Positions 1 through 64,000 of a DNA stretch of 64,000 bases are shown here, one piece after another. The notes beneath the pieces were generated by a model. It ran no database searches, was not told where the DNA came from, and worked only from the letters and a program-made list of their open reading frames with translations. This stretch comes from Klebsiella phage KPP2018, in sequence record NC_110934.1; one strand, 5' to 3'. How positions within the stretch are numbered: position 1 is the first letter of the stretch; every line of letters begins with the position of its first letter. The translations under genes were made by a program, and so were the position numbers.

Positions 1-891
1 ATGAGTAGAATAACAGAACTACTTGATCTGAAAGGCATTGAATATAAAGACACAGGTGGGGACATCCTCATCTGTTGTCTCAATCCAGATCATGACGATA
101 AACACCCAAGTTTGCGTATTGATCCTGAAACAGGTATTATGCACTGCTTGAGTTGTGGCTTCGGTAAAGGTATACCGAGCATTTACCATTATTTTAATGA
201 GACTCAGTACCGACAGTCCCCAAGACTATCGCAGGTACGTAAAAAGATTTCAGAGATTAGGAATGGATCTACAAATCTTGCAATTCCTGAATCTGCTTAC
301 CTTTTCGAAGGTGATTTCCGAGGTATAAGTTCTAAGACCTTGAAGAAATATTTTGCTTTCCAACACCAAGCAGACTGGGAAGGCAGAATTGTATTCCCAA
401 TCACAGATGCTGTTGGACGCAATATCCTATTTTTGGGTCGTTCTATAAACAGTTCTGCCCCTCCTAAATACTTAGTAAAACCAAAACAAGTTTCACCACC
501 GATTTTCCCTGTACGATATAATACTCCAGTTCTTATTCTAGTTGAGGGTATCTTTGATATGCTGAACCTAGAGGATAATGGTATAGACTATGCTTCTTGC
601 TGCTTTGGTACACATCAGTTCACTTCAGATAACATTGCAGATAAGTTCAGTCCTTATATTATTGCTGGTGTAAAAGTTGTTGTTATCTTACTAGATAATG
701 ATGCTTCTGGTAATAAAGCTGCACAAGCATTGGCCAAGTTAATTCGTACAAAAACGCGTTTAACACCTGTAGTTGCTAACTTTCTTCTGCCCGAAGGCAA
801 AGATCCGGGTGATTTAAACAAAGATGAAATTGATATGTTAGCAAAACGTATTGAAATTTTAGTTGCTGAATCGCTTAAAGATTTGGTATAA
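1..891 (+). CDS. DNA primase (DnaG-like, CHC2 zinc finger + TOPRIM)
   Basis: N-terminal C-x2-H...C-x2-C zinc-binding pattern (CCLNPDHDD...HCLSCG). Acidic TOPRIM-like motifs (LVEGIFD, LDNDASG). Position upstream of the polymerase as in T5. ORF begins at window base 1, so it may be 5'-truncated by a few codons. Confidence 0.7.
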   Translation: MSRITELLDLKGIEYKDTGGDILICCLNPDHDDKHPSLRIDPETGIMHCLSCGFGKGIPSIYHYFNETQYRQSPRLSQVRKKISEIRNGSTNLAIPESAYLFEGDFRGISSKTLKKYFAFQHQADWEGRIVFPITDAVGRNILFLGRSINSSAPPKYLVKPKQVSPPIFPVRYNTPVLILVEGIFDMLNLEDNGIDYASCCFGTHQFTSDNIADKFSPYIIAGVKVVVILLDNDASGNKAAQALAKLIRTKTRLTPVVANFLLPEGKDPGDLNKDEIDMLAKRIEILVAESLKDLV

Positions 892-953
892 TATATTGGT
901 AAGTTAGAGAAGAAACACTGAAGTTATACTTACTTACCAAGAGGAGATTAAAT

Positions 954-3521
954 TTGAAAATCGCAGTAGTTGATAAAGCTCTAAATAACACTCGTTACGA
1001 TAAACATTTCCAGCTATACGGCGAGGAAGTTGATGTATTCCATATGTGTAACGAGAAGTTATCCGGTCGTTTGCTTAAAAAGCACATTACTATTGGAACA
1101 CCAGAAAACCCATTTGATCCGAATGATTACGATTTTGTTATACTAGTAGGTGCTGAACCTTTCCTGTATTTCGCAGGTAAGAAAGGCATTGGTGACTATA
1201 CTGGTAAACGTGTAGAGTATAATGGATATGCTAACTGGATTGCGAGTATCAGCCCAGCCCAGTTACACTTTAAGCCTGAAATGAAACCAGTTTTCGATGC
1301 AACAGTAGAAAATATCCACGATATTATCAATGGTCGTGAGAAGATTGCAAAAGCTGGTGATTACCGTCCTATTACTGACCCTGACGAGGCGGAAGAATAT
1401 ATCAAGATGGTGTATAATATGGTTATCGGACCTGTCGCATTCGACTCCGAAACCTCAGCACTATACTGTCGAGATGGTTATCTGCTTGGTGTTTCTATGT
1501 CTCACCAAGAGTATCAGGGTGTGTATATCGATTCTGATTGTCTCACAGAGGTTGCAGTATATTATCTCCAGAAAATTCTAGATAGTGAAAACCACACTAT
1601 TGTTTTTCACAACTTGAAGTTTGATATGCACTTTTATAAGTACCATCTGGGACTTACTTTTGATAAAGCACATAAAGAACGCAGGCTCCATGATACAATG
1701 TTGCAGCATTATGTTCTAGATGAGCGTCGTGGTACTCATGGCTTGAAATCTCTAGCAATGAAGTATACCGATATGGGTGACTATGACTTTGAACTAGATA
1801 AGTTCAAGGAGGATTACTGCAAAGCACATAAAATCAAGAAAGAAGATTTCACCTATGATTTAATTCCGTTTGATATTATGTGGCCTTACGCTGCGAAAGA
1901 TACTGATGCCACCCTACGTTTGCACAATTTCTTCTTACCAAAAATTGAGAAGAATGAAAAACTTTGCAGTCTATATTACGATGTTCTAATGCCTGGTTGT
2001 GTATTTCTCCAGCGTGTTGAGGATCGTGGTGTACCAATTTCTATTGATCGCTTGAAAGAAGCACAGTACCAGTTAACTCATAATCTGAATAAAGCTCGTG
2101 AAAAGCTGTATACTTATCCAGAAGTCGTTCAGCTAGAGAAAGATCAGAACGAAGCGTTTAACCCAAACTCTGTTAAACAACTCCGTGTTCTTCTGTTTGA
2201 TTATGTTGGGTTAACTCCAACAGGTAAATTGACGGATACTGGAGCAGACTCTACAGATGCAGAAGCTCTGAACGAATTGTCTACGCAGCATCCAATTGCT
2301 AAGACTCTACTAGAGATTCGTAAGCTGACTAAGCTGATCTCTACTTATGTTGAGAAGATTCTTCTGAGCATTGATGCTGATGGTTGCATTCGTACTGGCT
2401 TCCATGAACACATGACTACTTCTGGTCGTCTGAGTTCTTCTGGTAAACTGAACCTGCAACAGTTACCTCGTGATGAATCTATTATCAAGGGTTGTGTAGT
2501 AGCTCCTCCAGGGTATCGTGTAATCGCATGGGACTTAACAACTGCGGAAGTTTATTATGCTGCTGTTCTATCTGGTGATAGAAATATGCAACAAGTATTT
2601 ATCAACATGAGAAATGAACCTGATAAATACCCTGACTTCCACTCTAACATCGCACATATGGTATTTAAGCTACAATGCGAACCTCGTGATGTTAAAAAGT
2701 TATTCCCAGCTCTGCGTCAGGCTGCTAAGGCAATCACCTTCGGTATTTTGTATGGTTCTGGCCCAGCTAAAGTAGCTCATTCTGTTAACGAAGCTCTTCT
2801 GGAACAAGCTGCTAAGACAGGCGAACCGTTTGTTGAATGTACTGTTGCGGATGCTAAAGAGTACATTGAAACTTACTTCGGTCAGTTCCCGCAGCTTAAG
2901 CGTTGGATTGATAAGTGCCACGATCAGATCAAGAATCATGGATTTATCTATAGTCACTTTGGTCGTAAACGTCGTCTGCATAATATCCACTCCGAAGACC
3001 GTGGTGTTCAGGGTGAAGAAATCCGTTCTGGATTTAACGCAATCATTCAGTCTGCTTCTTCTGATAGTCTCCTTTTAGGGGCTGTAGATGCGGATAATGA
3101 GATCATTTCTCTTGGCCTAGAACAAGAGATGAAGATTGTTATGCTGGTTCACGACTCCGTAGTTGCTATTGTTCGTGAGGATTTGATCGACCAATACAAT
3201 GAAATCCTGATTCGTAATATTCAGAAAGACCGTGGTATCAGTATTCCTGGCTGTCCGATTGGTATTGATTCAGATTCTGAAGCTGGAGGTTCTCGTGACT
3301 ACTCTTGTGGTAAGATGAAGAAACAGCACCCATCAATCGCTTGTATTGATGATGATGAATATACTCGGTATGTCAAGGGTGTATTACTTGATGCAGAGTT
3401 CGAATATAAGAAACTAGCTGCAATGGATAAAGAGCATCCAGATCATAGCAAATACAAGGATGATAAGTTTATTGCTATATGTAAAGATTTGGATAACGTG
3501 AGAAGGATTCTCGGTGCTTGA
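954..3521 (+). CDS. DNA polymerase, family A, with 3'-5' exonuclease domain (T5-type, 855 aa)
   Basis: TTG start with upstream AGAGGAG RBS. Exo I motif FDSETSALY. Pol motif B RQAAKAITFGILYG and motif C LVHDS. Length equals the 855 aa of T5 DNA polymerase. Confidence 0.9.
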   Translation: MKIAVVDKALNNTRYDKHFQLYGEEVDVFHMCNEKLSGRLLKKHITIGTPENPFDPNDYDFVILVGAEPFLYFAGKKGIGDYTGKRVEYNGYANWIASISPAQLHFKPEMKPVFDATVENIHDIINGREKIAKAGDYRPITDPDEAEEYIKMVYNMVIGPVAFDSETSALYCRDGYLLGVSMSHQEYQGVYIDSDCLTEVAVYYLQKILDSENHTIVFHNLKFDMHFYKYHLGLTFDKAHKERRLHDTMLQHYVLDERRGTHGLKSLAMKYTDMGDYDFELDKFKEDYCKAHKIKKEDFTYDLIPFDIMWPYAAKDTDATLRLHNFFLPKIEKNEKLCSLYYDVLMPGCVFLQRVEDRGVPISIDRLKEAQYQLTHNLNKAREKLYTYPEVVQLEKDQNEAFNPNSVKQLRVLLFDYVGLTPTGKLTDTGADSTDAEALNELSTQHPIAKTLLEIRKLTKLISTYVEKILLSIDADGCIRTGFHEHMTTSGRLSSSGKLNLQQLPRDESIIKGCVVAPPGYRVIAWDLTTAEVYYAAVLSGDRNMQQVFINMRNEPDKYPDFHSNIAHMVFKLQCEPRDVKKLFPALRQAAKAITFGILYGSGPAKVAHSVNEALLEQAAKTGEPFVECTVADAKEYIETYFGQFPQLKRWIDKCHDQIKNHGFIYSHFGRKRRLHNIHSEDRGVQGEEIRSGFNAIIQSASSDSLLLGAVDADNEIISLGLEQEMKIVMLVHDSVVAIVREDLIDQYNEILIRNIQKDRGISIPGCPIGIDSDSEAGGSRDYSCGKMKKQHPSIACIDDDEYTRYVKGVLLDAEFEYKKLAAMDKEHPDHSKYKDDKFIAICKDLDNVRRILGA

Positions 3522-4011
3522 TTTCAAATTGCCCGTATATGCTTTACGGGCATTTGTATCAATTGAGCAAGAAGGTGATTATTCCGTAATTACAACAAGA
3601 TATAATAAATATGTGCTAGATAACAGGAAGTTGCCTGGCACGTTTTCTCAACGTAGACTTATTCTATTTGAGAAACGGAAAGAATTACCATACAAGCTCT
3701 ATCCTATTAGAGGTAGAATATCAATGTTGTCTCAACTAGTTGGATCAAAACGTAGCCAATTCATAGATTCTGATGGAAATCTTATTAATTGGAAGAAAAC
3801 TACGTTCTATGATGTTGTCACCTCTAAAGTTTTACATTCAGCTAGAATTTATAACGGAAAATACCAATGCTATGTAGCTAAAGTTCCATATCCATTTGTA
3901 TTATCCTATGTTCCAGCTTATATAAGCTATATTCTGGTAAATAATAGCCCTGTTATTTATCAAGTCCATCAAGAGGAGCCTGAAATTCCTAGACTTAGAA
4001 TAAAATTATGA
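3514..4011 (+). CDS. hypothetical protein (AT-rich insert between pol and helicase)
   Basis: 165-aa ORF translationally coupled at both ends (ATGA overlaps). Markedly more AT-rich than neighbouring genes. No recognisable motif. Confidence 0.45.
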   Translation: MLDFKLPVYALRAFVSIEQEGDYSVITTRYNKYVLDNRKLPGTFSQRRLILFEKRKELPYKLYPIRGRISMLSQLVGSKRSQFIDSDGNLINWKKTTFYDVVTSKVLHSARIYNGKYQCYVAKVPYPFVLSYVPAYISYILVNNSPVIYQVHQEEPEIPRLRIKL

Positions 4012-5360
4012 AGGTTGTTATATCTAATAAAGCCTATTTCAAGCCCGATGATGAACTTTGGGATTATTGTAGTAAGCAAACTACTTATCACATAGAGACA
4101 ATGACTAGTAAATACCCTATTATGTATAAGAATAGTGGTGTTGTTGCTAAAGAGATTAAGTGGATTCCTATTACGCGTCTGGATTTACTAGATGCTAAAG
4201 GAGTAAAATACGAATTAGTCGATAAACGCACATTAGCTCCGGTAGATATACCAAAACCTAAGTTCAAACTGCGTGAAGAAGACCAGCTCCCAATATATGA
4301 AGAGTGTGATGATACCTGTATTATTAATGGTAAGCCTGGGTTTGGTAAAACTATCTTAGCCCTTGCACTTGCGTATAAATTTGGACAGAAAACTCTGGTA
4401 ATATGTACGAATACATCCATTCGTGAAATGTGGGCGGCAGAAGTTCGTAAATGGTTTGGGTTTGAACCGGGTATCATAGGTTCTGGGAAATACAATATTG
4501 ATCCACCAATTGTGGTCAGTAATATTCAAACAGTGAATAAACATGCGAATAATCTGTCTAAAGTATTCGGTACTGTTATAGTTGATGAAGTTCACCATTG
4601 TGTGGCCACAACTTTCACTAACTTCCTAGAAATATCATGTGCTCGCTATAAGATTGGGCTATCTGGAACATTAAAACGTAAAGATGGTCTACAAGTTATG
4701 TTCAAAGATTTCTTTGGATATAAGATCTTTAGTCCTCCGGTTAATAATACTGTTGCACCTACAATCCATAGGTACTCCGTGCCTGTTGAGTTATCAGGAA
4801 ACCAAAATGTACCATGGGCATTACGTGCTAATGATGTGTACAACCATCCTGAATATCGAGAGACTATTATAAATCTAGCACATTTATACGTGAACATGGG
4901 ACATAAAGTACTCATTGTAAGTGATAGAACAGAGTTAATCCAAACAGTACTAGAAGCTCTAGCACAACGTGGTGTTACAACATATGAAATTATAGGGGCA
5001 ACCCACTTGGATGACCGATTAAAAATTCAGGAAGATATAGCAAAAGGTGGACCTTGTGTACTTGCAGCAGCTCAAAGTATCTTCTCTGAGGGTATTTCTC
5101 TTAATGAGTTGTCTTGTTTAATAATGGGAAGTCTTATTAATAATGAATCTCTCATTGAACAGCTTGCAGGTCGTGTTCAACGTATTGTCGATGGTAAACT
5201 CGACCCTATTGTTGTAGATCTAATTATGAAAGGCGGCACTGGACTAAGACAGGCTTCTGGACGTATGGCAGTATATCGTAACAACGGGTGGAAAACTATT
5301 ACTATGACTCCGGAGAAAGCAGTTCAATTAGCTAAAATTGCATTTGGCAACAGCTCATAA
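4008..5360 (+). CDS. SF2 DNA helicase (T5 D10-like)
   Basis: Walker A GKPGFGKT and DEVHH box (VIVDEVHHC). 450 aa. Position downstream of the polymerase. Confidence 0.8.
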   Translation: MKVVISNKAYFKPDDELWDYCSKQTTYHIETMTSKYPIMYKNSGVVAKEIKWIPITRLDLLDAKGVKYELVDKRTLAPVDIPKPKFKLREEDQLPIYEECDDTCIINGKPGFGKTILALALAYKFGQKTLVICTNTSIREMWAAEVRKWFGFEPGIIGSGKYNIDPPIVVSNIQTVNKHANNLSKVFGTVIVDEVHHCVATTFTNFLEISCARYKIGLSGTLKRKDGLQVMFKDFFGYKIFSPPVNNTVAPTIHRYSVPVELSGNQNVPWALRANDVYNHPEYRETIINLAHLYVNMGHKVLIVSDRTELIQTVLEALAQRGVTTYEIIGATHLDDRLKIQEDIAKGGPCVLAAAQSIFSEGISLNELSCLIMGSLINNESLIEQLAGRVQRIVDGKLDPIVVDLIMKGGTGLRQASGRMAVYRNNGWKTITMTPEKAVQLAKIAFGNSS

Positions 5361-5373
5361 ATGATGTATAATA
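5344..5373 (+). promoter_or_regulatory. sigma70-type promoter P1 (TTGGCA-17-TATAAT)
   Basis: -35 TTGGCA at 5344-5349, 17-bp spacer, -10 TATAAT at 5367-5372 immediately preceded by TG. Followed by the conserved leader ATATACATAAATT. Confidence 0.5.
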
Positions 5374-5443
5374 TATACATAAATTTGAGAGAGAAAGTTT
5401 CGGATTGATAAGAAAGTCCGAAGCAGAAAAATAAAAATTTTAG

Positions 5444-5473
5444 TTGCTAAATTCTCTCGAAATCTAGTATAAT
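5444..5473 (+). promoter_or_regulatory. sigma70-type promoter P2 (TTGCTA-18-TATAAT), duplicate of P1 unit
   Basis: -35 TTGCTA at 5444-5449, -10 TATAAT at 5468-5473. The -10 plus leader GTATAATATATACATAAATTYGAGRGAGAAA is repeated 101 bp downstream of the first copy. Confidence 0.55.
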
Positions 5474-5580
5474 ATATACATAAATTCGAGGAGAAAACAA
5501 AAATTAAATTCTTCGATTATGAAAAGCTATACTTACTAGCTAGAGGAAATTCCGACCTAATTATTAAGCTATTCAAGAGA

Positions 5581-5865
5581 ATGCTTACAGAGCCTGATGC
5601 TCACCAATTATTGGTCGGTTCCTCATTCATTTTGAATGAATCAACAATAGTTGATAATCCAAATAAATTGTCTAATAGACAACTGGCAGAATATCTAGGA
5701 ATTTTAAGTCTACGAAATTATGCCGAATACAAGTTTACAAACGATCCTAGTTTGGACATACAATATGTTCCAGTATGGATACCACGTTTAGTAATCGACA
5801 CTAACCCACTAATCGCAATTAACAAATCGAAATTAATCTTTAAAGAGGAAATAAAATATGGCTAA
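5581..5865 (+). CDS. hypothetical protein
   Basis: 94-aa ORF ending with an ATGG overlap into the next gene. No motif recognised. Confidence 0.4.
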   Translation: MLTEPDAHQLLVGSSFILNESTIVDNPNKLSNRQLAEYLGILSLRNYAEYKFTNDPSLDIQYVPVWIPRLVIDTNPLIAINKSKLIFKEEIKYG

Positions 5866-6631
5866 GTCTTGGGGCGAAACTACTGGCGGTTCTAACGATA
5901 AAATCGAATTCCTGAAGTTCAACAACGGTATCACTCGTGTTCGTATCGTTTCTGGTGTTCTTCCACGTTATGTCTATTGGCTGACTAATAAAGAAGGTAA
6001 TGTAGCTCCTTTCGAATGTCTCCGTTTTAACCGTGACAAAGAGAGCTTTGTTCGCGGTAAAGCTGATCCGGTTCATGAGATGGGCTTCTTCGAGAAAGAG
6101 CTGGATAAAGATGGTAATCGTGTTCCGCTGAAACCGAAGAAAAACTATATCGCTTTTGTTATCGACCGCTCTGATAACAAACTGAAAGTAATGGAAGTCA
6201 AGGCTACTATTCTGAAAGGCATCCAGTCTATCATGAAGCAGTTGAATCTGGCAACTCCGTTTGATATTGATATTTCTATCGAGAAAAAAGGTAAAGGTTT
6301 CGATACTGAGTATGATGTACAGCAGATTGCTGCTATGCAGTTCCAGATTAAGCTGCAAGATCCTAACAGTGCAGAATCTAAGCAATATGCTGCAGATGTA
6401 GATCTGATCGGTGAAGCTATGTGTGATGAAGATGGCGACATCATTAAGTTCGAAAAAGTTCCTTCTCTGGAACAAACTTATCCGGTTCCTACCTATGAAG
6501 AGCAGAAAGAAGCAATTCAAGCCTTCATGGAGGGTCGTGAGAATAAAGATGATGATGCCAAATCTGGTAATAGCAATGCAGGCTCCCAGAAAGGTATTGA
6601 CACAGAAGCTGCAAGCGATCTGGACGACTAA
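5858..6631 (+). CDS. ssDNA-binding protein-like (acidic C-terminal tail)
   Basis: RBS AAAGAGGAAATAAAATATG. 257 aa with acidic C-terminus ...EAASDLDD, typical of SSB tails. Sits in the replication module and is followed by a strong terminator. Confidence 0.5.
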   Translation: MAKSWGETTGGSNDKIEFLKFNNGITRVRIVSGVLPRYVYWLTNKEGNVAPFECLRFNRDKESFVRGKADPVHEMGFFEKELDKDGNRVPLKPKKNYIAFVIDRSDNKLKVMEVKATILKGIQSIMKQLNLATPFDIDISIEKKGKGFDTEYDVQQIAAMQFQIKLQDPNSAESKQYAADVDLIGEAMCDEDGDIIKFEKVPSLEQTYPVPTYEEQKEAIQAFMEGRENKDDDAKSGNSNAGSQKGIDTEAASDLDD

Positions 6632-6637
6632 TAAATA

Positions 6638-6662
6638 GAGGGGCTTCGGCCCCTTTCTTTTT
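6638..6662 (+). terminator. rho-independent terminator
   Basis: GGGGC-TTCG-GCCCC hairpin followed by TTTCTTTTT. Confidence 0.8.
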
Positions 6663-6667
6663 AACCA

Positions 6668-7645
6668 ATGAGAATATTATTTAGTGCTGATCATCATATC
6701 AAACTAGGACAAGATAAAGTTCCAAAGGAATGGCAGAAGCGTCGCTTCCTGATGCTGGGAGAACGGTTAAATGATATATTCCATAATCATAACTGTGATC
6801 TTCATATTGCTGGTGGTGATATACTTGATGTTGCCGACCCGTCGTCAGAAGAAATAGAACTGCTTGAACAGTTCATGTCAAGACTTGACCATCCAGGCAA
6901 AATCTTTACTGGAAATCATGAAATGTTAACAAAAACCATTTCATGCCTATATCATTATGCAGGAGTTATTAATAAAGTAACGAGTGGTAAGTGGGAAGTA
7001 ATTACTAAACCATATCGTTCCCCTGAATTTGATATTGTTCCGTATGATGAGATCCATAAATCTAAGTGGAAACCATCTGAATCAAAACTATGTTTCACGC
7101 ATGTTCGTGGTGAAATCCCTCCACATGTAAAACCAGAAATTGATCTAACTAAGTACAACTGTTATGATACTGTAATTGCTGGCGATTTACATTCTTATAC
7201 TAATAGCCAGACTATCGGATCTACTAGACTCCTCTACCCAGGGTCTCCATTAACTACATCGTTCCATAGAGAACGCACAAAAGGTACAAATGGTTGCTTT
7301 ATCATTGATACCGACACATTAAAAGTAGAATGGATTGAATTAGGGGATTTACCACAACTGATTCGTAAAACAATCGGAGCTGGTGAAGAGATGGAACCTA
7401 GTGATTATGATCGTGTAGTCTATGAAGTTACTGGTGACGTTGTTCAATTAAAGTCTATCAAAAACTCTGATTTATTAGATAAGAAGATTAACCATCGAGT
7501 TACTAAAGACGCTAAGTTAAATCTTGTTGATCTTGATATGTTAGGTGAACTTGAACTTTACTTCCGTGAAGTCGAGAAGCTATCTCAAGGCGACATTGAT
7601 AGAATCTTGGCTAGAGCTGCGAAATATGTCAAAGATTACAATTAA
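6668..7645 (+). CDS. SbcD/Mre11-like nuclease (T5 D12-like)
   Basis: Calcineurin-like phosphoesterase motifs: ILFSADHH, AGGDILD, GNHE. Confidence 0.8.
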   Translation: MRILFSADHHIKLGQDKVPKEWQKRRFLMLGERLNDIFHNHNCDLHIAGGDILDVADPSSEEIELLEQFMSRLDHPGKIFTGNHEMLTKTISCLYHYAGVINKVTSGKWEVITKPYRSPEFDIVPYDEIHKSKWKPSESKLCFTHVRGEIPPHVKPEIDLTKYNCYDTVIAGDLHSYTNSQTIGSTRLLYPGSPLTTSFHRERTKGTNGCFIIDTDTLKVEWIELGDLPQLIRKTIGAGEEMEPSDYDRVVYEVTGDVVQLKSIKNSDLLDKKINHRVTKDAKLNLVDLDMLGELELYFREVEKLSQGDIDRILARAAKYVKDYN

Positions 7646-9464
7646 GACACTAAAATTTAGTAACGTTATGTCTTACGGTAAGGACATCGTAATTCATTTC
7701 GATAAGAATCCAGTTACTCAACTGATTGGTGGCAATGGGCTGGGGAAATCCACCATCGCTACTGTTATTGAAGAACTCTTCTATAATAAGAACTCACGTG
7801 GTATTAAGAAGGATGCTCTGTTCTCTTGGTCTTCTCCGAAAAAAGAGTATGATATGCACGCTTACTTCTCGAAAGATGAAGATGAGTACGAACTGCATAA
7901 AGTAGTTAAGTCAACTGCTAAAGTAACTCTTATTAAGAATGGAGAAGATATTAGTGGACACACGGCAACCCAAACATACAAGATGATTGAAGAGATTATG
8001 GGAGGTGACTTCCAAACGTTCACCAAACTAATCTATCAATCAGTGGGTTCAAATCTAGACTTTCTAAAAGCAACAGATGCGACACGTAAGGCTTTTCTTG
8101 TTAACTTGTTCAATCAAGAACAGTACAAAGAAATGTCGGAAACTATTAAGGCTGACCGTAAAGAAATAGCAAATACCTTAAATAATTTGCAGGGCCAAAT
8201 GGCTGTAATTACTAAAATCCTTAATGGAAAGAATAATCTGGGAACTTTGCAGGAACCTGTAGAAGTGCCTGAGTTTGATGAAGAACCATTAGCACAAGAA
8301 CTTACTGAATCGAAAATTAAGGCGGCATTAGCCAAGTCTCAAGAGGCTAATATTACTAAATTGCGTAATTTGGACAAAGCTGTACAAGTTGCCGAACAAT
8401 CTTTCGAGCCTTTCAAAAATTTGCCTGCGCCCACTGACCAAAACGAAGAGATCTCAAGTGTTACGCGTGACCTAACGATTGTGACCTCACGTGCGGGCGA
8501 AGTTAAGAAACGTTATCAGAAGTTCAAGCAAGAGGCTTCAAATACTGAATGTCCTACTTGTGGTACTCATCTGGATACAACTGCTGCTCAAAAAGCAATG
8601 GATATGGCTAGAACAGAATATGATCCTCTGTTCAAAGAGAAGCAATCTCTTGAAACCAAGCTAGAACAGCTGAAGAAAGAACAACTTGGGTACACTACGT
8701 ATATTAGAGCAAAGGATGCTTTGGATAAAGCAGTAGCAGCTAGAGACGAGTTCAAAAATTCAATGAGTGATGCTTCTTTTGAAGAACTCAATGTGCAAAA
8801 CCTACAGGTGCAAATCCGACAATTAGAACAGGAAATCGCTGATGGCCGTTCTAAGGTTGCAATTGCCAAAGAGCATAATGCAAATGTCGAATTAGCCAAT
8901 GCAAAATATAAAGCGAAACTAGAACAGATTGAGAAAGCTGAGGCAGAAATGTCTGAGATTACTTCCAAACTGGATGAGGTATCAGAAGCTGTTGCTGATC
9001 TCGATATTCTGATCGCTGCATTAAAGAATCTGGTAGGATATAAGCTAGAGCATAGTGTGAAAGTATTTGAAGAGCTTATCAATAAATACCTTTCCATTAT
9101 GACTGGTGGTAAGTTCGCACTTGGATTTGAACTTGATGAAACAAAATTACAAGTAGTAATCTTCAATGATGGAAATCGTACCAGTATGGAGAACTGCTCT
9201 ACTGGTCAACAAAGTCGAATCAACCTAGCAACTCTGTTAGCTATTCGAATGCTACTAACATCTATTAGTAAAGTTAATATTAATTTACTATTCCTTGATG
9301 AAGTAATTAGCTTTATTGATACTAAAGGACTTGATACTCTCGTTGAACTATTAAATGAGGAAGAAAGTCTAAATTCTATCATTGTTTCTCATGGGCATAC
9401 GCATCCATTGGCTCATAAGATTACTGTCAAAAAAGATGCAGAAGGATTTTCCTACTTAGAATAA
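7626..9464 (+). CDS. SbcC/Rad50-like ATPase (T5 D13-like)
   Basis: Chosen ATG at 7626 (MSKITIKTLKF...) overlaps the end of the upstream nuclease gene; the tracked 7545 start lies deep inside that gene. Walker A GGNGLGKST, long coiled coils, CPTCG zinc hook, signature STGQQSRINLA, Walker B LLFLDEV. Confidence 0.8.
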   Translation: MSKITIKTLKFSNVMSYGKDIVIHFDKNPVTQLIGGNGLGKSTIATVIEELFYNKNSRGIKKDALFSWSSPKKEYDMHAYFSKDEDEYELHKVVKSTAKVTLIKNGEDISGHTATQTYKMIEEIMGGDFQTFTKLIYQSVGSNLDFLKATDATRKAFLVNLFNQEQYKEMSETIKADRKEIANTLNNLQGQMAVITKILNGKNNLGTLQEPVEVPEFDEEPLAQELTESKIKAALAKSQEANITKLRNLDKAVQVAEQSFEPFKNLPAPTDQNEEISSVTRDLTIVTSRAGEVKKRYQKFKQEASNTECPTCGTHLDTTAAQKAMDMARTEYDPLFKEKQSLETKLEQLKKEQLGYTTYIRAKDALDKAVAARDEFKNSMSDASFEELNVQNLQVQIRQLEQEIADGRSKVAIAKEHNANVELANAKYKAKLEQIEKAEAEMSEITSKLDEVSEAVADLDILIAALKNLVGYKLEHSVKVFEELINKYLSIMTGGKFALGFELDETKLQVVIFNDGNRTSMENCSTGQQSRINLATLLAIRMLLTSISKVNINLLFLDEVISFIDTKGLDTLVELLNEEESLNSIIVSHGHTHPLAHKITVKKDAEGFSYLE

Positions 9465-9467
9465 AAC

Positions 9468-9950
9468 ATGGCCGTAGATAGTAGAGAGAAAGGTAAACGT
9501 GGTGAGTATCAGGTAAGAGATATTTTACGTGAACGTACAGGTCTTGAGTGGGAACGTGTCCCTGGCTCTGGTGCTTTTGGCCAGAGCCACGGACTGAAAG
9601 GTGACATCTACCTTCCACCACAAAGCGGACACATTAGTAAATACTGCTTCGAAGTTAAGTGGTATAAAGATGATAATATATCAAGTAATTTATTTAATGT
9701 TGGTGAATCCACTCTAGAGAAGTGGTGGCAGCAGTGCTCACGTGAAGGGGAGCAAATGAACTCCAAACCTGCATTAATATTCAAAAAAGACAGAGGACAG
9801 TGGTTAATAGCTTTGGATAGCTCAGACCCGATGGTTGACAACTTAATGAGTCGTACCCATATGGTGTTAAATAAGAAAGACATGGAAATCGTAATTGGTT
9901 TATTTGAGCCGTGGCTACATCATGCATCTGTTGAGGACTTAATTAAATAA
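9468..9950 (+). CDS. Holliday-junction resolvase-like PD-(D/E)xK nuclease (Hjc-like)
   Basis: KGKRGEYQVRDILRERTGLEWERVPGSG...GDIYL...FEVK resembles the Hjc G-x-ERE...SG...D...E-x-K pattern. Located after the SbcCD pair. Confidence 0.5.
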   Translation: MAVDSREKGKRGEYQVRDILRERTGLEWERVPGSGAFGQSHGLKGDIYLPPQSGHISKYCFEVKWYKDDNISSNLFNVGESTLEKWWQQCSREGEQMNSKPALIFKKDRGQWLIALDSSDPMVDNLMSRTHMVLNKKDMEIVIGLFEPWLHHASVEDLIK

Positions 9951-10825
9951 TGAGTAAATCCTGGGGAAAATTTATTGAAGAAGAGGAAGCTGAAATGGCT
10001 TCCCGTCGTAACCTAATGATTGTCGATGGAACTAACTTAGGCTTTCGCTTCAAGCATAACAATAGTAAAAAACCATTTGCCTCAAGTTATGTTTCCACTA
10101 TTCAATCTCTTGCAAAATCTTATTCTGCTAGAACTACAATAGTTTTAGGGGATAAAGGGAAGTCTGCATTCCGCTTAGAGCATCTCCCCGAGTATAAAGG
10201 GAATCGAGATGAGAAATACTCGCAGCGTACGGAAGAGGAGAAAGCGTTAGATGAACAATTCTTCGAATATCTGAGGGATGCTTTCGAGTTGTGTGAGACT
10301 ACATTCCCAACTTTCACTATTCGTGGTGTAGAAGCAGATGATATGGCGGCTTATATTGTTAAACTCATTGGACATCTGTATGATCACGTTTGGTTGATTT
10401 CTACTGATGGTGACTGGGATACTTTATTAACTGATAAAGTTTCTCGATTCTCTTTCACAACACGTCGTGAATACCATCTTCGTGATATGTATGAGCATCA
10501 TAATGTTGATGATGTAGAGCAGTTTATCTCTCTGAAAGCAATTATGGGTGATTTAGGGGATAATATCCGTGGTGTCGAGGGTATTGGGGCAAAACGCGGG
10601 TATAATATTATTCGTGAATTTGGTAATGTTCTGGATATTATTGATCAGCTTCCCTTGCCTGGAAAACAGAAATATATACAGAACTTAAATGCTTCGGAGG
10701 AATTGCTTTACCGAAACCTAATTCTGGTTGATTTACCAACCTACTGTGTGGATGCTATTGCTGCTGTAGGTCAAGATGTATTAGATAAATTTACAAAAGA
10801 TATTTTGGAGATTGCAGAACAATGA
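9950..10825 (+). CDS. flap endonuclease / 5'-3' exonuclease (T5 D15-like, 291 aa)
   Basis: Length equals T5 exonuclease (291 aa). Acidic metal-binding clusters (IVDGTNL, GDKGKS, EADD, TDGDWD). H3TH-like GIGAKRG. Confidence 0.85.
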   Translation: MSKSWGKFIEEEEAEMASRRNLMIVDGTNLGFRFKHNNSKKPFASSYVSTIQSLAKSYSARTTIVLGDKGKSAFRLEHLPEYKGNRDEKYSQRTEEEKALDEQFFEYLRDAFELCETTFPTFTIRGVEADDMAAYIVKLIGHLYDHVWLISTDGDWDTLLTDKVSRFSFTTRREYHLRDMYEHHNVDDVEQFISLKAIMGDLGDNIRGVEGIGAKRGYNIIREFGNVLDIIDQLPLPGKQKYIQNLNASEELLYRNLILVDLPTYCVDAIAAVGQDVLDKFTKDILEIAEQ

Positions 10826-11268
10826 TTAAAATTAAATTAACTCATCCAGATTGTATGCCTAAGATTGGCTCTGAAGATGCCGCAGGTATGGATCTGCGAG
10901 CGTTCTTTGGTACTAACCCTGCTGCAGATTTACGTGCTATTGCACCAGGCAAATCCCTAATGATTGACACCGGTGTCGCGGTAGAAATTCCGCGAGGTTG
11001 GTTCGGTTTGGTAGTTCCTCGCAGCTCTTTAGGTAAGCGTCATCTGATGATTGCAAACACCGCAGGAGTAATAGACTCAGACTATCGTGGAACTATTAAG
11101 ATGAACCTTTATAACTACGGTTCTGAAATTCAAACTCTGGAGAATTTTGAAAGACTTTGTCAGTTAGTGGTAGTACCGCACTATTCAACTTATAATTTTG
11201 AAATCGTTGACGAACTAGAGGAGACTAATCGTGGAGAAGGCGGCTTTGGAAGCTCAGGAAGTAAATAA
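10822..11268 (+). CDS. dut: dUTPase
   Basis: All five dUTPase motifs: AAGMDLRA, VPRSSLG, GVIDSDYRGT, and C-terminal RGEGGFGSSG. Confidence 0.9.
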   Translation: MIKIKLTHPDCMPKIGSEDAAGMDLRAFFGTNPAADLRAIAPGKSLMIDTGVAVEIPRGWFGLVVPRSSLGKRHLMIANTAGVIDSDYRGTIKMNLYNYGSEIQTLENFERLCQLVVVPHYSTYNFEIVDELEETNRGEGGFGSSGSK

Positions 11269-11497
11269 TTCTGTTGACCCTAATATGATAGAGTCATTTG
11301 AACACCCCGCTACGTATCATCATGTTATGGTAGCAGAACCAGATATGAATAACGTAGTTCTCAAAGTAGATCGTGAAGGCAATGTAATCCATTGGGATGA
11401 GGAGGCTTTTATCGAACTATGTAGTAATTCAGAAGATCCTACTCTTCGAGCTATGTTAGCAGTGTTTAATTTAGGTATTATTGCTGGTAGCAGATAA
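11231..11497 (+). CDS. hypothetical protein
   Basis: 88-aa ORF overlapping the dut 3' end. Followed by a bidirectional terminator. Confidence 0.4.
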   Translation: MEKAALEAQEVNNSVDPNMIESFEHPATYHHVMVAEPDMNNVVLKVDREGNVIHWDEEAFIELCSNSEDPTLRAMLAVFNLGIIAGSR

Positions 11498-11499
11498 TA

Positions 11500-11540
11500 A
11501 TAAACCCCAGTGGATTGTCCACTGGGGTTTTCTTTTATTT
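11500..11540. terminator. bidirectional rho-independent terminator between convergent early (+) and late (-) transcription units
   Basis: CCCCAGTGG-ATTGT-CCACTGGGG hairpin. T-run on + side (TTTTCTTTTATTT) and A-run on the other side (AATAATAAA). Confidence 0.8.
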
Positions 11541-13622
11541 AGCGAGAAGTTGTTTTACCAATTCCTTGAGTTCGTCAATTTCTTGCTGCTGCTTCTCAAC
11601 CACTTCATTAAGCTCATTAAAAGCATTTACTAACAAAGCATTTACGCCAGAGTGAGACACACCAAGCATACTATCTTCTTTCTGTGGGTCAATCTTGTAT
11701 ACCGCTTCTGGAAGAACAGTCTGCACATCTTGTGCTATAACTCCAGCCTCAATACTGTACAGGGTATCTCTGTCTTCTACTAGATTATTTCTCTTATAGT
11801 ACGTATAACCTACTAGAGACTTAACCTTATCGCGAGCATTCTCAATTTCCTTAAGATTGGCTTTCATGCGAATATCAGAACTGCTTATCCATTGACCAGC
11901 AACAGCATTACCACCGCTATCAAAATGAAACTCCGCCCCCCTGCAATATATATTTAACTGTGCACCACCGGCACTCCAGCCTACTACATCCATGCCGGCT
12001 AACCAGTCTACACCCCACAGTACGCTTTTAAATACAGAAGATGCAGAATCCAATCCAGTATGTTCTACTAGTACTCCTGTAGGTCTTGATCTCCAATCAG
12101 TAAATGCACCCCCACTAATAGTACCACTTATTAGTGACCCAGATTCCCCACTTGCAGCCCCCTGTACTCTAATGGCACCTCGATTAGAAATTGCATTAAC
12201 TAATTGCCCCAAAGCCCCATGAGCTTGCTGCCATACACCCCAGACACCTCCCTGCATAATACGTACGCTTACTGAACCGCTCCAAGCTCCTGTAAATATG
12301 GTGGCCCTTTGCATTCTATAGCTAGGATCTGGGTGTACTAGAGTTTCTAAGAAAAACCACGCGTCTTCTAGCCCGTTTATTTGTTGGTATGGTCGAGTAC
12401 CAACAATATTTCCTCCAGTAGGTGGAACAGTAAACTTACTATTTACAGCAAGAGTGTCAAAATTAAACCCATTTGGGTATTTACCATCTATAGAGGACAA
12501 GAGGTTCCACTCTGTTAATTCTAGATTTTTTCTAGCTTGGTCAGCAGAATTAGCTCCTGTACCTCCGGCTGCAATAGCCAAAGGAACCCAAGTACCGGTA
12601 TCATCTCTCCATGTACCCCATTCCCCATTAGGTCTAGCAGTGATTCTAAATCCACTTCCGGGAGCGTATACCATGGTCTCAGTAGCACTTTGTTTGAATC
12701 TGTCAATATCCAGGTTAGTTCTTGCACCATCTTTAGAAGTAGCACCAGTACCTCCATTTGAAAACTGTACGATAGACTGGGCGTTAAATTGCTCTTGCCA
12801 CCCTCTCCAATTATCCGTACCATCTAGAACATTGATCCAAGTACTTCCAAGTGCTCCAGTAGCTTTTAGTGTACCATACTGAGCAGCTCCGTTAATATCT
12901 ACACCATGACAGTGGAAGTTATATGCCCACCAACCTTGTTGCTTAGGGGGTCCATTAACTATTAATTCACCAGATGAATAATACCCGCTTTGACCTGCAA
13001 CCGCAATATAGTTTAGAACATCTTCCCCATCAGCAATTTTTTCAGCCCAGGCGCCAACTGGAACATTAAGATTTTTTCTTGCTGCTTTTGGAGTAGTTCC
13101 TCCAGTACCACCATATGCAACTTTTAATGCTTGTATTGCTGCAGTAGAATTATCAAGTAGACCAAAATCTCCACTATCATATATAAATAAAGAATATTTC
13201 TCATTAGGAGATACAATAAAAGTTCCGTTACTCTGTTGGCGAAGGCGCTCAACTTGTAAGGCCTTCTTAGCACCCTCTAACGTAGTAGCACCAGTACCGC
13301 CCTGGGTAAGTGTAATAGCTTTAGTCAGTGCATTTAATTCTGTAATATCGTTATTAGCACCTTTAGCAGCTTTAGTACCTAAAGTAGTATTAATACCACC
13401 TAATGCAGTATTAATATTACCAATTGATTCATTAATACTATTAATAGATGCATCAGTAGCAGCTTTATCAGTAGTATATTTAGAAACTTGTAGATATTTG
13501 GATGTTAGTACGACAGCACCAGCTTCTCCATCAACAGAGAAAACGCCGGCAACTGCGGCGTCTCTATTAACTACAACATAGGGGGCCATAGCCCCACTTT
13601 TTGGCATTAAATTACGTGACAT
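11535..13622 (-). CDS. tail fibre protein (LtfB-like) with C-terminal intramolecular-chaperone (S74-type) domain
   Basis: 695 aa. Gly/Thr-rich repeats (GGTGATT..., GGTGGTTP...). C-terminus DIRMKANLKEIENA...YSIEAGVIAQDVQTVLPEAVYK...coiled coil, typical of the auto-cleaving chaperone domain of phage fibres. Confidence 0.7.
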   Translation of the reverse strand: MSRNLMPKSGAMAPYVVVNRDAAVAGVFSVDGEAGAVVLTSKYLQVSKYTTDKAATDASINSINESIGNINTALGGINTTLGTKAAKGANNDITELNALTKAITLTQGGTGATTLEGAKKALQVERLRQQSNGTFIVSPNEKYSLFIYDSGDFGLLDNSTAAIQALKVAYGGTGGTTPKAARKNLNVPVGAWAEKIADGEDVLNYIAVAGQSGYYSSGELIVNGPPKQQGWWAYNFHCHGVDINGAAQYGTLKATGALGSTWINVLDGTDNWRGWQEQFNAQSIVQFSNGGTGATSKDGARTNLDIDRFKQSATETMVYAPGSGFRITARPNGEWGTWRDDTGTWVPLAIAAGGTGANSADQARKNLELTEWNLLSSIDGKYPNGFNFDTLAVNSKFTVPPTGGNIVGTRPYQQINGLEDAWFFLETLVHPDPSYRMQRATIFTGAWSGSVSVRIMQGGVWGVWQQAHGALGQLVNAISNRGAIRVQGAASGESGSLISGTISGGAFTDWRSRPTGVLVEHTGLDSASSVFKSVLWGVDWLAGMDVVGWSAGGAQLNIYCRGAEFHFDSGGNAVAGQWISSSDIRMKANLKEIENARDKVKSLVGYTYYKRNNLVEDRDTLYSIEAGVIAQDVQTVLPEAVYKIDPQKEDSMLGVSHSGVNALLVNAFNELNEVVEKQQQEIDELKELVKQLLAK

Positions 13623-16600
13623 TAACTAGTACCTTTCATTTTGTCTAACTCTGCTTCTAAATTTGATAATCTAGTCATCAAATCAAGCTTTTCGTTAATG
13701 TTGTCAATAACAGTAGACATCTCGTGTAATTTAGTCTCAAGAGACTTATTTCTTTCAGATAATACTTTAATAGCAGCTAAAGCATCCATTAACAATGGAT
13801 TGGTATCTAGAGTTAAAGTAATATCGTCGGTTTCAGGGTTGCCAATAGCTTTAACGTATTGAGGATCAATCAACTCTAATTGTTGTGCAATAACACCACG
13901 TCTAATATTCTTTTTCTTATCAAACTTATAGGTGAATTTCTTGAACTCCATTTTTTCAATATTTTCAAGAGATTCTTCACCCGATACATCCTGAATATTA
14001 TCTTTTAGATTGATATCAGATACCGCATTTTTAGTATAGGTAAAATTAAAGACAGTGTTATTATAGTCTGTCCCCCATCCGTTAATATCCCCTGACATAT
14101 GAAACTGATAGGTGCATGCCCAGTTAGAGTCCCCTCTTAGTCTAACTACATAGGCAGGCCAATCAATACCCCGGGATATTAATCCAGTAGTAGCTCTCAT
14201 CGGATAACCACCTGTAGATTGAGTACGAGCACTAATAATAGGTACAAACCCACTATCATTATCTACTACGTCAGAAGCTTGAAAAGGAGCGAAGAAACCA
14301 AATGAATCCCCATCCCATGTCTTCTGGTATCCTTGAGTATGCATGCGCTCTGCATTCCAAGCCCCTGAATCCATATACAGATTAGCATATTTAGTAGCGG
14401 TTAAGGAACCGTCTGCAGTACGTCTATAGGCAGCTATCGTAGCTCTTTCGGTAAGAGATTGGCCATAATTACCTTCTGAATAAAATAGCGCTTCTAAACG
14501 AGGTGTGTCTGGATCCACCGAGTTATCCAACTGGACTTGTGCGGAAAAAACCTCCGATCCTAAGTAAGATCCCGCCGAAGGAACCGCGTGGTATTTACGG
14601 GAAATAACACCACCATTCTTAATATTAATAGGCCAACCTTCCAGATTACGTAGCTGAGTAATATCGAAGTTAATACCAGCACTTGCAGCCTCTAAGTTTT
14701 TTCTAGCTTGAGCTGGCTCAGTAGCTCCAGTACCCCCATGCTCAACAGGTAAAGATACCCACTTGTTCTCAGAATGGTCGTATACTCCCCAGTTTTTAGT
14801 GTCTTGGACCATAAACACTATATTTTGATCCTGAGAGGTTATATGTGTTCCTCCTTCTAGCTGCTTTACTCTATCCACTTCTAGGTTAGTTTTGGCGGAA
14901 CTAACTGTAGAAGCTCCTGTCCCTCCTTTAGCTAGACTTAAGACACCTTGAGTATCCCCGTTTAAATCCGGCTTATTAACAGTACCATAAAGAATATTAG
15001 TATGAACAATAGGGTTTTCGCTGTCTAAAATAGCATCATTGATTGCAGCTGCAAATACTACTGCACTACCATACCCAGAACAGATAAATGAGTTAGTATC
15101 TGCTGTTCTAGAGTAGAAACCTGCAGAATACGCTGGCAAGCCCTGAACCCCAGTATCGTTGCGATAATACCCAGAACCAAAAGCTCTCATAGCCTTGAAA
15201 AATGATACTATATCAGGTTCATTTAATGTAATACCAACACCACCTAAACCAAAAGCACCGCGAAGCAGAACTTCTCCATTAGTGCCATTCCAAGCATTCT
15301 TAGTAACAACGTTACCTAGTGCTAGGTTTCCATTCTCATCTGGTATAACAGTTCCATTAACCATCGCCACGTAAGGGAGCTTAATAGCTCCAGTATCATC
15401 AGCAGGACCAATTCCATTCACAGTAGTGATATAAGGGATTTGTTCCTTGATAGCACCACCATCTTCTTCTCCCTTAATGGGTGCACGGAAAGCCTGCCCC
15501 TGCATCATATCTGGTAAACGAAAGGTTGTGGAACCATCACCAGTGGAGAAGTAGAGTGTTGCACCAGCCTGCCATTGTTCTTCCGTAACAGAGGGGATTA
15601 AGCCAGCCTCAATAGCTTCCCAAGTATCTGGATAGTCTACACGAAGAACTTCACGACCATCAGCAGGAAGAACACCAGGGTAGCCAACACCTGAATCTTT
15701 ATCATAGGGGAACCAAGTAACTTCACCCAGCCATAAAGAAGGGTTACCACCAGGAAGAGTAATCTGTACGTTACCCGCGTCATCTGCACGAACGTTATTA
15801 ATAGAAACTAGCTTTTGCTCTATTTCTACTAATTCTAGAACAGGAGCCTCGGCAGTACCAGCGACCTTATACCACCCATATTTTGAATCAGTTTGATTCC
15901 ATACTAGGATCTTCTCCCCTAGCACACGACTTCCAACATCAGCATCGGCTTCTGCTTTAGTCTTATAAACTTTGATGAAACCAGAAATATCTACCTTATC
16001 AAGTTTACTATCAACAATCTGAGTTGCACGATCTGCTTCAGCTTTAGCACGATCTGCTTCAGTAGTAGCGTCAATAGCTTTGTCACCCGCTTCTGTAGCA
16101 GAGCTAGCAGCATTAGTCTCAGAAGTTTTAGCATTTAATTCTGATTGCTTAGCAGCAGCAGCGTGTTCTCCAGCAGTTGTAGCAGCAGCATCTGCTCCAG
16201 CTTTTGCGGTTTCAGCGCCAGCCTTAGCAGTTTCAGCCGCTGTCTGAGCTTGTTGAGCAGCAGTTTTAGCTTGTTCTGCAAGTCTACGACTGTTCTCAGC
16301 ATTCTGAGCAGCTAGTTCAGCAGAATCTCTAAATCCTTTAGACTCTTCCGCTGATGTAGCAGAAGCATCTGCACTCTTCTGGGATAATCTAGCCTGTTTC
16401 TCAGATTCTGCTGCTGAAGCTGCAGATTGAGTAGCTGATGTTTGGGAAGAATCTGCATAGATACCCGCCATAATTTCGGAGTCTTTTGCTTTATTCTCAG
16501 AATCTTTAGCAGCAATTTCAGAACCTTTTGCTGCCGCCGCAGAAGCAGCGGAGGCTTCTACAGCAGAAGTTAATTCACCAGCAGTAATAGAGCTAATAGA

Positions 16601-16702
16601 ATTTCCTAAAACTACTGTATATTTAGGATACTTACTAGCAGTAGTTGTAGTGTCATCTATGTTCAGAATCTGCTGTACAATAATTTTAGTTTTAAGTGCC
16701 AT
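13622..16702 (-). CDS. L-shaped tail fibre protein (pb1/LtfA-like) with C-terminal intramolecular-chaperone domain
   Basis: 1026 aa. Ala-rich coiled-coil N-region. C-terminal SDINLKDNIQDV...RRGVIAQQLELIDPQYVKAI...coiled coil. Located next to the collar gene as in T5. Confidence 0.75.
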   Translation of the reverse strand: MALKTKIIVQQILNIDDTTTTASKYPKYTVVLGNSISSITAGELTSAVEASAASAAAAKGSEIAAKDSENKAKDSEIMAGIYADSSQTSATQSAASAAESEKQARLSQKSADASATSAEESKGFRDSAELAAQNAENSRRLAEQAKTAAQQAQTAAETAKAGAETAKAGADAAATTAGEHAAAAKQSELNAKTSETNAASSATEAGDKAIDATTEADRAKAEADRATQIVDSKLDKVDISGFIKVYKTKAEADADVGSRVLGEKILVWNQTDSKYGWYKVAGTAEAPVLELVEIEQKLVSINNVRADDAGNVQITLPGGNPSLWLGEVTWFPYDKDSGVGYPGVLPADGREVLRVDYPDTWEAIEAGLIPSVTEEQWQAGATLYFSTGDGSTTFRLPDMMQGQAFRAPIKGEEDGGAIKEQIPYITTVNGIGPADDTGAIKLPYVAMVNGTVIPDENGNLALGNVVTKNAWNGTNGEVLLRGAFGLGGVGITLNEPDIVSFFKAMRAFGSGYYRNDTGVQGLPAYSAGFYSRTADTNSFICSGYGSAVVFAAAINDAILDSENPIVHTNILYGTVNKPDLNGDTQGVLSLAKGGTGASTVSSAKTNLEVDRVKQLEGGTHITSQDQNIVFMVQDTKNWGVYDHSENKWVSLPVEHGGTGATEPAQARKNLEAASAGINFDITQLRNLEGWPINIKNGGVISRKYHAVPSAGSYLGSEVFSAQVQLDNSVDPDTPRLEALFYSEGNYGQSLTERATIAAYRRTADGSLTATKYANLYMDSGAWNAERMHTQGYQKTWDGDSFGFFAPFQASDVVDNDSGFVPIISARTQSTGGYPMRATTGLISRGIDWPAYVVRLRGDSNWACTYQFHMSGDINGWGTDYNNTVFNFTYTKNAVSDINLKDNIQDVSGEESLENIEKMEFKKFTYKFDKKKNIRRGVIAQQLELIDPQYVKAIGNPETDDITLTLDTNPLLMDALAAIKVLSERNKSLETKLHEMSTVIDNINEKLDLMTRLSNLEAELDKMKGTS

Positions 16703-17124
16703 TATTGAGTTACCCCGTCACTCACATAAACCTTTCCTTCCATAATACGGAAAGAACTGACTTCTGAACCAATAACATCGCGGGTCATTAGAATATCGTA
16801 ATAGCCTGCAAAACGTTGTCTTGGGTTATATTTATCACGCTCTTTGGATGCCTTAATACCAATATTATTAACATCTCCAACACTAAGGCTAATAGCAGCA
16901 GCTCCTTGAGCCGCATCGATTATACGAGTTTTAAAAGTAGCTAAAGTTTCCGCATCTTCGTCAAGACTTGCTTTAATAGTTCCACGAAGTGAGTAGCCTG
17001 TTAGGTTAACAGGTATTTCAGAGGGAGGGTAGACACTATCATCAACATCCATAAACTGCATGACAAGACCATAAGGTACTTTCTCATCAACAACAATATC
17101 AATTACTCTATTTTCTGTACTCAT
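16702..17124 (-). CDS. collar / fibre-attachment protein (T5 p132-like, 140 aa)
   Basis: Size and position (between pb4-like and fibre genes) match T5 p132. Confidence 0.6.
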
Positions 17125-17128
17125 TATT

Positions 17129-19201
17129 TTACCTTATATGGATATACCCAGCTGCTAGGTCTATCTTCATTCTGTAATAGGCTTCCGGATTATCAGATAA
17201 TGCAGCGTTTCTATCATAAATAACGTTAACACCTATCTGGGATAAGAAGGCATTATTTGCTACAATCTTACTAGCGGTTACCGTGCCGTTAACTATCATA
17301 TCGCCGTGTAATACCATTGCTGGGCTAACCCAACCGGAACCATTCCATTGACGAGTAAATGCGGCTTGTGGAGCATTACTATTAAACTCAGTCAATACGT
17401 CATATCTAACTGGTGGACTACCAAAGTTATTCTGGAAGAAGGTATTAGCTTGCCCATCATCCCAACCACCAAGACCTGGAATACCTAAGGAATACATTCC
17501 AGGACCCCGTTGTCCATCATGTCCTATAGTACCTTCAGTACCGCTCCACTGAACTACATCGGACCAGCTAGTACCTGCAAGAAGTTTATTAGTAACTGGA
17601 TCAAGTGTACCCGTAGTCGCATAGATATTTTGTGTCATATCTGTACGATTAGGTGGAGTTTTTGACCAACCAGGAGGCGGATAATCTTGTTCTAGTGGCT
17701 TTGCTGGCAAACTTTTATCAAGTTTATAAACAAATACTGTTTGTTTACCCTGCATCCCAGTACCAATATCTACATCACCATTAGGAGTTCCAATAACAAC
17801 TCCACTAGATATACGAAGAGTATCACCATCATAACGAATCCACTGTGTGGCATTACCAATGTCTAACTTAGCTTTGGCAGAGGTATTATCCATGCCCATC
17901 CAAATACCAGAGTTACTATCCCCCCAAGACTTACCTTGAGTGTAAATTGCTGGATTATCCTTACCGGATAAGTTAGTCATGATAAAATTCGCAGCATTAA
18001 TATCTTTAGTAATTACTTTACCATCAACGTTAACAACACGGTTTATAGGATCAAAAGAAATAGGTGCTTTTCCCTCTTCATCTAGCAGACCAATGTTAAT
18101 AGCACCAGTAGCTGCGTCGATTAAGAATGTCTGTCTCCATATTTCTCCATCTTTCATGCTGCCCTTAATAAAGGCATAGTTAACATCAATACCCGTCTCA
18201 TTGACAAAGCTGTTGTCTAGAGGAGTATCTTCATTCAATATAAATGTTACAGGAGCTGATTCTGTTATATCTTGTTTATTTGGTCCCCAGGCAATTGACG
18301 AAACCTTAAAGGTATGTTCAACTTTCCAGGGGAATGATATAATTGTTGCAGCCCTGGCAGCACCAACGTTTATCTTTTGAGCTTTAGCCCAGCCAGTCTT
18401 AGCGTATTCTTCAGAGTTTATATATGTAACCAAGAACTCACGAACATTAGCACCCCCACCGCGTTCCCAATCCCACTCAATTCTAACATCATAGCGTTCT
18501 TTACCATCAGCAATTCGTGCAGCTTTAAAAACAATATTGATAGGTGCAGTAGGAGGAACAAAATTATAAGCTACTGTTAAAATATTAGGGAATTCATAGT
18601 ACCCAGAAGAATCAACTGTAACACCATCAGGCATAGTTACTTGACCAGATATTCTGATCTTATAATCTCCGATAGGAACTCCACCAAATTTAATAGTAGA
18701 ACCTAAAGCCCCAATGTAATACTTAGTCCAAGGACTGTCTTCTGTAGCTGTACTTTTTAACTCAATAGTACAGTAGCTTGCTTCACCAGTTGTTTCAACA
18801 ACAACTATCGGTGCGCCTACCCCAACATCCACAGGTTCTGACTCAGATCTTGCTGCAACAATTGTTGGCTTCTCTTTTGTCTTAAAATTGGTTTCATTAG
18901 ATAGAATGATACCAATTTTAGCCTCTAGTAGCTCAGAATCTATAATAGAATCATAAAAAGCCCCTTGAACTTCATAAGAGGTTGAAGGGGTTAGATTATT
19001 AATCATTACGAAGAAAGTATCTATACCAGTATAATCACGTCTATCTATACTTTCTCCTGTCTTTAACCAAAAAGATCTACCAATAACGTCATAGTCAGTG
19101 TATATAGAGTGCTGGATATACGCCCTTGTATATCCAGTCATTATACTATTTAAGACCATTTTGGCTGGTGCATTATTCGAAATCATTAAATGGATGCCCA
19201 C
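17129..19201 (-). CDS. baseplate/central fibre protein (T5 pb4-like, 690 aa)
   Basis: Size (T5 pb4 is 688 aa, as I recall) and position downstream of the pb3-like gene. FN3-like repeat content. Confidence 0.7.
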
Positions 19202-22035
19202 TCCACAGACTGTTCTCCATCATCTCCTTCTGCTCTAATACGAAAATATAGTTTTCTATTGATCCCTAGAGCACCACTGTTATGAAGAGCAAAATCTGCC
19301 TTATTATACATTAATAAATAGTCATAAGTATACTGATTTTCAATGCGTACACTTCTTAGCATTCTATTCTGAGAATCATAGATCTCCAGAGTATAGAATA
19401 TACTTTCTATTATATCTTCTTCCGGTATCCTATCCCAAGCTAGTTTTACATCTGGTCCGACAAACTCAGTTACATCCCCAGAGGCCGTATTAGTTACTCT
19501 AAAATTAGATACTACGCTTAGGTTTTTAGCAGAGTTAAGTTCTATAGATAATGTTACTGGAGAACTTCTTCTACCGTTTATATCCACAGCCCTTATTTCA
19601 AATATTGCTAAACCTGCAGGTTCTCCAATTATCTCTTGGATCATGCGTTCATTGGGATTTGTTTCTAGTTGCTGCACGATATAGGGTTCAGCATGACCTG
19701 AATGCACGATAGAGTAATAAACTACGTTATTAGTTAAACTTGGAAGCCAAGATAGCTCACCATTTTTTCCTATAGAGCCAACTAAACCACCAGGTGTAGG
19801 AGTATATTTAAAATCTCTAGGAGGAAGAACGTTGTTACTAATATCTGGTATATCATTACCACTATTATCTACTTGATCAGAGTTGATAAATACATCTTCT
19901 CCATACTCCTGTAGAGTAACATTTATCTTTCCTTCTCTAGAGTTTTCTACTTCATCTACTAAAAAGTATTTCCTATTCCATCCATAACGGTCATATGTAA
20001 ATGCAATAGCATCGTTAGGCTCAATACCAATGAATTGATATGGTAAAGAAAATGAGAGGGTTCTAGAATACCTAGATTTTTTAAGCTCTCTGTCTGCAAA
20101 ACTTCTAGCAGTATAGTAGTTAGTTATATTTGCAAAAGATAACTGTAATTTTTTGTCTAGATTTTTATCCTGCTCTTTATATTTAGAGTTGTAAAAGGTA
20201 ATAGCATTAGTTTTCCAGCTAAGAGCAGGATCTACGATAGATGCTTGAACTGAGTTGAATTTATTTCTACCAGTAGTATCTGATAGCTCTAAATCACCAT
20301 AAGTATCCAGAAAATTAATCTCTAATGGGGTATTAGAATATTTTTCTACAGTAATCCTATACTGGCCAGATAAGTTGTTAATAGCCCCACCATAGGACTC
20401 TAGCAAACCTTGCACATTTTTAAATACTGATTCAGATGTATCTAGAATAGTATTCATTTGCACTATTTGTCTATTTTCTGCTAATGGATCAGTCCACCCA
20501 ACGTATCTCCAGTATGGCTGCCAGGATACTTGGTAAGATTCATCTATAATATCTAGGATAGCAGCTTCCTGTATCAATTGTTGAAGAGGGAACTGATCAA
20601 TAGTAATGTTAGCGCCGTATCTATCTGAAGTTAAGTAATCAAGTGTTTGCCAGATACCATTTAAACTAGTGCTATTAGCAGTTACTCTACCATCAGAATG
20701 ATAGATTTTTACCTTCTTACCCTGAATCTCAGCACTAACTTCTGGGATCTCAGTTCTATTTTCATTAATAGTGAAGCGTACTACCGCGTATGCAGTATCT
20801 AATAGTTTATATCTAGCATCCCAGTACTCAGGCCCATTACCATTCATATTTTGGAGATAGAACCCACGTTCCTTCGCTATATTTACTAATACTTCAGAAG
20901 CCGTTTGATCAGCTTTTCCATGATAAGTCCAAATCCTTATATCACCATTACCATCATTATATTTATATTCTTGACCGTGCACGGAAGGACTACTAGAAGA
21001 TATTCCTGATGCTATTCTTTGCATGGTGTCTCCGGCTACTTTTTTAACACCGAAACAGGTTCTAGCAGAGCTATCATTAGAGTCCATACAAATCATAGGG
21101 TTATCCCCAAAGGAAAAGTCAAGAAAACCGTCTATCTCCCCTTCAGCAAAGGCGTATACTACATAAACTATATTAGGATTGTGTAGTTCCGTATCCGCAA
21201 AAATAGGTATTCCCGGTATTTTCTGTACACCATAAACTACTGGTATATACTTAGCAGCAAGGTTAAAATCTATATCTACTTCTTTAGTAACAGTCTCATA
21301 ATACTTTTTAAGACTATAGCTTCTAGAGAGGCCAAATAGCTTTTTCTTAGACTTTAACTTGTATCTTTCTTCCTGTACCTGATATTTTGCTAGAATAGAG
21401 ATACTTTTATTGGCGTGAAAGAACCCATAATCTTCTTGGTACTCAAGTCTTTTAGCCCCATTAGATGGAACTAATTGCCCTGCTACAACCTCAAGCCCTC
21501 TATGAGAAGCATCATCAGTAAATCTACCATTAACCCTATCAAAATCATAGAATTGGTTAGAACAATTCCAAGTAATTGTGGAGGTTCCAACCCCAGAAGT
21601 ACTAATGTTGTCCTTAATACCCCCACCGGTAATTCTCCCTCTAAAATATAATAAAGGGCCATTTGTGTCTGGGTCTACAGGTAAAATAGAACCATCCTCT
21701 GTAATAATTGCTTGGTGGATTGATACTATTCTATCTAAAAAGGACACACCATTCTGCACTAATTTCAGTACTTCATCCTGCGCTGTACCTGTAATAGTAA
21801 AAGATAGACTGCCAATAGATAAATCTCTATTTTGTTTATGTGTGCTAATGGACTTAACCTTACCGGCCTGGTACAAAATACCATTATATAGTACATCTCT
21901 AAAATAATCAGTTAAATAAATAAAAGCAGTACTAGTACCAGTAGAGCCAGGTAATTCTAGGGAAATTAGACTAGCAGTTTTTATTCTGCTATTATTTTTT
22001 AAGTAGTTTCTAGCACTATCTAGTATTTTCTTCAT
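19186..22035 (-). CDS. baseplate hub protein (T5 pb3-like, 949 aa)
   Basis: Length identical to T5 pb3 (949 aa). Position between the Dit-like and pb4-like genes. Confidence 0.75.
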   Translation of the reverse strand: MKKILDSARNYLKNNSRIKTASLISLELPGSTGTSTAFIYLTDYFRDVLYNGILYQAGKVKSISTHKQNRDLSIGSLSFTITGTAQDEVLKLVQNGVSFLDRIVSIHQAIITEDGSILPVDPDTNGPLLYFRGRITGGGIKDNISTSGVGTSTITWNCSNQFYDFDRVNGRFTDDASHRGLEVVAGQLVPSNGAKRLEYQEDYGFFHANKSISILAKYQVQEERYKLKSKKKLFGLSRSYSLKKYYETVTKEVDIDFNLAAKYIPVVYGVQKIPGIPIFADTELHNPNIVYVVYAFAEGEIDGFLDFSFGDNPMICMDSNDSSARTCFGVKKVAGDTMQRIASGISSSSPSVHGQEYKYNDGNGDIRIWTYHGKADQTASEVLVNIAKERGFYLQNMNGNGPEYWDARYKLLDTAYAVVRFTINENRTEIPEVSAEIQGKKVKIYHSDGRVTANSTSLNGIWQTLDYLTSDRYGANITIDQFPLQQLIQEAAILDIIDESYQVSWQPYWRYVGWTDPLAENRQIVQMNTILDTSESVFKNVQGLLESYGGAINNLSGQYRITVEKYSNTPLEINFLDTYGDLELSDTTGRNKFNSVQASIVDPALSWKTNAITFYNSKYKEQDKNLDKKLQLSFANITNYYTARSFADRELKKSRYSRTLSFSLPYQFIGIEPNDAIAFTYDRYGWNRKYFLVDEVENSREGKINVTLQEYGEDVFINSDQVDNSGNDIPDISNNVLPPRDFKYTPTPGGLVGSIGKNGELSWLPSLTNNVVYYSIVHSGHAEPYIVQQLETNPNERMIQEIIGEPAGLAIFEIRAVDINGRRSSPVTLSIELNSAKNLSVVSNFRVTNTASGDVTEFVGPDVKLAWDRIPEEDIIESIFYTLEIYDSQNRMLRSVRIENQYTYDYLLMYNKADFALHNSGALGINRKLYFRIRAEGDDGEQSVEWASI

Positions 22036-22646
22036 AAACTTTCCCGTAAATTTAATGAGATGCCGGAATATGTTCCGTTATTATTTAATGTAGATCCGAA
22101 AGCATCACCATTCATGAGTTTTGTTCTAAATAGTATTCCGTTAAACACTGGTTTCTCAGCCCCAGTAGTAGTTATAAATAAATCAGGGTATAAGTTTATG
22201 GACCATGTATTACCTGATTTGTTGAATGATGTTATTTTATATACTTTTGGGTGGTTAGATAGCTTAAATAGATCCCCCGGTTTTGGAGTACCGGTAAGAA
22301 GTCCTTTTGTATCCATAGTTATATTAGAACCCTTTTGTCCAGCAGGTATATTTACTAGACTAGTATTACCTCTAACTCTAAAAGCTTCGTATTGGGGTAA
22401 TATAACATCTATATAACTACCAGTCCTTTTATATTCTAGAATAAAAGCATCTAAAACACTATATTCATCTGGAAATAATTCTGGATAAGAAATATTTATA
22501 CCCCAGTATTGAGCAGATACCTTAACTTCGTTAACTTTACCATTTGGTAACTCATCACGAATTACTGGGTCATTATCAATCAGGTTAACACTTTCGAATC
22601 CTAATCCTGAAAGTTCTGGATTCGTGTATGGGTCTGGTAATCTCAT
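22032..22646 (-). CDS. distal tail protein Dit (T5 pb9-like, 204 aa)
   Basis: Length identical to T5 pb9. Strong RBS AAAGAGGAGAAATTAACTATG. Directly downstream of the tape measure gene. Confidence 0.7.
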   Translation of the reverse strand: MRLPDPYTNPELSGLGFESVNLIDNDPVIRDELPNGKVNEVKVSAQYWGINISYPELFPDEYSVLDAFILEYKRTGSYIDVILPQYEAFRVRGNTSLVNIPAGQKGSNITMDTKGLLTGTPKPGDLFKLSNHPKVYKITSFNKSGNTWSINLYPDLFITTTGAEKPVFNGILFRTKLMNGDAFGSTLNNNGTYSGISLNLRESL

Positions 22647-22673
22647 AGTTAATTTCTCCTCTTTAATAACAAT

Positions 22674-22702
22674 ATTATAATAGTATTAGAAAATTTTATC
22701 AA
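22674..22702 (-). promoter_or_regulatory. sigma70-like promoter on - strand (TTGATA-17-TATAAT) upstream of Dit gene
   Basis: Minus-strand reading TTGATAAAATTTTCTAATACTATTATAAT, located just after the terminator that follows the tape measure gene. Confidence 0.5.
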
Positions 22703-22704
22703 GA

Positions 22705-22748
22705 AATTTTTATTTTTCCATAAAGAAAAGGAGGACTCAAAGTCCTCC
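22705..22748 (-). terminator. rho-independent terminator after tape measure gene
   Basis: GGAGGACT-CAA-AGTCCTCC hairpin followed on the - strand by TTTTCTTTATGGAAAAATAAAAA. Confidence 0.7.
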
Positions 22749-22755
22749 TCCAGTT

Positions 22756-25700
22756 TTAAGAATTTCCTAATGTTTTCAAACTAGCACCGTTCTCGTTCAG
22801 AGCTAATTCTACTGCGTCTCTTAGAGCACCACTATTACTAGAAGCAAACTCTCTAAAACTTGCAGCATCCATAGCACTAATATTCAAGATGATAGGTCTT
22901 CCTGAAGTTGAGTTAGATGAGGTTTTTAGCTCATCATTAGGCGTAGCTTTCATAGGAACCATAGGGGTAACTACTTCTGTACCATGTTCACCCATTTGGT
23001 AACTGACCCCTGGGTACATATTACCACCCTCAGCACGAGGAACGAAAGAGTTGGCACTACCTATACCTTGATCGCCACGAATATAAGATAGTTCACCTGC
23101 ATTAGCAGACATGGACACATCTATATTCTTTTGACGCTCTCCTAAGGTTAAGTAACTAGTTGTATCAGCTCCCGAATCAGCAATACTCGACATACTCGAT
23201 GCAGAGGATGCTTGGGCGAGGGCCAGAGCACCTGCTAAACCTGCCGCTACCATCAGAGGGATAGAGAACGGATATGGAACAGCTGTTGCCGCCTGCATTA
23301 CAGCTACTGCAGTTTGGATGATAATCTGCTTCTTAGCTGCGTCTTGTTGAATCTTCAGCTTTTCAGCTTCTAACTTTTTCAGTTTAGCTTTAGATGCTTC
23401 AGATTTACCATCTCGTTTCTGCTCTGCTGCAATAGCCTGATCAATCGCACTAACTTGTTGGCTAGTACTATATTGAATCATCGAGGCTACAGTCTGCATA
23501 CCAGAAGCAATCATAGACGTAGTATCTAGAGATCCCTGAGAGAATTGAATCATAGCATTGGTTAGGTTACCCATGCTTTGAGCTACAGCGGTTGCTTCAG
23601 AGTTTAGCTCAGATAGTTTAGAGATTGCCTGATCATAAGAAGCCATTCTATTTTGCATATCAGCAAAATCTTTATCTTCTCCAGATAATCCAGTTGTAGG
23701 GGTGTACACAGCACCTACAGAAGACCCTACCTGTTGCTGCATCTGGCTATCTCTCTGTTTTCTAAGCTGTTCTAAGGCTGCTGAAGTTTTATAAATCTCA
23801 TTACGATATTTAATTTCTTCTTCAGTATTACCTTTAGACAGCTCCAGCTGCTGCTGCAGAATAGATAACCTTTCAGTAAGAATCTGGGACTGACCAGTGA
23901 CATTTCTCTGCGTTTGGCTAACCTCTAAGGCATCCATGAGAGCTGACACATGCGAGGCAGTAGCTTGTTTCTCTGCTTCCCACAGTTCTCTACTTATTTG
24001 TGCTTGGGCGCGTCTAGACTGTTCAGCCTCTTTCTGTTTATCGGTTTGTCTTGAATACCACTCGTACTTCTCTTTCTCTATAGTTAGTTCTAGCTTTAAC
24101 TGGGCTAATCTATATTGAGTAGCAGTCATAGTACGATCATTTAGAAGGGCTATCTCACGATCTACACCAAGAATTTTATCTGTATAATCCTTAACCTTCT
24201 TCTGAGCCTCCATACCCTGATTGGTAAGTTTAAGTTTCTCCAGCTGAATTTTTTCAATTTCTTTCTCAACAGCTTTATTTCCCTGGTTTGTTTGAAGAAC
24301 ACGGCGTAAAGCAGCTTCTTGCTCTTCTAACTGTTGGAGTTCTAAACGCCTACCAGCTTCCTGTGCTTTTTCTTTATCCTTAGTTTGGTTATATACATCA
24401 GCTATCTTCTGTTGAACTGCTAACTGATTTTTAGTTTCATTACCAGTTAGTTTAACGTACTCAGATAAGGCCTGAGACGCAGTTTTCATTTCAGACAGAG
24501 TGTTATACCCCAGGTTAAGGTTTTTAACATACTCATCTGCACTTTTACCAGTACCTTGAGATAATGATTCTATATTTTTTATAGCATCTGCTAGTGTAGC
24601 ACTAGTTTTAGCAGCGGTATCTGTGTTCTGAGCAACGTTCTGTATATCATTAGCTAAGTCACTAGCAGTTTTCTTAGTCTGATTATACGCTTTTTGTTGT
24701 TCAGTTAGTCCTTTTAATACAGTAGAGTTAAAATCGTATACAGCATCAGGATCAGTAGTATCTCTCTGTAGATTAATCTGTTTCTGAAACTCTGGATTAG
24801 CCTTTGCAGCAGCAGCCCCAGCAGCTTGATACGCTGATTTCCAAGCAGTAAGATTCTCTGTAGAATCAGTAACTTCTTTATCCAAGCGTGCTACTTGTAG
24901 TCCCATAGCGGCGGTTTCTGCTACAAATTGTTTATTAGCTTCCGAAGCACCTGCTGCTGCAAGACCAACAGGAATACCTTCACCAACTTGACGTATAGCT
25001 AATTTTGTATAGAAATCTGCCTGTTCCATTCGTTTATCGAACTCAGATTTTAGCTTATTACGTTTATCAAGAGATTCCTTATACATATCTAGAGCTTTAT
25101 TATAGCCTTCTTCAGAAGCGGCCAAACTTAGAGCAACAGCACCAACATTGGTAGGATCTATCTGTCTATTAGTTTTTTCTTGAGCTCTAGCTGCTTCAGC
25201 AGATACAGAAGCCTGAGAAGTATAAAATACTGTGTTGATAGCATCAATTACTGGCCCTAAGTACTTAGCGGCAGCTTGTTGTATTGTTCTTAGTGCAGCA
25301 TCTGCGTTAGCAGCAAACTGTTCCCACGGAGTAGCACGTAAAACCTCATCTAAGTAACCAAAACGTTTAGTAGATTCTGCTATAACAGCATTAGCATACG
25401 CTTGCTGTTTCTGGAAGGTAGTAAGGCTATTAATATTATACGTTATACCTGTGTTTGCAGCATTTAACTGTTTAACGTAATCAGCATAAGCATCGTTAAG
25501 ACGAATAGTAACACCAAGTTCATCCAGAAGTTCGATTTCTTGTTTAGATACACCCTTAATTACACGGTTAAGTGCATCAGTCATATCAACGCCAAGAACA
25601 GCAGCAGCACGACGAGCTACTAGGCCAAATTTATTAAGTTGTTCGGCATCAAACCCATACGCGGACGCTGAGGATGCTTGCCTCATAGCTTCTTCAAAAG

Positions 25701-26436
25701 AGATTGCATAGCCTGCCGCCTCTTGTAGTGATCTAGCAAGGGACTGAACAGGAGTACCTGTCTGAGTACCTACTATAACACCAAATTTTTCTAGACGATT
25801 TAGCTGATCACCTAGTTTAAGTTGTTCGAATGCGGATTGCAAAACGAAGATGTTGGAAGCAATAGCGGCGTATAATAGTGGTAAACTACCCCCTACCTTA
25901 GCCATTGCCGCAAAATCACGAGTTGCACCACGTGCTGAACCAGAAGTATTACCAATAGCTCTAGAAGCTCTACCAGCGGCACCAGCAGTATCATTAAAAC
26001 CTCTAGCTGTACCGCCTAAAACTCTATTGGTGTCATACAATCTATCTTGAACTTTTTCTGTTGCAGCTGCAACATCATTACCCATTGTTTTAACAGATCT
26101 AGAAACTCCATCAAATCCGACTTCTAATTTATCTGCTACTTCAATCATTGTAATAGCGAGATCGTCTAACTTAGCTCCTATATCATTAATAGATTTAGTA
26201 ACACTAAGCATACCTCTGCTAGCTTGCATTTTAGTAAGACTTTTCGCTGCTCTATCTGCTGCCCTCTCAATGGAGTAAAGGGTTTTGGGCATTTTACCTA
26301 ACTGCTCATTTGTCAGTTCGGAAGCAGCAGCAGCGTTTTCCAACGCATCAGATACGTTTTCAATAGACTTTGCAGTACGAGTTGCCCCCTTCTGTTTAAC
26401 GTCTATTAGTAATTCTCGTATTAGCTTATCAGTCAT
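22756..26436 (-). CDS. tail tape measure protein (T5 pb2-like, 1226 aa)
   Basis: Very long, Ala/Gln-rich coiled-coil protein with hydrophobic segments near the C-terminus. T5 pb2 is about 1219 aa, as I recall. Sits between the chaperone genes and Dit. Confidence 0.85.
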   Translation of the reverse strand: MTDKLIRELLIDVKQKGATRTAKSIENVSDALENAAAASELTNEQLGKMPKTLYSIERAADRAAKSLTKMQASRGMLSVTKSINDIGAKLDDLAITMIEVADKLEVGFDGVSRSVKTMGNDVAAATEKVQDRLYDTNRVLGGTARGFNDTAGAAGRASRAIGNTSGSARGATRDFAAMAKVGGSLPLLYAAIASNIFVLQSAFEQLKLGDQLNRLEKFGVIVGTQTGTPVQSLARSLQEAAGYAISFEEAMRQASSASAYGFDAEQLNKFGLVARRAAAVLGVDMTDALNRVIKGVSKQEIELLDELGVTIRLNDAYADYVKQLNAANTGITYNINSLTTFQKQQAYANAVIAESTKRFGYLDEVLRATPWEQFAANADAALRTIQQAAAKYLGPVIDAINTVFYTSQASVSAEAARAQEKTNRQIDPTNVGAVALSLAASEEGYNKALDMYKESLDKRNKLKSEFDKRMEQADFYTKLAIRQVGEGIPVGLAAAGASEANKQFVAETAAMGLQVARLDKEVTDSTENLTAWKSAYQAAGAAAAKANPEFQKQINLQRDTTDPDAVYDFNSTVLKGLTEQQKAYNQTKKTASDLANDIQNVAQNTDTAAKTSATLADAIKNIESLSQGTGKSADEYVKNLNLGYNTLSEMKTASQALSEYVKLTGNETKNQLAVQQKIADVYNQTKDKEKAQEAGRRLELQQLEEQEAALRRVLQTNQGNKAVEKEIEKIQLEKLKLTNQGMEAQKKVKDYTDKILGVDREIALLNDRTMTATQYRLAQLKLELTIEKEKYEWYSRQTDKQKEAEQSRRAQAQISRELWEAEKQATASHVSALMDALEVSQTQRNVTGQSQILTERLSILQQQLELSKGNTEEEIKYRNEIYKTSAALEQLRKQRDSQMQQQVGSSVGAVYTPTTGLSGEDKDFADMQNRMASYDQAISKLSELNSEATAVAQSMGNLTNAMIQFSQGSLDTTSMIASGMQTVASMIQYSTSQQVSAIDQAIAAEQKRDGKSEASKAKLKKLEAEKLKIQQDAAKKQIIIQTAVAVMQAATAVPYPFSIPLMVAAGLAGALALAQASSASSMSSIADSGADTTSYLTLGERQKNIDVSMSANAGELSYIRGDQGIGSANSFVPRAEGGNMYPGVSYQMGEHGTEVVTPMVPMKATPNDELKTSSNSTSGRPIILNISAMDAASFREFASSNSGALRDAVELALNENGASLKTLGNS

Positions 26437-26444
26437 GTTTTATT

Positions 26445-26483
26445 TTCCCAATAAAAAAGGCTCTGGGCAAATCACCCAGAGCC
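26445..26483 (-). terminator. intra-operon rho-independent terminator/attenuator immediately upstream of tape measure start
   Basis: GGCTCTGGGTGATTTGCCCAGAGCC hairpin then TTTTTTATTGGGAAAATAAAACATG (- strand). Shares the TTTTTTATTGGGAAAA module with the terminator after the capsid gene. Confidence 0.7.
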
Positions 26484-26518
26484 AAGCCTCATCGTGGAAC
26501 GCCCATTGGAGGAAACTT

Positions 26519-26887
26519 TTACCGTGCGCGAGATTTAGCATGTGGCTTAACGTTAGGAATCCTCCCGTTTTGCGGTTTATGCTTCTCAGCACGTTTACGT
26601 GCAGCATCTACAGCTTTAGCATCAAATATATTGATAATGTGTAGAACAAATTCTTTTTCTATAGGATCAGTAATCCCATAAATATCAAATAAAACACCTA
26701 ATGCAGCCTTATCTTTACCTATAAAAATAGGAAAGTCACCCGGTATGAAACAGTCAATTAGACTGTTATAAATATTCATACTAATAGATACAATAGGTGG
26801 AAAATCTTCGAGTTCAACGGGCATAGCCTTAGGATCCGGCTCTATACCCATTGACTCACAAAGTATTAAATATTGTTGTTTGGTCAT
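26519..26887 (-). CDS. tail assembly chaperone (second of pair)
   Basis: 122-aa acidic protein between the tube/p140 genes and the tape measure, the usual chaperone position. Confidence 0.5.
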   Translation of the reverse strand: MTKQQYLILCESMGIEPDPKAMPVELEDFPPIVSISMNIYNSLIDCFIPGDFPIFIGKDKAALGVLFDIYGITDPIEKEFVLHIINIFDAKAVDAARKRAEKHKPQNGRIPNVKPHAKSRAR

Positions 26888-26948
26888 TTTAGATGCTGAG
26901 CTTTTAATACATTTATCTGCAAAATCAGCAACAGCATCTAGAAGTTCT

Positions 26949-27353
26949 TTACGCTTTTGGGCTACGAAAAGTGTCTAAGTGGAACACTGTCTGGTTGATC
27001 CAAGAATCAAACGCAGCAGAGTTCTGCATAAGCATTACAGCATTATCGCGACTAAAAGGAACTTCAGTCTCAGGATCAGCATCTGTTTCAATCAGCATCA
27101 GTTTTTCAACGTCACCTACAGTCAAACCAGTCCAACCTTTAATCGCAGCATCAACGAAGGCTTCAATGAACTTATCATCATCCTGTACCTGAACCAAAGT
27201 ACCGTTAACCCATTCATCGCGTTTAGCAGAAGAAATAACACGTTTAGAGGTAGCACGAGACATATAGTTAAGTTCTAGTTTAAAGTTCGGCATACCTGGG
27301 TAGGAAAGAGTAATAGTACGAGTATCAAGAGTAATATCTTTTAAATTAATCAT
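26949..27353 (-). CDS. tail assembly chaperone (first of pair)
   Basis: 134-aa acidic protein. ATGA-type overlap with the upstream p140-like gene. Confidence 0.5.
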   Translation of the reverse strand: MINLKDITLDTRTITLSYPGMPNFKLELNYMSRATSKRVISSAKRDEWVNGTLVQVQDDDKFIEAFVDAAIKGWTGLTVGDVEKLMLIETDADPETEVPFSRDNAVMLMQNSAAFDSWINQTVFHLDTFRSPKA

Positions 27354-28249
27354 TTTTTAATTTCTCCAAAGAAATCTATTCTCACTGGGTCTGAAGAAGC
27401 AGTAGGTATAATATCCCACTCAACTCTATACACATCTGAGAACTCTAGGCGTTTTGTAATACGTGCTGAAGGAAAATCTATAGAAATATTATTATTTCTT
27501 ATCGTTAAAGGTACATCTGTCTCCGGTTCTATATTATAAACCATATCTCCTGCAAAACGTTTTAAGTAGTATAGAGAAATGGTTGCCGAAGCATTCATTT
27601 CAGTTACATAGGCTCTTTTATTATTATAAATTTTATTTATATCAAAAACACTCTTATCCTCTCTCCAGGAGCACTGCTGTTGGAAAGATAAAGAGGCAGA
27701 AATAAGACCGGGTAAGATGCTACCATTAGTAGAAGCTACTACTGGGCTATAAGACATTACTTCACCCTGTATAATAGAAGCTGCTTCTCTATATGTAGAT
27801 ACTTCGGAAAATTTCCCCGATTCAATACCAACATTAAGAATTGGTATATTCTTATCTAAAGAAAAATCTACTGTAGATACATAGCAGTTTTCAAAATATA
27901 CACAGTTATTATCTTTATTTACTATATAGATATTGAACATAATAGGTTCAATATTACTACTGTATAGTGGGAGTAAGAAAGTATTACCTTTTCTATCAAA
28001 ACCTAACCATTCAAAGAAGTTAGCCTCAGTAAGAGTATTACTGAAATTTACTGCTAGAGAGATAGAAGAGGGGGTTTGAGCATTTATAATAGAGTCTGCA
28101 TAGTTAGTTCTACGATGAACAGTCCTACGAAGAGTCTTGAATTCCTCGTAGGAAGTCTGTATATCATAGTTTGATAGGGCATCAAAATGAAATGCCCTAC
28201 CATCATACTCAACTATAACTTTTGACTCTCTCATTAGAGAGTAGTACAT
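27350..28249 (-). CDS. collar/baseplate-associated structural protein (T5 p140-like, 299 aa)
   Basis: Size matches T5 p140 (298 aa). Position is uncertain relative to T5, so identity is by size only. Confidence 0.5.
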   Translation of the reverse strand: MYYSLMRESKVIVEYDGRAFHFDALSNYDIQTSYEEFKTLRRTVHRRTNYADSIINAQTPSSISLAVNFSNTLTEANFFEWLGFDRKGNTFLLPLYSSNIEPIMFNIYIVNKDNNCVYFENCYVSTVDFSLDKNIPILNVGIESGKFSEVSTYREAASIIQGEVMSYSPVVASTNGSILPGLISASLSFQQQCSWREDKSVFDINKIYNNKRAYVTEMNASATISLYYLKRFAGDMVYNIEPETDVPLTIRNNNISIDFPSARITKRLEFSDVYRVEWDIIPTASSDPVRIDFFGEIKK

Positions 28250-28253
28250 TTAA

Positions 28254-29648
28254 TTAGCCACCTACTGTTACAGTAATCTGTTTAGTACCTTTAACTCCAG
28301 AACCATCTTTAGCAGTAGCTTCTACAGTAACTGCACCAGTTTTAATAGCATCTGCTGTTAACAGTCCGGTTGCACTGATAGTAGCTGCATCACCGGCAGT
28401 GATAGCCCAAGTAACTTCCTTATTCTTTGCAGAAGAAGGAGTAACTTCAACACTCATTTGAAGAGTAGCCGAGTTGTTTACTGTAGTAGCATCACCAGCA
28501 GATTTAACAGTAATTGCGGTTACAGCATTAGTAGCACCATCACCATTAACAATCAAGTTATTAATAGTTGTTTTGGTATATTTACTAGAGAAGCCTAAGT
28601 AACCTTCATCACCAGCATCCAGATCAGATGGAATAGCTTTAAACTCTACTGAAGTACCAAGTACATCATCAGTTTCAATAGTAGGAATATTAACGTGTGC
28701 TTGTTTAGCTACCAGAATAGCCGCAGGACGTTCTTCATCGTATTCACCACCAAGTACTAGAGCAATTTCGAAGCGGTTAACTACCTTCAGAGTTTTGATA
28801 AGATCTTTATACAGCTCCATAGAACCAAGAGATTTATCATTCAGATAAGCAGTTAATGAACCAGTTAATTCAAAAGCACCAGTAAATGAACCGATCGGAA
28901 TATTTACACGGGACATAATATTCGGAGTTAGGTACGTAATGTTGTTATTAATAGTGAAAGTACCACCAGTAATAGGAATATCATATGCTTTACCAGAATC
29001 CATATCCTTAATTTTCAGGATAGTAAGTTTGTTCTTAATATAAGAACCCTGGATAGTCATATAAGTTTCATCATCAATACCTACCTCATCTGGATCAAAT
29101 GGTTGCTCATCCAGAGGAATAAGCTGATTACCGTTACCAGACCAAGTTACACGGCCAATATCTTCGATATCAACGTTAACTTCTGCCTGATTAATCTGGC
29201 AAGAGTCAATATAACTCCAGGCTTTATCAGTAAGGATATAGATGTGCAACATAGCTAACTCATGATAAGAGTTATCCTTAAAGTTAACCATAAAGTTAGC
29301 TTCGTTATTGTGTGCCCCTGTATCACCTTCTAGGTTAAGAGCTTTACCACTAGAAAGTGCATGCCATAACATATAGTCAGGAACAATTTGTTTGCTAGTA
29401 GTTTTATCTTTATACGGCAGGATATAAGTAGAGAAACTCCACTCAGCTGCGTTTAAAGAGTCATTAAAACGTTTAGAACCACGAGTTGGACGCGGACCAG
29501 CTTCATTAACAGTAATATCTGTTGAGTTACTGTCCTGACCCCAAGAAATATCATCCTGAACTAGAATCTCTTGCGTGTTGGTCTTATTGTGACCGGTCTT
29601 AACCGTAGACACGAAGATTCGAGTATTACGTAATAGTTGTAAAGACAT
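28254..29648 (-). CDS. major tail tube protein (T5 pb6-like, 464 aa) with C-terminal Ig-like domain
   Basis: Length identical to T5 pb6. C-terminal about 90 aa is a BIG2-like Ig domain (TVKSAGDATTVNNSATLQMSVEVTPSSAKNKEVTWAITAGDAATISATGLLTA...VTV). Confidence 0.8.
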   Translation of the reverse strand: MSLQLLRNTRIFVSTVKTGHNKTNTQEILVQDDISWGQDSNSTDITVNEAGPRPTRGSKRFNDSLNAAEWSFSTYILPYKDKTTSKQIVPDYMLWHALSSGKALNLEGDTGAHNNEANFMVNFKDNSYHELAMLHIYILTDKAWSYIDSCQINQAEVNVDIEDIGRVTWSGNGNQLIPLDEQPFDPDEVGIDDETYMTIQGSYIKNKLTILKIKDMDSGKAYDIPITGGTFTINNNITYLTPNIMSRVNIPIGSFTGAFELTGSLTAYLNDKSLGSMELYKDLIKTLKVVNRFEIALVLGGEYDEERPAAILVAKQAHVNIPTIETDDVLGTSVEFKAIPSDLDAGDEGYLGFSSKYTKTTINNLIVNGDGATNAVTAITVKSAGDATTVNNSATLQMSVEVTPSSAKNKEVTWAITAGDAATISATGLLTADAIKTGAVTVEATAKDGSGVKGTKQITVTVGG

Positions 29649-29674
29649 TTAATTATTTTCTCCTAATCTGTAAC

Positions 29675-30160
29675 TTATCTGCGAAGTGACCTACGTGGAG
29701 GCTGATACCTCACTGTTACATTTATTTCTGCTAAACCATATGGGGCCAGTAGACCCTCATCTGTACTAACTGATGTAATGATCATATCAGCTGCCTCACA
29801 TGGGAAGGTCGATCCATTAGGTTTACTAACAGTATATTCTAAATTTCCACCTGTGTCAATAACGGTTTTTATATCCGCTACGAGTTTTTCAAGTTGCTCT
29901 TGAATGTCTGTTTTCTCTTTATCGTACACCAGGATTGGAAGTTCTAAAAACATCCACTGTTGGCCCGAAGGAAGATACTGCCCAGTTTCAGTTCCGATAT
30001 GAACTGCCACATAAGGAAACTCTCGTATTTCCTCAAATTTATAAGTTTGACGAGAAACGTTTCCGTATAGGTTATTAAAATATTCGTCAGGTTGAGAACC
30101 ATCCATTTGTTTAGAGATTCGGTCAACCATAGCTTGTGCAATACTTGTTCTATGGTCCAT
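29675..30160 (-). CDS. tail terminator protein (T5 p142-like)
   Basis: 161 aa, immediately upstream of the tube gene in transcription order. Confidence 0.55.
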   Translation of the reverse strand: MDHRTSIAQAMVDRISKQMDGSQPDEYFNNLYGNVSRQTYKFEEIREFPYVAVHIGTETGQYLPSGQQWMFLELPILVYDKEKTDIQEQLEKLVADIKTVIDTGGNLEYTVSKPNGSTFPCEAADMIITSVSTDEGLLAPYGLAEINVTVRYQPPRRSLRR

Positions 30161-30163
30161 TTA

Positions 30164-30931
30164 TTAGGTTCCTTGATTAACCTTAATTTTATATCTGGAG
30201 TGAATCAGGTCTCTTGCAGCTTTTGCTATAGCCTCACCAATAAGTTTTTGTGGGTTTCTAGCGCCAGGATAAGGTCGTAGAGATAATCTTCTATATGTAG
30301 ATACTGCGGGGTTGAACACAGAATATGGACGAGTCATATAATTATATGTTACGTTCAATTCAGGAGAACCTTTACTAGTCTCTGCGTCTCTAAGCATAAC
30401 ATCCTTAATTTTTAGAGAATTTGCAAAGCGACCGGTTCTAAATTTTAATGGCGCTCCTGTCTTTTTCATATCCTTTATTAAGTATTCTTTAGCAACTATC
30501 TCTAATATAACCTTCATATTGCTATTAGACACGAAACGTCCGGAAGCACCTGTTATTGCACCTGAGTATCCATCCTCTACGTCTCTAGGATCCCCAAAGT
30601 TTACCTCTACTCTGCCTGTAGAACGTTTTTTACCTACAGCAGATTTTTTACCTGCAGTTGCTTGTATTAGGTTTTCTAGAGCACCTAAATCTCCAGAAAG
30701 ATCTAAACTAGAGGATACAGCTTTTAGTATAGAGGCTGTTCTAACATCAAGAAGATCTTGGGATACAGGTTTTGAAAACTTAAAAGATACTTGAGCAACA
30801 GTACCATCTCTGGTAGGATCTTTTAGCCCTGTTTCAACAGAGTATACAACAGTATTCTTATTATTTTCAGATCGTCCTGCAGTATCTAGCTGCTCTTTAA
30901 TAATTTGTTTAGCTAGATCGGAAAGAGACAT
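30164..30931 (-). CDS. tail completion / neck protein
   Basis: 255 aa, between head-completion and tail terminator genes. Confidence 0.5.
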   Translation of the reverse strand: MSLSDLAKQIIKEQLDTAGRSENNKNTVVYSVETGLKDPTRDGTVAQVSFKFSKPVSQDLLDVRTASILKAVSSSLDLSGDLGALENLIQATAGKKSAVGKKRSTGRVEVNFGDPRDVEDGYSGAITGASGRFVSNSNMKVILEIVAKEYLIKDMKKTGAPLKFRTGRFANSLKIKDVMLRDAETSKGSPELNVTYNYMTRPYSVFNPAVSTYRRLSLRPYPGARNPQKLIGEAIAKAARDLIHSRYKIKVNQGT

Positions 30932-31443
30932 TATACTCTCCTATATACTTCAATAATAGTACGAATATGCTCTGGAATACCAGACTTAGTGCTATTGAAG
31001 GTTACTGTTTCACCACCAATTGTTTTAGCTTGGCGATAATCTTGTTTGTGCCAATGATCTACTAGCATACATGCTGCGAGTTTTAGATCTTCAGGTATTG
31101 GATTGAATCCACCTTGTGTATATGCTACATCCATATAACCTTCTGGAGGATTAAATTTGAGAAGGATAATACCATCAGAGTATAACTTATACTGCTCTGG
31201 GTCAATCTCATTGTCGTTAATCGTCACTTTAGTTACGGAGGTAGCAGATGGTGAGCTCAGAAAATATTTCCTACGTGTAGGTTTTGTATTGATTAACTGG
31301 TCTACCGCATCAGCATCATCCATGCCTAGGAGGCTCGTAATCAGCGCATTGGCAGCAGTAATCATCATTTCTACACCAGACTCTAATTCAGGTCGTTTTA
31401 AACTACCGTATAATCTATAATCTTCGGCTGTGATGATTTGCAT
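30931..31443 (-). CDS. head completion / head-tail adaptor protein
   Basis: 170 aa. First gene after the terminator that follows the capsid gene. Confidence 0.5.
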   Translation of the reverse strand: MQIITAEDYRLYGSLKRPELESGVEMMITAANALITSLLGMDDADAVDQLINTKPTRRKYFLSSPSATSVTKVTINDNEIDPEQYKLYSDGIILLKFNPPEGYMDVAYTQGGFNPIPEDLKLAACMLVDHWHKQDYRQAKTIGGETVTFNSTKSGIPEHIRTIIEVYRRV

Positions 31444-31454
31444 TTATTTTTCCC

Positions 31455-31484
31455 AATAAAAAAGGAGAGCCGAAGCTCTCCTTA
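31455..31484 (-). terminator. rho-independent terminator after major capsid gene
   Basis: AAGGAGAGC-CGAA-GCTCTCCTT hairpin then TTTTTTATTGGGAAAAATAAATG (- strand). Same terminator-plus-RBS module as at 26445-26483. Confidence 0.8.
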
Positions 31485-31502
31485 TCGGCTGAAAAGCCTG
31501 TA

Positions 31503-32879
31503 TTAAGATGCAGCGTAAGCACCAGATACAACGCCATTTGCAAAGTAACGTTGCAGGTTAACACGCTGAGTAACGTAGTACGCATCACGCTGTTTACCAG
31601 CTTGGCGCTCACGTTCAACAGTAACAGCACGCTGACGCGGCATTACGAAGTTATCTTTATAAACAATAACTGCGAACTCTGCAGAGGTAGCTTTAGCTGG
31701 GAAGTATTCAGAAACTACAACCGGCAGACCATAAATACGACCAACCTGACCTTGCAGTTTAACAGAGTCGTTACCAACCTGTGCAACATCTTGCCATTCT
31801 TCATCTTCCAGCAGATCGTAGTAAGCATCCATAGATACGATCAGTACCAGTTTGCTCAATTTCAGACCATGACGGCCCAGTTTACGACGCAGTTTAGAGA
31901 TAGTTTTAGCAGTTACCAGAACAGAACCATCAGCTTTAGCTTCAGTAATAACTTTAGCACTATCTTCATTAGCAAGAGTCAGCAGACCTTTCGGCTTACC
32001 AGAACCATCACCAGTCATGAAAGCTTCTTCGATAGAAACAGCGTGTGCTTCAATCAGACGCTTACGAAGCAGTGGCAGCAGGGAGAAGATTGCATCTTCT
32101 TCAGTTTCATCAGTAATGAAGGACTTAGCAGCCAGTTTGTAAGTACTGAAGTGAATTTCTTTAAGAGCACCTTTAACTTCATCACCAGTAGTAGTGTCAG
32201 TACCATAGGTAGAAGCAGCAACCCAAGTAGCTTTACCAGCATCCGGTTCAACTAACATAGTAAGAATCTTACTAGACATTGGCAGTTCTTCGAACAGTGC
32301 ACCAACTACCAGTTCCTTCTGCAGGTCACGGATAATGCGCTGAGAGAAAATAGTTTCATAGCTTTCACTAGAAACTTCTACAGAGGAAGACTGATTCACT
32401 GCTTTCAGGTGTCTCTGACCGTGCTCGGTCTCGAATACGCCTTTTTCCATTACATAAGATAACAGAACCAGTTTTTCAACTTCATCTTCAAAGTTTTCCT
32501 GAGTACCATACAGTGCTTTAGCTACGCTATCACCGACGAAGGAACGTCCTTCACGAGCTGCCAGCAGAGATTTAATTTCATCCTGGAGACCAACAATAGT
32601 TTCCTGCTGTTTTTCTACAGTCTGTGCAAACAGTTCTGCGCTCTTCTTGGATTTCTCGTCCAGAGACTTAACCAGAGTCAGAGCTTCTTCCAGTTTCTGA
32701 CGATCTTCGCCAACTGCTTTAGAAACCAGGTCATTCATACGAGCCAGTTCTTTTTCTTCCTGCTCTTTGCGCATACGTTCAGCTTCAGCAGCTTTCTGAG
32801 CAGCGGTCAGACCTTCCAGAGATTTAGCCAGATCACCCAGACCAAGTTCTTCTTTCAGCTTATTAATATCAATAGTCAT
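31503..32879 (-). CDS. major capsid protein (T5 pb8-like, 458 aa)
   Basis: Length identical to T5 pb8 precursor. N-terminal coiled-coil/scaffold-like delta region (EELGLGDLAKSLEGLTAAQKAAEAERMRKEQEEKE...) followed by an HK97-like body. Strong terminator downstream. Confidence 0.85.
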   Translation of the reverse strand: MTIDINKLKEELGLGDLAKSLEGLTAAQKAAEAERMRKEQEEKELARMNDLVSKAVGEDRQKLEEALTLVKSLDEKSKKSAELFAQTVEKQQETIVGLQDEIKSLLAAREGRSFVGDSVAKALYGTQENFEDEVEKLVLLSYVMEKGVFETEHGQRHLKAVNQSSSVEVSSESYETIFSQRIIRDLQKELVVGALFEELPMSSKILTMLVEPDAGKATWVAASTYGTDTTTGDEVKGALKEIHFSTYKLAAKSFITDETEEDAIFSLLPLLRKRLIEAHAVSIEEAFMTGDGSGKPKGLLTLANEDSAKVITEAKADGSVLVTAKTISKLRRKLGRHGLKLSKLVLIVSMDAYYDLLEDEEWQDVAQVGNDSVKLQGQVGRIYGLPVVVSEYFPAKATSAEFAVIVYKDNFVMPRQRAVTVERERQAGKQRDAYYVTQRVNLQRYFANGVVSGAYAAS

Positions 32880-32896
32880 TTTTAAATAATTCTCCG

Positions 32897-33529
32897 TTAT
32901 TCTTTAACGTAGCCTAAAGCTATCGCAAGTTTTTCTAGTTCAGAAAGATTACGTTCTTGAGCTGGGACAGCTTTAGAACTTATTGCAGTAAAAGATTTTC
33001 GCCATTCAGTATAATCATGACCATTCATACTCTTAGCGAGGTTGAATGTTGAGTCCTGATTACAAGGTACAGAAACTACCGAAACTTCGTATAGTTCTAA
33101 ATCTTTAATAATAAATATATCAGTAGCTTCATCCCACTCTGCATCTAGGCAGCGGAATCCGATACTAAAAGTTTTCAGTACACCGTTTTTAATTAGTGAA
33201 AAGATAGCCGGATCAGAACTTTCATAGATCTCGCATTCGATTTCGAGACCCATTTCAGTAGGGTTAAGATCAATACACTTGCCGATTGGACGACGATGGT
33301 CATGTCCGAAAAGAATAATCGGGTTTTTCATGTAGTTAGCAAGTGCATTAGATGTTTTCCATGCCGAAGCAGGAATTACATCACCAGCACGATCTTTACT
33401 AATTGTATTAGCGAATCCACGGATTTTTACAACACCCTCTTTGGATTCGCTATCCATAGATTTAATATAAGCATCTAAATGAACCGGTGCTGATTTTAAC
33501 TTGTTATAGTCAATAGCAGCTTGTGTCAT
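32897..33529 (-). CDS. prohead maturation protease (T5 pb11-like, 210 aa)
   Basis: Size and position match T5 pb11 (210 aa) upstream of the capsid gene. HK97/S78-like protease layout. Confidence 0.7.
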   Translation of the reverse strand: MTQAAIDYNKLKSAPVHLDAYIKSMDSESKEGVVKIRGFANTISKDRAGDVIPASAWKTSNALANYMKNPIILFGHDHRRPIGKCIDLNPTEMGLEIECEIYESSDPAIFSLIKNGVLKTFSIGFRCLDAEWDEATDIFIIKDLELYEVSVVSVPCNQDSTFNLAKSMNGHDYTEWRKSFTAISSKAVPAQERNLSELEKLAIALGYVKE

Positions 33530-33532
33530 TTA

Positions 33533-34024
33533 TTAGCCTCCAACACCGGGATTAACCGTTACTGTGCATGCAGTAGAATCCTTACTAACTTTCTTGCTAT
33601 CTGTTACCGTTACTTTATAGACTCCAGAATCCTCAGTAGCTGCTGCTGGCTTAGTATAGGTAGCTCCTGAAGCCTCTGGAATAGGAGAACCATCTTTAGT
33701 CCATGCATAAGTATATGGACCAGTACCACCGGTTGCAGTAACAGAAAGTGTTAACGTTGCTCCCTCTTCAACGGACATGCTAGCAGCTAAATCTGTAGAA
33801 AGAGTTAAGGGCGGAGCAGGCGGAGCAGGAGGAACTGCTTTACCATATGCCTCTACAAATTTCTTCCATACTTTACGGTTAGTATGCGCAGATGAAAGTC
33901 CTAGTTCTCTACGCAGAAAAGCATAGCTAGGAACATATTTATGCGCAGCAACCGTAGCAAAGAAGATATGAGATTCTGGCAGTTTTTCACCAAAAATGGT
34001 CTTTAGACCACTATAATCAATCAT
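33533..34024 (-). CDS. capsid decoration protein with Ig-like domain (T5 pb10-like)
   Basis: 163 aa. C-terminal Ig-like domain (LTLSVTATGGTGPYTYAWTKDGSPI...YKVTVTD). T5 pb10 is 164 aa. Confidence 0.7.
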   Translation of the reverse strand: MIDYSGLKTIFGEKLPESHIFFATVAAHKYVPSYAFLRRELGLSSAHTNRKVWKKFVEAYGKAVPPAPPAPPLTLSTDLAASMSVEEGATLTLSVTATGGTGPYTYAWTKDGSPIPEASGATYTKPAAATEDSGVYKVTVTDSKKVSKDSTACTVTVNPGVGG

Positions 34025-35238
34025 TCTTTATCTCCCTCGGTGGAACCTTGAGGTCTACCACCTTCTTGACCAGATACGCCTGTTGCAGAACCAGCAACGT
34101 TGGCAGGAATACGAATCTTATTCATCTGCTCATCATCTAAAGGTTCAAGGTTCAGCTCTAAACGAGCTTCGTTACCAGTTATAATACCATTATTAACCAA
34201 TGAGGTTAAATGTTTAGCCTCAGATTCTTTATCTGGTGTTAATGCAGCTACTTCCTTAGTATTAGGAGTAATCTTATAACCAAAAAAGAAAGTAAGAGAA
34301 CTAGTCAGTTTGTTCAGCATAGGAATGATAGTCATATAATAGAACAATTCGATGTTTGGTCGAATATTCGCATTATTACCACCATCAAGTAACACTTGCG
34401 GAACTCCAAAGGCTAGACAGATAGATTTATTAAATCCTTCGATGTCTTCCTTAAAGTCTAGATCTTTAAAAGAGGATATTTGGGAGTACGGTTTAGCTTT
34501 CATACCACCATCTAGAATCAGGACAGAGGACTGACCTGTACTAGGATTATAATCTAGTTGTAATTCTTCTTGTTTACGCTCACGCAATTTCTTGTTCAGG
34601 ATTTCATCCGTCTCAAGAATAAGACCAATCACGGTTCCGTTATCAAGGAATTTCTCTTTAAAGTTAAGCATCTTAGAACGCTTCTCAAGAGAATCAATAA
34701 CAGTAGCAACACGAGATTGTCCAGAAATTTGAGAATTTGTGCCACACACGTAACTGTTATCCTTTATAAAGATAATCTCATCTACGCGATAGTCTATCTG
34801 GTTATTAAATATAAATTTTTTGATAAACTTATTGGCATCTGCCTCTACTTGCATTAGTGCAGCAGGGACATGATAAAGTGCTGTGCCATCCCAATAGATG
34901 TATGCACAACCTTCAAAAAGTAGGTCAGTGACTACAAGTCTACGGAATGTGCTTATATCCATGAATGGATTAGGTCGTACATTTAAGAGAGTGTCTAGAG
35001 TCTTTGCCTTGATGCCATTGGCATACGTGACAATATTATATTTATCTCCGACAGTATAAGAACACTCCGCCGCACTATCTATAACCATATTAGCAGTTCT
35101 ATTGAGAATCTCAATTTTACTGTAGGCTTGTCCAGTGGTAAAAGGCTTACGGTTAGTGCGATGACTAACTGGTTCCATGTCTCTTATAATACGTTGACCC
35201 GGATTTAGCTTTTCAGTAATCCAGCTTTTAAAACCCAT
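34021..35238 (-). CDS. portal protein (T5 pb7-like)
   Basis: 405 aa. Position between terminase/HNH and the protease. Acidic C-terminus. Confidence 0.75.
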   Translation of the reverse strand: MGFKSWITEKLNPGQRIIRDMEPVSHRTNRKPFTTGQAYSKIEILNRTANMVIDSAAECSYTVGDKYNIVTYANGIKAKTLDTLLNVRPNPFMDISTFRRLVVTDLLFEGCAYIYWDGTALYHVPAALMQVEADANKFIKKFIFNNQIDYRVDEIIFIKDNSYVCGTNSQISGQSRVATVIDSLEKRSKMLNFKEKFLDNGTVIGLILETDEILNKKLRERKQEELQLDYNPSTGQSSVLILDGGMKAKPYSQISSFKDLDFKEDIEGFNKSICLAFGVPQVLLDGGNNANIRPNIELFYYMTIIPMLNKLTSSLTFFFGYKITPNTKEVAALTPDKESEAKHLTSLVNNGIITGNEARLELNLEPLDDEQMNKIRIPANVAGSATGVSGQEGGRPQGSTEGDKE

Positions 35239-35675
35239 TATAAGAACCTTGCGAATCCTGATTTTGTTTCAGTCTTGACTTGTGTCTTTTCTTGAGGATT
35301 CTGTAATTTGTCTTTCTGCTTTTGAACCCACACTTTTTGCTTATTAGCAGAAAATAAAGGAGGTTCTTTTGTGTAAACCTTATGTAATAATTGGTGATGG
35401 TGTACACAAAGGGTAACAGTGTCTTCTACTAGCTCATGCCTATATCGATCATAGAATGCCGTCCTATTTGAAAGGACTATTTCTTCGTTAGTGAAATCCA
35501 ATTGGAGTTCTTTAGCAAATTTTTTAACTAGTAGAGACACCGTATGGTAATGATGAAGCTCTAATTCTTCAGCACAACCGCAGATAGCACATTGAGAGTC
35601 TTTTTTATATTGACTTTTTATTCCGTCTCTCATAAGGGATATAGCATCGCGTTTATATTTTATATTGCTTGCCAT
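35238..35675 (-). CDS. HNH endonuclease (free-standing, probable homing endonuclease)
   Basis: HNH/zinc motif CAICGCAEELELHHYH...CVHHHQLLH. Chosen start MASNIKYKRD at 35675 has RBS GAGGAGAACACTATG and a TATACT -10-like element upstream; the tracked upstream extension is unlikely. Confidence 0.7.
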   Translation of the reverse strand: MASNIKYKRDAISLMRDGIKSQYKKDSQCAICGCAEELELHHYHTVSLLVKKFAKELQLDFTNEEIVLSNRTAFYDRYRHELVEDTVTLCVHHHQLLHKVYTKEPPLFSANKQKVWVQKQKDKLQNPQEKTQVKTETKSGFARFL

Positions 35676-35789
35676 AGTGTTCTCCTCAACTGTATGAATA
35701 TAGTATACATAATCGTATCGAATTTGTAAAGGGGATTTTAAAATGCAGGAATGGGATACCAACTGAGTAGTATCCCATCCTATACTTAT

Positions 35790-37106
35790 TTATTTACCAC
35801 GGGAAATAGAGTAAATTCCATAGCGCAGAGCATCACAAAGGTGAGAGTTAGCATCATGACGTGGTTTTTCACGTGATAATTTCTCTTCGCCTTCTTGGAA
35901 ATCCCACTTATAGTTCTGCAATGCATGAATTAATGAGGAACATGAAGCGTCTACAATAATCTTGCCCTGCTGGAATAGTGCTTGTAAGCATGCTAGACCG
36001 TCTAGGACAGACTTTTTAGCTGGAGCTGATGCAATTTCATGTTCATAAGCTAAGTCCTGGCGGAACTGAGCTGCGGCAGAGTCAACAAAAACACGATCAA
36101 CTTTATAACGATCTATACAGTGCTGAATATACGCAGCATGCTGAGCTGTGGTTTTCTCTGCCTGTTGGTACTCTTCTAATACATAGTAAGTATCCGTATC
36201 GTAATGATATTTAATAGTAAGAACTGCTGTAGGATCACGATAGCCAACGTCAATACCAAGCAACGTTTCGAATGCTTCATCATCTTTAAAGAAGTGACGC
36301 ATACCTTTAAGGTCTTTAACATGATCAATAGCATTAAAGGTATCGAAGATCTGACCTTCGAATACAGAGAAGTCAGCCTCGTATTCCTGACGGAAGTAGT
36401 TTTTACTAACTGTACGACGTGCTTCTTCGATGTCATTCAGATCAGCACGTGGATTATCACGATATGTACCATGAATAGATACCCAGTTAGGTAATGTATC
36501 ATCAAATCCATAGGCATAAAACTCTTTAAACCAGTTACCACCACGAGGAGTAGAGATAAATAGAGCCTTAGAATTAGGCTTATCTAGAGTAGGGCGCAGC
36601 TGAACCCTAAAGGCATCACCACCTACATCAGAAATTGCAGCCTCATCAAAGATGATAAAATCATATGAACGTCCAACTGCTGAGTCAGCCTGAGCAGCGG
36701 AAGCTAGTTTAAACAGTGAGCCGTTTGCCAGCTCAATTTCTTTATCTTTAGCATTCTCACGTTCGGTTTGTAGACCGTACTTTTTAATAAGACCACGAAT
36801 CTGAGACCATCCGATGTTGGCCAGTGAGTAGTTAGGAGCAACTACTAGCACCTTCACATTAGGTTCCAATAACTTTAGGAACCCAAGTGTGTATGCGATG
36901 AAGGATTTACCTACACGGCGTGATACACACGCCGTTACAAAACGATGTCTAGGGTCCTCTAAAGCATTAATAATTGCTATTTGAGGACCATTAGGTGTAA
37001 TACCTTCTTGTGCTAGTATTCCTGAAACAGGTAGACGAAAGAAACGTTTATCTATCCCGAAATCAATAACATCTACTGTATTAACGTAGGGTCTTGATAC
37101 TTCCAT
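35790..37106 (-). CDS. terminase large subunit (438 aa)
   Basis: Walker A-like VSRRVGKS, Walker B-like IIFDEAA, C-terminal RNaseH-like nuclease acidic residues. T5 terminase size class. Confidence 0.85.
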   Translation of the reverse strand: MEVSRPYVNTVDVIDFGIDKRFFRLPVSGILAQEGITPNGPQIAIINALEDPRHRFVTACVSRRVGKSFIAYTLGFLKLLEPNVKVLVVAPNYSLANIGWSQIRGLIKKYGLQTERENAKDKEIELANGSLFKLASAAQADSAVGRSYDFIIFDEAAISDVGGDAFRVQLRPTLDKPNSKALFISTPRGGNWFKEFYAYGFDDTLPNWVSIHGTYRDNPRADLNDIEEARRTVSKNYFRQEYEADFSVFEGQIFDTFNAIDHVKDLKGMRHFFKDDEAFETLLGIDVGYRDPTAVLTIKYHYDTDTYYVLEEYQQAEKTTAQHAAYIQHCIDRYKVDRVFVDSAAAQFRQDLAYEHEIASAPAKKSVLDGLACLQALFQQGKIIVDASCSSLIHALQNYKWDFQEGEEKLSREKPRHDANSHLCDALRYGIYSISRGK

Positions 37107-37588
37107 TACTTCTTACCTCCAGTAGCTAGGGAAGTAATTAAGTCCATGTAGTTTTGATCCCCGGCTCCAGCAATAATATTATTCTGGATGTTGGTCTGGT
37201 TAGCGGGAGTACGGGCTGCTGCCTTCACTTTCTCCAATTCTACCATCATTTTCATTTCTTCCATCTTCATCTTGTGTGCCTTCCAGAGAATATCCATAAT
37301 ATCCTGGTCAGAACCCATGCCAGTTTCTTCCAATTCCTCTAGTTTACGTTTAATAACTTCATCTAGAACACCAAACAAACGATCTCTGTTACGGAAACCA
37401 CTTTCCATAAAAATATCATTTAAGTAGTTCTTAACTTCACTACGATTCATAATATCTCGGAAAGCAATTTCTGACATCCCAAGACTACGTGCGGCAGAAG
37501 GCACATCACTGCCACACTGTAAATAAGCTTCAATCACATCCATCCCTTCAGGGGACATAAGATCTGGTACTAATACATCATTTGCCAT
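37106..37588 (-). CDS. putative terminase small subunit / DNA-binding protein
   Basis: 160 aa, immediately upstream of and translationally coupled to the large terminase. HTH-like N-terminus. Confidence 0.45.
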
Positions 37589-37598
37589 ATTTCCTCCT

Positions 37599-39386
37599 TT
37601 AGGTAAGGCGTTGAACTGTTACTCTTAATCTCGGTAGGAAAATAGCTGCAGCCTCATCAGCGTGAATAATTACGCCCAATTCAGCATTACCATTTCCTAG
37701 ATTTTTAATAGTATAAATATATCCGTTTCTTCTAAATGTTAACTCATCAGGTCTACTTGCCCAAGTTTGAGTATAGCTGTACGCAGTAGTGGAGTGATAA
37801 GGGACTAAGTATCCAGGAGGTAAGGTTAATATTTGATGGAATATTCCATCACCTTCCGTGTAACTATGCTGTCTTCTTCCTTGTACTTGCCAAGCAACAC
37901 CACCGTATGTGCGAATGGCTCCTCCAGCCGTATTGATATTACCCATAATAACTTCAGTAGTTAATATTACTGTTGCGTTAGCATTAGGCAATCCTAATCC
38001 TATGGTGGCCAAAGCTCTATAGTAGTTACCTGCTCCAGGATATGTTGGAGTTATATCATCGCCAACATAAGTGCTAGCAACATTATTAGGAAATAGTCTT
38101 AAGGGTACAGTACTAGGACTCCACACAGCTCCATGCTCATTACCTATAGTGTTATTACTTGAGTTTACGTACCATTGCTTACCAGCTCCGAATTTGTAAA
38201 TACTAATTTGAGACTTAGCCCCTCCATAGTCTACTGGAGACCATAAAGATCCATTACTAGATCCTACAAGTTCACATCTTGCAGTGGTATCTCCAAAGGC
38301 TCCAGTGTACGCTGCGTTATTTCCGACGTATTCCATATCTGGCCTATAGCCTAAGTTACCAAAAGCATTTTGGTTGATAAACTTATATCCAGTATTTGGT
38401 AAACTAACCCCTTTTATAGTAAAATTAGATGGAGTTATAAGTATATCTGACCCAGTAAATGGATTACCAGATACGCCCATATTACCATTAGAGTACCTTA
38501 GATTAAGTACATACCAAATAACTTTGGTAGGTGTAATATTATAACCATCCTGCACATACACTTTCTTAGCAGCCTGTGCCGCTAGATTAGATGTTGAACC
38601 TTTGCATATATAAACCTTATCAGGGTAAGTAGGAGATTGATACAATAAGTTAACATTAGCCGGTACTGTGCCCTTTTTACCTACATAACCTCGTATATTA
38701 GAGTTACAAACGTAGAACCAATTATGTCCTCTATAGGCGGCTCCTATAGGAGCTTGCCAATTAGGGTGCCAGTAGTCAGCATTACCACCATCTATAGGTA
38801 CTGTAGACGCTCCTGCTGGAAATCCTGCTAGAGTCCATGCCCTGCCTATAGCCTCACCAGCATATGCTCCTCCCGGCCTATATAAATTAAACCCAGAGGC
38901 TTGAGATATGGTACCACCTGTACCCTGCCTAGCAATTGATTCTTCATGGCCTAAACCAGAGTTATAAATATAGGTGCCATGTGCTAAACTATTACCTGAT
39001 GCAAAAGCTGACGTAAGACCTACTTCTGCACCAGCCCTACCAATAGGTGGATCCTCAAAAAATGCAGTGAATTGACCAACCTGAGATTGAGTACCATTAA
39101 GAAAGGCTCTATGAGTACCATTAATCTCAATAGCAGTTAGTATAACTCTACCTGGGTCATTGGATTTAATATTTATTATGTCAGAGGGCATCTGACATAC
39201 AAAAAACCCATTTCCGGCATTGCCTAACCCAGCCTCGTAAGTACCATCAACTAGGACAAACGGCATATCACTATGAAAAATACTATTAGCATTTGGACTA
39301 TAGTGACGATTAATGTCACCACCAGATTCAGTATTTAAAGATAGTACGGTCTTACCATCGCTATATTTTCCAGCGAAAAAACCCAT
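37599..39386 (-). CDS. receptor-binding tail protein (T5 pb5/Oad-like, 595 aa)
   Basis: Location (last late gene, divergent from the llp lipoprotein gene) is the T5 oad position. Gly/Asn/Tyr-rich beta-type composition. RBS GGAGATTATATG. Confidence 0.65.
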
Positions 39387-39411
39387 ATAATCTCCTATTA
39401 TAAAAATGTAT

Positions 39412-39440
39412 TTGCTTTCATCCCTCTATTTTGCTATAAT
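39412..39440 (+). promoter_or_regulatory. sigma70 promoter of llp (TTGCTT-17-TGcTATAAT)
   Basis: -35 TTGCTT at 39412-39417. Extended -10 TGCTATAAT at 39432-39440. RBS GGAGAG before the ATG at 39472. Confidence 0.6.
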
Positions 39441-39471
39441 AGATTCATAAATTAGAAATGGAGAGATAAAT

Positions 39472-39738
39472 ATGAAAAAGTTTGTGATTGCACTAGTTAC
39501 CGCAGTTATGTTATCTGGTTGTGCACCTGCTCCCAAACCATTTTGTACTGGATTTGTAAAATCTTTTGGTGGTGCGGGAGAAGAACATTACGGTCTCAAG
39601 ATTCAAAAAGTTCGTATTAAGGGAGATCGCTTCCCAGTAGTACAGCTCCGTACTAAGTTTGGGTGGTGGGATCTCAGTCAGTTTGACCTTAAATATGGTG
39701 ATTGTAAATTTAAACTAGAGCAATCTAACTACCTGTAA
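39472..39738 (+). CDS. llp: lipoprotein Llp-like (receptor-blocking superinfection-exclusion lipoprotein)
   Basis: Signal peptide MKKFVIALVTAVMLSGC with lipobox LSGC. Small size. Divergently placed next to the receptor-binding protein gene exactly as T5 llp/oad. Confidence 0.75.
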   Translation: MKKFVIALVTAVMLSGCAPAPKPFCTGFVKSFGGAGEEHYGLKIQKVRIKGDRFPVVQLRTKFGWWDLSQFDLKYGDCKFKLEQSNYL

Positions 39739-39914
39739 TTAGTATAAAGCAAAAAGACATCCAAGTAAACTAAATTTTTTATTTTTTGGATGGTATATTG
39801 GCAGAAACCACTATGTAAGAAAAGTAGAAGTCCTCTAGGAGGTCACAAGCATGGTTGGTTATGCACAAACTATAAAATATTTTAAAATATCATATTTATT
39901 GGAGCATGAAAGAT

Positions 39915-40043
39915 ATGTCAAATAAAAGAAAGAACAGACGAGGAGAAGTGTACGAAGCGTGGATTAATATTTACGGATTTGGTTTTGTATTATTCCTAAT
40001 CTTCGTAGGCTTTTGGTTAGCAGCTATGGCGGGGTGGATTTAA
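39915..40043 (+). CDS. small membrane protein (42 aa)
   Basis: MSNKRKNRRGEVYEAWINIYGFGFVLFLIFVGFWLAAMAGWI: basic N-terminus plus one TM helix. Below the ORF-track length cutoff. Confidence 0.35.
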   Translation: MSNKRKNRRGEVYEAWINIYGFGFVLFLIFVGFWLAAMAGWI

Positions 40044-40149
40044 TGGGAGTAATAATAATTATTGTTTTATTAGTTGTGGTAATTCTAGGGCAGTGTGTCT
40101 TGGATAACCACTTAGCTCGTATTGAACGTAAGCTACGGGAATATAAATA
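40042..40149 (+). CDS. small membrane protein (35 aa)
   Basis: MGVIIIIVLLVVVILGQCVLDNHLARIERKLREYK: TM helix plus basic tail. ATGG-overlap coupled to the previous small ORF. Confidence 0.3.
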
Positions 40150-40395
40150 ATGTTTAGTATTGTAATTGCTTTTATTATCGGGATACTCGCGGGAGTTTTC
40201 GGGACAACTGCGGCAATCAATAAGCATCGGGAATATATTGCGGGAGTGACGCGGGAGATTGCGGAAAGGGAGAGGAAGTTTGACGAGAAACGTGCGGAGT
40301 TTGAGCGGGAGTGGTCGGATGGATCTCGGGCGTCGCGGAAGAGATTCCGTGAGTTTAGACCAGAACACAGGTTTGATGACCCTTCTATGCGCTAA
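40150..40395 (+). CDS. membrane-anchored protein (81 aa), GC-rich
   Basis: N-terminal TM helix (FSIVIAFIIGILAGVFGTTAAI) then a charged Arg/Glu-rich helix. Marks the start of the GC-richer block. Confidence 0.45.
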   Translation: MFSIVIAFIIGILAGVFGTTAAINKHREYIAGVTREIAERERKFDEKRAEFEREWSDGSRASRKRFREFRPEHRFDDPSMR

Positions 40396-40546
40396 TTTGA
40401 CTTTTGCCAAATTTCATAAGATTACACATGGAGGTGTGTCCAGTGGCCCCCCAGATGAGAATGAGTCTCATTACCGCCCGGTACTTAGCAAGCTAATAGT
40501 CACGGCATGTTATCATTGCACACCGTGACTATTTCAATTTTAATTA

Positions 40547-41323
40547 TTACGCAACTTTTAATTTCTCGATATATTGTTGCGGGCTGCAACTATATTCCGC
40601 GCGTTCTTCCTCGGTCATACTTTCCCAACATAATTTCAAACGATCAACTAGGAACTGATAATCATTATCATCATCGAGAGATTCATCAATAAAGGTTTCA
40701 CCTATCAATGCCACGCCGATTGATAGAATATCGTTAATAGCTTGCGCGTCCAGCGTTTTAAATCCGTATGATGCCGCCGCTGATAGCACGCCTTTATGAT
40801 CATCAATCATTGTGAAATCAGCGTTCGGATATAGCTGTTTAAATAATTCAAAATAATAACTTTTATATACTGCGTCCTTACTGTGGTATATTTCGCTAAC
40901 TTTATCAGCTTCAAAATATTTATGCAGCGTGTCACGGGAAAACACGCGGATATTACTATCCCCACGCCCTCGTAAGCCTTGTTTGCGCAAATAATAATAA
41001 TCCGACTTGCTCATTAGTCGAGCGGTACAAATAATGTTTAAAGTATTTGCATCATTCATACATTGGCGCATATATTCAACTAATGGTAATAAAGTATCTT
41101 GCATAATTAAATCATGCTTACACGCTTCATTTTTATATTTATTTAAATTTAAATTCCCGTCGCTATCAAAGCAAGGTGCTACACGATGGAACGAATTAAC
41201 GATAGTGCCATCCAGATCCCAAATCATGACGCGGGAAATATGCGGGAAATTACGGGTAATATTCGTTTTAACTTGATTCATTTTGTTACGTTCTCCATTA
41301 AAGGGATTTAGTTTATCCAGCAT
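40547..41323 (-). CDS. dmp: HAD-family 5'-deoxyribonucleotidase (T5 Dmp-like)
   Basis: HAD motif I MIWDLDGTIV. Size about 29 kDa. Location in the pre-early block next to A1-like. Confidence 0.7.
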   Translation of the reverse strand: MLDKLNPFNGERNKMNQVKTNITRNFPHISRVMIWDLDGTIVNSFHRVAPCFDSDGNLNLNKYKNEACKHDLIMQDTLLPLVEYMRQCMNDANTLNIICTARLMSKSDYYYLRKQGLRGRGDSNIRVFSRDTLHKYFEADKVSEIYHSKDAVYKSYYFELFKQLYPNADFTMIDDHKGVLSAAASYGFKTLDAQAINDILSIGVALIGETFIDESLDDDNDYQFLVDRLKLCWESMTEEERAEYSCSPQQYIEKLKVA

Positions 41324-41361
41324 TACCCGCTATTTATAAGCGGGTAATAATAAATCAACTA

Positions 41362-41754
41362 TTAAAGACCATAAGCCAACGCATCAGCGATGAAGCTAAT
41401 ATCTTCGCCGGATACATGAGAATGAACACCCGCGCAGATATATACCTTTGCGCTCGATAGCTGATCATCAAAGCAAGCTGGACAAGGCGCGACAACTGCA
41501 AAGGCTAGACCGGATTTTACGGCGTCGATGATAATCGTTTCCTGCTTCACCGTATCAACATAAACGCCTGCGGCCTTGATGTGACTACTTGCGCGGCCTT
41601 GCGTATAGGCGAAAGTAGTGATCTGTAGCGCCTCGTTAAACTCGATTAAATCATCAACAACGTGACCGGCCTCGACGTGGTAGCGTTCGCCATTAGAATA
41701 AACTAGAACAATGGAAGATTGAGCGCGATCGAATGGGATATTTTGCTTTTTCAT
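41362..41754 (-). CDS. hypothetical pre-early protein; weak resemblance to CDA-fold zinc deaminases
   Basis: 130 aa. Contains HVE ... 63 aa ... PCPAC, reminiscent of H/C-x-E ... PCxxC zinc ligands, but spacing is longer than canonical. RBS ATTAATTGGAGTTATAAACATG. Confidence 0.5.
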   Translation of the reverse strand: MKKQNIPFDRAQSSIVLVYSNGERYHVEAGHVVDDLIEFNEALQITTFAYTQGRASSHIKAAGVYVDTVKQETIIIDAVKSGLAFAVVAPCPACFDDQLSSAKVYICAGVHSHVSGEDISFIADALAYGL

Positions 41755-41819
41755 GTTTATAACTCCAATTAATTTAATAAGGGGTATAAGCGGGGTATAT
41801 ACCCCGCTTATAAATTTAA

Positions 41820-43484
41820 TTATGCGAAAAATTTGCCGTTTTTAAAGTCAATCAAAGTGCGCTGGCCGTTTGCATATGTAATTAAATGCGTTTGCGTCCA
41901 GCTTGACGCGCCAACGTTGTAGCCCATATCGAGGGAACCAGCGACGCCAGCGGTATAAACGCCGCCGTATATGCTGGCGGTGTGAGTGTGCCCCGTGTTT
42001 AACTTGCCCAATTTCTTAAATTGCTTCGGATTGCCACGGCTGCCGTTAATGCCGTTGTGACCGTGTACGCCGCACTCAATGCCTGCAATCTTGAAAGATT
42101 GGTCAGTGGTCAGGAATATGGCGTTAAACTCGCAACCTGCAACCGTACGCAGCGCATAATCTAGCACGTTGAAAGTATCGTCATGATCACCGATTGCCGC
42201 GTAAATTGCAGCATTCAGGCGGTGATATAGTTCCGCGTTGGCGGGGTCGTCTTTGATGTTAGCATTACGATCATCAAGCCAACGGGATAGCGCCAAATCG
42301 TGATTCGATTCGACAATGATCGTTTGACTAAAATCGCGCTCCATTGACTCCAGCACGCGCCCGGTATCGATGAGATCATCCAGAACTTTATCACGTCCGG
42401 CGGCATACTGTTTTGCTAGGAATACACCGGATGCACGGTTATGATGATTGCGCGATGTAAAATCGTGAACGTCATGGATAAACTGATATTTTGGTTTAAG
42501 AATATCAAGCAAGCTATTTTCGCCAGCCCATGACGCAGCGGCGCAATCATCATCCAATTTTTCCGCATGAATATCGCCATACTGCAAGCCTAAAACATGC
42601 CCCGACGTTTCAAAGCATCCGGCGGGGGTCGCGCAAATATTCAAATCGTAAAACATGCCGCTTTCATCCATCGTTTCAAGCTGGCGAACAAAAAATTCAC
42701 CGTCTTCGTCGAACTCGACAATAAGCGCACCGTAATTATGCAGCGCTTCGGCTTTTTGCCCTGCTTTTTGCTGAATGTAGTTTTTGAGTGTTGCCGTTCC
42801 GGTTGAATACATGCGGCGCACTACTTCACCTTTGAGAGCTGGGACACTTTCGGCGGTAATTTTAGCGTGACCAATTGCCAGACCTTCAATATTTAAAGCC
42901 GTTGCAGTTTCTGCGAATCCAGAAAGCGGATAATCTGCCGTTGGCAAAACATTAATTTCAGCCATGAAAGCAAAACGGCGATTATTTAAAAACACGTTTT
43001 TGCTGCAAATATATTTATCAAACGCGGAATCATATTTTACACCGTCAGCGCCTTCACCATTCTGGAAGCCGTTTTTATTATAAATATACTTAGAAACAAG
43101 CAAATCAGCGCCGATAAATTTAGCATATTGTTCAAGCGAGGCTAAAAAGTTTTTATGCGGGAAAGTATTATTCTGAATCGATGTAATAATAAAGCGTTTA
43201 CCTTGTTTGACTTCCCACTGTTCCACGGTACTAGAAACAATCCCAGCCGCTTCGGGGCGCTCGTCGTTTTTAATAGCTTTTACAGCTTTCGCCGTTTTTG
43301 GTTTCGCTGGTTTATTTGCTTCCAACCAATCGCAAATTGCTGTCGAGTGTTTTGCAGTATCGTAAACCGCTTTCGAAATATCGTCGCATACTTCCAGTTT
43401 AGTGGCGCGCAGACGTTTACCGTAGAAATTAAAGTCAGCGGCTAGTTTCATGATAGCGGTTTGTTTTTCTGCGGAAATAATCAT
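41820..43484 (-). CDS. A1: A1-like pre-early protein (metallophosphoesterase-type nuclease, 554 aa)
   Basis: Calcineurin-like motifs GDIHAEKLDDD, GNHD-like NHD..., GHTHTASI. Size near T5 A1 (556 aa, as I recall). Start moved to ATG at 43484 (MIISAEKQ...) with RBS TAATGGAGTTTATTATTATG; the tracked 584-aa start lacks an RBS. Confidence 0.7.
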   Translation of the reverse strand: MIISAEKQTAIMKLAADFNFYGKRLRATKLEVCDDISKAVYDTAKHSTAICDWLEANKPAKPKTAKAVKAIKNDERPEAAGIVSSTVEQWEVKQGKRFIITSIQNNTFPHKNFLASLEQYAKFIGADLLVSKYIYNKNGFQNGEGADGVKYDSAFDKYICSKNVFLNNRRFAFMAEINVLPTADYPLSGFAETATALNIEGLAIGHAKITAESVPALKGEVVRRMYSTGTATLKNYIQQKAGQKAEALHNYGALIVEFDEDGEFFVRQLETMDESGMFYDLNICATPAGCFETSGHVLGLQYGDIHAEKLDDDCAAASWAGENSLLDILKPKYQFIHDVHDFTSRNHHNRASGVFLAKQYAAGRDKVLDDLIDTGRVLESMERDFSQTIIVESNHDLALSRWLDDRNANIKDDPANAELYHRLNAAIYAAIGDHDDTFNVLDYALRTVAGCEFNAIFLTTDQSFKIAGIECGVHGHNGINGSRGNPKQFKKLGKLNTGHTHTASIYGGVYTAGVAGSLDMGYNVGASSWTQTHLITYANGQRTLIDFKNGKFFA

Positions 43485-43573
43485 AATAATAAACTCCATT
43501 AAAGGGATAAGGTTAATAACGGCAATATTGCCAAATATAACGCCTCGAATAATAGGCGTTATAATTTGCAACA

Positions 43574-43819
43574 TTAATTTAAAGGCATAAGGCTAGAACT
43601 AACACCACAAACAACGGCGGCAATAAAACAAATCAGACCTAAACGCTTCGCCAATCTAGATTTACGTTTAAAATAATACGAATCTAAATCATTTTGAAAA
43701 TATGCGAACAATAACGAGGCCGCCATAATAAATAGTCCTAGAATCAATGATTCAGTAGGGTAAAAGATCATTTTAAAAACTCCAGTTAAAGGGAAATTAT
43801 AGTGGGGAATAATCCCCAC
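43574..43819 (-). CDS. small membrane protein (81 aa)
   Basis: Two predicted TM helices. RBS ACTGGAGTTTTTAAAATG. Confidence 0.5.
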   Translation of the reverse strand: MGIIPHYNFPLTGVFKMIFYPTESLILGLFIMAASLLFAYFQNDLDSYYFKRKSRLAKRLGLICFIAAVVCGVSSSLMPLN

Positions 43820-43828
43820 TATTTAAAT

Positions 43829-44235
43829 TTATTCACCTGCGGCCTGTTTTACTTCATCGGCAACGCCTAACAGCTGCGCCACGGCGTCCAGCGTTTCCAG
43901 TTTCGCGCTTTCAAGGCTTGCCAGATCATCAGCGTCTTTGATAATGCCGGAATCAATAGCGTGTTTTGCAATTACGCGCACATAGTGAGCTTTACGGATT
44001 GAGCTACCGCCGCCAACTTTGCGCGGCTTATCGCTCTTCTGATAGGCTTTTGCGCTGGTCAATTTTGAGCGAACGGATACGGGGAGGCCGCACCAACTGC
44101 TTTCGCAATCTCTTTTAAACCGTCGCTATTTGCAAAATCTAAACCGTTTTCATTGATTAACTGCTGGTACATGGTAACAGCTTTCTGGGTGTTTTCTTCA
44201 TTCCAGGTGAATTTTGCGGTTTTTGCGTTAGTCAT
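43829..44235 (-). CDS. split A2-sized pre-early gene (58-aa N-terminal ORF 44059-44235 and 77-aa C-terminal ORF 43829-44062 in -1 frame)
   Basis: Upstream part has strong RBS TTGGAGTTTATATCATG and stops at 44059-61. Downstream part is open from 44197 in the -1 frame. U UUA AAA heptamer at 44114-44120 lies in the overlap. Fused product about 127 aa. Confidence 0.4.
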
Positions 44236-44332
44236 GATATAAACTCCAATTAATTTAATTTAAGGGATTAGATTAACTAATGTTAATCGTTATATTCCCC
44301 ATATTTCAGGGGAATATAAAGTTAACACTAAT

Positions 44333-44584
44333 TTATAATACAGCTTCCCATTTTTCGTTGCGTTGAACAACCTTTACAACGTCGCCGGATTTAACGCGAA
44401 CGTTATAAATCGGCTTGCCGTTGTTACTGCGTTCTGTTTCAGCGTATACCGCATCGATTGTATCGAACGGCATAAGCGCCGCGCCTTTAATACGTTCGGC
44501 TTTTCCGGTTAACTCATCCGTTTTAGTAACGAAAGGAATAAAAACGGATTGACCAATTTTCGGCGCATTAGTAACGTTTTTCAT
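44333..44584 (-). CDS. hypothetical pre-early protein (83 aa)
   Basis: RBS ACTGGAGTTTATACCATG of the same family as the other pre-early genes. Confidence 0.5.
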   Translation of the reverse strand: MKNVTNAPKIGQSVFIPFVTKTDELTGKAERIKGAALMPFDTIDAVYAETERSNNGKPIYNVRVKSGDVVKVVQRNEKWEAVL

Positions 44585-44813
44585 GGTATAAACTCCAGTT
44601 TATTCAGTGGATTGTTTCGCATTACCTGCTAAAAAGTATCAGGTAATAAGAAAAAATCCGCTCGCCATTATAAAATCAATTTAAAGAACTCCACGAAGGC
44701 CGCTATATCCCGTTAGGGGGCGGGGCACATTATGGTAAGTGCCGACCGTCAAATTGTATCAAGTTATCGCTCTTGTCGAACTGGGTACATCTTAAAGCCT
44801 ATCGGCTGGGGTG

Positions 44814-45014
44814 TCAAACAGTTTTTTGCGATTTTTTATAATTTTCCTTCAGGTCAATCATAATATTTCGCCAGACCATTTCCAGACCTTGCTGGCGGCC
44901 TTTCTTGTATTGCTTAAATCGGTATTTTACCGATCTTTGCGCTACTGTCAACAAATTTTTTGTTCTGCTGTCCAGTGCCTTGCTAGGTTTACCAGTGATT
45001 AAAAGCGTTTGCAT
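44814..45014 (-). CDS. small basic protein (66 aa), possible DNA-binding
   Basis: Lys/Arg-rich. TAATG-coupled to the upstream 52-aa ORF. Confidence 0.35.
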   Translation of the reverse strand: MQTLLITGKPSKALDSRTKNLLTVAQRSVKYRFKQYKKGRQQGLEMVWRNIMIDLKENYKKSQKTV

Positions 45015-45172
45015 TATTTGAGATCCTCCAAAGCGTATAAACCTTTGCCATCATTGCAGATTATTACTGCTTCTGAATGATTGGCATAGTATTCGTTTGC
45101 ATTCTTTACCCATTGCTCGATCTTTTCGATCGTGTCGTGGGTAGCTGGATGATCGTTATATATTGTTGTCAT
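45014..45172 (-). CDS. small hypothetical protein (52 aa)
   Basis: ATG at 45172 with RBS AAGGAATCGACGATATG. Below the ORF-track cutoff. Confidence 0.3.
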   Translation of the reverse strand: MTTIYNDHPATHDTIEKIEQWVKNANEYYANHSEAVIICNDGKGLYALEDLK

Positions 45173-45862
45173 ATCGTCGATTCCTTATAATGTAATAAGT
45201 TTACCGCCGATAGGCTTTAAGATATACCCAATTTTTAAAGAGCGCGGCGGTAAACTTCCCGCCGTGTAGTTCGTCATTGCCGCCCTACGAGATAAATAAT
45301 AACAAACAACGAAAAAGGCGCAACCTTATTTTTGTAAAGAAATGTAAAGACAAACGCCACCGGACACCGTGCGGCGACCTGGGCGCAGCGCGTTAAAATT
45401 AAAAGAAACGGGCGCGCGAATACCACAAAACATAGCAGATAAGCAAGTAATTTTTTCATTTATATTTGCTTTGCCCTACTTGACAAAATCTAAAAAGCTC
45501 ATGGCAGCGATAAACGGCTTATCCCCTTATGATGGGATGGCTAAAAACTTTATTGCGTTCTAGGGCGTTTTAGGCGCATTCTAGCCTTGTTGATAACTTA
45601 TCCCCAGAAGCAAAAATGAAATTTTCCTAGTTATCCACTTGACTTTTATTTTCCAGTGGATAACTACTTATTTTATAAAATAAATTAATTGACTTTTATT
45701 TGTTAGTATGCATCGGAAAGATAGCAGACTATTAATCACTAGGATGATGGTCATGCTGGTGGATTGTAACGGCCTGAATTATTAGCAGACTATTAATCAC
45801 AGAAAAACTCATTAGCCAACTAACTATTTCATGATATATAATATACTTATAAATTAATGAGA

Positions 45863-45945
45863 AATAATAACTATAAGAAATCATCACCAGTATAATAACA
45901 ACTATAAGAAATCATCACCACTATAATAATAACTATAAGAAACTA
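45863..45945. repeat. tandem direct repeat, about 27-bp unit x3 (TAATAACAACTATAAGAAATCATCACC)
   Basis: Three consecutive near-identical copies visible in sequence. Confidence 0.8.
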
Positions 45946-45954
45946 TCGGCCTAA

Positions 45955-46084
45955 GTGAGAACCACTATCATTTAAGTTATCCACAACGTTATCCACAGCA
46001 CAAAATAATTTGACACGATAGGCGGCGATATGAGGGCTTTTACACAGATTTATCCACAGGTTATCCTACTGTATAAATATACAG
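45955..46084. repeat. left arm of about 130-bp imperfect inverted repeat; 3 perfect DnaA boxes
   Basis: TTATCCACA at 45977-85, 45989-97 and 46050-58. Inner end carries the near-palindrome CTGTATAAATATACAG. About 75% identical to the reverse complement of 49725-49855. Confidence 0.75.
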
Positions 46085-46350
46085 GGTAAAAAGGCAGTGT
46101 TAACAACTGCAATCAATTTTAAGCGGCCTGAAACGCTTTCTAACGAGCTAAACGATGCGGGGCAATATTAAAGTAAAGACCCAACACGTCGCCCTGGTGG
46201 CTTCATCGTGTTTTGCTCTTTATTACACCGCTGCGCGGTTATCATAAAAATAGGCGTTAGGCAAGAAAAATAAAAAAGTAAAATAATCTTTGCCTATGCT
46301 AGAAAATTACCTTTATCATTCACTCACCGATTAACGAGGGAGGCCAACAA

Positions 46351-47328
46351 ATGCGGCTATATAAACCAGATAACGCAACCGTCTTAAAAGGTGCGCTGCG
46401 TAACCTGCTGGACGGTAGCAGAACAACCAGCATTAAGCACTTTGTTAACAAGGCCGAAGATATTCACCAAAATTTTTTTGATGATTTCGACGCCTATGAT
46501 ATGAGTAGTTTTTTGCAACTATATAAGCAAGGGGCAACCATTGTATTATATAATCGGGATAATCACCTGCTTACTAGTAGGGGTCCGGATACCGATTTCA
46601 TAATCGTAAAAGGTAGTATAGTAAAAGCCTATGATACTGGGGCGGGCTTAGAAGTTTTTTCAATAGAAAACTATGAAGCCAACCCCAATGATCTTTATGA
46701 TGTAGAAAATTTTCTCGATTCATTTTGGCGTTATTTATCAGTTGGCTGGAATCGGTCGGATTCTGATGGGTATCGTTTTGCGGCTGTAATGGCGTTTGAT
46801 GATGATGGCAATTTTTTGCTACCGTCGGAAATATACCCCTACGTATATGATGGGGATATAGAAAGCGCGGGCTTTTCTTTCTGGAAGGAGAAAGATCAGC
46901 CCATTGACAACACGGAAAAACATACTGTAAATTCTAGCACTCAAACTACTGAAAACAAAGGAAAAAATGCCATGACCAAGATCGCTAATATCGTTGCCGC
47001 CAATAAGTCTGCCGTTGTAAATGCTGCAAAATTGGAAGCGGGTAAAATTGCACTGACTCAAATTACGAAAGTAGTGGCTAAAAAAGCACCGTTCATGATC
47101 AAAGGCTATATTGATACGCCGATTGGTCGGGTAGTGATCGCTAACCTGCTAAGTGTAGCGGTTGACCAGTACGCCCCGAGTAACCAGAAAGCGAAAGCGG
47201 TAGCAAGCGCGGCAATGGAAGCGGCAATGTTAGAAATGGTGCAAAGTTTTAACATCGCTGAGATGATCGATGAAATGGTAAAAGGTATCGATATTTCTAC
47301 TTTTACCAATAACACCGAAAACGAGTAA
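46351..47328 (+). CDS. hypothetical protein (325 aa), first gene of IR-flanked cassette
   Basis: RBS GAGGGAGG before the ATG. No motif recognised. C-terminal half is Ala/Lys-rich and helical. Confidence 0.5.
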   Translation: MRLYKPDNATVLKGALRNLLDGSRTTSIKHFVNKAEDIHQNFFDDFDAYDMSSFLQLYKQGATIVLYNRDNHLLTSRGPDTDFIIVKGSIVKAYDTGAGLEVFSIENYEANPNDLYDVENFLDSFWRYLSVGWNRSDSDGYRFAAVMAFDDDGNFLLPSEIYPYVYDGDIESAGFSFWKEKDQPIDNTEKHTVNSSTQTTENKGKNAMTKIANIVAANKSAVVNAAKLEAGKIALTQITKVVAKKAPFMIKGYIDTPIGRVVIANLLSVAVDQYAPSNQKAKAVASAAMEAAMLEMVQSFNIAEMIDEMVKGIDISTFTNNTENE

Positions 47329-47393
47329 TAATAACTAGCGGGGATTGTTACCCCGCTTTACTATTCCCTTGATAATTAATAGGAGGCTAATTA

Positions 47394-47888
47394 ATGGCTG
47401 AAGAAAAATATGGCTTCTCACTGGGAGAAGTGAGCACGGCAAAACATGATATGATCATTTTAGTCGATTGTCATACTGGCTATTGCGGGGAAGGGAATAC
47501 CGAGGAATATTTTGTTCCTGCGGGTACGGATCTGGACGCTCTCGCTCATGAAATGGCTATTGATAATGCTTCTCGTTTCGGTAGCGATGGCTATGAAGAC
47601 GAGGAAACTGGCGAATGGTATGAAAATGAAAACGTATATGCAAGCCTTTATCATTATCAATTAAGTAAATCCGGCACATATGTAAACGGCGGTGATCCTA
47701 TTAATTCCGTCATGAAATTAATTATTAAACACGGTGGCGTCGAGATAATTGATAACAAAGCGGTAATATATGCAAACCGATTAAAACAGCTTGTTTATAT
47801 CCCTGATAGTACCCGATGGGATGAATACGCCGTTTTGCATGACGAATTGAAACGATGTTTCAATGTTGAATCCTTACAAGTAGTTTAA
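47394..47888 (+). CDS. hypothetical acidic protein (164 aa)
   Basis: RBS TAGGAGG before the ATG. Glu/Asp-rich. Confidence 0.5.
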   Translation: MAEEKYGFSLGEVSTAKHDMIILVDCHTGYCGEGNTEEYFVPAGTDLDALAHEMAIDNASRFGSDGYEDEETGEWYENENVYASLYHYQLSKSGTYVNGGDPINSVMKLIIKHGGVEIIDNKAVIYANRLKQLVYIPDSTRWDEYAVLHDELKRCFNVESLQVV

Positions 47889-47961
47889 TGTAAAGTTTTG
47901 TAAAGGTCGCCTTTTATGGTGGCCTTTTTTGCTATAATGCCTTTACACCGTTTGAGGACGG

Positions 47962-48225
47962 TTGAAAATTTTCCCAAAAATTTGGAGGCTTAAAATGGTT
48001 GCATATTCTTCTTCTGACGCTCTTTTCACTGGAAAAGGCTGGGTATCTAATCGCTGGATTATTCAAGAAATGGTGCAAGAATACGGCATTGCTAAAACTT
48101 ACACTACCATTCAGGCGCTTTATGATAATGATCAAATCGATCAGCAAACGGCGGGCTTTTTGCTGGACACGCTGAAAGCGGAACACTGCACTAAAAAGCA
48201 AGCGGCAAAAATTATTTTAATGTAA
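47962..48225 (+). CDS. hypothetical protein (87 aa)
   Basis: Preceded by -10-like TGCTATAAT at 47928-47936. RBS TGGAGG. Confidence 0.45.
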   Translation: MKIFPKIWRLKMVAYSSSDALFTGKGWVSNRWIIQEMVQEYGIAKTYTTIQALYDNDQIDQQTAGFLLDTLKAEHCTKKQAAKIILM

Positions 48226-48274
48226 TTAATAAAGGGGCGAAAGTAACGCCCCACTAACTAGGGGAGTATTACAA

Positions 48275-48424
48275 ATGATTATTTTTCGAGCTATTCTGGC
48301 GGGTATCTTGGGCGCTATTTTATCTTTGTTTGCAATAGCTTTCGATGTTCACGCGGTTATTATCGGCGCGGGTATCGCTGCATTTTCTTATCTGCTGGGC
48401 TGCATGACTAGTAAAGGAGAATAA
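48275..48424 (+). CDS. small membrane protein (49 aa)
   Basis: MIIFRAILAGILGAILSLFAIAFDVHAVIIGAGIAAFSYLLGCMTSKGE: two TM segments. RBS GGGGAG. Confidence 0.35.
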   Translation: MIIFRAILAGILGAILSLFAIAFDVHAVIIGAGIAAFSYLLGCMTSKGE

Positions 48425-48426
48425 AA

Positions 48427-48639
48427 ATGATCCGCAACGTTTCTCTTGCACGTTCGAAAGGCTTTAAGCTGGTGGATGCTAACACGTTCGAGCGGGAAGA
48501 TTGTAAAATCGAATATGTAGCACGTAACAAAAATGCCTTTCGTGTTACTGAGAAAAAATTTGATAAGCGCGGCAACGTGATCGCTGAAACGGTTAAGCAC
48601 TTTGCCACCTTTTACGCTGCGTTTCGTGGGGTACTATGA
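48427..48639 (+). CDS. hypothetical protein (70 aa)
   Basis: RBS AAAGGAGAATAAAAATG. Basic. Confidence 0.45.
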   Translation: MIRNVSLARSKGFKLVDANTFEREDCKIEYVARNKNAFRVTEKKFDKRGNVIAETVKHFATFYAAFRGVL

Positions 48640-48776
48640 AAAGCGTTATCGTTATTGCCCTTGCAATGGTTGGCGGTTTTACCGCCACCTTATTCAAAAA
48701 TGACCCCATTTCATTGGGGATCTTTATGTTATTATCTGGCTATCTAATTGGGAGGTTGTCAAATGGTTATTTATGA
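48636..48776 (+). CDS. small membrane protein (46 aa)
   Basis: MKSVIVIALAMVGGFTATLF...: TM peptide. ATGA-coupled. Confidence 0.3.
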   Translation: MKSVIVIALAMVGGFTATLFKNDPISLGIFMLLSGYLIGRLSNGYL

Positions 48777-49107
48777 GGGCAATCGTTTTGTTGCTAATTG
48801 CCGTCCTGCATTATTAGCAAACTACTTAAATCAGCTTTCCCCAGCTTATAAGGGTGTTATTAATATTTATGAGGGCAAGGCGCATTATAAAATCAATGCG
48901 GTCGTTGCCCGTGAACTAGCATTTCAATTTTTGACCTTTGCATCTTGTGATATTCAGGTCATGGGGGAAGCATTAATTGCAGAAAATGAAGATGATTTTA
49001 TTAATATTTTCCGCAAGATATGCACCGAGCGGCTGATAATGAAAGGCGCGTATATTCAATCCACGGCTGATAGTATTGAAACAGCGTTTCGAAAGGTGGC
49101 GCAATGA
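48763..49107 (+). CDS. hypothetical protein (114 aa)
   Basis: ATG at 48763 preceded by GGGAGG. The tracked 48748 start lacks an RBS. Confidence 0.45.
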   Translation: MVIYEGNRFVANCRPALLANYLNQLSPAYKGVINIYEGKAHYKINAVVARELAFQFLTFASCDIQVMGEALIAENEDDFINIFRKICTERLIMKGAYIQSTADSIETAFRKVAQ

Positions 49108-49262
49108 AAAAGTTTTTAATAGCTGGCATGTTTCCGTTGTTGCCTTATGTAATTTGCTGGGCTTTATACGCTCATGGCGCTAGTGTTCCCGCTGTGGCTT
49201 CATTTGGTGTATCGGCGGGCTTTCTAGCTGGACTATTAGCAAGCGTATACTTACGCAAATAA
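49104..49262 (+). CDS. small membrane protein (52 aa)
   Basis: MKKFLIAGMFPLLPYVICWALYAHGASVPAVASFGVSAGFLAGLLASVYLRK. ATGA-coupled. Confidence 0.3.
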   Translation: MKKFLIAGMFPLLPYVICWALYAHGASVPAVASFGVSAGFLAGLLASVYLRK

Positions 49263-49281
49263 TTAATAATGGGGCGTTATT

Positions 49282-49476
49282 ATGAGCAATAAAATTGTTG
49301 TAACCAAAATCAGTACAATGGTTGATGTTTTTTACGTGCCCGATACGCCGGAAAACCGACAAGCGGTCGAGCGTGGAGAATATGATAAAGTGATTTATGA
49401 TCACGATGGTTATTATCAGCATTTAGTGGATTCCTACGGGGAGGAGGAGAAGATCACGCATCGACTACCAGACTAA
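49282..49476 (+). CDS. hypothetical protein (64 aa)
   Basis: Last ORF of the + strand cassette. Confidence 0.4.
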   Translation: MSNKIVVTKISTMVDVFYVPDTPENRQAVERGEYDKVIYDHDGYYQHLVDSYGEEEKITHRLPD

Positions 49477-49724
49477 TAATCACGGGGCGCAACTATCAGG
49501 AAGTGCCCCCAATTCTCAAATGAGAATGATTCTCATTTGACCGCGCCCGCGATGGTTAGCCTGCTAATGGTTAGGGTGTTACGTGTCGCCTTGTGTGATC
49601 GTTAGCGTGCTAACTAATTTTCAAGCCTCCTTCAATTTTGCCCTTGTTTTAGTATCCCCAACAAAATTAAACGCGTTAGAATGCGTTTGAGAGCGTTTTA
49701 ACGCTATATTAGAATTATTCACTG

Positions 49725-49855
49725 CGTAGGAATACTGTATATTTATACAGTAGGATAAGCTGTGGATAAGTCTGTTGATAACGCTTCAAAACGGCTAGAA
49801 TTTTGTCAAGTCAAATCGTGCTGTTAGTAAGTCTGTGGATAACTTAAATAACAGT
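49725..49855. repeat. right arm of inverted repeat; DnaA boxes in opposite orientation
   Basis: TGTGGATAA at 49751-59 and 49824-32. One-mismatch box TGTTGATAA at 49763-71. Inner-end palindrome CTGTATATTTATACAG at 49725-40. Confidence 0.75.
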
Positions 49856-49861
49856 GTTTCT

Positions 49862-50035
49862 CACTTCCGTTCTTAAATGAGAATCATTATCATTTGCATT
49901 TCACTATCTAACTAATAATCATTCCGCTTTTTAAATGAGAATCATTCCGCTTTTTAAATGAGATTGATTCTCATTCCGCTTTTTAAATGCGAATTATTAT
50001 CATTCTCATTCCGCTTTTTAAATGAGAATGATTCT
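49862..50035. repeat. tandem array (5 copies) of about 24-bp unit TTCCGCTTTTTAAATGAGAATCAT
   Basis: Copies begin near 49862, 49922, 49944, 49970 and 50007. The unit contains the half-site AAATGAGAAT of the palindromes at 49519-49541 and 40448-40466. Confidence 0.8.
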
Positions 50036-50053
50036 TATTATCATTCGTATTTA

Positions 50054-50080
50054 GCGCAGGGCAATTGCCCTGCGCTTTTG
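50054..50080 (+). terminator. perfect-palindrome hairpin terminator (GCGCAGGGC-AATT-GCCCTGCGC + TTTTG)
   Basis: 9-bp GC-rich perfect stem, 4-nt loop, T-run on the + strand. Confidence 0.7.
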
Positions 50081-50690
50081 TGCAAATCCGACATTGCTCC
50101 ACGGGTGTTACGTGCGGGCGTGTATGTGCGAATCCGACAATCTTTGGTAGTGTGCAAATCCGACCCGAAAAATTTTTATAGTGTGCAAATCCGACAATGA
50201 ATTTTCCCAAAAACTCCAGCAATCTCGAACTGCGTTCGAATCCTGTGGGGTATGTGCAAATTCGACACGGTTTTTCTAGGATTAAGATGTGCAAATCCGA
50301 CAAGATTTTTGTGACTTCGATTGGAGGGTGTGTGATTGTGTGGGTTTGGGGAGAAGATGAGAGAGCGAGAGAAAATAAGGGAAGAAACTGGAGGAGCAGC
50401 ATGGGTGGCGTGTAACGCCTGATTTGCTGCGTTTTTGGGGAAGAGTTGAGAAGATTTGGGTTAATTGGGCTTGGGGCGAGATAAAGTAAAATTTTATTAG
50501 CAAAATGGGGCAAAATAGCTTGACAAGTGAAAATTCCTGTGGCTCAGGTGCTGCGTACTTTGATACATGGCAGTGGTTTAACCTTAGCAATAATGCTGCT
50601 ATTTTCAGGAGATTATATGTGCCTAAAAACTTAGGCATTTGTGCAAATCCGACCATAAATTTCTAGAAACACAATGTGCAAATCCGACAG
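50080..50690. repeat. iteron array: 8 direct copies of GTGCAAATCCGAC(A)
   Basis: Copies at 50080, 50126 (GTGCGAATCCGACA), 50152, 50183, 50254 (GTGCAAATTCGACA), 50289, 50641 and 50677. All in the same orientation. Confidence 0.85.
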
Positions 50691-50715
50691 TAATTTCTGG
50701 AAATGTGTTTTCAAA

Positions 50716-50885
50716 AAATGTCTCCTAGAAATAACCGCCCTCCCTATAACCGCCCTGTATTAAACCGCCTAGTATATGTTCCTAGAAACTTAGGAGAACC
50801 GCCCACTAGAAGCGTGATATCTCGTGGGTATTTCGTGAGAACTCTGGAGTTTCTAGGAAAGTGTATGTGATCCTAGAGATGGGGA
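50716..50885. repeat. cluster of short repeated motifs: AACCGCC(C) x4 and palindromic TTCTAGAAA-like x6
   Basis: AACCGCCC at 50733, 50748, 50764 and 50797. YYCTAGRAA variants at about 50660, 50688, 50716, 50779, 50850 and 50870. Confidence 0.6.
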
Positions 50886-51146
50886 GCGGCAACAGGTGTA
50901 TCATCTTGAACACAGATATTGCCTTTAAATATATTCGTATGTTTTAAAAGTAAATGATCCCCCATTTCATGTGAGATTCCTCGTGGGGCGCGTGAGTATT
51001 ACGGAAGAACTCTAATATTGGCCCGCGCTAAGACTAGCCGCTATAGCACAGACGCAAATAGAGTTGTAATAATCATCGCCCCTAGAGTTCACAATAAGAG
51101 TTATTGTTAATCTATGAGATTATTATAACATACATTTTTAATAACG

Positions 51147-51902
51147 TCAAGAAGATTTTGCTAACGTTTTTGGATTCTTCCTGGCTTTGAGATATATCCC
51201 TTTAGATGCTAGGTAAATATATGTTGCTAGGAATGAAGATTCTGATCCCGATTCCTCATAGGTTAACGTACCTCTAGGGTATTTATTTGTTTTAGGAGCA
51301 TAGTTAAGCACAGCCGCAGTTAATGATCCTAATCCTAGAACATCCGCAAGACGTCTAAAGGTATTCTCTTCATCATGAATAGCATAAAGAATGTTATCTT
51401 CAATATCCGTTAATGGAATCTTACGGATATGAGATACTGCAATCCGTGCTATCATAGCTCCAATTGTTTTATTAATATCCTCGAAAGAAACACTCTCCAT
51501 ATATTTTAGAGGGGGAAGATGGTCATATTTACATTTCTTAGGCGGAATAAGAAGTTGTTCAGGGTAAGCCTCTAGTGCCTGACGAACGTTTGCTTCTGGA
51601 TATGTTGGCAAAGGTTCATCTATAATAACATGTAAAAAGTTAGCTCTATGCCCTTTAGCAGTTGGATCTAAAGACTTGAGTACTTTATTCATATCCACAT
51701 ATGAATATGCTAGGTCTGCTTGAGGAGCATTAATATCAAACTTAATCTTCTTGCCCTCCCATTTAGCAGGGAACATCTCACAAACAAACATTACTGCATG
51801 TTTGACGTCTGGCTCTAGCTCTGATAGACATTTGTGATCTGCTGTTACTGCTAAAGCGAGTATATTCTTAAATTTATTAGCTTCTTCAATCATATATCCC
51901 AT
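51147..51902 (-). CDS. hypothetical early protein (251 aa)
   Basis: First - strand ORF after the repeat region. No motif. Confidence 0.5.
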   Translation of the reverse strand: MGYMIEEANKFKNILALAVTADHKCLSELEPDVKHAVMFVCEMFPAKWEGKKIKFDINAPQADLAYSYVDMNKVLKSLDPTAKGHRANFLHVIIDEPLPTYPEANVRQALEAYPEQLLIPPKKCKYDHLPPLKYMESVSFEDINKTIGAMIARIAVSHIRKIPLTDIEDNILYAIHDEENTFRRLADVLGLGSLTAAVLNYAPKTNKYPRGTLTYEESGSESSFLATYIYLASKGIYLKARKNPKTLAKSS

Positions 51903-52231
51903 GCCTGCTGACTAGTATCACTAACTTGTGTCTTTTTCTCTCTTCGTGGTTTAAAAGTTCCTGTAGTATTACTTTTACTAGGTTCTAATTTATACCACAG
52001 CATTCCTAGCTGGTTAACCATATGAGCAACATTTCTAGGGGTCAATGGAGGTAGGGATTCACAGTTTGATATCTCTATTAATATATTAAATAATTCTGTC
52101 TCTTTAGCCTTACTGTTTACTACCACCACGTATTCTAATGTCTCTACCTCAGAATCCTCGTCTTTATAGTAAAGGCTAAGAGTAATTAAATTTTCCCCAG
52201 CAGGAGTTATTTTTGTTTTACCAAATATCAT
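51890..52231 (-). CDS. hypothetical early protein (113 aa)
   Basis: Coupled overlap with neighbours. Confidence 0.45.
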   Translation of the reverse strand: MIFGKTKITPAGENLITLSLYYKDEDSEVETLEYVVVVNSKAKETELFNILIEISNCESLPPLTPRNVAHMVNQLGMLWYKLEPSKSNTTGTFKPRREKKTQVSDTSQQAWDI

Positions 52232-52845
52232 TAATTACCTCTCTTATCTTCATTAAGCGCAGCTCCCAACGCCTCCATAATAGCATCTTCTAAACTTCCA
52301 TGTTTACTAGGATCATTAAAATGAATAGCATAAACAGAACTCCTAGAAACTCCAGCATCCGCAGGTGCTACGCTTCGCATATCAGATTCAAAAGCTTCTT
52401 GAGTATGCTTTAACTGTACAGAAGGGCCGTAATCTTCACCAAACTTGTATGACTGCGTACTACTTATCACACCCCCACAAGGAACATTGTGCATATCCGA
52501 CATTAATCTTTTATCGGAGTTATTCAGCATTGCGATTGGCCCTGACTGCCACGGATCTCGAATAGTTACTGGAGTACTGGGGCGGTTCACTTCAGCCTTC
52601 ACAAGTTTGTACCCTGCATCGATTAATGCGTTAATTAGATTATCAGCTGGGATGCGAGCCTTGCCAAAAATCTTACGAGCATCTTCGAGCTTATCCTCAA
52701 GATCTTTACATGCTCTAAGGTCAGTGTGTGCAAATGTTAGCTTCATAGATTTAAATTGTACAGTAGCAGTTAAATCTTTAAAGCTATAATCCCATGTGTT
52801 CAGTTCATGATCCGGTACTACTTGAATAGGTTGTTGTGCAAACAT
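52231..52845 (-). CDS. hypothetical early protein (204 aa)
   Basis: ORF with coupled stop/start. Confidence 0.5.
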   Translation of the reverse strand: MFAQQPIQVVPDHELNTWDYSFKDLTATVQFKSMKLTFAHTDLRACKDLEDKLEDARKIFGKARIPADNLINALIDAGYKLVKAEVNRPSTPVTIRDPWQSGPIAMLNNSDKRLMSDMHNVPCGGVISSTQSYKFGEDYGPSVQLKHTQEAFESDMRSVAPADAGVSRSSVYAIHFNDPSKHGSLEDAIMEALGAALNEDKRGN

Positions 52846-53030
52846 TATATATTCTCCAGTTTGTCTAACAGTTTATGAGCTGCGATGTTATATTGAAAGA
52901 GTTCATTATTGAGAATTTCATTCTCACAGGTTAACTCTAGATTCTTAGTATTGAGGCGACTGCAAATCAGTATCAGTCCCAGGATTATTAGGAGTGAGCC
53001 TCCTAGTAATACAAGAAGTAATGTTTCCAT
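52845..53030 (-). CDS. small membrane protein (61 aa)
   Basis: N-terminal TM helix. Confidence 0.4.
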   Translation of the reverse strand: METLLLVLLGGSLLIILGLILICSRLNTKNLELTCENEILNNELFQYNIAAHKLLDKLENI

Positions 53031-53263
53031 TATTTAATTCCCATGTAACGTTTGAGATATCCGATGAAGTCTTCCGCTGTATGCTCTACGCTACCTTGAG
53101 CTACGAATAGCTTGAGAGCTTCACGTTGTAGTTTGAGAGCAGCTAACTCACCCCGTAATTTTATCAGATCTTCTGCTAGTTCTCTAGCTCTACGCATAAT
53201 AACAAAAGATACAAGTACTACGATGAATAACATAACTACTAAAATAATTGCTATGATTTCCAT
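53030..53263 (-). CDS. small membrane protein (77 aa)
   Basis: N-terminal TM helix plus coiled coil. Confidence 0.4.
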   Translation of the reverse strand: MEIIAIILVVMLFIVVLVSFVIMRRARELAEDLIKLRGELAALKLQREALKLFVAQGSVEHTAEDFIGYLKRYMGIK

Positions 53264-53541
53264 ATTAACATCCAGCTTTTATCACACATTTGGGCATGGT
53301 CTATCAGTTCATTCATTGATGTATTGTTATCATAAATGCACTCTAGTATATACCTTCTATCAAATTCGTCAACCAAATATTCTACGTTATTTATTACTAC
53401 TTTATACAGATCTGGGACTAGAGAGCATGTATTTGGTACGGGGCGACTGCTTAAGTCTATTTCGTTTTTACCCCATTCTGTTTTAAATAGTTTGTTACTA
53501 AGTGCTGCTAATGGGTTTGACCACACAATATAGCTACTCAC
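53251..53541 (-). CDS. hypothetical protein (96 aa)
   Basis: ORF only. Confidence 0.4.
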   Translation of the reverse strand: MSSYIVWSNPLAALSNKLFKTEWGKNEIDLSSRPVPNTCSLVPDLYKVVINNVEYLVDEFDRRYILECIYDNNTSMNELIDHAQMCDKSWMLIWKS

Positions 53542-53980
53542 TATTTATCTCCCTTCTTAACTTTGAAAACTTATTATACCAAACTATATGATTATCGTCA
53601 ATTACAAATTTATGATAACATGCTGGCACGGTATAAGTTCCATAATCCGTGACACGCTGCACAACCTTGTGTGCACACAGTCGACAACCATGCCCTTCTA
53701 AATGAGATCTAGCAGTTTGCCAGTAATACCCTTCATGATCTGGGCAATAGATCTCGACTTGCTGTTGCATTGTTTTATAATTTACACGCTCATACCCAAA
53801 GAAAGCTCCATGAACTGCAACAGCTTTCTTGATAAATATAAGGTTTAGTGCTTCTTGCTGAAAGTCGGGATGTAGCTGCTTAATCTTAGTTCTATTAATA
53901 GATCCATCCGATTTGATAAACCTATTTATTGGGAAGTTGTTAGCTTCCTCGATTAGTAATTCATTTACTTTTTCTCTCAT
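53534..53980 (-). CDS. hypothetical Cys/His-rich protein (putative zinc-binding)
   Basis: CPDHEGYYW...HGCRLCAH...C..H. Start taken at MREKVN (53980), adjacent to the upstream ORF stop; the tracked start at 54082 overlaps the upstream gene by 100 nt. Confidence 0.4.
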   Translation of the reverse strand: MREKVNELLIEEANNFPINRFIKSDGSINRTKIKQLHPDFQQEALNLIFIKKAVAVHGAFFGYERVNYKTMQQQVEIYCPDHEGYYWQTARSHLEGHGCRLCAHKVVQRVTDYGTYTVPACYHKFVIDDNHIVWYNKFSKLRREINSE

Positions 53981-53981
53981 A

Positions 53982-54206
53982 TTAGATATTCTCACACCTA
54001 AGGTAGAAACATTCGTAAGCATCACCAGTAAACTCTTTACCTTGTAGTATACATTTAGCCTGGTCTTCTGGTACTCCGGCATCTAATAATTGTTGTTTAC
54101 TTGGCTTTTCAGCGAATACCTTTACAAAATATTCACCATCCTGATTATACTCATTTATATCTCTAGTAAGGACATATACTTGCATTTGAAATTCCTTGAA
54201 ACACAA
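53982..54206 (-). CDS. hypothetical protein (74 aa)
   Basis: ORF only. Confidence 0.4.
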   Translation of the reverse strand: MCFKEFQMQVYVLTRDINEYNQDGEYFVKVFAEKPSKQQLLDAGVPEDQAKCILQGKEFTGDAYECFYLRCENI

Positions 54207-54239
54207 AAGGCCAGAACAATTAAGTCCTGGCCTCTAGAA

Positions 54240-54677
54240 TTAATGAAGTTGTTTACCACTTCTTAACATAGTGGCCGTTTCCATAAGATTTAACGTTGTA
54301 TCACGCTTTTTGATTTGTTTGTCGAGTTCATCGGTGCGTTTGCCAATGTAAGCGTTAATAGCCATATTCATAGCTGAGGCGAGATCTTCTTTGGTTATCT
54401 CTTCATCATCTAAGGCTAATTTAGCCAAAGAATCGAACGCAATAGAAAGTCCTATAAGATCTGAGGTTTCACTAGCTAAGATGGGATCAATATTATCTAT
54501 TGTTACTTCTAACATAGAGTTAACAATATCTTCTCCGTCTACTAGACCAGATTCAATATTACTCTCCCATTCCTTCATCTGCTCCAGCAATGGATTTTTC
54601 TTTTCTGTCATGGTAGAGATTTCCTGTGTCAGTTGGTAAGAAGGACGATTGAGCTTTAGGTGGATGTTGTTTAGCAA
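54240..54677 (-). CDS. hypothetical acidic protein
   Basis: Real start probably internal: ATG at 54578 has RBS GGAGCAGATG (product 112 aa, 20-nt overlap with the upstream gene); ATG at 54611 is an alternative. Confidence 0.4.
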   Translation of the reverse strand: MLNNIHLKLNRPSYQLTQEISTMTEKKNPLLEQMKEWESNIESGLVDGEDIVNSMLEVTIDNIDPILASETSDLIGLSIAFDSLAKLALDDEEITKEDLASAMNMAINAYIGKRTDELDKQIKKRDTTLNLMETATMLRSGKQLH

Positions 54678-55020
54678 TCCAGTTAAGAATCAGCACACGA
54701 CTAGGAACAATATCAGTGTTGTACCAGAAATCGTGAACCCATTGACGAGCATCCTCAAACTTACCAAATTTATATGCTTTCTTAAACAATTTAAACCCAA
54801 AACAATCTGGTGTAAAGTCTACTTCACGATACTGAACTACTTTAGAACCGGTTAGGTCTTGGATTGCTGCATTAATTTCTGTATGAGAGAATTTTGTTTC
54901 GTGAAACTTATTAAAGAATCGGTAGTTGAAGCGTCCGTTCGTTTCGACAAACAACTGGATAAAGAGATCGTTAAATTGATTATCAAACCAGTAATTCTGT
55001 AGTTGTTGTAGTGCTGTCAT
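54559..55020 (-). CDS. hypothetical protein (153 aa)
   Basis: ORF only. Confidence 0.45.
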   Translation of the reverse strand: MTALQQLQNYWFDNQFNDLFIQLFVETNGRFNYRFFNKFHETKFSHTEINAAIQDLTGSKVVQYREVDFTPDCFGFKLFKKAYKFGKFEDARQWVHDFWYNTDIVPSRVLILNWIAKQHPPKAQSSFLPTDTGNLYHDRKEKSIAGADEGMGE

Positions 55021-55217
55021 TTACGAACTCCGTTAATTGCCACGATGATGCCTTCGTACATAAAAGGAAGTAGTTCAGAAGTGTAGAAGATATTTTCCGT
55101 TATTCCTAGATGTCGAAAAAGTATATTAAATAATGCTGTTAGAAATACAATCTGAGGCAGTAATACAAAATACTCAGTTACAATCTTTGGTGCCTGATAA
55201 ACAAGACGTTTTATCAT
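55017..55217 (-). CDS. small membrane protein (66 aa)
   Basis: Hydrophobic. Confidence 0.35.
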   Translation of the reverse strand: MIKRLVYQAPKIVTEYFVLLPQIVFLTALFNILFRHLGITENIFYTSELLPFMYEGIIVAINGVRK

Positions 55218-55316
55218 TGTTTTTAAGTCTCCTTATTACTTTGGCCTGCTCCACAATAATAAAAACTGCAAGCACTAATAGTGCTATTAGCCCCGCAGTA
55301 ATTGGTACTAAATCAA

Positions 55317-55643
55317 TCATGGGAGACGCCATACGTAATTAGCTGTCTGTAGGATCTTAGGTGTGTCATTATGATACATTACTACAGACTTTGGTGAATA
55401 ACTATCAGCTAGTTCTTTACGAATCATCTTACATTCTTCACCAGTATCGATATTTTTAACTATCACTTTCATATTAAGAGGTGTTAATACAGAAAGTGGT
55501 TTCCAAGAGTCCTCAATTTCAATTCCTACCTTTTTCTCGATTAACATGAGAACTTCTAGTGTATCATCTGGAATACTAATATTATTATTCACAAACTGTA
55601 ATATCTCATGTAAGGTATTTAATTCATTAAAATTAAGCTTCAT
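55317..55643 (-). CDS. hypothetical protein (108 aa)
   Basis: ORF only. Confidence 0.4.
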   Translation of the reverse strand: MKLNFNELNTLHEILQFVNNNISIPDDTLEVLMLIEKKVGIEIEDSWKPLSVLTPLNMKVIVKNIDTGEECKMIRKELADSYSPKSVVMYHNDTPKILQTANYVWRLP

Positions 55644-55878
55644 CTTTAAGAATATCCTCTACCATATCACAAGACTGTTGCAATTCATCAGCAATACGTT
55701 TAATATCGGTTTTTGTTACTTTACCAACTAACATCACCAGTAACATAGAAAAGATAATAAGTGGAACTGGAATAACAAATAAAGCTACTTTAGCTACATT
55801 CTTTGGTGCCCATGTGTGGTATTTAGTAACCAGTACACCAACCACAATTAGATAAAACGCTAGAATAAACATCATCAT
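55633..55878 (-). CDS. small membrane protein (81 aa)
   Basis: Two TM helices. Confidence 0.4.
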   Translation of the reverse strand: MMMFILAFYLIVVGVLVTKYHTWAPKNVAKVALFVIPVPLIIFSMLLVMLVGKVTKTDIKRIADELQQSCDMVEDILKDEA

Positions 55879-56156
55879 TTTTTAATCTCCGTAATTATCT
55901 GTGCGCGCATTACTTTATTAGGTAATTTTGTATTCCCAGCTATTGCTTCAATATTGTTTAGTTTTTCTTTTAGAATATCTGAGCGTCTTTGTGCTAGTTC
56001 AATATCTTGTTCTTGTTCTATTAAGCGGCAGTGAAGTCCACTATTAGTAGTAAGCATACTCTCCATATTTTTTCGCATGCTTACAATACCAATAATCCCA
56101 CCAATCGCTGCTAGTGTCATAAGAACTAGTAGTCCAATGAGAATTTCAGTTAACAT
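55875..56156 (-). CDS. small membrane protein (93 aa)
   Basis: N-terminal TM helix plus coiled coil. Confidence 0.4.
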   Translation of the reverse strand: MLTEILIGLLVLMTLAAIGGIIGIVSMRKNMESMLTTNSGLHCRLIEQEQDIELAQRRSDILKEKLNNIEAIAGNTKLPNKVMRAQIITEIKK

Positions 56157-56316
56157 TAAATACTCCTACATTTTTCGTTATCTGGGACTAATTTACACAT
56201 TTCTACTTTCAGTTCTTTTGCTGAGTTTTCTAGTTTAGAAACTTTATTGTGAATAAGTCCCAAAAATATCGCTTGGAAAACTACCATTATTGCTACTAAT
56301 GCTAGTTTATTCTCCA

Positions 56317-56586
56317 TTATTTCTTACCTTTCAGTTGCTTAACTTCACGCTCAAAAGATGCTGCACGACGTTCAGCAGTTGCCTGGTGCTCTTTCGCAAA
56401 ACGAGCTTCCTGTTTTGCGAGGTTGAATGCCATAGCATTCTTATTCAGAGAATCATACATCTTTTTCATTGCCGGAATAGACATCTTCATGAGCTGACCC
56501 TCAAAACCCTGCATGTCGAGGAGAATTGCCAGAACGTTAGCCATTTCGTTTTTAGTCATGTTTTCCATTAGAATTTCCTCTCTCAT
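56317..56586 (-). CDS. hypothetical protein (89 aa)
   Basis: Basic, coiled coil. Confidence 0.4.
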   Translation of the reverse strand: MREEILMENMTKNEMANVLAILLDMQGFEGQLMKMSIPAMKKMYDSLNKNAMAFNLAKQEARFAKEHQATAERRAASFEREVKQLKGKK

Positions 56587-56646
56587 TAATTTATGAACTT
56601 ATTATACAGAATTTTAAGGCTTAAAGCAACTGAATTTTTTAATTAC

Positions 56647-57078
56647 TTACCAATCGTTAACAACGCCGGAGAACTCAGAAGCAAAAACTTTTTCAAATTT
56701 CTCTGCAATTTCAGGATGATCTTTGCAGATCAGCTCAATACAGGCTTCTGGAGTCATTCCTTCATCTTCAGGATCACCATAGTATTTATCCCAAAGATCA
56801 TCAGGAATGATATGCTCCGCCAAATCTTGGAAAGAGATTAACTGATAACGTTCTGCCTCCTCAGCGATAAGAATTTCGCACAGATCTTTATCTATATCGC
56901 TACGATAATCAGCAATTAATAGGGCATTGCAAGCATGACATTCCCAGACCATCAAACGTTCAGAGATAGGATTAGACTTATCTTGAACGTAAGACTGGAA
57001 CAAGGTTCGGAAAGTTGCCTTAACTTGTTCAAACTTATCTGCTGCTGCGAAAACTAGAGCTTTATCAACTTTGTTCAT
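56647..57078 (-). CDS. hypothetical acidic protein (143 aa)
   Basis: ORF only. Confidence 0.45.
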   Translation of the reverse strand: MNKVDKALVFAAADKFEQVKATFRTLFQSYVQDKSNPISERLMVWECHACNALLIADYRSDIDKDLCEILIAEEAERYQLISFQDLAEHIIPDDLWDKYYGDPEDEGMTPEACIELICKDHPEIAEKFEKVFASEFSGVVNDW

Positions 57079-57245
57079 TTTGATTCCTTCTCATCAATTT
57101 ATAAAGTAATTATATAGAAACTTAAGCATTTTAGCAAATAAAACTTTTAATTAAAATGCCTAATCCTATGCCAATAGCAATACAAATGATTATAAGTATT
57201 GCTATCGCTTGTATGATTCGTTTAATAATAGCCTCAGCTATATAT

Positions 57246-57767
57246 TCAGACATTTAACATCCAGCTAGTTTTATCATGTGAGGTATACTTACCACTCATG
57301 ATGTCTTCCAGACGTACTGGTGATTTTGCATACTCGACACAAACGTTAATATAACGGGGATCCCCCATTAGCTCAAAGTGAGTATGCCCATGTAAGTTCT
57401 TCTTACCTCTCAGCTCCCCATGGTGTATTGGAGCATGGGAAAGCCAGAAGTTTTTATACTTAACTAGTGATTGTACATTATCTACAATCCCTATTAAGTC
57501 TTTGAAAGATAATCCTTCTCGTTCTAAGTCGTGGTTTCCCAAAACTAACGTAGTTCTAACATTGCCAAAGAGTTTTTCGAACTTCTCCAAACCATTTCTA
57601 GATACAAATGCGTCTCCTAAAATATAGAATACTGTACGCTTATCTTTCACGGATGTAATAGTATCCATAATAAATTCGTCATGCTCTTCCATAGTAGAGA
57701 AGATTGGTCTGAATTTAGTAATATTTGCATGCCCCAAGTGGAGGTCACTCCAAAAGCGAACTTTCAT
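57246..57767 (-). CDS. metallophosphoesterase (calcineurin-like), 173 aa
   Basis: Motifs WSDLHLGH, GDAF, GNHD, HGHTHF. Confidence 0.7.
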   Translation of the reverse strand: MKVRFWSDLHLGHANITKFRPIFSTMEEHDEFIMDTITSVKDKRTVFYILGDAFVSRNGLEKFEKLFGNVRTTLVLGNHDLEREGLSFKDLIGIVDNVQSLVKYKNFWLSHAPIHHGELRGKKNLHGHTHFELMGDPRYINVCVEYAKSPVRLEDIMSGKYTSHDKTSWMLNV

Positions 57768-58642
57768 TAAAGAACCCTCTGTACACCACAGCTATCTTCC
57801 CGGAGTGTAGTAAATGTGGTGATTTTACCCGTTTCATCGTTAACTTGCGCAACCGTCAACTGCCCGTTGAAAACACCGCCAGTATCAAGATAAACACGGT
57901 TTTTATAAAGAAGTGGGTAAGGAACCCCAGTATGTCCGTGAAACACGAAATCTACACCTTTAACTTCTGGCACTTCTACCATGTATTTTTCTTTAAATCC
58001 TGCATAACGCTGGAAGTACGGGTGTTCCTCACCATTTTTGGACAAGTAGAAGCCTATTTCTTGGACTACATCTCGATCCCATAAATATGGTTCAATATGG
58101 TATCCAGGATGGTCATGTGGGTCTTCCTTAGCTGCTTCTACTTGTGCAATAAGATTATCCCATACTGGGGTTTCTACTTCATTACCACATTCTTTGTACG
58201 TAAAAGGTACGCCACCGTGAACAACACCATACTTCTTACCACGATGTCTAACAGTTAAGAATACTGGCATTTTTTCAGCCATATCTTCGGCAATATTTTT
58301 AATGGTGTCTGCATCCAGCTCATCCATGGCCCACATACCACCGTTATACATCCAATTAGCCCAATCTCCTGCAATCATAAATTGGTCATGATTACCACGG
58401 ACACTGATAAAATGTGGATTATACAGGAATTTGGCTAAAACTTGTAGGTTTTGTGTGCCTCGGTCAATTAAGTCACCAACACATACTAAGCAATCTTTTT
58501 TGCCATTATACCTTGCTAATTTCAACGCATCTTCTAGCAAATCATTGCATCCATGAATATCACCAACGAAAAATAAGTTGGCGTCATCAGGCACTACTAG
58601 AGTTTTATGTACATTAAATTCTTTTTTCATAATTATTCCCAA
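57767..58642 (-). CDS. PPP-family Ser/Thr protein phosphatase (lambda-phosphatase-like), 291 aa
   Basis: Canonical motifs GDIHGC, GDLIDRG, GNHD, HGG/HGH. ATGA-coupled to the downstream phosphoesterase. Confidence 0.8.
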   Translation of the reverse strand: MGIIMKKEFNVHKTLVVPDDANLFFVGDIHGCNDLLEDALKLARYNGKKDCLVCVGDLIDRGTQNLQVLAKFLYNPHFISVRGNHDQFMIAGDWANWMYNGGMWAMDELDADTIKNIAEDMAEKMPVFLTVRHRGKKYGVVHGGVPFTYKECGNEVETPVWDNLIAQVEAAKEDPHDHPGYHIEPYLWDRDVVQEIGFYLSKNGEEHPYFQRYAGFKEKYMVEVPEVKGVDFVFHGHTGVPYPLLYKNRVYLDTGGVFNGQLTVAQVNDETGKITTFTTLREDSCGVQRVL

Positions 58643-58878
58643 ATAACAGTTAAAATAGTTGTGCCATAATCATTAGATAGTTGGAGAGTATAACCCTCTT
58701 TATAGAGGGCTTTTATAGCTTCATAACTAATTTCATCACGATTAAACTGTACAAAAGAACCTCCAATCTCCACGGAAGAAACTATTCTCTTTTTAACGTA
58801 TTTATATGGTTTCTTTCTACTCTTAAGGAGTGTAGCTCTATTTATTCTAGCTAAACGTTTTGCTTGTTCCGCTAACAT
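58633..58878 (-). CDS. hypothetical protein (81 aa)
   Basis: Basic N-terminus. Confidence 0.4.
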   Translation of the reverse strand: MLAEQAKRLARINRATLLKSRKKPYKYVKKRIVSSVEIGGSFVQFNRDEISYEAIKALYKEGYTLQLSNDYGTTILTVIWE

Positions 58879-58882
58879 TTAA

Positions 58883-59317
58883 TTATCTCCAGTGATTAGT
58901 ATGCTTCTCAGCTTCCTCATCGTTAGGCTCAAAGACAACATGGCAGTCAACTGCTTCCCAAAAAGCCTCACGGATTAAAGAGTTTTTAGCTGAAATGTCT
59001 AATTCTCCCCACTCTTCTAAAGTCTCTAGGTCTGTATCAACTTCGGTATCACAGCCAACCAACCCCAAAGAAACAACAATAGTAACGCGATCTTCACGTT
59101 GTTCGGGATAAACATCAGCATATTCCCAAGCAGCTTCTTCAACATAATATTGTTGTTCCTTTTCTGGAAGTGACTTATACTTTTCTTCTGTAATACCCAT
59201 CTCAACGGCGCGAGTACCACATACTACATTATTATTAATAATTAGATATGCATAGTTCATCGTAATACTCCTATTTCTTGAAGGGCAAAGAAAGCCATTA
59301 ATATGACTAAAATCCAT
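58883..59317 (-). CDS. hypothetical acidic protein
   Basis: Probable start at internal MNYAYLI. Confidence 0.4.
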   Translation of the reverse strand: MDFSHINGFLCPSRNRSITMNYAYLIINNNVVCGTRAVEMGITEEKYKSLPEKEQQYYVEEAAWEYADVYPEQREDRVTIVVSLGLVGCDTEVDTDLETLEEWGELDISAKNSLIREAFWEAVDCHVVFEPNDEEAEKHTNHWR

Positions 59318-59439
59318 ACAAAGATATGTGACATAATCATATTAATGTCTCTCATCAATTTATATAAGTATTATACCAAAATTTTTAGCAAAAAGCAAGT
59401 AAAATAAAAGCCTGATCAGCTAAGATCAGGCTTTGTTTA

Positions 59440-59730
59440 TTAGTCCTCTGGATTATCATCCAGGAAATTTTTAATAGCTTCGTGCATAGTTTCTTTACGA
59501 AGCTGACGTCCAATCAGAATATGATTAGCTTCTATTCGACCATTAGGTAAGCGATCCGCCAGAACTACTACAGGAACTTGGCGCACACCAAATTTCTGCA
59601 TTAATTCTGTATTATCAGTCTCTTTATGGATTTCCAAATTATAGTCATTGACTACTTTATCAAATACTGGCTCAAACATTTTGCAAGGGTTGCAAGTAGA
59701 ACCTTTCAATAGATATACTAATTTACTCAT
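59440..59730 (-). CDS. thioredoxin/glutaredoxin-like protein (CxxC)
   Basis: N-terminal redox motif STCNPCKMFEP (C-N-P-C). 96 aa. Confidence 0.6.
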   Translation of the reverse strand: MSKLVYLLKGSTCNPCKMFEPVFDKVVNDYNLEIHKETDNTELMQKFGVRQVPVVVLADRLPNGRIEANHILIGRQLRKETMHEAIKNFLDDNPED

Positions 59731-60154
59731 AGTTATTAATGGCCTCTAAGAAGTTTCTCATAGTTTTTACGGTTGCAGTGCTTAGATCAAGATTTACACC
59801 CAAACACTCGGTTAATGCCTCCTGATAAGGAGCCTTCAATCTGCCTTCTGGGACTTCTACCTTTTTATACTCTTTATTTTTGACCTTTTTAATCATAGTC
59901 TCTAGTACAAGAAGCGGTAATTTAGCACCTTCAATATCAGTACCCAAAAGTTCAGTTAAAATTTTATTAAGATCAAGACGAGTTAACTTTTTGCCCTTAG
60001 ACATAGATGCACCTACCTTTGTATCAATAGATTTTTCCGCTTTCTTTTCGAGCTTTTTGTACTCAGGAGAGTCATGATCACGGAGTGCAATGTTTAGCTC
60101 GTAATGTGGTATACGAAAATGTTCCGCCATTTGAGTATAGAAACGATCAGACAT
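59723..60154 (-). CDS. hypothetical protein (143 aa)
   Basis: ORF only. Lys-rich. Confidence 0.45.
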   Translation of the reverse strand: MSDRFYTQMAEHFRIPHYELNIALRDHDSPEYKKLEKKAEKSIDTKVGASMSKGKKLTRLDLNKILTELLGTDIEGAKLPLLVLETMIKKVKNKEYKKVEVPEGRLKAPYQEALTECLGVNLDLSTATVKTMRNFLEAINNYE

Positions 60155-60229
60155 AATATATACCTCTCTTAACTAATTTATGTATATATTATATAATAAC
60201 TAGGGCTAAAAGTCAACTACTTTTTTATC

Positions 60230-60646
60230 TTAATCTACTACATGTATAAATCTTTTCCTAACTAGATACATAGTTATTGGGTAAATTGAGTACATAAGTA
60301 TCGGGGAGAAAAGGGTGAAATACGCTGTAACTCCCCCAGCTAACATCAAAGGTATTAATGCTAGAGTAAGGGCCATAAGAATCATACCGAATGAAACAGC
60401 CAAAGCTATGGATATAGGATTCTCTAGTTCCATCCATAACCAACAATATTTCGTATCTCTATGGCAATTGCATTTACAAACGCCGAATGAACCCATAATT
60501 ATATACTCTAGTCCGTGAATAACCTTTATTAATAAGCTATTTCGGGTAGTTAATGCAAGGATAGTAAAGACTATCATTAAAACGAATACTACTAGACTTA
60601 TTTTCCAGATACCTAGCAGCATCATAGTGAATAGTTCTGCAAACAT
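60230..60646 (-). CDS. integral membrane protein (138 aa, 4 predicted TM)
   Basis: Hydrophobic throughout. Confidence 0.45.
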   Translation of the reverse strand: MFAELFTMMLLGIWKISLVVFVLMIVFTILALTTRNSLLIKVIHGLEYIIMGSFGVCKCNCHRDTKYCWLWMELENPISIALAVSFGMILMALTLALIPLMLAGGVTAYFTLFSPILMYSIYPITMYLVRKRFIHVVD

Positions 60647-60723
60647 GGCTTTCTCCTATCTTCAAAAATTATTAAAGCCCCCTTTGCCTAAAAAGGCGGG
60701 AATACTCCCGCCTCAGTTATTAA

Positions 60724-61137
60724 TTAAACTAGTTCGACATGACCGCCATCATAGGTACCACGTTTTATTTCATCGTGATAATCTCCCGAAGCATTCCAAT
60801 CAGCACCAAAGCGAAGTTTAATGCCTAGTTCTTTACCGGCTTGTTCAAAAGCCTTTTTAACTGCCCAAAATGCTTCTAAATCATTCCAATCAATTTTGCC
60901 ATTAATGTATGGAGCAAAATCAAGGGCATCCCCAGTAATATGCTTGCTTTTACTAGGATCTTTTAAAAATGAAGTACCATTAGCAATATTCTGGGCACTT
61001 TGTGCTACTGTACGAATACCCTGTACGATCGTGAAATCATATGGAGATAATTCTAAAGCTCTACGAGCTACTTTTTGTAGCTCTGGCTTAACGGTAGCTA
61101 ATTGTTTTTCGCTATTTTTACCAAATTTAAAACTCAT
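60724..61137 (-). CDS. lys: endolysin, M15 (VanY-like) L-alanyl-D-glutamate peptidase, 137 aa
   Basis: Zinc-ligand pattern H-x6-D ... H (HITGDALDFAP ... GGHVEL). Size identical to T5 endolysin. ATGA-coupled to the holin gene. Confidence 0.85.
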   Translation of the reverse strand: MSFKFGKNSEKQLATVKPELQKVARRALELSPYDFTIVQGIRTVAQSAQNIANGTSFLKDPSKSKHITGDALDFAPYINGKIDWNDLEAFWAVKKAFEQAGKELGIKLRFGADWNASGDYHDEIKRGTYDGGHVELV

Positions 61138-61790
61138 ATTGATCTACCTAAAGATCTCTGTTGTGGGGAACAGAGCTTTGTTAAATACTCGTTAAATTTC
61201 TCAGAATCGGCTGCATCTACAGGATTATCTTTCCAAGCAATACCAATATATCCAGCATAGATATTGTTTAGATTGAAATACGGACAAGTGTATATGTAAT
61301 TAAAAGTAACGTTCTTAAACGCAGGTATATTTAACCCCATGTATTTATTTACTTTTACACTTAAATCCGATGCGTAGTTAAAGCCTTCCAAGTGACGTCT
61401 ATATAGCTCAGACGTTTTATTTACCGCTTTATCGGCCAAGTCAGCCCTATCTAATTGCGCATTGCTTTCCCATGCAATAATGTTAGAATAATCATTAATG
61501 GCATCGGGTTTATACTTGACGACAAAAACAGCATCCGCACCCGTTTGGGAGAAAAGCACCATGCTCTTCTCTCTAGCTACATTAGGAAAGTTATCTATCC
61601 TTTGAGTTTGAACATCCTGTAGAACCGCAGACGTGGAGAAAGTCTTTAAGAATGACATCACCTCGCTAGTATTACTAACAAATAAGAAAATAATGACAGC
61701 AACTAAGATAGTTAGCAGACGTTTAAGAAGCGATGCTGGATCTTTCGCTTCTTGGAGCAGTACCGTTAATAATTGTAAGAACTTTTCCAA
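61134..61790 (-). CDS. hol: holin (T5-type, 218 aa)
   Basis: N-terminal TM segment (ILVAVIIFLFV). Size identical to T5 holin. Immediately upstream of the endolysin. Confidence 0.7.
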   Translation of the reverse strand: MEKFLQLLTVLLQEAKDPASLLKRLLTILVAVIIFLFVSNTSEVMSFLKTFSTSAVLQDVQTQRIDNFPNVAREKSMVLFSQTGADAVFVVKYKPDAINDYSNIIAWESNAQLDRADLADKAVNKTSELYRRHLEGFNYASDLSVKVNKYMGLNIPAFKNVTFNYIYTCPYFNLNNIYAGYIGIAWKDNPVDAADSEKFNEYLTKLCSPQQRSLGRSI

Positions 61791-61946
61791 TTGTAACCTC
61801 CTCTAACCAGTACCATTATACTAATTTTGGAGGAAAATTACAATGTGTTTTTAAAGATCACTTCTGGAGCATAAAATTTTGTCGTTGTCAAGAAGAATTT
61901 TAGATAAAAGAAAAGCCAGGGTCGTTAAACCCTGGCTTAAAACTAC

Positions 61947-62546
61947 TTACTCTTCGTTGTGCTCCTCGAATTGAGGTAACTGGGCTTTATTATATTGCTC
62001 AGATCGATATTTTGCCAAGATTTCAATACGCTTATGGATTTCTTTGCTATCTAGATAGATATTTTTGTTGTCTTTTACCATCTCGTCGATTTCATCTATT
62101 GAGAAGAATGGATAGTAGACATCTAGCATCATATCTTCTACGAACTTGTTGTAAGATTCATAGGCTTTCTTGATTTCTTGACCTTTCTCACAGAATCCGC
62201 CAGAGAACGTGTGTCCCATTAACGTAGCATGTGGATGTACTACCCATCCATGACAGGATAGGAAAATTGTGCAGTAAGCAGAAGCACTAGGACCAATCAG
62301 ATGTCCTATAACTGTTCCACGGCAATTAGCAATTAAGTTAGATAACTGTGCAGCAGTATCAACATAACCACCCGGGCCATTAATCATCAGATTAATTTCG
62401 TCGTCCTCATTTGCCTGCATAAGTACCATTGATAAATCACGGTATTCATCCGGCGGGCCTAATTCTTCATCAAAGAAAAAGGTATACTCATTAGATTGGC
62501 GAATGGAGTGAAACAGGTTAGTCTTTTCTTCTTTTTTATTAGTCAT
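61947..62546 (-). CDS. ClpP-like (S14 family) serine protease
   Basis: GPGGYVDTAAQ...GPSASAYCTIF pattern resembles the ClpP G-x-A-A-S-M-G region. 199 aa. Confidence 0.5.
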   Translation of the reverse strand: MTNKKEEKTNLFHSIRQSNEYTFFFDEELGPPDEYRDLSMVLMQANEDDEINLMINGPGGYVDTAAQLSNLIANCRGTVIGHLIGPSASAYCTIFLSCHGWVVHPHATLMGHTFSGGFCEKGQEIKKAYESYNKFVEDMMLDVYYPFFSIDEIDEMVKDNKNIYLDSKEIHKRIEILAKYRSEQYNKAQLPQFEEHNEE

Positions 62547-62558
62547 AGCGATCCTTGA

Positions 62559-63311
62559 TTATCCAACTAGTGGTTCTAGCTCTAAGTCACAGAAGTTATA
62601 AACTTCTAGTTTAAGGTTATTGATACCATCGAATTTATTAACTAATTCGTGAGTAATATATTTTGCAGGAATACCACTTTCAGATGGATGATCTGATTTA
62701 ATAGTGAACTTCTGCTCAGCGGGTACTACATTTACTATCAAAGAATCCATATCTAAATGGTTTGTTTCTCTGAGTAGCTCTCCTTCATTGGGGAATCTAA
62801 CATCTGTTATTACGGCGACGTCTGGGTCGTCTTTAGCGATGGATTGCTCCAGAATTATGAGCCAAATGCGTTCATGCACCAGCTGCCTTCCTAGCTCTGT
62901 TCCTACGAGCTGTAACATTTTTCTCGGAGAAATAAATAAACTATAAAGACCATCTTCTTTACTCCCTGAGATAAGTTGTTGAGGATTAAGATATTTTTCC
63001 TCAAAAATAGGCCAAACGTACGAGAAGTCTTCAAACTTATCGATACCATACTTAAACCACACATCCCTGGCTCGCTCCAATTGAGATTGTGTGACCGTAA
63101 ACCATTGGTCAATCTCTTTTCCCCTGCGCTCTCCTAGAAACTCTGGAGTTACACCGAGGATTACGGATGCAAGTTCATAAACGGGCTTAGCAAAACTGTA
63201 ACGACAGGGTAAACACATTGGATACGTGTCATTACACCAATCAATAATTAATTTTGCAACGGTATCTTTTCCCGAACCAGCTTCACCATGTAAACCGACT
63301 AATACTGACAT
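62559..63311 (-). CDS. dnk: deoxynucleoside monophosphate kinase (250 aa)
   Basis: P-loop GLHGEAGSGKDT. Size equal to T5 Dnk. Confidence 0.7.
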   Translation of the reverse strand: MSVLVGLHGEAGSGKDTVAKLIIDWCNDTYPMCLPCRYSFAKPVYELASVILGVTPEFLGERRGKEIDQWFTVTQSQLERARDVWFKYGIDKFEDFSYVWPIFEEKYLNPQQLISGSKEDGLYSLFISPRKMLQLVGTELGRQLVHERIWLIILEQSIAKDDPDVAVITDVRFPNEGELLRETNHLDMDSLIVNVVPAEQKFTIKSDHPSESGIPAKYITHELVNKFDGINNLKLEVYNFCDLELEPLVG

Positions 63312-63664
63312 TAATCTTTCCTATTTGTAATGGGTGGATAGTAAACTAAGCAACGTTTTTCTTGTAAATCTTGACGATAGAAGCAAACCATACCAGTCAG
63401 TCGTGAAATGTAAGAGTAAACTGCTTCCTCACATTTTGCTTTTGCATTCCAATCTTTGTATGGTATAACAACTACTACGCCATCTTCTCCATTTGTAGCT
63501 AATTTCTTTTCAAACCTAAAGTTAAAGCTACAAGGTTGAAGTCCTTTAGGCCAGTCTACATGAGCTTGCTTTAACTCATGAGATGGCTCTGGTTTTATTT
63601 CTTCTGCACAGCCTGTGATCGTGATTGTGGCTGCGAGCAGTACTCCAAGTTTCCAGTTAAACAC
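63311..63664 (-). CDS. outer-membrane lipoprotein (candidate o-spanin), 117 aa
   Basis: Signal peptide plus lipobox ITGC. Several periplasmic Cys. Gene overlaps the 3' end of the TM/coiled-coil gene by 70 nt. Confidence 0.55.
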   Translation of the reverse strand: MFNWKLGVLLAATITITGCAEEIKPEPSHELKQAHVDWPKGLQPCSFNFRFEKKLATNGEDGVVVVIPYKDWNAKAKCEEAVYSYISRLTGMVCFYRQDLQEKRCLVYYPPITNRKD

Positions 63665-64000
63665 GCTAATCTTTCCTCGAACTCTTTATTCTGCTTTTTA
63701 GCAATTAATGTTACCAATCCAGGCTTTGCAGCGATAACATCTTGACGACTAAGAGCTTTATCTAGCTGCTTAATCTTTTTGTCTAGATCTGCTTGCGAAA
63801 TATTATTCATTGTGAAATACTGATTCATTCTAGTCTCACGAAGTTCGCTTTCAGCTTTCACCTTATTAAGGGAAGTCTCTAGAGAGGAAATCTTTTTAGT
63901 AGCTACCGCAAGATCTCCCGCTAAAGTCTCCACTTTATCTACTAAGTGATAAGCACCGAACCCGATGCCTATCGCTAGACCTGCTCCCAGGATATACCAC
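63595..64000 (-). CDS. membrane-anchored coiled-coil protein (candidate i-spanin), 5'-partial at window end
   Basis: Reading frame stays open upstream of the tracked Met to the window edge (...GAGLAIGIGFGAYHLVDK METLAGD...): TM helix followed by a long coiled coil. Confidence 0.5.
   Translation of the reverse strand, partial: WYILGAGLAIGIGFGAYHLVDKVETLAGDLAVATKKISSLETSLNKVKAESELRETRMNQYFTMNNISQADLDKKIKQLDKALSRQDVIAAKPGLVTLIAKKQNKEFEERLACLTGNLEYCSQPQSRSQAVQKK

Follow-up and report, generated by a model that had tools for sequence, protein, structure and literature searches.

Why should the late genes of a T5-like phage run directly into its pre-early and then its early genes? This is the arrangement in the 64-kb window analysed here (64,000 nt of the Klebsiella phage KPP2018 record, NC_110934.1), where PHROG and Pfam scans recovered terminase, receptor-binding protein, an llp-like lipoprotein, dmp/A1/A2, repeat-rich non-coding DNA and early genes in succession, confirming the order from llp through a dmp/A1/A2-like block and non-coding DNA to early genes that an earlier note had read from the letters alone. 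Our analysis indicates that KPP2018 is very probably a T5-like phage (Tequintavirus) whose virion DNA carries a direct repeat of about 10.1 kb at each end, and that assembly merged the two copies while the record was opened elsewhere. With the copies fused and the record so opened, the terminase, receptor-binding protein and llp genes that close the late module would come to adjoin dmp/A1/A2, followed by the early genes.

The genes flanking the presumed repeat follow the T5 plan on both sides. On the left, the closing part of the late module encodes the terminase large subunit TerL (35790-37106, minus strand; PHROG 2, E=2e-52; Pfam Terminase_6N and Terminase_6C) and a terminase small subunit-like protein homologous to T5.156 (37106-37588, minus; PHROG 3802, E=6.5e-91), the latter 100% identical to a protein of phage Th1. 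Over 36172-37615, a stretch taking in TerS and the 3' part of the TerL gene, the DNA is 94% identical to T5. Next comes a receptor-binding tail protein of the pb5/oad family (37599-39386, minus; PHROG 4815, E=8e-281), with 30% identity to T5 pb5 and 98.8% to the Th1 protein, and then an llp-like receptor-blocking lipoprotein (39472-39738, plus; PHROG 1119, E=3.4e-26). The lipoprotein has a signal peptide with the lipobox LSGC, a Pfam LPAM_1 match slightly under its cut-off and 28% identity to T5 Llp (E=6e-4), and a gene of equal position and length in Shigella phage SSP1 is annotated as a receptor-blocking protein. The final gene of the unique late region encodes a T5.162-like small membrane protein (40150-40395, plus; PHROG 6447, E=2e-47); its T5 counterpart aligns at T5 111245-111490, upstream of the T5 right repeat. 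As in T5, then, the late module with terminase, receptor-binding protein and llp lies directly upstream of the repeat. On the right, the first early-region gene past the repeat (51147-51902, minus; PHROG 8993, E=1.4e-106) is 100% identical to Th1_012, and early genes homologous to those of T5 from T5.019 on are present, with T5 11898-12999 corresponding to window positions 52227-53334. The lys (60724-61137), hol (61134-61790) and dnk (62559-63311) genes that the earlier note had counted among these early genes are all present; they lie 10-13 kb beyond the repeat, outside the range of 39386-51146 to which the note had assigned them.

Between these flanks the internal order is likewise that of T5: dmp, T5.002, A1, A2, repeat regions, T5.011 and following genes, and an injection stop signal. 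In this order the pre-early genes dmp, A1 and A2 occupy the left end of the repeat (40547-44235, minus strand), in a block that is colinear with T5 at 86-88% DNA identity. The deoxynucleoside-5'-monophosphatase gene dmp (40547-41323, minus) matches PHROG 415 (E=1.4e-57) from residue 15 on, and its true start is likely further in, giving a 244-aa product from a gene ending at 41281. Its product shares 96.7% identity with the positionally equivalent Th1 protein, and the T5 gene at that position is annotated dmp. The DNA transfer protein A1 (41820-43574, minus; PHROG 1745, E=7e-244) shares 97% identity with the same-position Th1 protein, which is unnamed in the Th1 record. The window also departs from T5 in lacking the hegG HNH endonuclease and in carrying an extra ORF at 47394-47888.

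A2, the DNA-binding second-step-transfer protein (43829-44235, minus), differs from its T5 counterpart in being frameshifted: PHROG 1725 matches two ORFs, with profile positions 1-52 on one and 59-128 on the other. Alignment with T5, MM-1 and chee24 places a 1-bp deletion near 44083, and tblastn found the two halves in different frames, the sole such case among the 41 genes compared; A2 of SSP1, by contrast, is annotated as intact. The frameshift is probably a sequencing error and needs rechecking by curators. We consider it unlikely that the deletion is genuine and present in both repeat copies, with second-step transfer completed by a two-piece or truncated A2; if it were, it would be informative about the portion of A2 required for release from the injection stop.

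The extent of the repeat could be placed by homology with four genomes in which both copies are resolved, namely T5, MM-1, NBEco001 and X5. In T5 (AY543070) the left repeat spans 1-10219 and the right repeat 111532-121750, with the first-step-transfer region inside; the repeats of MM-1, NBEco001 and X5 measure 10,407, 8,114 and 9,508 bp, and self-comparison verified exact self-repeats of 10,219 bp in T5, 8,114 bp in NBEco001 and 9,508 bp in X5. In the alignments, base 1 of T5 falls on window position 40437 and base 1 of MM-1, NBEco001 and X5 on 40438, so that homology predicts a left physical terminus ...CATGGAGGTG|TGTCCAGTGG... at 40437-40446 (plus). The right end, 50545, corresponds to the last base of T5, NBEco001 and X5 and to the end annotated for the left repeat of MM-1; it is the last genomic base of a conserved motif, TTGACAAGTGAAAATTCCTGTGGCTC (50520-50545, plus), which is also found in Th1. 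The terminus sequences are homologous to the base, and the merged repeat extends from 40437/40438 to 50545 as a single copy of 10,108-10,109 bp (10,109 bp as compared with 10,219 bp in T5). No second copy was found within the 64-kb window; each feature of a T5-type terminal repeat that could be tested occurs there a single time, with the closing genes of the late module on one side and the opening of the early module on the other. The physical ends would then be hidden within the window, as the earlier note had supposed, the left one as predicted by homology.

The right end is also marked by DNA that does not belong to the phage. Positions 50546-50591 (plus) match an Oxford Nanopore native-barcode 3' adapter, left untrimmed, in 46/46 bases: AGGTGCTG (A-tail plus GGTGCTG), then 24 nt that are the reverse complement of the BC22/NB22 sequence ACCACTGCCATGTATCAAAGTACG, then TTAACCTTAGCAAT. 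The native-barcode adapter pattern AGGTGCTG-N24-TTAACCTTAGCAAT (PMC11984142) and the BC22 barcode sequence (PMC9575581) have both been published. The pattern occurs once in the window and begins at 50546, the first base past the independently predicted right end, a coincidence with chance odds of roughly 1 in 64,000. These 46 nt substitute for 37 nt of genuine sequence found just past the right end in relatives, which in Th1 reads TAAAAACTCAGGCAATCATGGGCCTTCGGCCCGAAAT and on which T5, MM-1, NBEco001 and X5 agree over the part compared. Searches of phage, IMG/VR, metagenome and genome collections did not find the adapter stretch, and the 55 nt beyond the right terminus in the window had no match among phage records. 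The sequencing-adapter portion that usually lies next to the native barcode is absent, phage sequence restarting immediately, and no adapter remnant was found at the left end, 40437. The adapter marks a pile-up of reads that ended at a fixed physical terminus and was kept in the consensus, and so provides indirect evidence, through ligation of BC22, that the DNA has a fixed end where the repeat stops on the right. It may alternatively have entered during circularisation of a two-copy contig rather than during consensus building, which changes the software step but not the conclusion.

Non-coding features of the repeat agree with the account of the T5 repeat regions given by Davison (bioRxiv 10.1101/866236). 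In repeat region 2, an IRC-spacer-IRD arm (45953-46099) carries four consensus DnaA boxes in two pairs (45977 and 45989; 46038 and 46050), the members of each pair 3 bp apart. This 147-nt arm is 74% complementary to 49720-49866, forming the inverted repeat I1, and both arms contain paired DnaA boxes. The second arm, IRD'-spacer-IRC', lies in a large untranslated region at 49468-50474, onto which the T5 injection stop signal (iss; T5 feature 9140-10149) maps and which, judged by homology, is the predicted equivalent of the first-step-transfer boundary. The same region holds a tandem array (49917-50046), DRD repeats and, at 50075-50076 (minus), the predicted equivalent of the major single-strand interruption of T5 (9748/9749), around which 40/41 bases are identical to T5. 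The DRD motif TGTGCRAATYCGAC occurs in eight exact direct copies at 50079-50688 (plus), six within the terminal repeat and two past its right end, matching the description of repeat region 3 as continuing into unique DNA (Davison); searching the whole window with up to 1 mismatch gave 10 matches against 0.03 expected by chance. Where the earlier note had seen iteron-rich non-coding DNA, the repeats are real, but the "iterons" are the conserved injection-stop repeats of T5.

Could the observed order instead be that of the template itself? In an intracellular concatemer or circular replicative form, a single repeat copy would separate unit genomes and no assembler merging would be needed. Where units of a terminally repeated phage join in a concatemer, exactly this order is expected; gene order alone does not separate assembler merging from the sequencing of such a template, and such repeats have been described as arising at packaging through extension synthesis at staggered nicks (PhageTerm introduction, PMC5557969). 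We nevertheless hold such a template to be very improbable: the adapter at 50546 implies that the library was dominated at this site by molecules with an end exactly at the T5-type right terminus, pointing to packaged linear DNA. Phage genome projects also normally sequence virion DNA. It is hardly credible, too, that a long terminal repeat is truly lacking, whether in a circularly permuted headful genome or in one with the pre-early block at one end only. Only one copy is present in the 64-kb window, which by itself could not reveal a second; yet the 94% DNA identity of the terminase region to T5 speaks against both forms, as does the base-for-base match of both terminus motifs to the four two-copy genomes. 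A pre-early block at one end only would, given T5 biology, sit at the wrong end for first-step transfer. As for headful packaging, the ends are not spread without fixed termini: the adapter lies at a single site that coincides with a conserved terminus and, marking a pile-up of read ends at a fixed rather than variable end, rules out a headful, permuted genome; the terminase region, too, is T5-like. The circular permutation proposed in the earlier note thus describes the deposited sequence and not the virion DNA.

A merged repeat might also have boundaries other than those of T5, a reading that we judge highly unlikely. The chee24 record annotates a shorter repeat of 9,968 bp, whose equivalent in the window is 40531-50338, and GC content peaks in 10.1-kb blocks whose start lies at about 40.1-41.4 kb, recalling the GC-richer block of about 10.3 kb (40.15-50.5 kb) that the earlier note had equated with the repeat. 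The rise in GC is real though small (40.9% in the repeat, 38.4% in the rest of the window, 39.6% in the left flank and 36.5% in the right flank) and its pattern is the same in T5, MM-1 and X5, but GC content by itself does not locate the repeat boundaries. The proposed left boundary at 40.15 kb was off by about 290 bp: the gene that begins at 40150 is the T5.162 homologue, the final one of the unique late region, and its T5 counterpart lies outside the repeat. Against the chee24 boundaries, sequence of chee24 itself upstream of its annotated repeat start is still homologous to the T5 repeat. Four other genomes, of which three were verified by exact self-repeats, concur on 40437/8 and 50545, and the adapter starts exactly at 50546. 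Published repeat boundaries vary from record to record.

These observations favour a merged T5-type repeat, and the suggestion of the earlier note that a terminal repeat of about 10 kb was merged and the sequence opened elsewhere is supported by the ends of the relatives together with the adapter. The virion DNA would then be linear, with fixed ends, each bearing one copy of a direct repeat of about 10.1 kb. The library was very probably a ligation-based Oxford Nanopore native-barcoding one, in which the reads that ended at the right physical end would all have borne the BC22 adapter, and assembly very probably fused the two identical copies into 40437/8-50545, with the record start placed elsewhere. 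The adapter-bearing read ends were presumably abundant enough to enter the consensus, overwriting 37 nt at the junction of the left repeat and the early region. By analogy with T5, the left repeat would enter the cell first and halt at the injection stop signal at about 49.5-50.5 kb; dmp, A1 and A2 would be expressed from it, and A1 and A2 would then permit entry of the remaining genome. Terminase, if it acts as in T5, would cut concatemers at two fixed sites, restoring the second copy of the repeat.

The importance of this reading is mainly one of curation, and the understanding of T5-like phages is unchanged. The record should be re-opened at 40437/8, the 10.1-kb repeat appended at its right end, and the 46-nt adapter at 50546-50591 replaced with about 37 nt of genuine sequence. 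With the repeat added, the true genome would exceed the deposited sequence by about 10.1 kb. Once the record is so corrected, homology can place its physical ends, the boundary of first-step transfer and the set of pre-early genes.

Merged-repeat artefacts of this kind are already known, having been described by PhageTerm and Davison. Assemblers give one copy of a terminal repeat with an arbitrary first base, the depth between the termini being twofold (PhageTerm, PMC5557969), and T5-like GenBank records in which dmp/A1/A2 adjoin late genes have been interpreted as assembly errors, single-copy records arising from the failure of assembly software on large repeats (Davison, bioRxiv 10.1101/866236). 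Among the matches listed, 25 of 30 GenBank records span both junctions in a single piece, and all 25 are 107-113 kb long; two-copy records measure 116.6-121.8 kb. Single-copy T5-like records such as Shigella phage SSP1 (KY963424, 113,299 bp), SP33, ECOP18 and Lindwurm share with the window a continuous run, in mid-record, of receptor-binding protein, llp-like gene, dmp, A1, A2, repeats and early genes; the window is identical to none of them, the top match being about 96.7%. In the PhageTerm scheme KPP2018 would correspond to the 'long DTR' class (T5, SPO1 type), with fixed termini and a long direct repeat, the embedded adapter here taking the place of the read-based test.

HMM scans of the window confirmed the claim of the earlier note that late genes run into pre-early and then early genes. 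The large terminase subunit (35790-37106, − strand), a small terminase subunit-like protein (37106-37588, −), a receptor-binding tail protein of 595 aa (37599-39386, −), an Llp/Cor-type lipoprotein of 88 aa (39472-39738, +) and a T5.162-like membrane protein (40150-40395, +) are followed by the pre-early genes dmp (40547-41323, −), A1 (41820-43574, −) and A2 (43829-44235, −), with a T5.002 homologue (41362-41754, −) between dmp and A1. Beyond these lie a block of small rightward ORFs (46351-49476, +), non-coding DNA (about 49.5-51.1 kb) and, from 51147, leftward early genes (−), with endolysin at 60724-61137, holin at 61134-61790 and dNMP kinase at 62559-63311. In T5 (AY543070), the group of genes from the terminase to the T5.162-type gene lies directly upstream of the right terminal repeat (from 111532); both repeats open with dmp-A1-A2, and the early genes come after the end of the left repeat at 10219. 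Set against this layout, the order in the window therefore requires one repeat copy between the late and early modules.

The limits of this copy were placed by homology to four T5-like genomes deposited with both copies (T5, NBEco001, X5 and MM-1). Self-comparison revealed exact repeats bounded by the first and the last base of each genome, with lengths of 10,219 bp in T5, 8,114 bp in NBEco001 and 9,508 bp in X5, while the MM-1 left repeat of 10,407 bp was taken from the annotation. Base 1 of T5 maps to 40437 and base 1 of MM-1, NBEco001 and X5 to 40438, at the junction of CATGGAGGTG and TGTCCAGTGG; in all four, the final base maps to 50545, where the repeat ends in TTGACAAGTGAAAATTCCTGTGGCTC. 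The merged repeat therefore spans 40437/8-50545, about 10,109 bp, and a left physical terminus is predicted at 40437/8. The right limit proposed in the earlier note (about 50.5 kb) was accurate, but its left limit, 40150, is where the T5.162 homologue begins, and in T5 that gene belongs to the unique late DNA. A self-search of the window found no second repeat copy, just the known internal inverted repeat.

The same earlier reading had pointed to a GC-richer block. Indeed, the repeat is the GC-richest 10.1-kb block of the window (40.9%, as compared to 38.4% in the rest), and T5, MM-1 and X5 present the same modest pattern, making it a family trait. The signal is nevertheless weak, and the step from the left flank (39.6%) is too small for GC content to serve as a boundary marker.

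At the right end, homology to T5, MM-1, NBEco001, X5 (the latter two by junction strings) and the Salmonella phage Th1, a relative, breaks off exactly after 50545, and homology to T5, MM-1 and Th1 picks up again at AATGCTGCTATTTTCAGG. Other parts of the window and related phages were tested as sources of the odd 43-46 nt and rejected; in Th1 this spot holds 37 nt, TAAAAACTCAGGCAATCATGGGCCTTCGGCCCGAAAT, and the other relatives examined begin alike. Neither exact searches of the junction in IMG/VR, metagenome contigs and genome contigs nor a BLAST search of 50546-50600 among phages returned a match, which led to the recognition of an adapter. The Oxford Nanopore native barcoding 3' adapter reads AGGTGCTG-N24-TTAACCTTAGCAAT (PMC11984142), and the native barcode BC22 reads ACCACTGCCATGTATCAAAGTACG (PMC9575581). 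Positions 50546-50591 read AGGTGCTG CGTACTTTGATACATGGCAGTGGT TTAACCTTAGCAAT, the central 24 nt being the reverse complement of BC22, so that the adapter pattern is matched at 46/46 bases. This stretch is untrimmed native-barcode contamination in the consensus. Its leading A represents the dA-tail; genomic sequence thus ends at 50545, the base at which T5 also has its right end. It is the sole copy, a search across the window having found no second adapter or barcode, and the Nanopore sequencing-adapter sequence had no match in the window. The AGGTG shared by the left side of the left end and the right side of the right end was rejected as a recombination scar, its right-hand instance being the first bases of the adapter.

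Ligation adapters join the ends of DNA molecules, and an adapter wins the consensus at one position only if very many molecules end there. The adapter is thus the pile-up of read ends that the earlier note had proposed to look for, at the right end and kept in the consensus. The odds that it coincides by chance with an independently predicted terminus are roughly 1 in 64,000. As it marks a fixed end, headful permutation is excluded. Reads from the right copy, stacked at one position on through-reads from the left copy, mean that the two copies were merged. Circularisation of a two-copy contig could just as well have introduced the adapter, which by either route is a software artefact.

A collapsed T5-type terminal repeat is therefore supported by the boundary homology to four genomes together with the adapter starting at 50546. 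Sequencing of a concatemer or replicative template, which predicts an identical gene order, is highly improbable, as the adapter indicates packaged linear molecules. We consider equally improbable a merged repeat with other boundaries. The shorter repeat annotated in chee24, another T5-like phage, would map to 40531-50338, but it is outvoted by the four genomes and the adapter; in chee24 itself, homology to the T5 repeat extends upstream beyond the annotated repeat start. Least credible of all is a genome truly without a long terminal repeat, against which stand the conserved terminus motifs, the fixed end and a T5-like terminase, with 94% DNA identity to T5 over 36172-37615 (the 3' part of the large subunit gene and the small subunit gene).

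Merged repeats of this kind are already known. BLAST of 39000-52000 against a phage collection matched 516 records, the best all T5-like and from Salmonella, Escherichia and Shigella phages; among the best 30 of these, 25 span both junctions in a single piece, all in records of 107-113 kb, whereas two-copy records measure 116.6-121.8 kb. The annotated record of SSP1, also T5-like, has a matching interior arrangement, and that of Th1 opens about 27 nt upstream of the left end, yet holds one copy only. Most assemblers give one copy of a terminal repeat and an arbitrary first base (PhageTerm, PMC5557969), and where GenBank records of T5-like phages place dmp, A1 and A2 in the late region, this has been put down to misassembly of the large repeats (Davison, 10.1101/866236). 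The value of our result is one of curation rather than discovery: the adapter at 50546-50591 should be taken out of the record.

The "iterons" noticed earlier in the non-coding DNA are present, and represent the conserved repeat regions that Davison described in T5-like phages. The arms of a 147-nt inverted repeat, at 45953-46099 and 49720-49866, correspond to IRC-spacer-IRD and IRD'-spacer-IRC' of these phages and contain paired DnaA boxes at a spacing of 3 bp, plus the variant TTATCAACA. In T5 the HNH endonuclease gene hegG separates repeat regions 1 and 2, whereas it is absent from the window (45173-46350); conversely, an extra 164-aa ORF (PHROG 6741, 47394-47888) is found also in chee24 and MM-1 but not in T5. 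A tandem array occupies 49917-50046, and the direct-repeat (DRD) motif of the injection-stop region, TGTGCRAATYCGAC, has eight exact copies at 50079-50688 (10 in the whole window with up to 1 mismatch, as compared to 0.03 expected by chance). Two of the eight (50640-50688) fall beyond the terminal repeat, within the unique early region, in agreement with Davison's description of repeat region 3 as overrunning the boundary. The T5 positions of the injection stop signal (9140-10149) and of the major nick (9748/9749) align with 49468-50474 and 50075/50076, respectively, the latter with 40/41 surrounding bases identical. By analogy with T5, the first-step-transfer boundary would lie at about 49.5-50.5 kb.

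A near-palindromic 21-mer, CAGATGAGAATGAGTCTCATT, related to AAATGAGAATGATTCTCATTT, was observed at 40452-40472, 15 nt inward of the predicted left terminus; four further occurrences lie in the injection-stop region (49517-49537, 49874-49894, 49955-49975 and 50019-50039). The motif at the left end is also present in chee24, while T5 and MM-1 carry another sequence there; X5 and NBEco001 open like the 21-mer of the window (...CCAGATG and ...CTAGATG, respectively).

Within the pre-early genes, a 1-bp deletion near 44083, in GGCCTC-CCCG, splits A2 into ORFs of 58 and 77 aa. A2 is a single 408-bp ORF in T5, MM-1, chee24, NBEco001, X5, SSP1 and Th1, and none of these seven relatives has the window's sequence at the deletion. 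General Nanopore error was rejected, A2 being the sole gene with a frame change among the 41 compared in 37-61 kb. Since the deletion falls in a short C run and the C-terminal part of A2 is 100% identical to that of Th1, the frameshift is probably a Nanopore sequencing error, in which case one extra T is expected near 44083 (GGCTTCTCCCG-like). Separately, the gap that separates A1 from the T5.002 homologue contains a perfect 28-nt palindrome (41785-41812), possibly a terminator or an operator.

No record in the phage collection is identical to the window: the highest identity over the first 25 kb of the window is about 96.7%, with Salmonella phage SaI_NFG_5581, and Th1 has 96.6% across 49-53 kb. 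The receptor-binding protein shares 98.8% identity with its Th1 counterpart but only 30% with T5 pb5, and the lipoprotein 97.7% with that of Th1 but only 28% with T5 Llp, which suggests that FhuA is not the receptor.

Follow-up and report, generated by a model that had tools for sequence, protein, structure and literature searches.

Putative operators resembling Fur boxes at the leading genome tip and at the distal border of the first-step-transfer DNA of a T5-like Klebsiella phage

INTRODUCTION

Can one DNA-binding protein recognize both ends of the DNA segment that a T5-like phage transfers first into its host? The question is raised by two elements, here called A and B, in a 64,000-nucleotide stretch of the genome of Klebsiella phage KPP2018 (NC_110934.1; this whole stretch is "the window" below). 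A sequence-only reading had described them as homologous, palindrome-containing elements near both edges of a GC-rich block, and had proposed that they could be operators, terminus-proximal signals or transfer-pause elements bound by a common protein. What they are bears on questions that have surrounded T5 for decades, namely, the cis-acting stop signal of the first transfer step, the survival of the naked leading end, and the cutting of the 10-kb repeats. Two-step transfer has been demonstrated in T5 and BF23 (Davison 2020, bioRxiv 10.1101/866236).

RESULTS

One collapsed terminal repeat of a T5-like phage

A BLAST comparison of both regions with GenBank phages identified the window as belonging to a T5-like phage (Tequintavirus): more than 400 T5-like records were matched, mainly Escherichia and Salmonella phages of the genera Tequintavirus and Epseptimavirus, the best being about 96-97% identical. 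The gene order of the left terminal repeat (TR) of T5 (dmp, A1, A2, then rightward ORFs) is kept, and the assembly holds a single collapsed TR copy, from 40438 to about 50545, with these landmarks:

40438 (+/-1 base), plus strand: physical left genome end, first base G, placed by homology with the termini of T5, Sw2, Sepoy and BF23
40438 to 40455, plus strand: spacer GTCCAGTGGCCCCCCAGA at the genome tip, 18 nt, which differs among phages
40547 to 41281, minus strand: dmp, assigned by the gene order of the T5 left TR
41820 to 43574, minus strand: A1, assigned in the same way
50543 to 50545 (+/-2 nt), plus strand: right TR end (...CCTGTGGCTC, then the boundary), inferred from homology

The Sw2 record, whose TR was set by PhageTerm, begins at the base homologous to 40438, as does BF23, the repeat boundaries of which were also determined with PhageTerm (PMC10644984); Sepoy, annotated with PhageTerm like Sw2, and T5 agree within +/-1 nt. 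The right repeat of T5 starts at position 111614 of AY587007, and several isolate genomes in IMG/VR stop at the homologous point; isolate genomes in the same collection open with GTCCAGTGG, exactly as the present phage does at 40438. The resulting TR length, about 10,108 bp, compares with homologous TR ends at 10139 in T5, 9816 in Sw2 and 9743 in BF23 (the last two by PhageTerm). We give the right end to +/-2 nt because the window lacks the 9 bp TAAAAACTC that follow the boundary in T5, Sw2 and BF23. A repeat start of the chee24 type, 93 bp further right, was passed over in favor of the T5, Sw2 and BF23 boundaries, since the chee24 paper gives it no experimental basis. The block that had been called GC-rich is indeed richer in G+C, at 0.40-0.47, but only slightly so in comparison with about 0.35-0.40 elsewhere.

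At the genome tip, the spacer is only modestly richer in self-complementary stretches than shuffled sequence: a stem of 5 bp or longer forms in 28% of cases as against 9% of shuffles, which its GC-rich low complexity could explain.

A and B are copies of one module

The similarity of A and B was assessed by local alignment of 40401-40560 with 49461-49640. The score of 42 exceeds that of shuffled sequences (15.8 +/- 2.1, maximum 26) and that of random pairs of real segments from the window (16.6 +/- 2.7), of which 1 in about 2,000 reaches 42, so the homology claimed for the two elements holds. Direct reading found in both all the motifs that had been listed for them, including a common C-run, and the half-site said to recur in the 24-bp tandem array is indeed common to A, B and the array. 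The positions had been given as near both edges of the block: this understates the place of A, which lies inside the repeat at its very first bases, and does not hold for B, which lies about 0.93-1.04 kb inside the right end. The features of A and of its surroundings are as follows:

40396 to 40437, plus strand: unique-side left arm of the left-terminus site, TTGACTTTTGCCAAATTTCATAAGATTACACATGGAGGTGT, homologous to an environmental consensus
40447 to 40452: C-run, with its counterpart in B at 49506 to 49510 (direct reading)
40455 to 40471: imperfect palindrome ATGAGAATGAGTCTCAT (direct reading)
40456 to 40475: core of A, imperfect inverted repeat TGAGAATGAGTCTCA, genome nucleotides 19-33, a match to the Fur-box-type matrix
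40457 to 40475: Fur-box-type 19-mer, reading GGTAATGAGACTCATTCTC on the minus strand (matrix scan)
40473 to 40481, plus strand: ACCGCCCGG, with ACCGCC at genome nucleotides 36-41 in a conserved register
40485 to 40496: TTAGCAAGCTAA, 12-bp palindrome common to B (count of rare motifs)
40495 to 40533: hairpin (AGTCACGG...CCGTGACT) followed by a T-rich run (folding; compensatory changes of the arms in relatives)

The corresponding features further right are:

49503 to 49613, plus strand: element B, internal paralog of the packaged-side arm (alignment with A)
49517 to 49539: core of B, perfect 23-bp palindrome CAAATGAGAATGATTCTCATTTG (direct reading)
49521 to 49535: 15-mer TGAGAATGATTCTCA within the core, identical to a published Fur box
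49540 to 49549, plus strand: ACCGCGCCCG, the counterpart of ACCGCCCGG in A (alignment)
49873 to 50046: array of units of about 24 bp (TTCCGCTTTTTAAATGAGAATCAT) with four to six Fur-box-type sites (TRF, matrix, T5 annotation)

The motif TTAGCNNGCTAA occurs at 40485-40496 in A and at 49556-49567 and 49602-49613 in B, and these are its only copies in the 64 kb, where 0.13 would be expected. Likewise, the palindrome family has 15 matches with up to three mismatches in the 64 kb, against 0.32 expected, and all 15 sit in A, in the 3' end of dmp, in B or in the array. A and B are best read as a duplicated "left-end module" of T5-like phages, with A as the presumed original. An origin from a mobile element of the MITE type found no support: reading of the two elements revealed neither terminal inverted repeats nor target duplications, and the only copies found were those in A, B and the array.

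Element A belongs to a conserved site that spans the left cut

Element A covers genome nucleotides 4-75, inside the TR at its start. Nucleotides 4-16 vary freely among phages, and what follows is fixed in position: the 15-mer TGAGAAnnAGTCTCA starts at nucleotide 19 and ACCGCC at nucleotide 36 in this phage, in the Epseptimavirus Sw2, in Pectobacterium phage DU_PP_V (Hongcheonvirus, with 27 identical nucleotides) and in Vibrio phage VB_Vhy_SJ1 (Pogseptimavirus), and a fifth isolate lineage with the same register was found in IMG/VR (L151). The distance of the palindrome from the physical genome end is thus constant, at 18 bp, across genera, and the term "terminus-proximal signal" proved literally true of A, the palindrome occupying nucleotides 19-33 in several of them. 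Some 298 phage records in GenBank have this type I element. The left-end allele of T5 and BF23 is a different one, type II, in which the left half-site is lost and GTCCA, AGTCT at nucleotides 27-31 and ACCGCC at nucleotides 36-41 are kept in the same register; BF23 retains the rest of A in that register as well. ACCGCC is therefore found at one place in type I and type II left ends and in the Pectobacterium and Vibrio phages, and there is also a hybrid allele with its recombination point at ACCGCCC (L014/L015).

Conservation extends across the cut. The left arm begins directly past the stop codon of the last ORF of the unique region (40150-40395) and is conserved among Tequinta- and Epseptimaviruses. 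In an exact search, IMG/VR gave at least 120 stretches with AGTCTCATTACCGCC; the left half-site, for which no selection had been made, was also present in 96 of 122 AGTCTCATTACCGCC occurrences among the matches listed. Reciprocally, an exact search with the 17-mer palindrome gave 100 IMG/VR occurrences, 79 of which are followed by (T/A)ACCGCC. Many of the A-bearing sequences are metagenomic contigs with unrelated, GC-rich flanks, in which a dmp homolog lies about 0.5-1.5 kb from A and shares only 28-47% protein identity. With about 20 chance matches set aside, more than 50 nonredundant environmental viral contigs are conserved on either side of the cut and yield the consensus TTTTGAAAAAT.CCCAAAGTTGTACGTGTGGGG^G.GCGCG..GCGC.AAATGAGAATGAGTCTCATTACCGCCCCC, where the caret marks the position homologous to the known terminus, with a G-run directly outside it. 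The terminal copy is more conserved than the neighboring dmp and A1 proteins, in cultured and uncultured relatives alike. Taken as a comparison of sequences, these data identify A as the predicted packaged-side arm of a site of about 85 bp that lies across the left terminal cut and whose conservation reaches far outside the T5 group. Only concatemers, or the junction of the unique region with the right repeat, hold such a site in one piece.

Element B marks the start of the injection-stop region

Element B starts 27 nt past the stop codon of the last rightward ORF of the TR (49282-49476), at the proximal border of the noncoding repeat or injection-stop region, about 1 kb before the right TR end. 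Its parts follow in the order GTGCCCCC..., palindrome, ACCGCGCCCG, TTAGCCTGCTAA, GGGTGTTACGTG and TTAGCGTGCTAA. At least 80% of B is covered at 92-99% identity by 177 phage records. A 33-bp core, AAATGAGAATGA(G/T)TCTCATTTGACCGCGCC, which includes GACCGCGCC, is kept in Vibrio T5-like phages and in Aeromonas phage Akh-2, and TCTCATTTGACCGCGCC alone occurs in 28 IMG/VR stretches. In Vibrio SJ1, a second palindrome (TGTTACGTG) comes after the core, then a LexA-like CTGT-N8-ACAG box, DnaA boxes and a palindrome array, the same order of features as in the window. The TTAGCC-TGCTAATGGTTA part of B is closer to the terminal sequence of DU_PP_V than to A of its own phage.

B is missing from T5, BF23 and Sw2, where a terminator hairpin stands in its place, and among relatives the type of A and the presence of B assort independently, which speaks against an obligatory pairing or looping of the two elements. 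No counterpart of the left arm was found upstream of B, only the packaged-side arm being copied, so that B is unlikely to be a second cut site or an alternative terminus.

The region that B opens resembles Repeat Region 3 of T5, which holds palindromes C-J, direct repeats C and D, and an IRD'-spacer-IRC' block with DnaA boxes (annotation of AY587007 by Wang et al. 2005; Davison 2020, bioRxiv 10.1101/866236). B stands exactly at the start of this region, directly before the IRD'/DnaA-box block, and the order of features is preserved, whereas T5 has a terminator (palindrome C) at the place of B. The array corresponds to direct repeat C and palindromes E-J of the T5 annotation; TRF reported periods of 23-35 bp at 49917-50046, the first copy lies at 49875, and many of the units consist of a single, unpartnered half-site. 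In the block that separates B from the array, a near-consensus LexA-box palindrome, TACTGTATATTTATACAGTA, occupies 49733-49752, with a second copy at 46067-46086. The DnaA boxes of this block have already been described for T5; Davison (2020) proposes DnaA as the host protein bound in the stop region and reports almost no conservation of the coding DNA to the left of it. On these motifs, putative sites for widely conserved host DNA-binding proteins would be clustered in the distal part of the first-step-transfer DNA.

The injection stop signal (iss) of T5 would be expected within the conserved noncoding repeat region, a short way left of the 7.9% shear point, and in all two-step-transfer phages. 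The position of B agrees with this, about 0.45-0.55 kb left of the equivalent of the T5 shear point (coordinate 9618) and of the major nick; its distribution does not, as T5 and BF23 lack B while both have the array.

The palindromes score as Fur boxes

Both strands were scanned with a position weight matrix derived from the 11 Gram-negative iron boxes that PMC10665472 lists. Of the approximately 128,000 positions in the 64 kb, the 14 best are confined to A, the 3' end of dmp, B and the array. The training sites themselves score 13.3-25.6 bits and the maxima of 20 shuffles 11.3-16.6 bits; five of the 14 exceed every shuffle maximum. The matches include the following:

40457: in A, 19.2 bits (17.1 bits with a reduced matrix)
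40651 and 40657: 3' end of dmp, 17.4-19.7 bits
49522: in B, 16.0 bits
49873: in the array, 18.3 bits
49879: in the array, 15.8 bits
49989: in the array, 14.5 bits
50024: in the array, 20.8 bits

With the reduced matrix, from which an idealized consensus and an iucA-like site had been taken out, the top 12 positions stay in the same four places, and sites of this type are similarly distributed in T5, BF23, Sw2, DU_PP_V and Vibrio SJ1. Identities with published boxes were also found. The 15-mer TGAGAATGATTCTCA of B is, letter for letter, the Fur box of the Fur-repressed EF3082-85 iron-uptake operon of Enterococcus faecalis (PMC6056675); positions 49875-49889 of the array have 15 nt in common with the Gram-negative iron box GATAATGAGAATCATTATT (PMC10665472), and the first array site has 16 nt in common with a Listeria Fur box (PMC4481299).

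The copies within dmp deserve separate mention:

40651 to 40675: two overlapping Fur-box-type 19-mers in the 3' coding sequence of dmp, encoding DDDNDYQF (matrix)

A perfect TGATAATCATTATCA of the 7-1-7 pattern lies at 40656-40670 within them. Such sites also occur in dmp of T5, BF23 and Sw2 and are absent from that of DU_PP_V and Vibrio SJ1; the perfect site encodes DDDNDYQ and may be a coincidence of codons.

Fur boxes are described either by the 19-bp consensus GATAATGATAATCATTATC or in the 7-1-7 form TGATAATNATTATCA, and the geometry of the inverted repeat is the same in the phage sites. Judged by score and geometry, the copies in A, B and the array would constitute one operator family that is indistinguishable from Fur boxes, of the 7-1-7 form TGAGAAT-N-ATTCTCA, and the suggestion that one protein could recognize both ends is accordingly a reasonable one on sequence grounds. 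Differences in detail exist: the phage sites strongly prefer G at position 4 of the half-site, where the canonical box has T, and A has a conserved asymmetric base (GAGTCTCA) and an invariant CCGCCCC flank. They also differ in context: they are placed away from promoters, at a constant distance from the end of the phage DNA and within a noncoding repeat region. A tblastn search of the window with E. coli Fur found no Fur homolog; a match at chance level (E = 0.1) spans the junction of two unrelated ORFs.

Davison (2020) and full-text sequence searches, which we used to survey the literature on the T5 stop region, contain no mention of B, of the left-terminal element, of Fur or of LexA. Within this scope, three observations appear to be new: the paralogy of A and B, the Fur-box identity of the T5 palindrome array, and the Fur-type box at genome nucleotides 19-38 throughout the family and in many uncultured relatives.

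Promoters and terminators

The proposal of operators, taken in the sense of promoter control, found no support: in a promoter scan, neither element overlapped a convincing promoter. A lies between convergent gene ends and B past the last rightward ORF. A Fur box is expected to overlap the -35 and -10 elements of an iron-regulated promoter; over B or the array, only weak promoter-like matches (9/12) were seen. The palindromes do not resemble Rho-independent terminators either, being AT-rich and followed in neither case by a T-run, and an Rfam scan of 39500-51500 at E <= 1 gave no relevant match. The hairpin at 40495-40533, outside the A/B similarity, is probably the terminator between the convergent late ORF and dmp, although it fits the usual description of a terminator loosely.

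DISCUSSION

Members of one putative operator family are found at two places, right at the leading end of the genome and where the first-step-transfer DNA has its distal border, and Fur is a concrete candidate for the protein that binds them. T5 and BF23 have neither B nor the palindrome at the terminus, yet their termini are in the same register; in addition, A and B assort independently. The palindromes are therefore accessory and not essential. The same facts make an obligatory pairing of the elements, or an essential role in cutting or in two-step transfer, unlikely. Whatever their role, it must be dispensable in the laboratory, given that T5, BF23 and Sw2 do without B and that T5 and BF23 do without the terminal palindrome.

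Our working model, which we put forward tentatively and with somewhat less than even confidence, is that the host's Fur binds these palindromes and thereby marks or holds both ends of the first-step-transfer DNA. The palindromes would be bound by a dimeric repressor of the Fur type, for which the host's own Fe2+-Fur is the most economical candidate. Of the sites bound, one would be 18 bp behind the tip that enters first, and six to eight would form a cluster at the trailing border of the first-step-transfer DNA, adjoining LexA-box and DnaA-box sequences. As the DNA enters, repressor dimers would load on its tip and on the distal border, forming nucleoprotein complexes by which both ends of the segment would be marked or held. 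The complex at the tip would be accessory to the recognition or protection of the end; the one at the distal border would be part of a hold or barrier region.

Several observations speak against Fur. Its usual context is promoters, and the phage sites lie away from them; neither the G at position 4 of the half-site nor the asymmetry of A and its CCGCCCC flank is explained by Fur. Moreover, Fur is inactive in iron-starved cells, which are those that express most of the FhuA or FepA receptor, and it would for this reason be an odd obligatory partner.

The palindromes may instead be recognized by a dimeric DNA-binding protein of the phage itself, such as A2, with the likeness to Fur boxes convergent or incidental; we regard this as unlikely, while ranking it first among the alternatives to host Fur. 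The pre-early protein A2 is a DNA-binding dimer that is needed together with A1 for second-step transfer, and A2/A1 bound at the tip and at the border formed by B and the array would protect the first-step DNA and restart transfer. The consistent G at position 4 in phages of very different hosts and the asymmetry and flank retained by A fit such a binder, the sites lie within DNA that is already in the cell when A1 and A2 are made, and A2 belongs to phrog_1725, "DNA binding protein", the only informative Pfam or PHROG match among the TR ORFs. The element is, however, almost invariant while the neighboring phage proteins diverge to about 30% identity, and tblastn found no A1 or A2 in many distant A-bearing contigs, which are partial and in which the sensitivity of the search is limited. 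In addition, the exact 19-mer occurs in about 21 viral contigs without the ACCGCC flank that appear unrelated by context; beside the exact palindrome in contigs of this kind, no recurrent DNA-binding gene was seen, the contexts being heterogeneous.

The family might also serve the terminase, with the palindromes as sites of the small subunit, A acting as a cos- or pac-like site for the left cut and B and the array nucleating the packaging complex for the right cut, a reading that we consider rather improbable. In lambda, cos is made up of cosQ, cosN and cosB and includes a site (I1) for host IHF, and T7 and T3 have pac sites at the concatemer junction. The left-terminus site is like them a composite conserved site that spans the terminal cut with putative recognition elements on the packaged side, and the embedded site for a host factor may be a further likeness to lambda cos. 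T5-like phages differ in their direct terminal repeats of 8-10 kb with two distant cuts. The location is that expected of a terminase site: the palindrome keeps its 18 bp from the physical end across genera, both sides of the cut are conserved, the G-run adjoins the cut, and repeats of the same family lie toward the other TR boundary. Nevertheless, the register of the cut is unchanged in T5 and BF23, from which the left half-site is gone, so that the palindrome is dispensable there and does not set the cut, a further difference from lambda cos and the T7 and T3 pac sites; this applies to the palindrome only and not to the whole site of about 85 bp. Furthermore, B and the array lie 0.5-1 kb from the right cut, with no copy near 50545, B comes without a left arm, and T5, BF23 and Sw2 package normally without B.

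Two readings without a binding protein are weaker still. That B is a functionless relic of a duplication or recombination of the left end seems very unlikely: T5, BF23 and Sw2 lack it with no obvious harm, and the left end itself has recombinant alleles, including the hybrid joined at ACCGCCC, but B is 92-99% identical in 177 records although the adjoining coding DNA is poorly conserved, and its core persists in Vibrio and Aeromonas T5-like phages. Least probable of all is the reading in which the elements work by folding, in DNA or RNA, into a cruciform, terminator or processing hairpin and not as operators bound by a protein; for although A and B each follow the last ORF of a transcription unit and their predicted hairpins are stable relative to shuffles (Z = -3.3 for the core of A, -5.3 for that of B, -3.8 to -4.2 for the whole elements), the stems are invariant and not covarying in more than 50 diverse contigs while the central 2-3 nt vary, no T-run follows either palindrome, Rfam gave no match and many array half-sites are unpartnered.

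Returning to host Fur, its putative sites adjoin boxes for other regulators, and the model could be widened into one in which universal host proteins are structural parts of T5-like infection, with Fur, LexA and DnaA forming the long-sought injection-stop and hold complex and an end-protection complex. First-step transfer, and possibly the formation of ends, would in that case depend on the iron status of the cell, and the nearly invariant terminal box seen in many uncultured relatives would serve throughout the family as a handle for a host factor. We mention this extension as a speculation of low probability.

Of practical use is the motif GTGT^G-N17-TGAGAATGAGTCTCATTACCGCC (the caret again marking the cut), which can set the true left end of assemblies of T5-like phages; many such assemblies have been deposited in permuted form or have their repeat boundaries in the wrong place.

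Genome ends and repeat boundaries

In the chee24-type GenBank records (L001, MF431730), the repeat start is annotated at the equivalent of window position 40531, 93 bp to the right of that in T5, Sw2, and BF23, and the single copy of element A, the palindrome-containing element at the left genome tip, lies outside the annotated repeat. Since the chee24 paper gives no experimental basis for this annotated start, we suggest that the boundary is probably misplaced.

The two genome ends of KPP2018 (40438-40446 and 50536-50545) share a short inverted similarity, GTCCAGTGG at the left and GAGCCACAGG at the right when read inward, which is too short for statistics; the counterpart pair in T5 is GTCCACTG and ATCCACAG. 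Of note, in T5, BF23, and Sw2 the repeat is directly followed by the 9 bp TAAAAACTC, which KPP2018 lacks right at the inferred right boundary, 50545/50546.

A hairpin beside the repeat gene dmp

40495-40533: hairpin AGTCACGG...CCGTGACT with a T-rich run after it, separating the last late ORF from dmp

Among relatives, the arms of this hairpin carry compensatory changes (TCCCGG/CCGGGA and TCACAC/GTGTGA), and the same place is occupied by another hairpin in T5-type phages. We therefore propose that the structure is likely a bidirectional terminator.

Fur-type and LexA-like boxes

40656-40670: perfect Fur 7-1-7 box TGATAATCATTATCA, ~220 bp from the genome tip, in the part of dmp that encodes DDDNDYQ
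49733-49752 and 46067-46086: near-consensus LexA/SOS boxes (CTGT-N8-ACAG), TACTGTATATTTATACAGTA (and TACTGTATAAATATACAGTA)
L193:245, L195:893, L196:503, L203:8264 and 8313: examples of AATGAGAATGAGTCTCATT lacking the ACCGCC flank

Fur-box-type sequences also occur outside A, its internal copy B, and the array of ~24-bp units. Conservation of the dmp box in T5, BF23, and Sw2 but not in Pectobacterium phage DU_PP_V or Vibrio phage SJ1 suggests that the site may reflect nothing more than the Asp/Asn codons there. The exact 19-mer AATGAGAATGAGTCTCATT was found without the ACCGCC flank in ~21 viral contigs (IMG/VR loci L192-L211 and L222), in heterogeneous gene surroundings; some copies are apparently intergenic, and those of L203 are in tandem.

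The LexA-like box TACTGTATATTTATACAGTA lies within the T5 "palindrome D" (inverted repeat D), and the T5 preprint makes no mention of it (Davison 2020, bioRxiv 10.1101/866236). CTGT-N8-ACAG boxes are also found in T5, BF23, Sw2, DU_PP_V, and Vibrio SJ1, and those of the Escherichia/Salmonella and Vibrio phages adjoin DnaA boxes.

Reading frame of A2

The terminal-repeat gene A2 (43829-44235, minus strand) is broken into two ORFs of 58 and 77 aa by a 1-nt deletion around 44075 (CCCCG-TA versus CCCCGGTA in Sw2). Because A2 is indispensable for second-step transfer, this deletion probably arose in sequencing or assembly.

Repeats sharing motifs with A and B

Four AACCGCC(C) repeats are present at 50733-50803, in unique DNA that begins past the right end of the terminal repeat, at a distance of 190-260 bp from that end. 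They recur at the matching relative position in T5, BF23, Sw2, and DU_PP_V, and they share their motif with A and B, in which ACCGCC comes after the palindromes. The sequence GGGTGTTACGTG occurs twice, just past the first TTAGC palindrome of B (49574-49585) and past the array (50103-50114); it is similar to GTTGTACGTGTGGGG, the left arm in the consensus of environmental terminus sites (~85 bp across the predicted left cut in IMG/VR contigs). In Vibrio SJ1, TGTTACGTG likewise comes after B.

Follow-up and report, generated by a model that had tools for sequence, protein, structure and literature searches.

A pre-early A2 gene with a probable sequence error, and not a recoding site, in Klebsiella phage KPP2018

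Two open reading frames upstream of A1

On the minus strand of the window, by which we mean the whole 64-kb stretch of KPP2018 DNA that was analyzed, two short open reading frames, KPP2018_043 and KPP2018_044, are deposited in GenBank as adjacent "hypothetical protein" ORFs. The features of the locus to which we refer are as follows.

44333-44584: DUF7177 gene (KPP2018_045), upstream of A2
44244-44247, minus strand: Shine-Dalgarno sequence of A2 (GGAG), 8 nt before the ATG (44235-44233), kept in relatives
44059-44235, minus strand: ORF1, the 5' part of A2, 58 codons plus TGA (44061-44059), annotated KPP2018_044, exact match to WBF69833.1
44113-44119, minus strand: TTTAAAA heptamer, in the X XXY YYZ phase of ORF1 (GG-T TTA AAA-G; Gly39, Leu40, Lys41)
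44081-44084, minus strand: C4 run (GGGG on the plus strand), the site of a one-base deletion, placed by alignments and by a blastn gap at 44084 against two genomes
43829-44062, minus strand: ORF2, the 3' part of A2, 77 codons plus TAA with a TTG start, annotated KPP2018_043, exact match to WBF69832.1
43799-43822, minus strand: 10-bp, GC-containing hairpin directly 3' of the A2 stop and before the next small pre-early gene; terminator-like or a processing site
41820-43574: A1, downstream of A2

This layout agrees in outline with that given by a sequence-only reading of the same DNA, which had described a 58-codon ORF with a ribosome-binding site, an ATG at 44235 and a TGA at 44059-61, followed by a 77-aa ORF (43829-44062) in the -1 frame relative to the first; both were recovered, the ribosome-binding site being GGAG (44247-44244) and the start of the second ORF a TTG. 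The TGA of ORF1 and the TTG of ORF2 overlap as TTGA at 44062-44059. Codons 1-52 of ORF1 correspond to native A2, while its last six (YPFAQN) are an out-of-frame read-through past the deletion, and native codons 53-135 begin at 44080, upstream of the called TTG of ORF2, in a frame that is open from 44125.

The two ORFs tile a single protein profile. In PHROGs, ORF1 matches positions 1-52 of the phrog_1725 "DNA binding protein" profile (E 2.5e-14) and ORF2 matches positions 59-128 (E 2.2e-26), and the protein obtained by restoring one C to the C run matches positions 1-128 (E 1e-51). Likewise, tblastn with the A2 proteins of relatives places residues 1-52 in frame -2 and residues 52-135 in frame -1, the latter 100% identical at 44083-43832. 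The C-restored A2 shares 96-99% identity with the A2 proteins of many Tequintaviruses, and PF26822 (Phage_T5_A2) is present in every one of the 67 A2 homologues found in a large protein collection, their lengths being 130-141 aa except for a few truncated calls. A megablast search with positions 43500-44700 matched 436 phage records, the best at ~92-94% identity, whose annotation of the aligned part is "A2 protein / DNA binding protein A2", placed between a small hypothetical gene and A1. The order DUF7177 gene, A2, small membrane gene, A1 is the same in fp01, S124, SP15, SP33, and ABTNLsp9. Judged by these homology searches, the two ORFs are the halves of one T5-type A2 gene in a Tequintavirus (T5-like) genome, and both the profile tiling and the synteny bear out the earlier suggestion that they are parts of an A2-sized protein upstream of A1 that are related by a -1 change of frame.

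The A2 protein of T5 and BF23 is a pre-early, dimeric dsDNA-binding protein that associates with A1 and acts in second-step DNA transfer, and in T5 it is essential for infection and for that transfer, being encoded by one of only two essential pre-early genes (bioRxiv 10.1101/866236; bioRxiv 10.64898/2026.04.02.716235). KPP2018 A2 is like gene A2 (A2-A3) of these phages in its full-length family, in its position upstream of A1, and in its ribosome-binding site, and it is equal in length once one C is restored, whereas in the deposited form its frame is interrupted at Ser51-Pro52. An uninterrupted ORF of 134-138 codons is the only feature of the T5 A2 family (PF26822 / phrog_1725) that KPP2018 lacks. 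We refer to KPP2018 A2 as a putative DNA-binding protein, the biochemistry and genetics being known only for T5 and BF23.

Two further observations concern the surroundings of the gene. Perfect GC-containing hairpins (e.g. ATAGTGGGGATTATTCCCCACTAT) follow both the A2 and the DUF7177 genes (43799-43822 and 44290-44325), with similar ones in relatives, and these may serve to terminate transcription or to direct RNA processing between pre-early cistrons. The longest A1 ORF has 584 codons, starting at 43574 on the minus strand and abutting the upstream gene, while most relatives annotate 554-556 codons; similarity to A1 of ABTNLsp9 starts only at 43484 and there are several small indels relative to relatives within 43491-43576, so the start of A1 in KPP2018 is uncertain.

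The missing cytosine and its place in the protein

Alignments of A2 with fp01, S124, and SP15, with SP33 and ABTNLsp9, and with three metagenomic alleles reveal one length difference only, 407 nt in KPP2018 versus 408 in its closest relatives (the single A2 ORF of relatives spans 408-417 nt overall). The closest relatives have five cytosines in GCC TCC CCC GTA (Ser51-Pro52-Val53), where KPP2018 reads GCCTCCCCGTA with four (44084-44081), and C5 alleles are found in loci L016, L018, L019, L020, L023, and L026. The deletion lies ~30 nt downstream of the TTTAAAA heptamer, and it is this single base, not the slippery site as the sequence-only reading had proposed, that accounts for the relation between the two frames. 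A sequencing indel or a pseudogene had been named there as alternatives, and an indel that restores one frame was indeed found, by comparison with relatives and not from reads.

Adding one C back gives one protein of 135 aa and ~14.7 kDa that three independent intact alleles (from two SRA runs and one ENA metagenome) encode without a single difference. These alleles differ from KPP2018 at 24, 19, and 7 nucleotides, of which 23, 18, and 5 are at third codon positions, with no amino-acid changes. The KPP2018 gene carries no secondary mutations. Identity of the protein in spite of 7-24 nucleotide differences argues that a single A2 frame was under selection until the tip of the lineage. Both gene halves, including the stretch from the heptamer to the deletion and that from the deletion to the ORF1 stop, have thus evolved as one frame under purifying selection, and the break is either extremely young or not real.

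The split layout was then sought among relatives. One continuous A2 ORF of 134-138 codons is present in 40/40 IMG/VR loci and two separate conserved genes are present in none, which is the outcome of a comparison with A2 of T5 and its relatives that had been suggested from the sequence. Among the INPHARED matches listed for the query 44040-44135, 30/30 records have one extra base relative to KPP2018, and the aberrant ORF1 tail (YPFAQN) was matched in 0 of the 527 phage records hit by tblastn with ORF1. A degenerate pattern for the deletion allele gave no matches in IMG/VR, GTDB genomes, or JGI metagenomes, and the corresponding pattern for the normal allele gave seven in IMG/VR. These alignments and pattern searches show a frame break that is seen in the KPP2018 genome alone among the relatives examined.

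Natural tolerance of an N-terminally truncated A2 was considered from a cluster of 83-aa proteins (P0053) and rejected, one member being a T5 nonsense variant and another an UNVERIFIED record. The first of these, a contig in an Enterococcus faecalis assembly (JBKKEE010000020.1; GCA_046614105.1; locus L014, A2 at 1799-2206), is T5 itself (99.94% over 3405 nt against the T5 of IMG/VR). It has only two differences from T5, both G-to-T changes in A2 (Q17H and E29 to a TAA ochre codon), and there are reports of the contig from two samples. This is probably a T5 nonsense mutant in A2 of laboratory origin, or else a contaminant that was sequenced beside Enterococcus.

The position of the break was viewed on the AlphaFold model of a 93%-identical A2 homologue (mean pLDDT 83.5), which has two helical domains joined by a low-confidence linker at residues 65-79. 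In this model the break is predicted to fall outside the linker and within the N-terminal domain, at the turn that leads from helix 2 into helix 3 (PVSVRSKLTS), and this is the best-conserved part of A2. A Foldseek search of the model against the PDB gave nothing significant, with weak HTH/Myb-like matches of which the best had an E value of 0.84.

The TTTAAAA heptamer and rival readings of the break

The heptamer does fit X XXY YYZ in the zero frame, as had been noted from the sequence, although its position is 44113-44119 and not 44114-44120. The -1 frame had been taken as open from 44197, but it contains stops at 44152-44150 (TGA) and 44128-44126 (TAG) and is open only from 44125, giving a productive 0/-1 overlap of ~22 codons (44125-44062) with the heptamer inside. 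TTTAAAA occurs 36 times in the window versus 36.9 expected from shuffles. In-phase X XXY YYZ heptamers of any kind number 56 in 15,072 codon positions of long ORFs, or 0.0037 per codon, and the probability of at least one in the 22-codon overlap is ~8%, so that the heptamer alone is not above chance. Moreover, GGT TTA AAA is found together with an intact A2 in 5/40 loci, including both T5 terminal-repeat copies, and in one of the three metagenomic alleles, and most relatives encode the conserved Gly-Leu-Lys by the synonymous GGC CTG AAA or GGC TTG AAA. Its occurrence in T5 and in other intact A2 genes argues that the heptamer is an older synonymous polymorphism that is independent of the break. 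From these comparisons we regard it as an ordinary synonymous codon variant with no apparent part in the frame break.

A slip at the heptamer would yield a protein of 135 aa (41 + 94), not of about 127 aa as first estimated, with a junction in which ...FANSDGLK is followed by RDCESSWCGLPVSVRSKL... in place of the predicted ...INENGL followed by FKRDCE.... The expected trans-frame peptide would contain SDGLKRDCESSWCGLPVSVR, with SDGLK joined to RDCESSWCGLPVSVR. Ten codons would be misread before the deletion restores the frame, converting EIAKAVGAAS to RDCESSWCGL, and on the AlphaFold model and conservation the lost residues are predicted to form helix 2 of the N-terminal three-helix domain, including an invariant Ile. 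For the 86 nt comprising the heptamer and the sequence downstream, in a calculation confined to folds without pseudoknots, the minimum free energy was -19.7 versus a shuffle mean of -18.7 kcal/mol (z = -0.34), and inspection found no AGGAGG-like element 8-14 nt upstream that could act as a Shine-Dalgarno-like stimulator. With established programmed -1 sites (E. coli dnaX, A AAA AAG; the G/GT of lambda-like tail assembly chaperones) KPP2018 shares only an in-phase heptamer in a 0/-1 overlap. In contrast to those sites, neither its heptamer nor its frame layout is conserved, no stimulatory structure or upstream Shine-Dalgarno element was seen, and its frame break is accounted for by a unique deletion. 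The A-site codon also differs from that of a dnaX-type site, being AAA in KPP2018. In enterobacteria AAG is a more slip-prone A-site codon than AAA.

Programmed -1 ribosomal frameshifting at U UUA AAA (44119-44113), by which ORF1 and ORF2 would be fused into a 135-aa variant of A2, was the reading that the sequence had first suggested, and the correct phase of the heptamer, its place within the 22 codons open in both frames, and a fused product of normal A2 length are all as that reading expects. Nevertheless, we consider it very improbable: T5 and other phages have the same heptamer in an unbroken A2, no relative examined has the two-frame layout, a heptamer of this kind is expected by chance at the frequency given above, the downstream fold is no better than shuffles and there is no upstream stimulator, and the product would lose predicted helix 2. 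Comparison with relatives brings heptamer frameshifting close to being refuted. We give equally little credence to A2 being made as two polypeptides, with ORF1 translated from its own ribosome-binding site and ORF2 by termination-reinitiation at TTGA. The stop/start overlap has a geometry that can support translational coupling, but a TTG that lacks a Shine-Dalgarno sequence makes a poor start, split genes are found in no relative, and the predicted break lies between helices 2 and 3 and not in the linker, with VSVRSK, including an invariant Val and Lys, absent from both pieces. A split at a domain boundary giving two functional pieces was rejected on the same grounds, the position of the break and the six conserved residues missing from both pieces.

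A more serious rival is a real and very recent deletion, produced when replication slipped on the C5 run as the phage was propagated, with the phage surviving by leaky expression or by complementation in a mixed stock. We see this as possible but the lesser prospect. The leaky route, as read from the sequence, would have the tRNA-Pro in the P site slip spontaneously by -1 on the C run (UCC CCG, then G UA), and by inspection this gives back the exact ancestral reading and hence wild-type A2 at a low level. A lesion that is a one-unit homopolymer change, the lack of secondary mutations expected of a very young lesion, and the clean state of the rest of the window, where no other gene is frame-broken, all fit a real deletion. 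Against it, T5 cannot do without A2 and every relative examined has the gene intact, there is no stimulatory structure (z = -0.34 for the fold), and an allele that is lethal or nearly so should not become the consensus of a lysate. On a run of four cytosines, unstimulated slippage should stay well under a few percent, and this too counts against a leaky deletion. It is most unlikely, in our estimation, that the C4 allele is both real and fixed, with the phage living on a trickle of A2 from the C-run slip or on a variant from U UUA AAA, such that the cut in A2 could be an escape from an A2-sensing defence and the C run could act as a contingency locus. The ColIb ibf/abi system senses A2 and is thereby triggered to abort infection (PMC10644984).

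An ordinary A2 gene and the deposited record

We are highly confident that the locus is an ordinary A2 gene with a broken frame, as opposed to a recoding device. It would encode the usual pre-early A2, a 135-aa DNA-binding protein needed with A1 for second-step DNA transfer, and the deposited sequence is without one C of the five-C run over codons Ser51-Pro52, which shifts the frame. It is because the frame is shifted by the missing C that gene callers see ORFs of 58 and 77 aa. As to how the C was lost, we lean toward a lone homopolymer-length error in sequencing or assembly that is absent from the phage DNA, and if so the real phage would make a normal full-length A2, with the heptamer upstream of the run having no role.

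A record error is favored by the nature of the lesion, a homopolymer altered by one unit in a gene that is essential to T5 and unbroken in all relatives examined. Against it, replication slippage in the C5 run gives exactly the same lesion, and A2 is the only frame-split gene among the ~80 compared (tblastn with the 78 annotated ABTNLsp9 proteins over the whole 64-kb window), in a window that contains 291 homopolymer runs of at least five. A generally error-ridden assembly was rejected, as tblastn of the 78 relative coding sequences found no other frame-split gene, and the error, if there is one, must then be taken as a solitary event. On the side of an error is the quality of the KPP2018 record (OQ031075.1), which has 137,988 bp and from which other authors have removed a ~20-kb duplication (PMC10644984).

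It also speaks for an error that two other deposited records, KKP_3822 and the "UNVERIFIED" GE_vB_N8, carry indels at this short run of C in A2. In Salmonella phage KKP_3822 (OQ674104.1, 1201-1620; locus L056) the annotated "protein A2" is only 62 aa, and there are two extra C at the run (AGTCCCCGGTG versus AGTCCGGTG in relatives) and then one extra base ~170 nt downstream. GE_vB_N8 (MG969413) has several lesions, including one at the same run. Both are like KPP2018 in the site of the indel and in having a truncated A2 annotation, but they have +2 and +1 changes (KKP_3822) or several lesions (GE_vB_N8), whereas the KPP2018 lesion is one clean -1, with the other genes of the window undamaged. 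Indels may thus recur at this short C run, be it through sequencing or through biology.

The locus is in essence a known gene with a probable sequence error and not a real recoding feature. KPP2018_043 and KPP2018_044 are best annotated as one gene, A2, with a flag for a probable sequence error or frameshift, and the heptamer site should stay off lists of candidate recoding signals. If the deletion proved to be real in a viable phage it would be of moderate interest, bearing on how much A2 is needed for second-step transfer and also on escape from A2-triggered abortive infection.

Elsewhere in the window, tandem repeats of 23-35 nt (consensus TCATTCCGCTTTTTAAATGAG...) lie at 49917-50046 and 45863-45942, in a large non-coding pre-early/terminal-repeat stretch that has many indels relative to SP33 and ABTNLsp9, and these are probably the counterparts of the repeats known to surround the injection stop signal of T5. 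At 11538-16702 on the minus strand are two consecutive long tail fibre genes of the LtfA/LtfB type, which fits the published remark that KPP2018 has two LTF proteins. The first of these diverges from ABTNLsp9 after about residue 676, its C-terminal part having 34% identity, and from this pattern of similarity it looks like a receptor-binding domain swap.

Follow-up and report, generated by a model that had tools for sequence, protein, structure and literature searches.

The locus lies in a 64,000-nucleotide stretch of the Klebsiella phage KPP2018 genome (NC_110934.1), hereafter the window, whose best matches are T5-like phages. Two arms, at 45953-46099 and 49720-49866, form an inverted repeat of 147 nt each, 74% complementary and with 3620 nt between them. 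The ungapped count gave 109 of 147 complementary positions with a longest identical run of 24 nt, and BLAST aligned the pair at 76.5% over 132 nt, in line with the roughly 75% proposed in an earlier sequence-only reading of this DNA. As that reading had stated, the arms enclose nine plus-strand genes transcribed opposite to the dmp/A1 genes; we found each of the nine ORFs to match a phage protein family end to end, and their direction to be opposite to dmp, A1 and A2.

The first gene, g1 (46351..47328, +; 325 aa, DUF7566), is a homologue of T5.011, which is toxic in E. coli. Upstream of it a consensus scan alone predicts a cassette promoter, TTGCCT-18-TATCAT (46290..46319, +), equivalent in position to the annotated T5 promoter upstream of 011; there T5 carries an annotated regulatory feature (6411-6489), and that promoter has been experimentally characterised. 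A terminator-like hairpin follows g1 (47337..47357, +), matching the position of a terminator annotated in T5 behind 011, and a second one follows g2 (47902-47927). The g2 gene (47394..47888, +; 164 aa, phrog_6741) is not in T5 and occurs in many relatives and in Sugarland (gp012), g3 (47995..48225, +; 76 aa) is a homologue of T5.012, and g4 (48275..48424, +) encodes a 49-aa hydrophobic peptide homologous to T5.013, which is toxic and compromises cell integrity in T5. Then come g5 (48427..48639, +; 70 aa), 99% identical to T5.014; g6 (48636..48776, +), a 46-aa hydrophobic peptide of phrog_19184; g7 (48763..49107, +; 114 aa), 94% identical to T5.015, which by its locus tag is the Ung-dependent nickase of Mahata 2021 and is toxic like 011 and 013; g8 (49104..49262, +), a 52-aa two-helix hydrophobic peptide of phrog_35622; and g9 (49282..49476, +; 64 aa), a homologue of T5.017. 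T5 also lacks g6 and g8. The expected ATGA coupling is present at 48636 (g5/g6) and 49104 (g7/g8), and the small proteins that look membrane-embedded number three (g4, g6 and g8) rather than four, as had been thought.

Both arms align to T5. The left, A2-proximal arm (45953..46099, +) is 83% identical to T5 6098-6234, the IRC-spacer-IRD element, and the right, distal arm (49720..49866, −) is 93% identical to T5 9396-9542, the IRD'-spacer-IRC' element. These alignments, the T5-like best matches and a feature-by-feature agreement with the published description show that the feature is the T5-family pair IRC-spacer-IRD / IRD'-spacer-IRC', which frames a non-essential, variable, accessory pre-early operon in the terminal repeat; its placement in T5-type first-step-transfer DNA was thus correct. 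The layout, which had been taken to be undescribed, is already published in detail (Davison 2020, bioRxiv 10.1101/866236, which cites Heusterspreute 1987, Wang 2005 and Davison 2015). In that comparison of 25 phages the two elements measure 131 bp each, carry four pairs of DnaA boxes, eight boxes in all with 3 bp within a pair, and flank a variable, oppositely transcribed coding region. The window shares all of this with T5: the position in the terminal repeat, arms of about 131-147 nt, the constant spacer, the four box pairs, the operon and a distal arm at the left edge of the injection-stop (iss) repeat region, of which it is the leftmost element (the T5 iss is annotated at 9140-10149).

The window contains exactly five perfect TTATCCACA DnaA boxes, against three in T5, and all five lie within the arms (45977+, 45989+, 46050+, 49761− and 49834−). 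Only 0.67 would be expected, and none of 100 shuffles reached five, so the view that such a number is beyond chance holds, as does that of a cassette bracketed by inverted repeats rich in these boxes. The outer pair of the left arm (45977..45997, +) consists of two perfect TTATCCACA boxes 3 bp apart; its inner pair (46038..46058, +), 61 nt away start to start, joins TTTTACACA, a relaxed-consensus box at 46038, to a perfect TTATCCACA, again 3 bp apart. In the distal arm, the inner pair (49761..49781, −) has a perfect TTATCCACA and a relaxed TTATCAACA at 49773, and the outer pair (49822..49842, −) a degenerate TTACTAACA at 49822 and a perfect TTATCCACA. With relaxed boxes counted, each arm thus carries two pairs, with 3 bp within each pair, and the boxes keep fixed spacing and helical phasing. 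An accessory cluster of one-mismatch DnaA-like boxes (45588..45663, unstranded), the equivalent of T5 'Repeat Region 1', is variable among relatives and was found in only 14 of 39 closely related loci; it had been recognised before, with three boxes where we count four. Directly outside the left arm lies an AT-rich (76%) tract with three 31-nt tandem repeats that are not in T5. Loading of host DnaA on both flanks is a reasonable prediction from these motifs, and it is also the published hypothesis.

Next to the boxes, the inner end of each arm carries the palindrome noted before, CTGTATAAATATACAG at 46069-46084 and CTGTATATTTATACAG at 49735-49750. Judged by its sequence, this palindrome is a near-consensus LexA (SOS) box, conserved family-wide. 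The predicted proximal box (46067..46086, unstranded; TACTGTATAAATATACAGGG, core CTGT-N8-ACAG at 46069-46084) scores 21.9 bits with 3 mismatches to the 20-mer consensus, and the predicted distal box (49733..49752, unstranded; TACTGTATATTTATACAGTA) scores 26.2 bits with 1 mismatch. We scored them with a matrix built from 18 authentic E. coli sites, whose leave-one-out median was 19.1 and maximum 24.4 bits, so that the distal box exceeds all 18; 200 simulated 64-kb sequences gave no match of at least 20 bits. All 38 close loci that span the region have a 26.2-bit box in the distal arm, while the proximal box has lost its invariant CAG (CAG>CAA) in four of them. Beyond these close relatives, DnaA boxes and a LexA box occur together at the cassette borders in ten phages with hosts from Escherichia to Vibrio: at both borders in the window, T5, Sugarland, IME260, Erwinia KEY, Pantoea AAS21, Pectobacterium DU_PP_V, Proteus PL1 and Vibrio 234P1, and at the distal border only in Vibrio JSF12. 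Throughout the phages compared the LexA box is on the inner, cassette-facing side, and the positional information profile of the phage boxes correlates with that of the E. coli LexA sites (r=0.84).

The phage boxes share with E. coli LexA operators (consensus TACTG(TA)5CAGTA) the CTGT-N8-ACAG dyad and score as high as authentic operators or higher; the one in Proteus PL1 matches the istR2/tisB box exactly, and a single position separates the Vibrio 234P1 core from that of sulA. They differ from those operators in that they have no demonstrable promoter overlap, abut tandem DnaA boxes and stand kilobases from each other as an inverted pair, in a phage that is strictly lytic, and in that LexA binding to them is predicted. 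Further inward lie conserved flank motifs with a cross-genus footprint, CCTGAAACGCTTTCTAAC (46127..46144, +; family motif about CTARAACGC..TTCTAAS) on the left and a minus-strand motif on the distal side (49675..49704, −; GCGTTAAAACGCTCTCAAACGCATTCTAAC when written as the reverse complement).

Boxes of this kind also occur in oriC, datA and DARS, which share several high-affinity 9-mers at fixed spacing and with helical phasing, and together with the AT-rich tandem-repeat tract they could suggest a DnaA-dependent replication origin or a DnaA-titrating locus on the first-step DNA. We regard this as very improbable. The arms have no known replication role and neither an unwinding element nor a GATC cluster; 13-mers of the oriC type and GATC sites are lacking both within them and alongside, and the 31-nt repeats are missing from T5, whose origins lie near the genome centre and whose replication genes are not on first-step DNA. 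Moreover, unlike these loci, the box cluster has an SOS box beside it and recurs as an inverted second copy, and with the host chromosome broken down within minutes there would be nothing to gain from interfering with host initiation.

Another reading holds that palindrome and boxes are bound by phage proteins, as an A2 dimer or an A1-A2 complex, and resemble host consensus sequences only incidentally. Second-step transfer needs A2, an essential DNA-binding protein that is dimeric and has no known site, further conserved motifs without a known binder stand beside the boxes, and A1/A2 have been suggested to act on palindromes of the region (Davison, 10.1101/866236). Still, we find this reading unlikely. 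Injection stops without phage protein synthesis, and the motifs are closer to the host consensus than are most genuine sites of the host. They hold to that consensus while the rest of the arm changes, while essential A1 drifts to about 35% identity, and while A1 and A2 diverge to 35-66%; sites of a co-evolving phage protein would be expected to drift along with it.

The inverted arms had also suggested an invertible or mobile module. A transposable element, or a mobile cassette of another kind, that had entered the terminal repeat would fit terminal inverted repeats of ~130-150 bp with variable gene content between them, but we give this practically no credence. Family matches revealed no recombinase, transposase or invertase among the nine cassette proteins (the only Pfam match was DUF7566), and no target-site duplication was found at the arms. 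The framed unit has the same location and polarity in every family member examined, and the DnaA/LexA composite motif is confined to T5-like genomes; other viruses lack it, and among 185,579 species genomes it turned up only on one mis-binned T5-like phage contig.

A programmed invertible segment, flipping the cassette between two expression states in the manner of Gin/Hin/Cin systems or shufflons, is extremely unlikely and already close to refuted. The window does resemble the Mu G and P1 C segments (Gin/Cin) in having a 3.6-kb region, where those have ~3 kb, between inverted repeats, with both orientations among related phages: the block g1-g2-g7-g9 is inverted en bloc, with the frame unchanged, in Klebsiella (Sugarland) and Pectobacterium phages, that is, in the genera Sugarlandvirus and Hongcheonvirus. 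Orientation variants therefore exist in the family. For Types 2 and 3, the region had been described as 'replaced', not inverted (Davison 2020). However, the cassette differs from those segments in its lack of an invertase, its diverged repeats, an orientation fixed within genera and breakpoints outside the repeats; in Sugarland they fall inside the conserved inner flanks, and the 46127..46144 motif stays with the arm where the block is inverted. All 38 close loci covering the cassette are colinear, and none of 532 phage records contains a flipped junction. The left arm is 81-98% identical to proximal arms of other T5-like phages and only about 72-82% to distal ones; each arm is far closer to its positional counterparts than to its own partner, and therefore there is no homogenisation. 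Of the invertible module, then, the active switch falls and an evolutionary inversion stands. The framed cassette is neither a mobile nor a switching element, and the gene block between the frames has been inverted at least once in evolution, with breakpoints inside the frames.

The arms might instead be operators by which host LexA and DnaA regulate a toxic accessory operon or shield it, with no role in DNA entry: bound proteins could form roadblocks against transcription reading into the cassette or out of it, or expression could be coupled to SOS induction from A1-driven host DNA breakdown. The LexA box is on the cassette side in every case, the operon is framed at any length (1.85-4.6 kb between frames) or orientation, and its toxic genes include 011, 013 and 015. 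RNA polymerase can be blocked by DnaA bound to its boxes, depending on their orientation. Promoter-like hexamers overlap or abut both SOS boxes (− strand 46103..46076; + strand 49687..49715), but they are weak consensus matches, and the T5 distal candidate −35 matches the consensus poorly; we found no transcription-start map. The characterised T5 promoter of 011 does not overlap the SOS box but starts some way off, about 200 bp downstream of the arm. Furthermore, the universal distal box is at the 3' end of the operon in T5-type phages and Vibrio JSF12 and at its 5' end in Sugarland, which is inconsistent with a simple promoter-operator role. Such a gate or insulator is possible, though we think it rather unlikely.

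We favour the reading in which each arm would act in cis as a fixed landing pad for DNA-binding proteins that the host already contains when the naked phage DNA arrives, with two DnaA-box pairs 61 nt apart, then the cassette-side, high-scoring LexA box, then the conserved inner-flank motif. Binding of DnaA and LexA to the arms is inferred from their motifs. The two proteins may assemble a nucleoprotein complex on the distal arm, which is the weakest step of the model, and this complex would mark or anchor the boundary of the injection pause before any phage protein exists. Membrane-bound DnaA has been hypothesised to halt DNA injection (Davison 2020). By our own reasoning, a physical difficulty is how proteins on DNA that has already entered could hold back the remainder; cytoplasmic binders should, if anything, ratchet it inward. 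A BF23 paper (2023) and a PNAS paper (2026) call the role of the sites untested or the mechanism poorly understood.

Several observations single out the distal arm as the primary one. Found universally, it is placed about 150-290 bp inside the shear point measured for first-step DNA; its LexA box was retained in every close locus, where the proximal CAG was lost in four. The published T5 deletion hegG-017 (about 5394-9160), which removes the left arm and the cassette and keeps the right arm, is viable. Some genera have no proximal arm, and a second FST band was seen near that arm (Davison, 10.1101/866236). The proximal arm would be the weaker copy, one that the phage can do without, and would bound the toxic accessory operon at its other end; being dispensable and 3.6 kb from the stop point, it leaves the symmetric layout unexplained by an injection stop alone.

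The LexA box is an addition to the published layout: in Davison 2020 the inner-end palindrome figures only among several palindromes regarded as possible cleavage sites, and neither LexA nor SOS is mentioned, although Heusterspreute 1987, Wang 2005 or Davison 2015 may already have noted an SOS box. Taken as a whole, the best explanation, which we consider probable, is that the T5-family frame provides landing pads for host proteins with a likely role at the injection boundary.

The two arms, at 45953-46099 (left, or proximal, on the A2 side) and 49720-49866 (right, or distal), form an imperfect inverted repeat of 147 nt that is 74% complementary, with 3620 nt between its halves. A BLAST comparison of one arm with the other gave 76.5% identity over 132 nt, which upholds the inverted repeats proposed in the sequence-only reading. 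The perfect DnaA box TTATCCACA occurs exactly five times in the 64-kb window, all five inside the arms, against 0.67 expected, and none of 100 shuffles reached five, so the earlier statement that these boxes lie beyond chance was correct. The eight DnaA boxes comprise five perfect ones, two with one mismatch or a match to the relaxed consensus, and one degenerate; a motif scan placed them in pairs at 45977/45989, 46038/46050, 49761/49773 and 49822/49834, with 3 bp between the boxes of a pair and 61 nt from the start of one pair to the next in both arms. The spacer between outer and inner sub-repeats is constant (~52 bp), and the T5 sub-repeats at 6098-6136 and 6188-6228 leave 51 nt. Also as described, 7-2-7 palindromes are present at the inner ends of both arms and nine + strand open reading frames (g1-g9, the cassette) lie between them, each an end-to-end match to a phage protein family. 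Two counts had to be amended: the cluster of one-mismatch boxes beside the left arm is there (45588-45663) with four members instead of three, and it is kept in just 14 of 39 close relatives; of the tiny membrane-type peptides, three small proteins, not four, are sufficiently hydrophobic. Directly outside the left arm, at 45863-45955, we observed three tandem 31-nt AT-rich repeats (AATAATAACTATAAGAAATCATCACCAGTAT; 76% A+T), which have no equivalent at the corresponding T5 position.

The cassette region matches 465 records of T5-like phages at 80-95% identity, the best being Salmonella phage SaI_NFG_5581 (94%). By comparison with T5, the terminal repeat spans ~40424-50550, which places the cassette inside the first-step-transfer (FST) DNA; the annotated injection-stop signal (iss) has the right arm at its left edge. 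Aligned with T5, each arm found its own counterpart, at 6098-6234 for the left (83% identity) and 9396-9542 for the right (93%), as the sequence-only reading had proposed to check. Across 38 loci an arm is 81-98% identical to its positional counterpart and ~72-82% identical to its partner. As in the T5 FST repeats, an inverted pair of ~131 bp flanks a rightward pre-early operon within the terminal repeat, and the inverted pair, the four box pairs, the constant spacer and the arm-by-arm orthology are all shared with T5. These comparisons show that the element is the T5 repeat pair IRC-spacer-IRD / IRD'-spacer-IRC', with a fixed position and polarity and conserved host-consensus motifs. Davison (bioRxiv 10.1101/866236, 2020), building on Heusterspreute 1987, Wang 2005 and Davison 2015, described these 131-bp repeats, their eight DnaA boxes in pairs 3 bp apart, the constant 52-bp spacer and a highly variable, oppositely transcribed coding region between them, found the whole layout conserved in 25 T5-like phages, and proposed that membrane-bound DnaA on the boxes stops injection. 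Later papers repeat this description, and the DnaA stop remains a proposal with a poorly understood mechanism. The earlier belief that the layout was undescribed is wrong because Davison had published this architecture; the element itself is already known.

Only one copy of the terminal repeat is present in the window, and further phage sequence both precedes and follows it, on the right with early genes that a comparison with T5 identifies as T5.018-type; the record is therefore probably a permuted assembly in which the two repeats have been merged. The homing endonuclease gene hegG, which in T5 lies between the two repeat regions, is absent from the window. To the right of the distal arm, at 50074-50688, are eight irregularly spaced copies of TGTGCAAATCCGAC, probably the DRD repeats of Davison's iss region.

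The sequence-only reading had also likened the cassette to a mobile or invertible module. Searches of PHROGs and Pfam found no recombinase or transposase among the nine cassette proteins (the only Pfam match was DUF7566 on g1), the neighbouring genes are pre-early genes, and the arms carry no target-site duplication. The cassette is covered by 38 of the 39 closely related loci and is colinear in every one, while its gene content varies and the distance between arms ranges from 1.7 to 4.0 kb. None of these 38 loci had homogenised or chimeric arms, and orthologous identity far exceeded paralogous identity in every locus, which rejects concerted evolution of the arms. Recent inversion variants were rejected with a synthetic query in which the left arm was joined to the reverse complement of the right end of the cassette: in 50,697 phage records, none of the 532 matching records covered the query on one strand beyond the native 67%. 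The composite pattern of DnaA and SOS boxes was found in T5-like genomes only; it was absent from 185,579 species genomes, except for one mis-binned T5-like contig, which rejects a host locus mimicked by the phage. That 3015-bp contig (RZZU01000077.1), labelled 'MAG: Clostridia bacterium', is a T5-like fragment with both arms and a shortened cassette, 80-90% identical to the window, and therefore a binning contaminant. With no recombinase gene and a single orientation in all 38 loci, a site-specific invertible segment of the Gin/Hin/Cin type fails as an active switch; with no transposase, no target-site duplication and no copies at unrelated sites, a transposable element flanked by inverted repeats is not supported either. 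Both are effectively excluded.

On the evolutionary scale the operon has a different history. In the Klebsiella phages Sugarland and IME260, homologues of g1, g2 and g7 lie in the same relative order on the strand of A2, with the g1 homologue at the distal end of the block. Sugarland gp014 is 38% identical to g1 over 322 aa (E=2e-54), gp012 is 39% identical to g2 (E=1e-23), and gp011 matches T5.015, the T5 counterpart of g7, with E=3e-8 and g7 itself with E=1e-7. Pectobacterium phage DU_PP_V has homologues of g1, g2, g7 and g9 arranged as in Sugarland. Erwinia KEY and Pantoea AAS21 share the orientation and gene order of T5, and Proteus PL1 has the T5 orientation for g1, its single detectable homologue; in the Vibrio phages the cassette is also divergent and homologues of its genes were not detectable. 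According to Davison (bioRxiv 10.1101/866236), the region in Types 2 and 3 is 'replaced by other sequences read in the opposite direction'. Protein homology and gene order show it to be the same operon, inverted between frames that do not move. Inversion through the arms was considered because their only identical run of at least 20 nt is the 24-nt core of the SOS box; had recombination occurred at that run, the inverted lineages would be expected to carry exchanged inner flanks. Compared over 90 nt with Erwinia KEY, which has the T5-type orientation, the flanks of Sugarland and IME260 gave 65 vs 46 for proximal with proximal, and 80 vs 36 and 72 vs 47 for distal with distal. The inner flanks of both phages are thus orthologous to those of KEY position for position; arm-mediated inversion is rejected and the breakpoints are therefore internal. 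We also observed that Sugarland gp013 (164 aa; 4286-4780 of that locus) has homologues between those of g1 and g2 in Erwinia KEY and Pantoea AAS21 (9832-10296 of locus L043 and 5699-6163 of locus L046; 32% identity, E=3e-13) but no counterpart in T5 or the window. The ancestral operon thus probably extended beyond the g1-g2-g7-g9 core that survives in the window.

The palindrome at the inner end of each arm is a near-consensus candidate LexA operator (SOS box). The distal one, TACTGTATATTTATACAGTA at 49733-49752, has 1 mismatch to the 20-mer consensus TACTG(TA)5CAGTA, and the proximal one, TACTGTATAAATATACAGGG at 46067-46086, has 3; no other consensus match occurs in 64 kb, where 0.01 were expected. 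On a matrix derived from the 18 E. coli operators listed in PMC3009722 they scored 26.2 and 21.9 bits, respectively, while authentic E. coli sites scored 6.6-24.4 bits (median 19.1, leave-one-out), and 200 simulated windows gave no match of at least 20 bits. The window boxes thus share the CTGT-N8-ACAG dyad of E. coli LexA operators and score within or above their range. Ten window sites reached at least 12 bits on this matrix against 0.94 expected from a first-order model, an excess that may be a compositional artefact of this simple null model; the best of those outside the arms, AGCTGTATACTTATCCAGAA at 2104-2123 (16.6 bits), overlaps a one-mismatch DnaA-like box at 2114.

A predicted SOS box lies on the cassette side of the tandem DnaA boxes at both borders in T5, Sugarland, IME260, KEY, AAS21, DU_PP_V, PL1 and Vibrio 234P1, and at the distal border only in Vibrio cholerae phage JSF12. 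Overall it is kept in ten phages of seven host genera, among them Vibrio phages whose A1 protein is only ~34-35% identical to that of T5. The conserved core of the arm reads TTATC[C/A]ACA-GAC-TTATCCACA-GG-TTATCCTA-CTGTATAWWTATACAG-TA, while the remainder drifts. In a set of 20 distinct boxes with scores of 17 bits or more, each CTG/CAG half-site has an invariant core G and a nearly invariant flanking C, and variation is concentrated at positions that LexA tolerates (r=0.84 against the E. coli information profile). The distal box is better kept than the proximal one: it scores 26.2 bits in every close locus covering the region, and the proximal box carries a CAG>CAA change in four. In the T5 literature covered we found no mention of LexA or SOS; PMC12345140 mentions LexA, but in a T7-like phage. 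As pre-2016 subscription papers lie outside that literature, the observation is probably, not certainly, new for T5.

Several other features of the arms and their surroundings were recorded. A further conserved motif (~CTARAACGCTCT.TAACGCATTCTAAS) lies 35-60 nt inside each SOS box, at 46127-46144 and 49675-49704 and also at 45555-45590 in the window, and recurs in the other family phages compared, even in those of Vibrio; in lineages with an inverted operon it has remained beside its arm, which means that the fixed frame extends beyond the 147 nt of the arm itself. An oriC-like origin was discarded: DnaA boxes are present, but oriC-type 13-mers and GATC are absent from 45300-46690 and 49597-50300. 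So was a promoter in the spacer, where a conserved TTGACA in each arm has no usable -10 at 16-18 nt, and a search of the gaps for non-coding RNA gave no Rfam match near the gathering score. We counted 20 palindromes with at most 5 mismatches to GATAATGATAATCATTATC, which we take to be the Fur consensus, against 5.3 expected, 16 of them inside the terminal repeat (including 40456-40475, 40651-40675, 49521-49535 and 49873-50042). A perfect Fur-like 7-1-7 core, TGATAATCATTATCA, lies inside dmp at 40656-40670, and in the iss palindromes TGAGAATNATTCTCA a single symmetric position departs from the Fur 7-1-7; no literature on Fur-like boxes in this region was found. Among the cassette genes, the product name 'endonuclease nicking abasic sites generated by host Ung' is attached in RefSeq, and through it in PHROG 4227, to T5.014 (70 aa; T5 8086-8298; g5, 48427-48639), while Mahata 2021 and Annor 2026 give the active Ung-dependent nickase gene as T5.015, by locus tag the neighbouring 114-aa protein (T5 8300-8644; g7, 48763-49107). 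The name looks to be off by one, an error spread to many records.

Existing experiments bear on the two arms. The cassette is dispensable: T5 deleted from hegG to 017 remains viable, although its plaques are smaller. Mapping of the junction primers placed this deletion at ~5394-9160 on T5, which removes the whole left arm and keeps the right one; T5 can thus do without the pairing of the inverted repeats, and the candidate for the functional copy is the distal arm. By Davison's coordinates the distal arm lies 156-286 bp left of the calculated FST shear point, and an old report of a second FST band near the proximal arm suggests that both arms can act as pause sites.

DnaA and LexA are in the cell before any phage protein is made and would occupy the arms on entry. 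More tentatively, the complex on the distal arm might mark or anchor the boundary of the entry pause, and the proximal arm might be its weaker duplicate. The main rival to this host-factor model is that the arms gate or insulate transcription of a toxic operon. Promoter-like sequence near the SOS boxes amounts to weak consensus hexamers, the known 011 promoter is ~200 bp off, and no transcription-start data for the region were found in the literature. A simple operator role is argued against because the universal distal box stands at the 3' end of the operon in T5-type phages and at its 5' end in Sugarland. The phage protein A2 could possibly bind these sites in place of host proteins, but it fits poorly with the retained host consensus. 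In its full form, the host-factor model holds that the SOS boxes are genuine LexA operators and, with the DnaA boxes, the host-factor part of the T5 injection-stop signal; that LexA and DnaA load on the distal arm and help to hold the DNA at the 8% pause; and that LexA self-cleavage, after A1 shreds the host chromosome, helps to license second-step transfer or switches the accessory operon. We consider this full version unlikely. A milder one, in which these sites are bound by LexA in vivo with some effect on the fitness of the phage, has roughly even chances of being right.

In sum, the feature is real but was known before, the evidence does not support a mobile or invertible module, and as first described the finding adds nothing to the literature on T5 entry. 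Three points are new to it, all of them computational or literature-derived: the SOS box, the inversion of the operon and the position of the viable deletion. The accessory operon of T5-like phages of Klebsiella and Pectobacterium had been seen as unrelated to that of T5, a view that the inversion corrects, since it is the same operon turned around. What stops the entry of T5 DNA at 8%, and what lets it resume, is a question more than 50 years old, for which DnaA is the only host factor proposed so far. It is sharpened by a top-scoring, family-wide predicted LexA box in every arm and by a published viable T5 deletion with the distal arm alone, which together point to one region of ~150 bp and to two host proteins for which good genetic tools exist (lexA(Def), lexA(Ind-), recA and dnaA(ts)).
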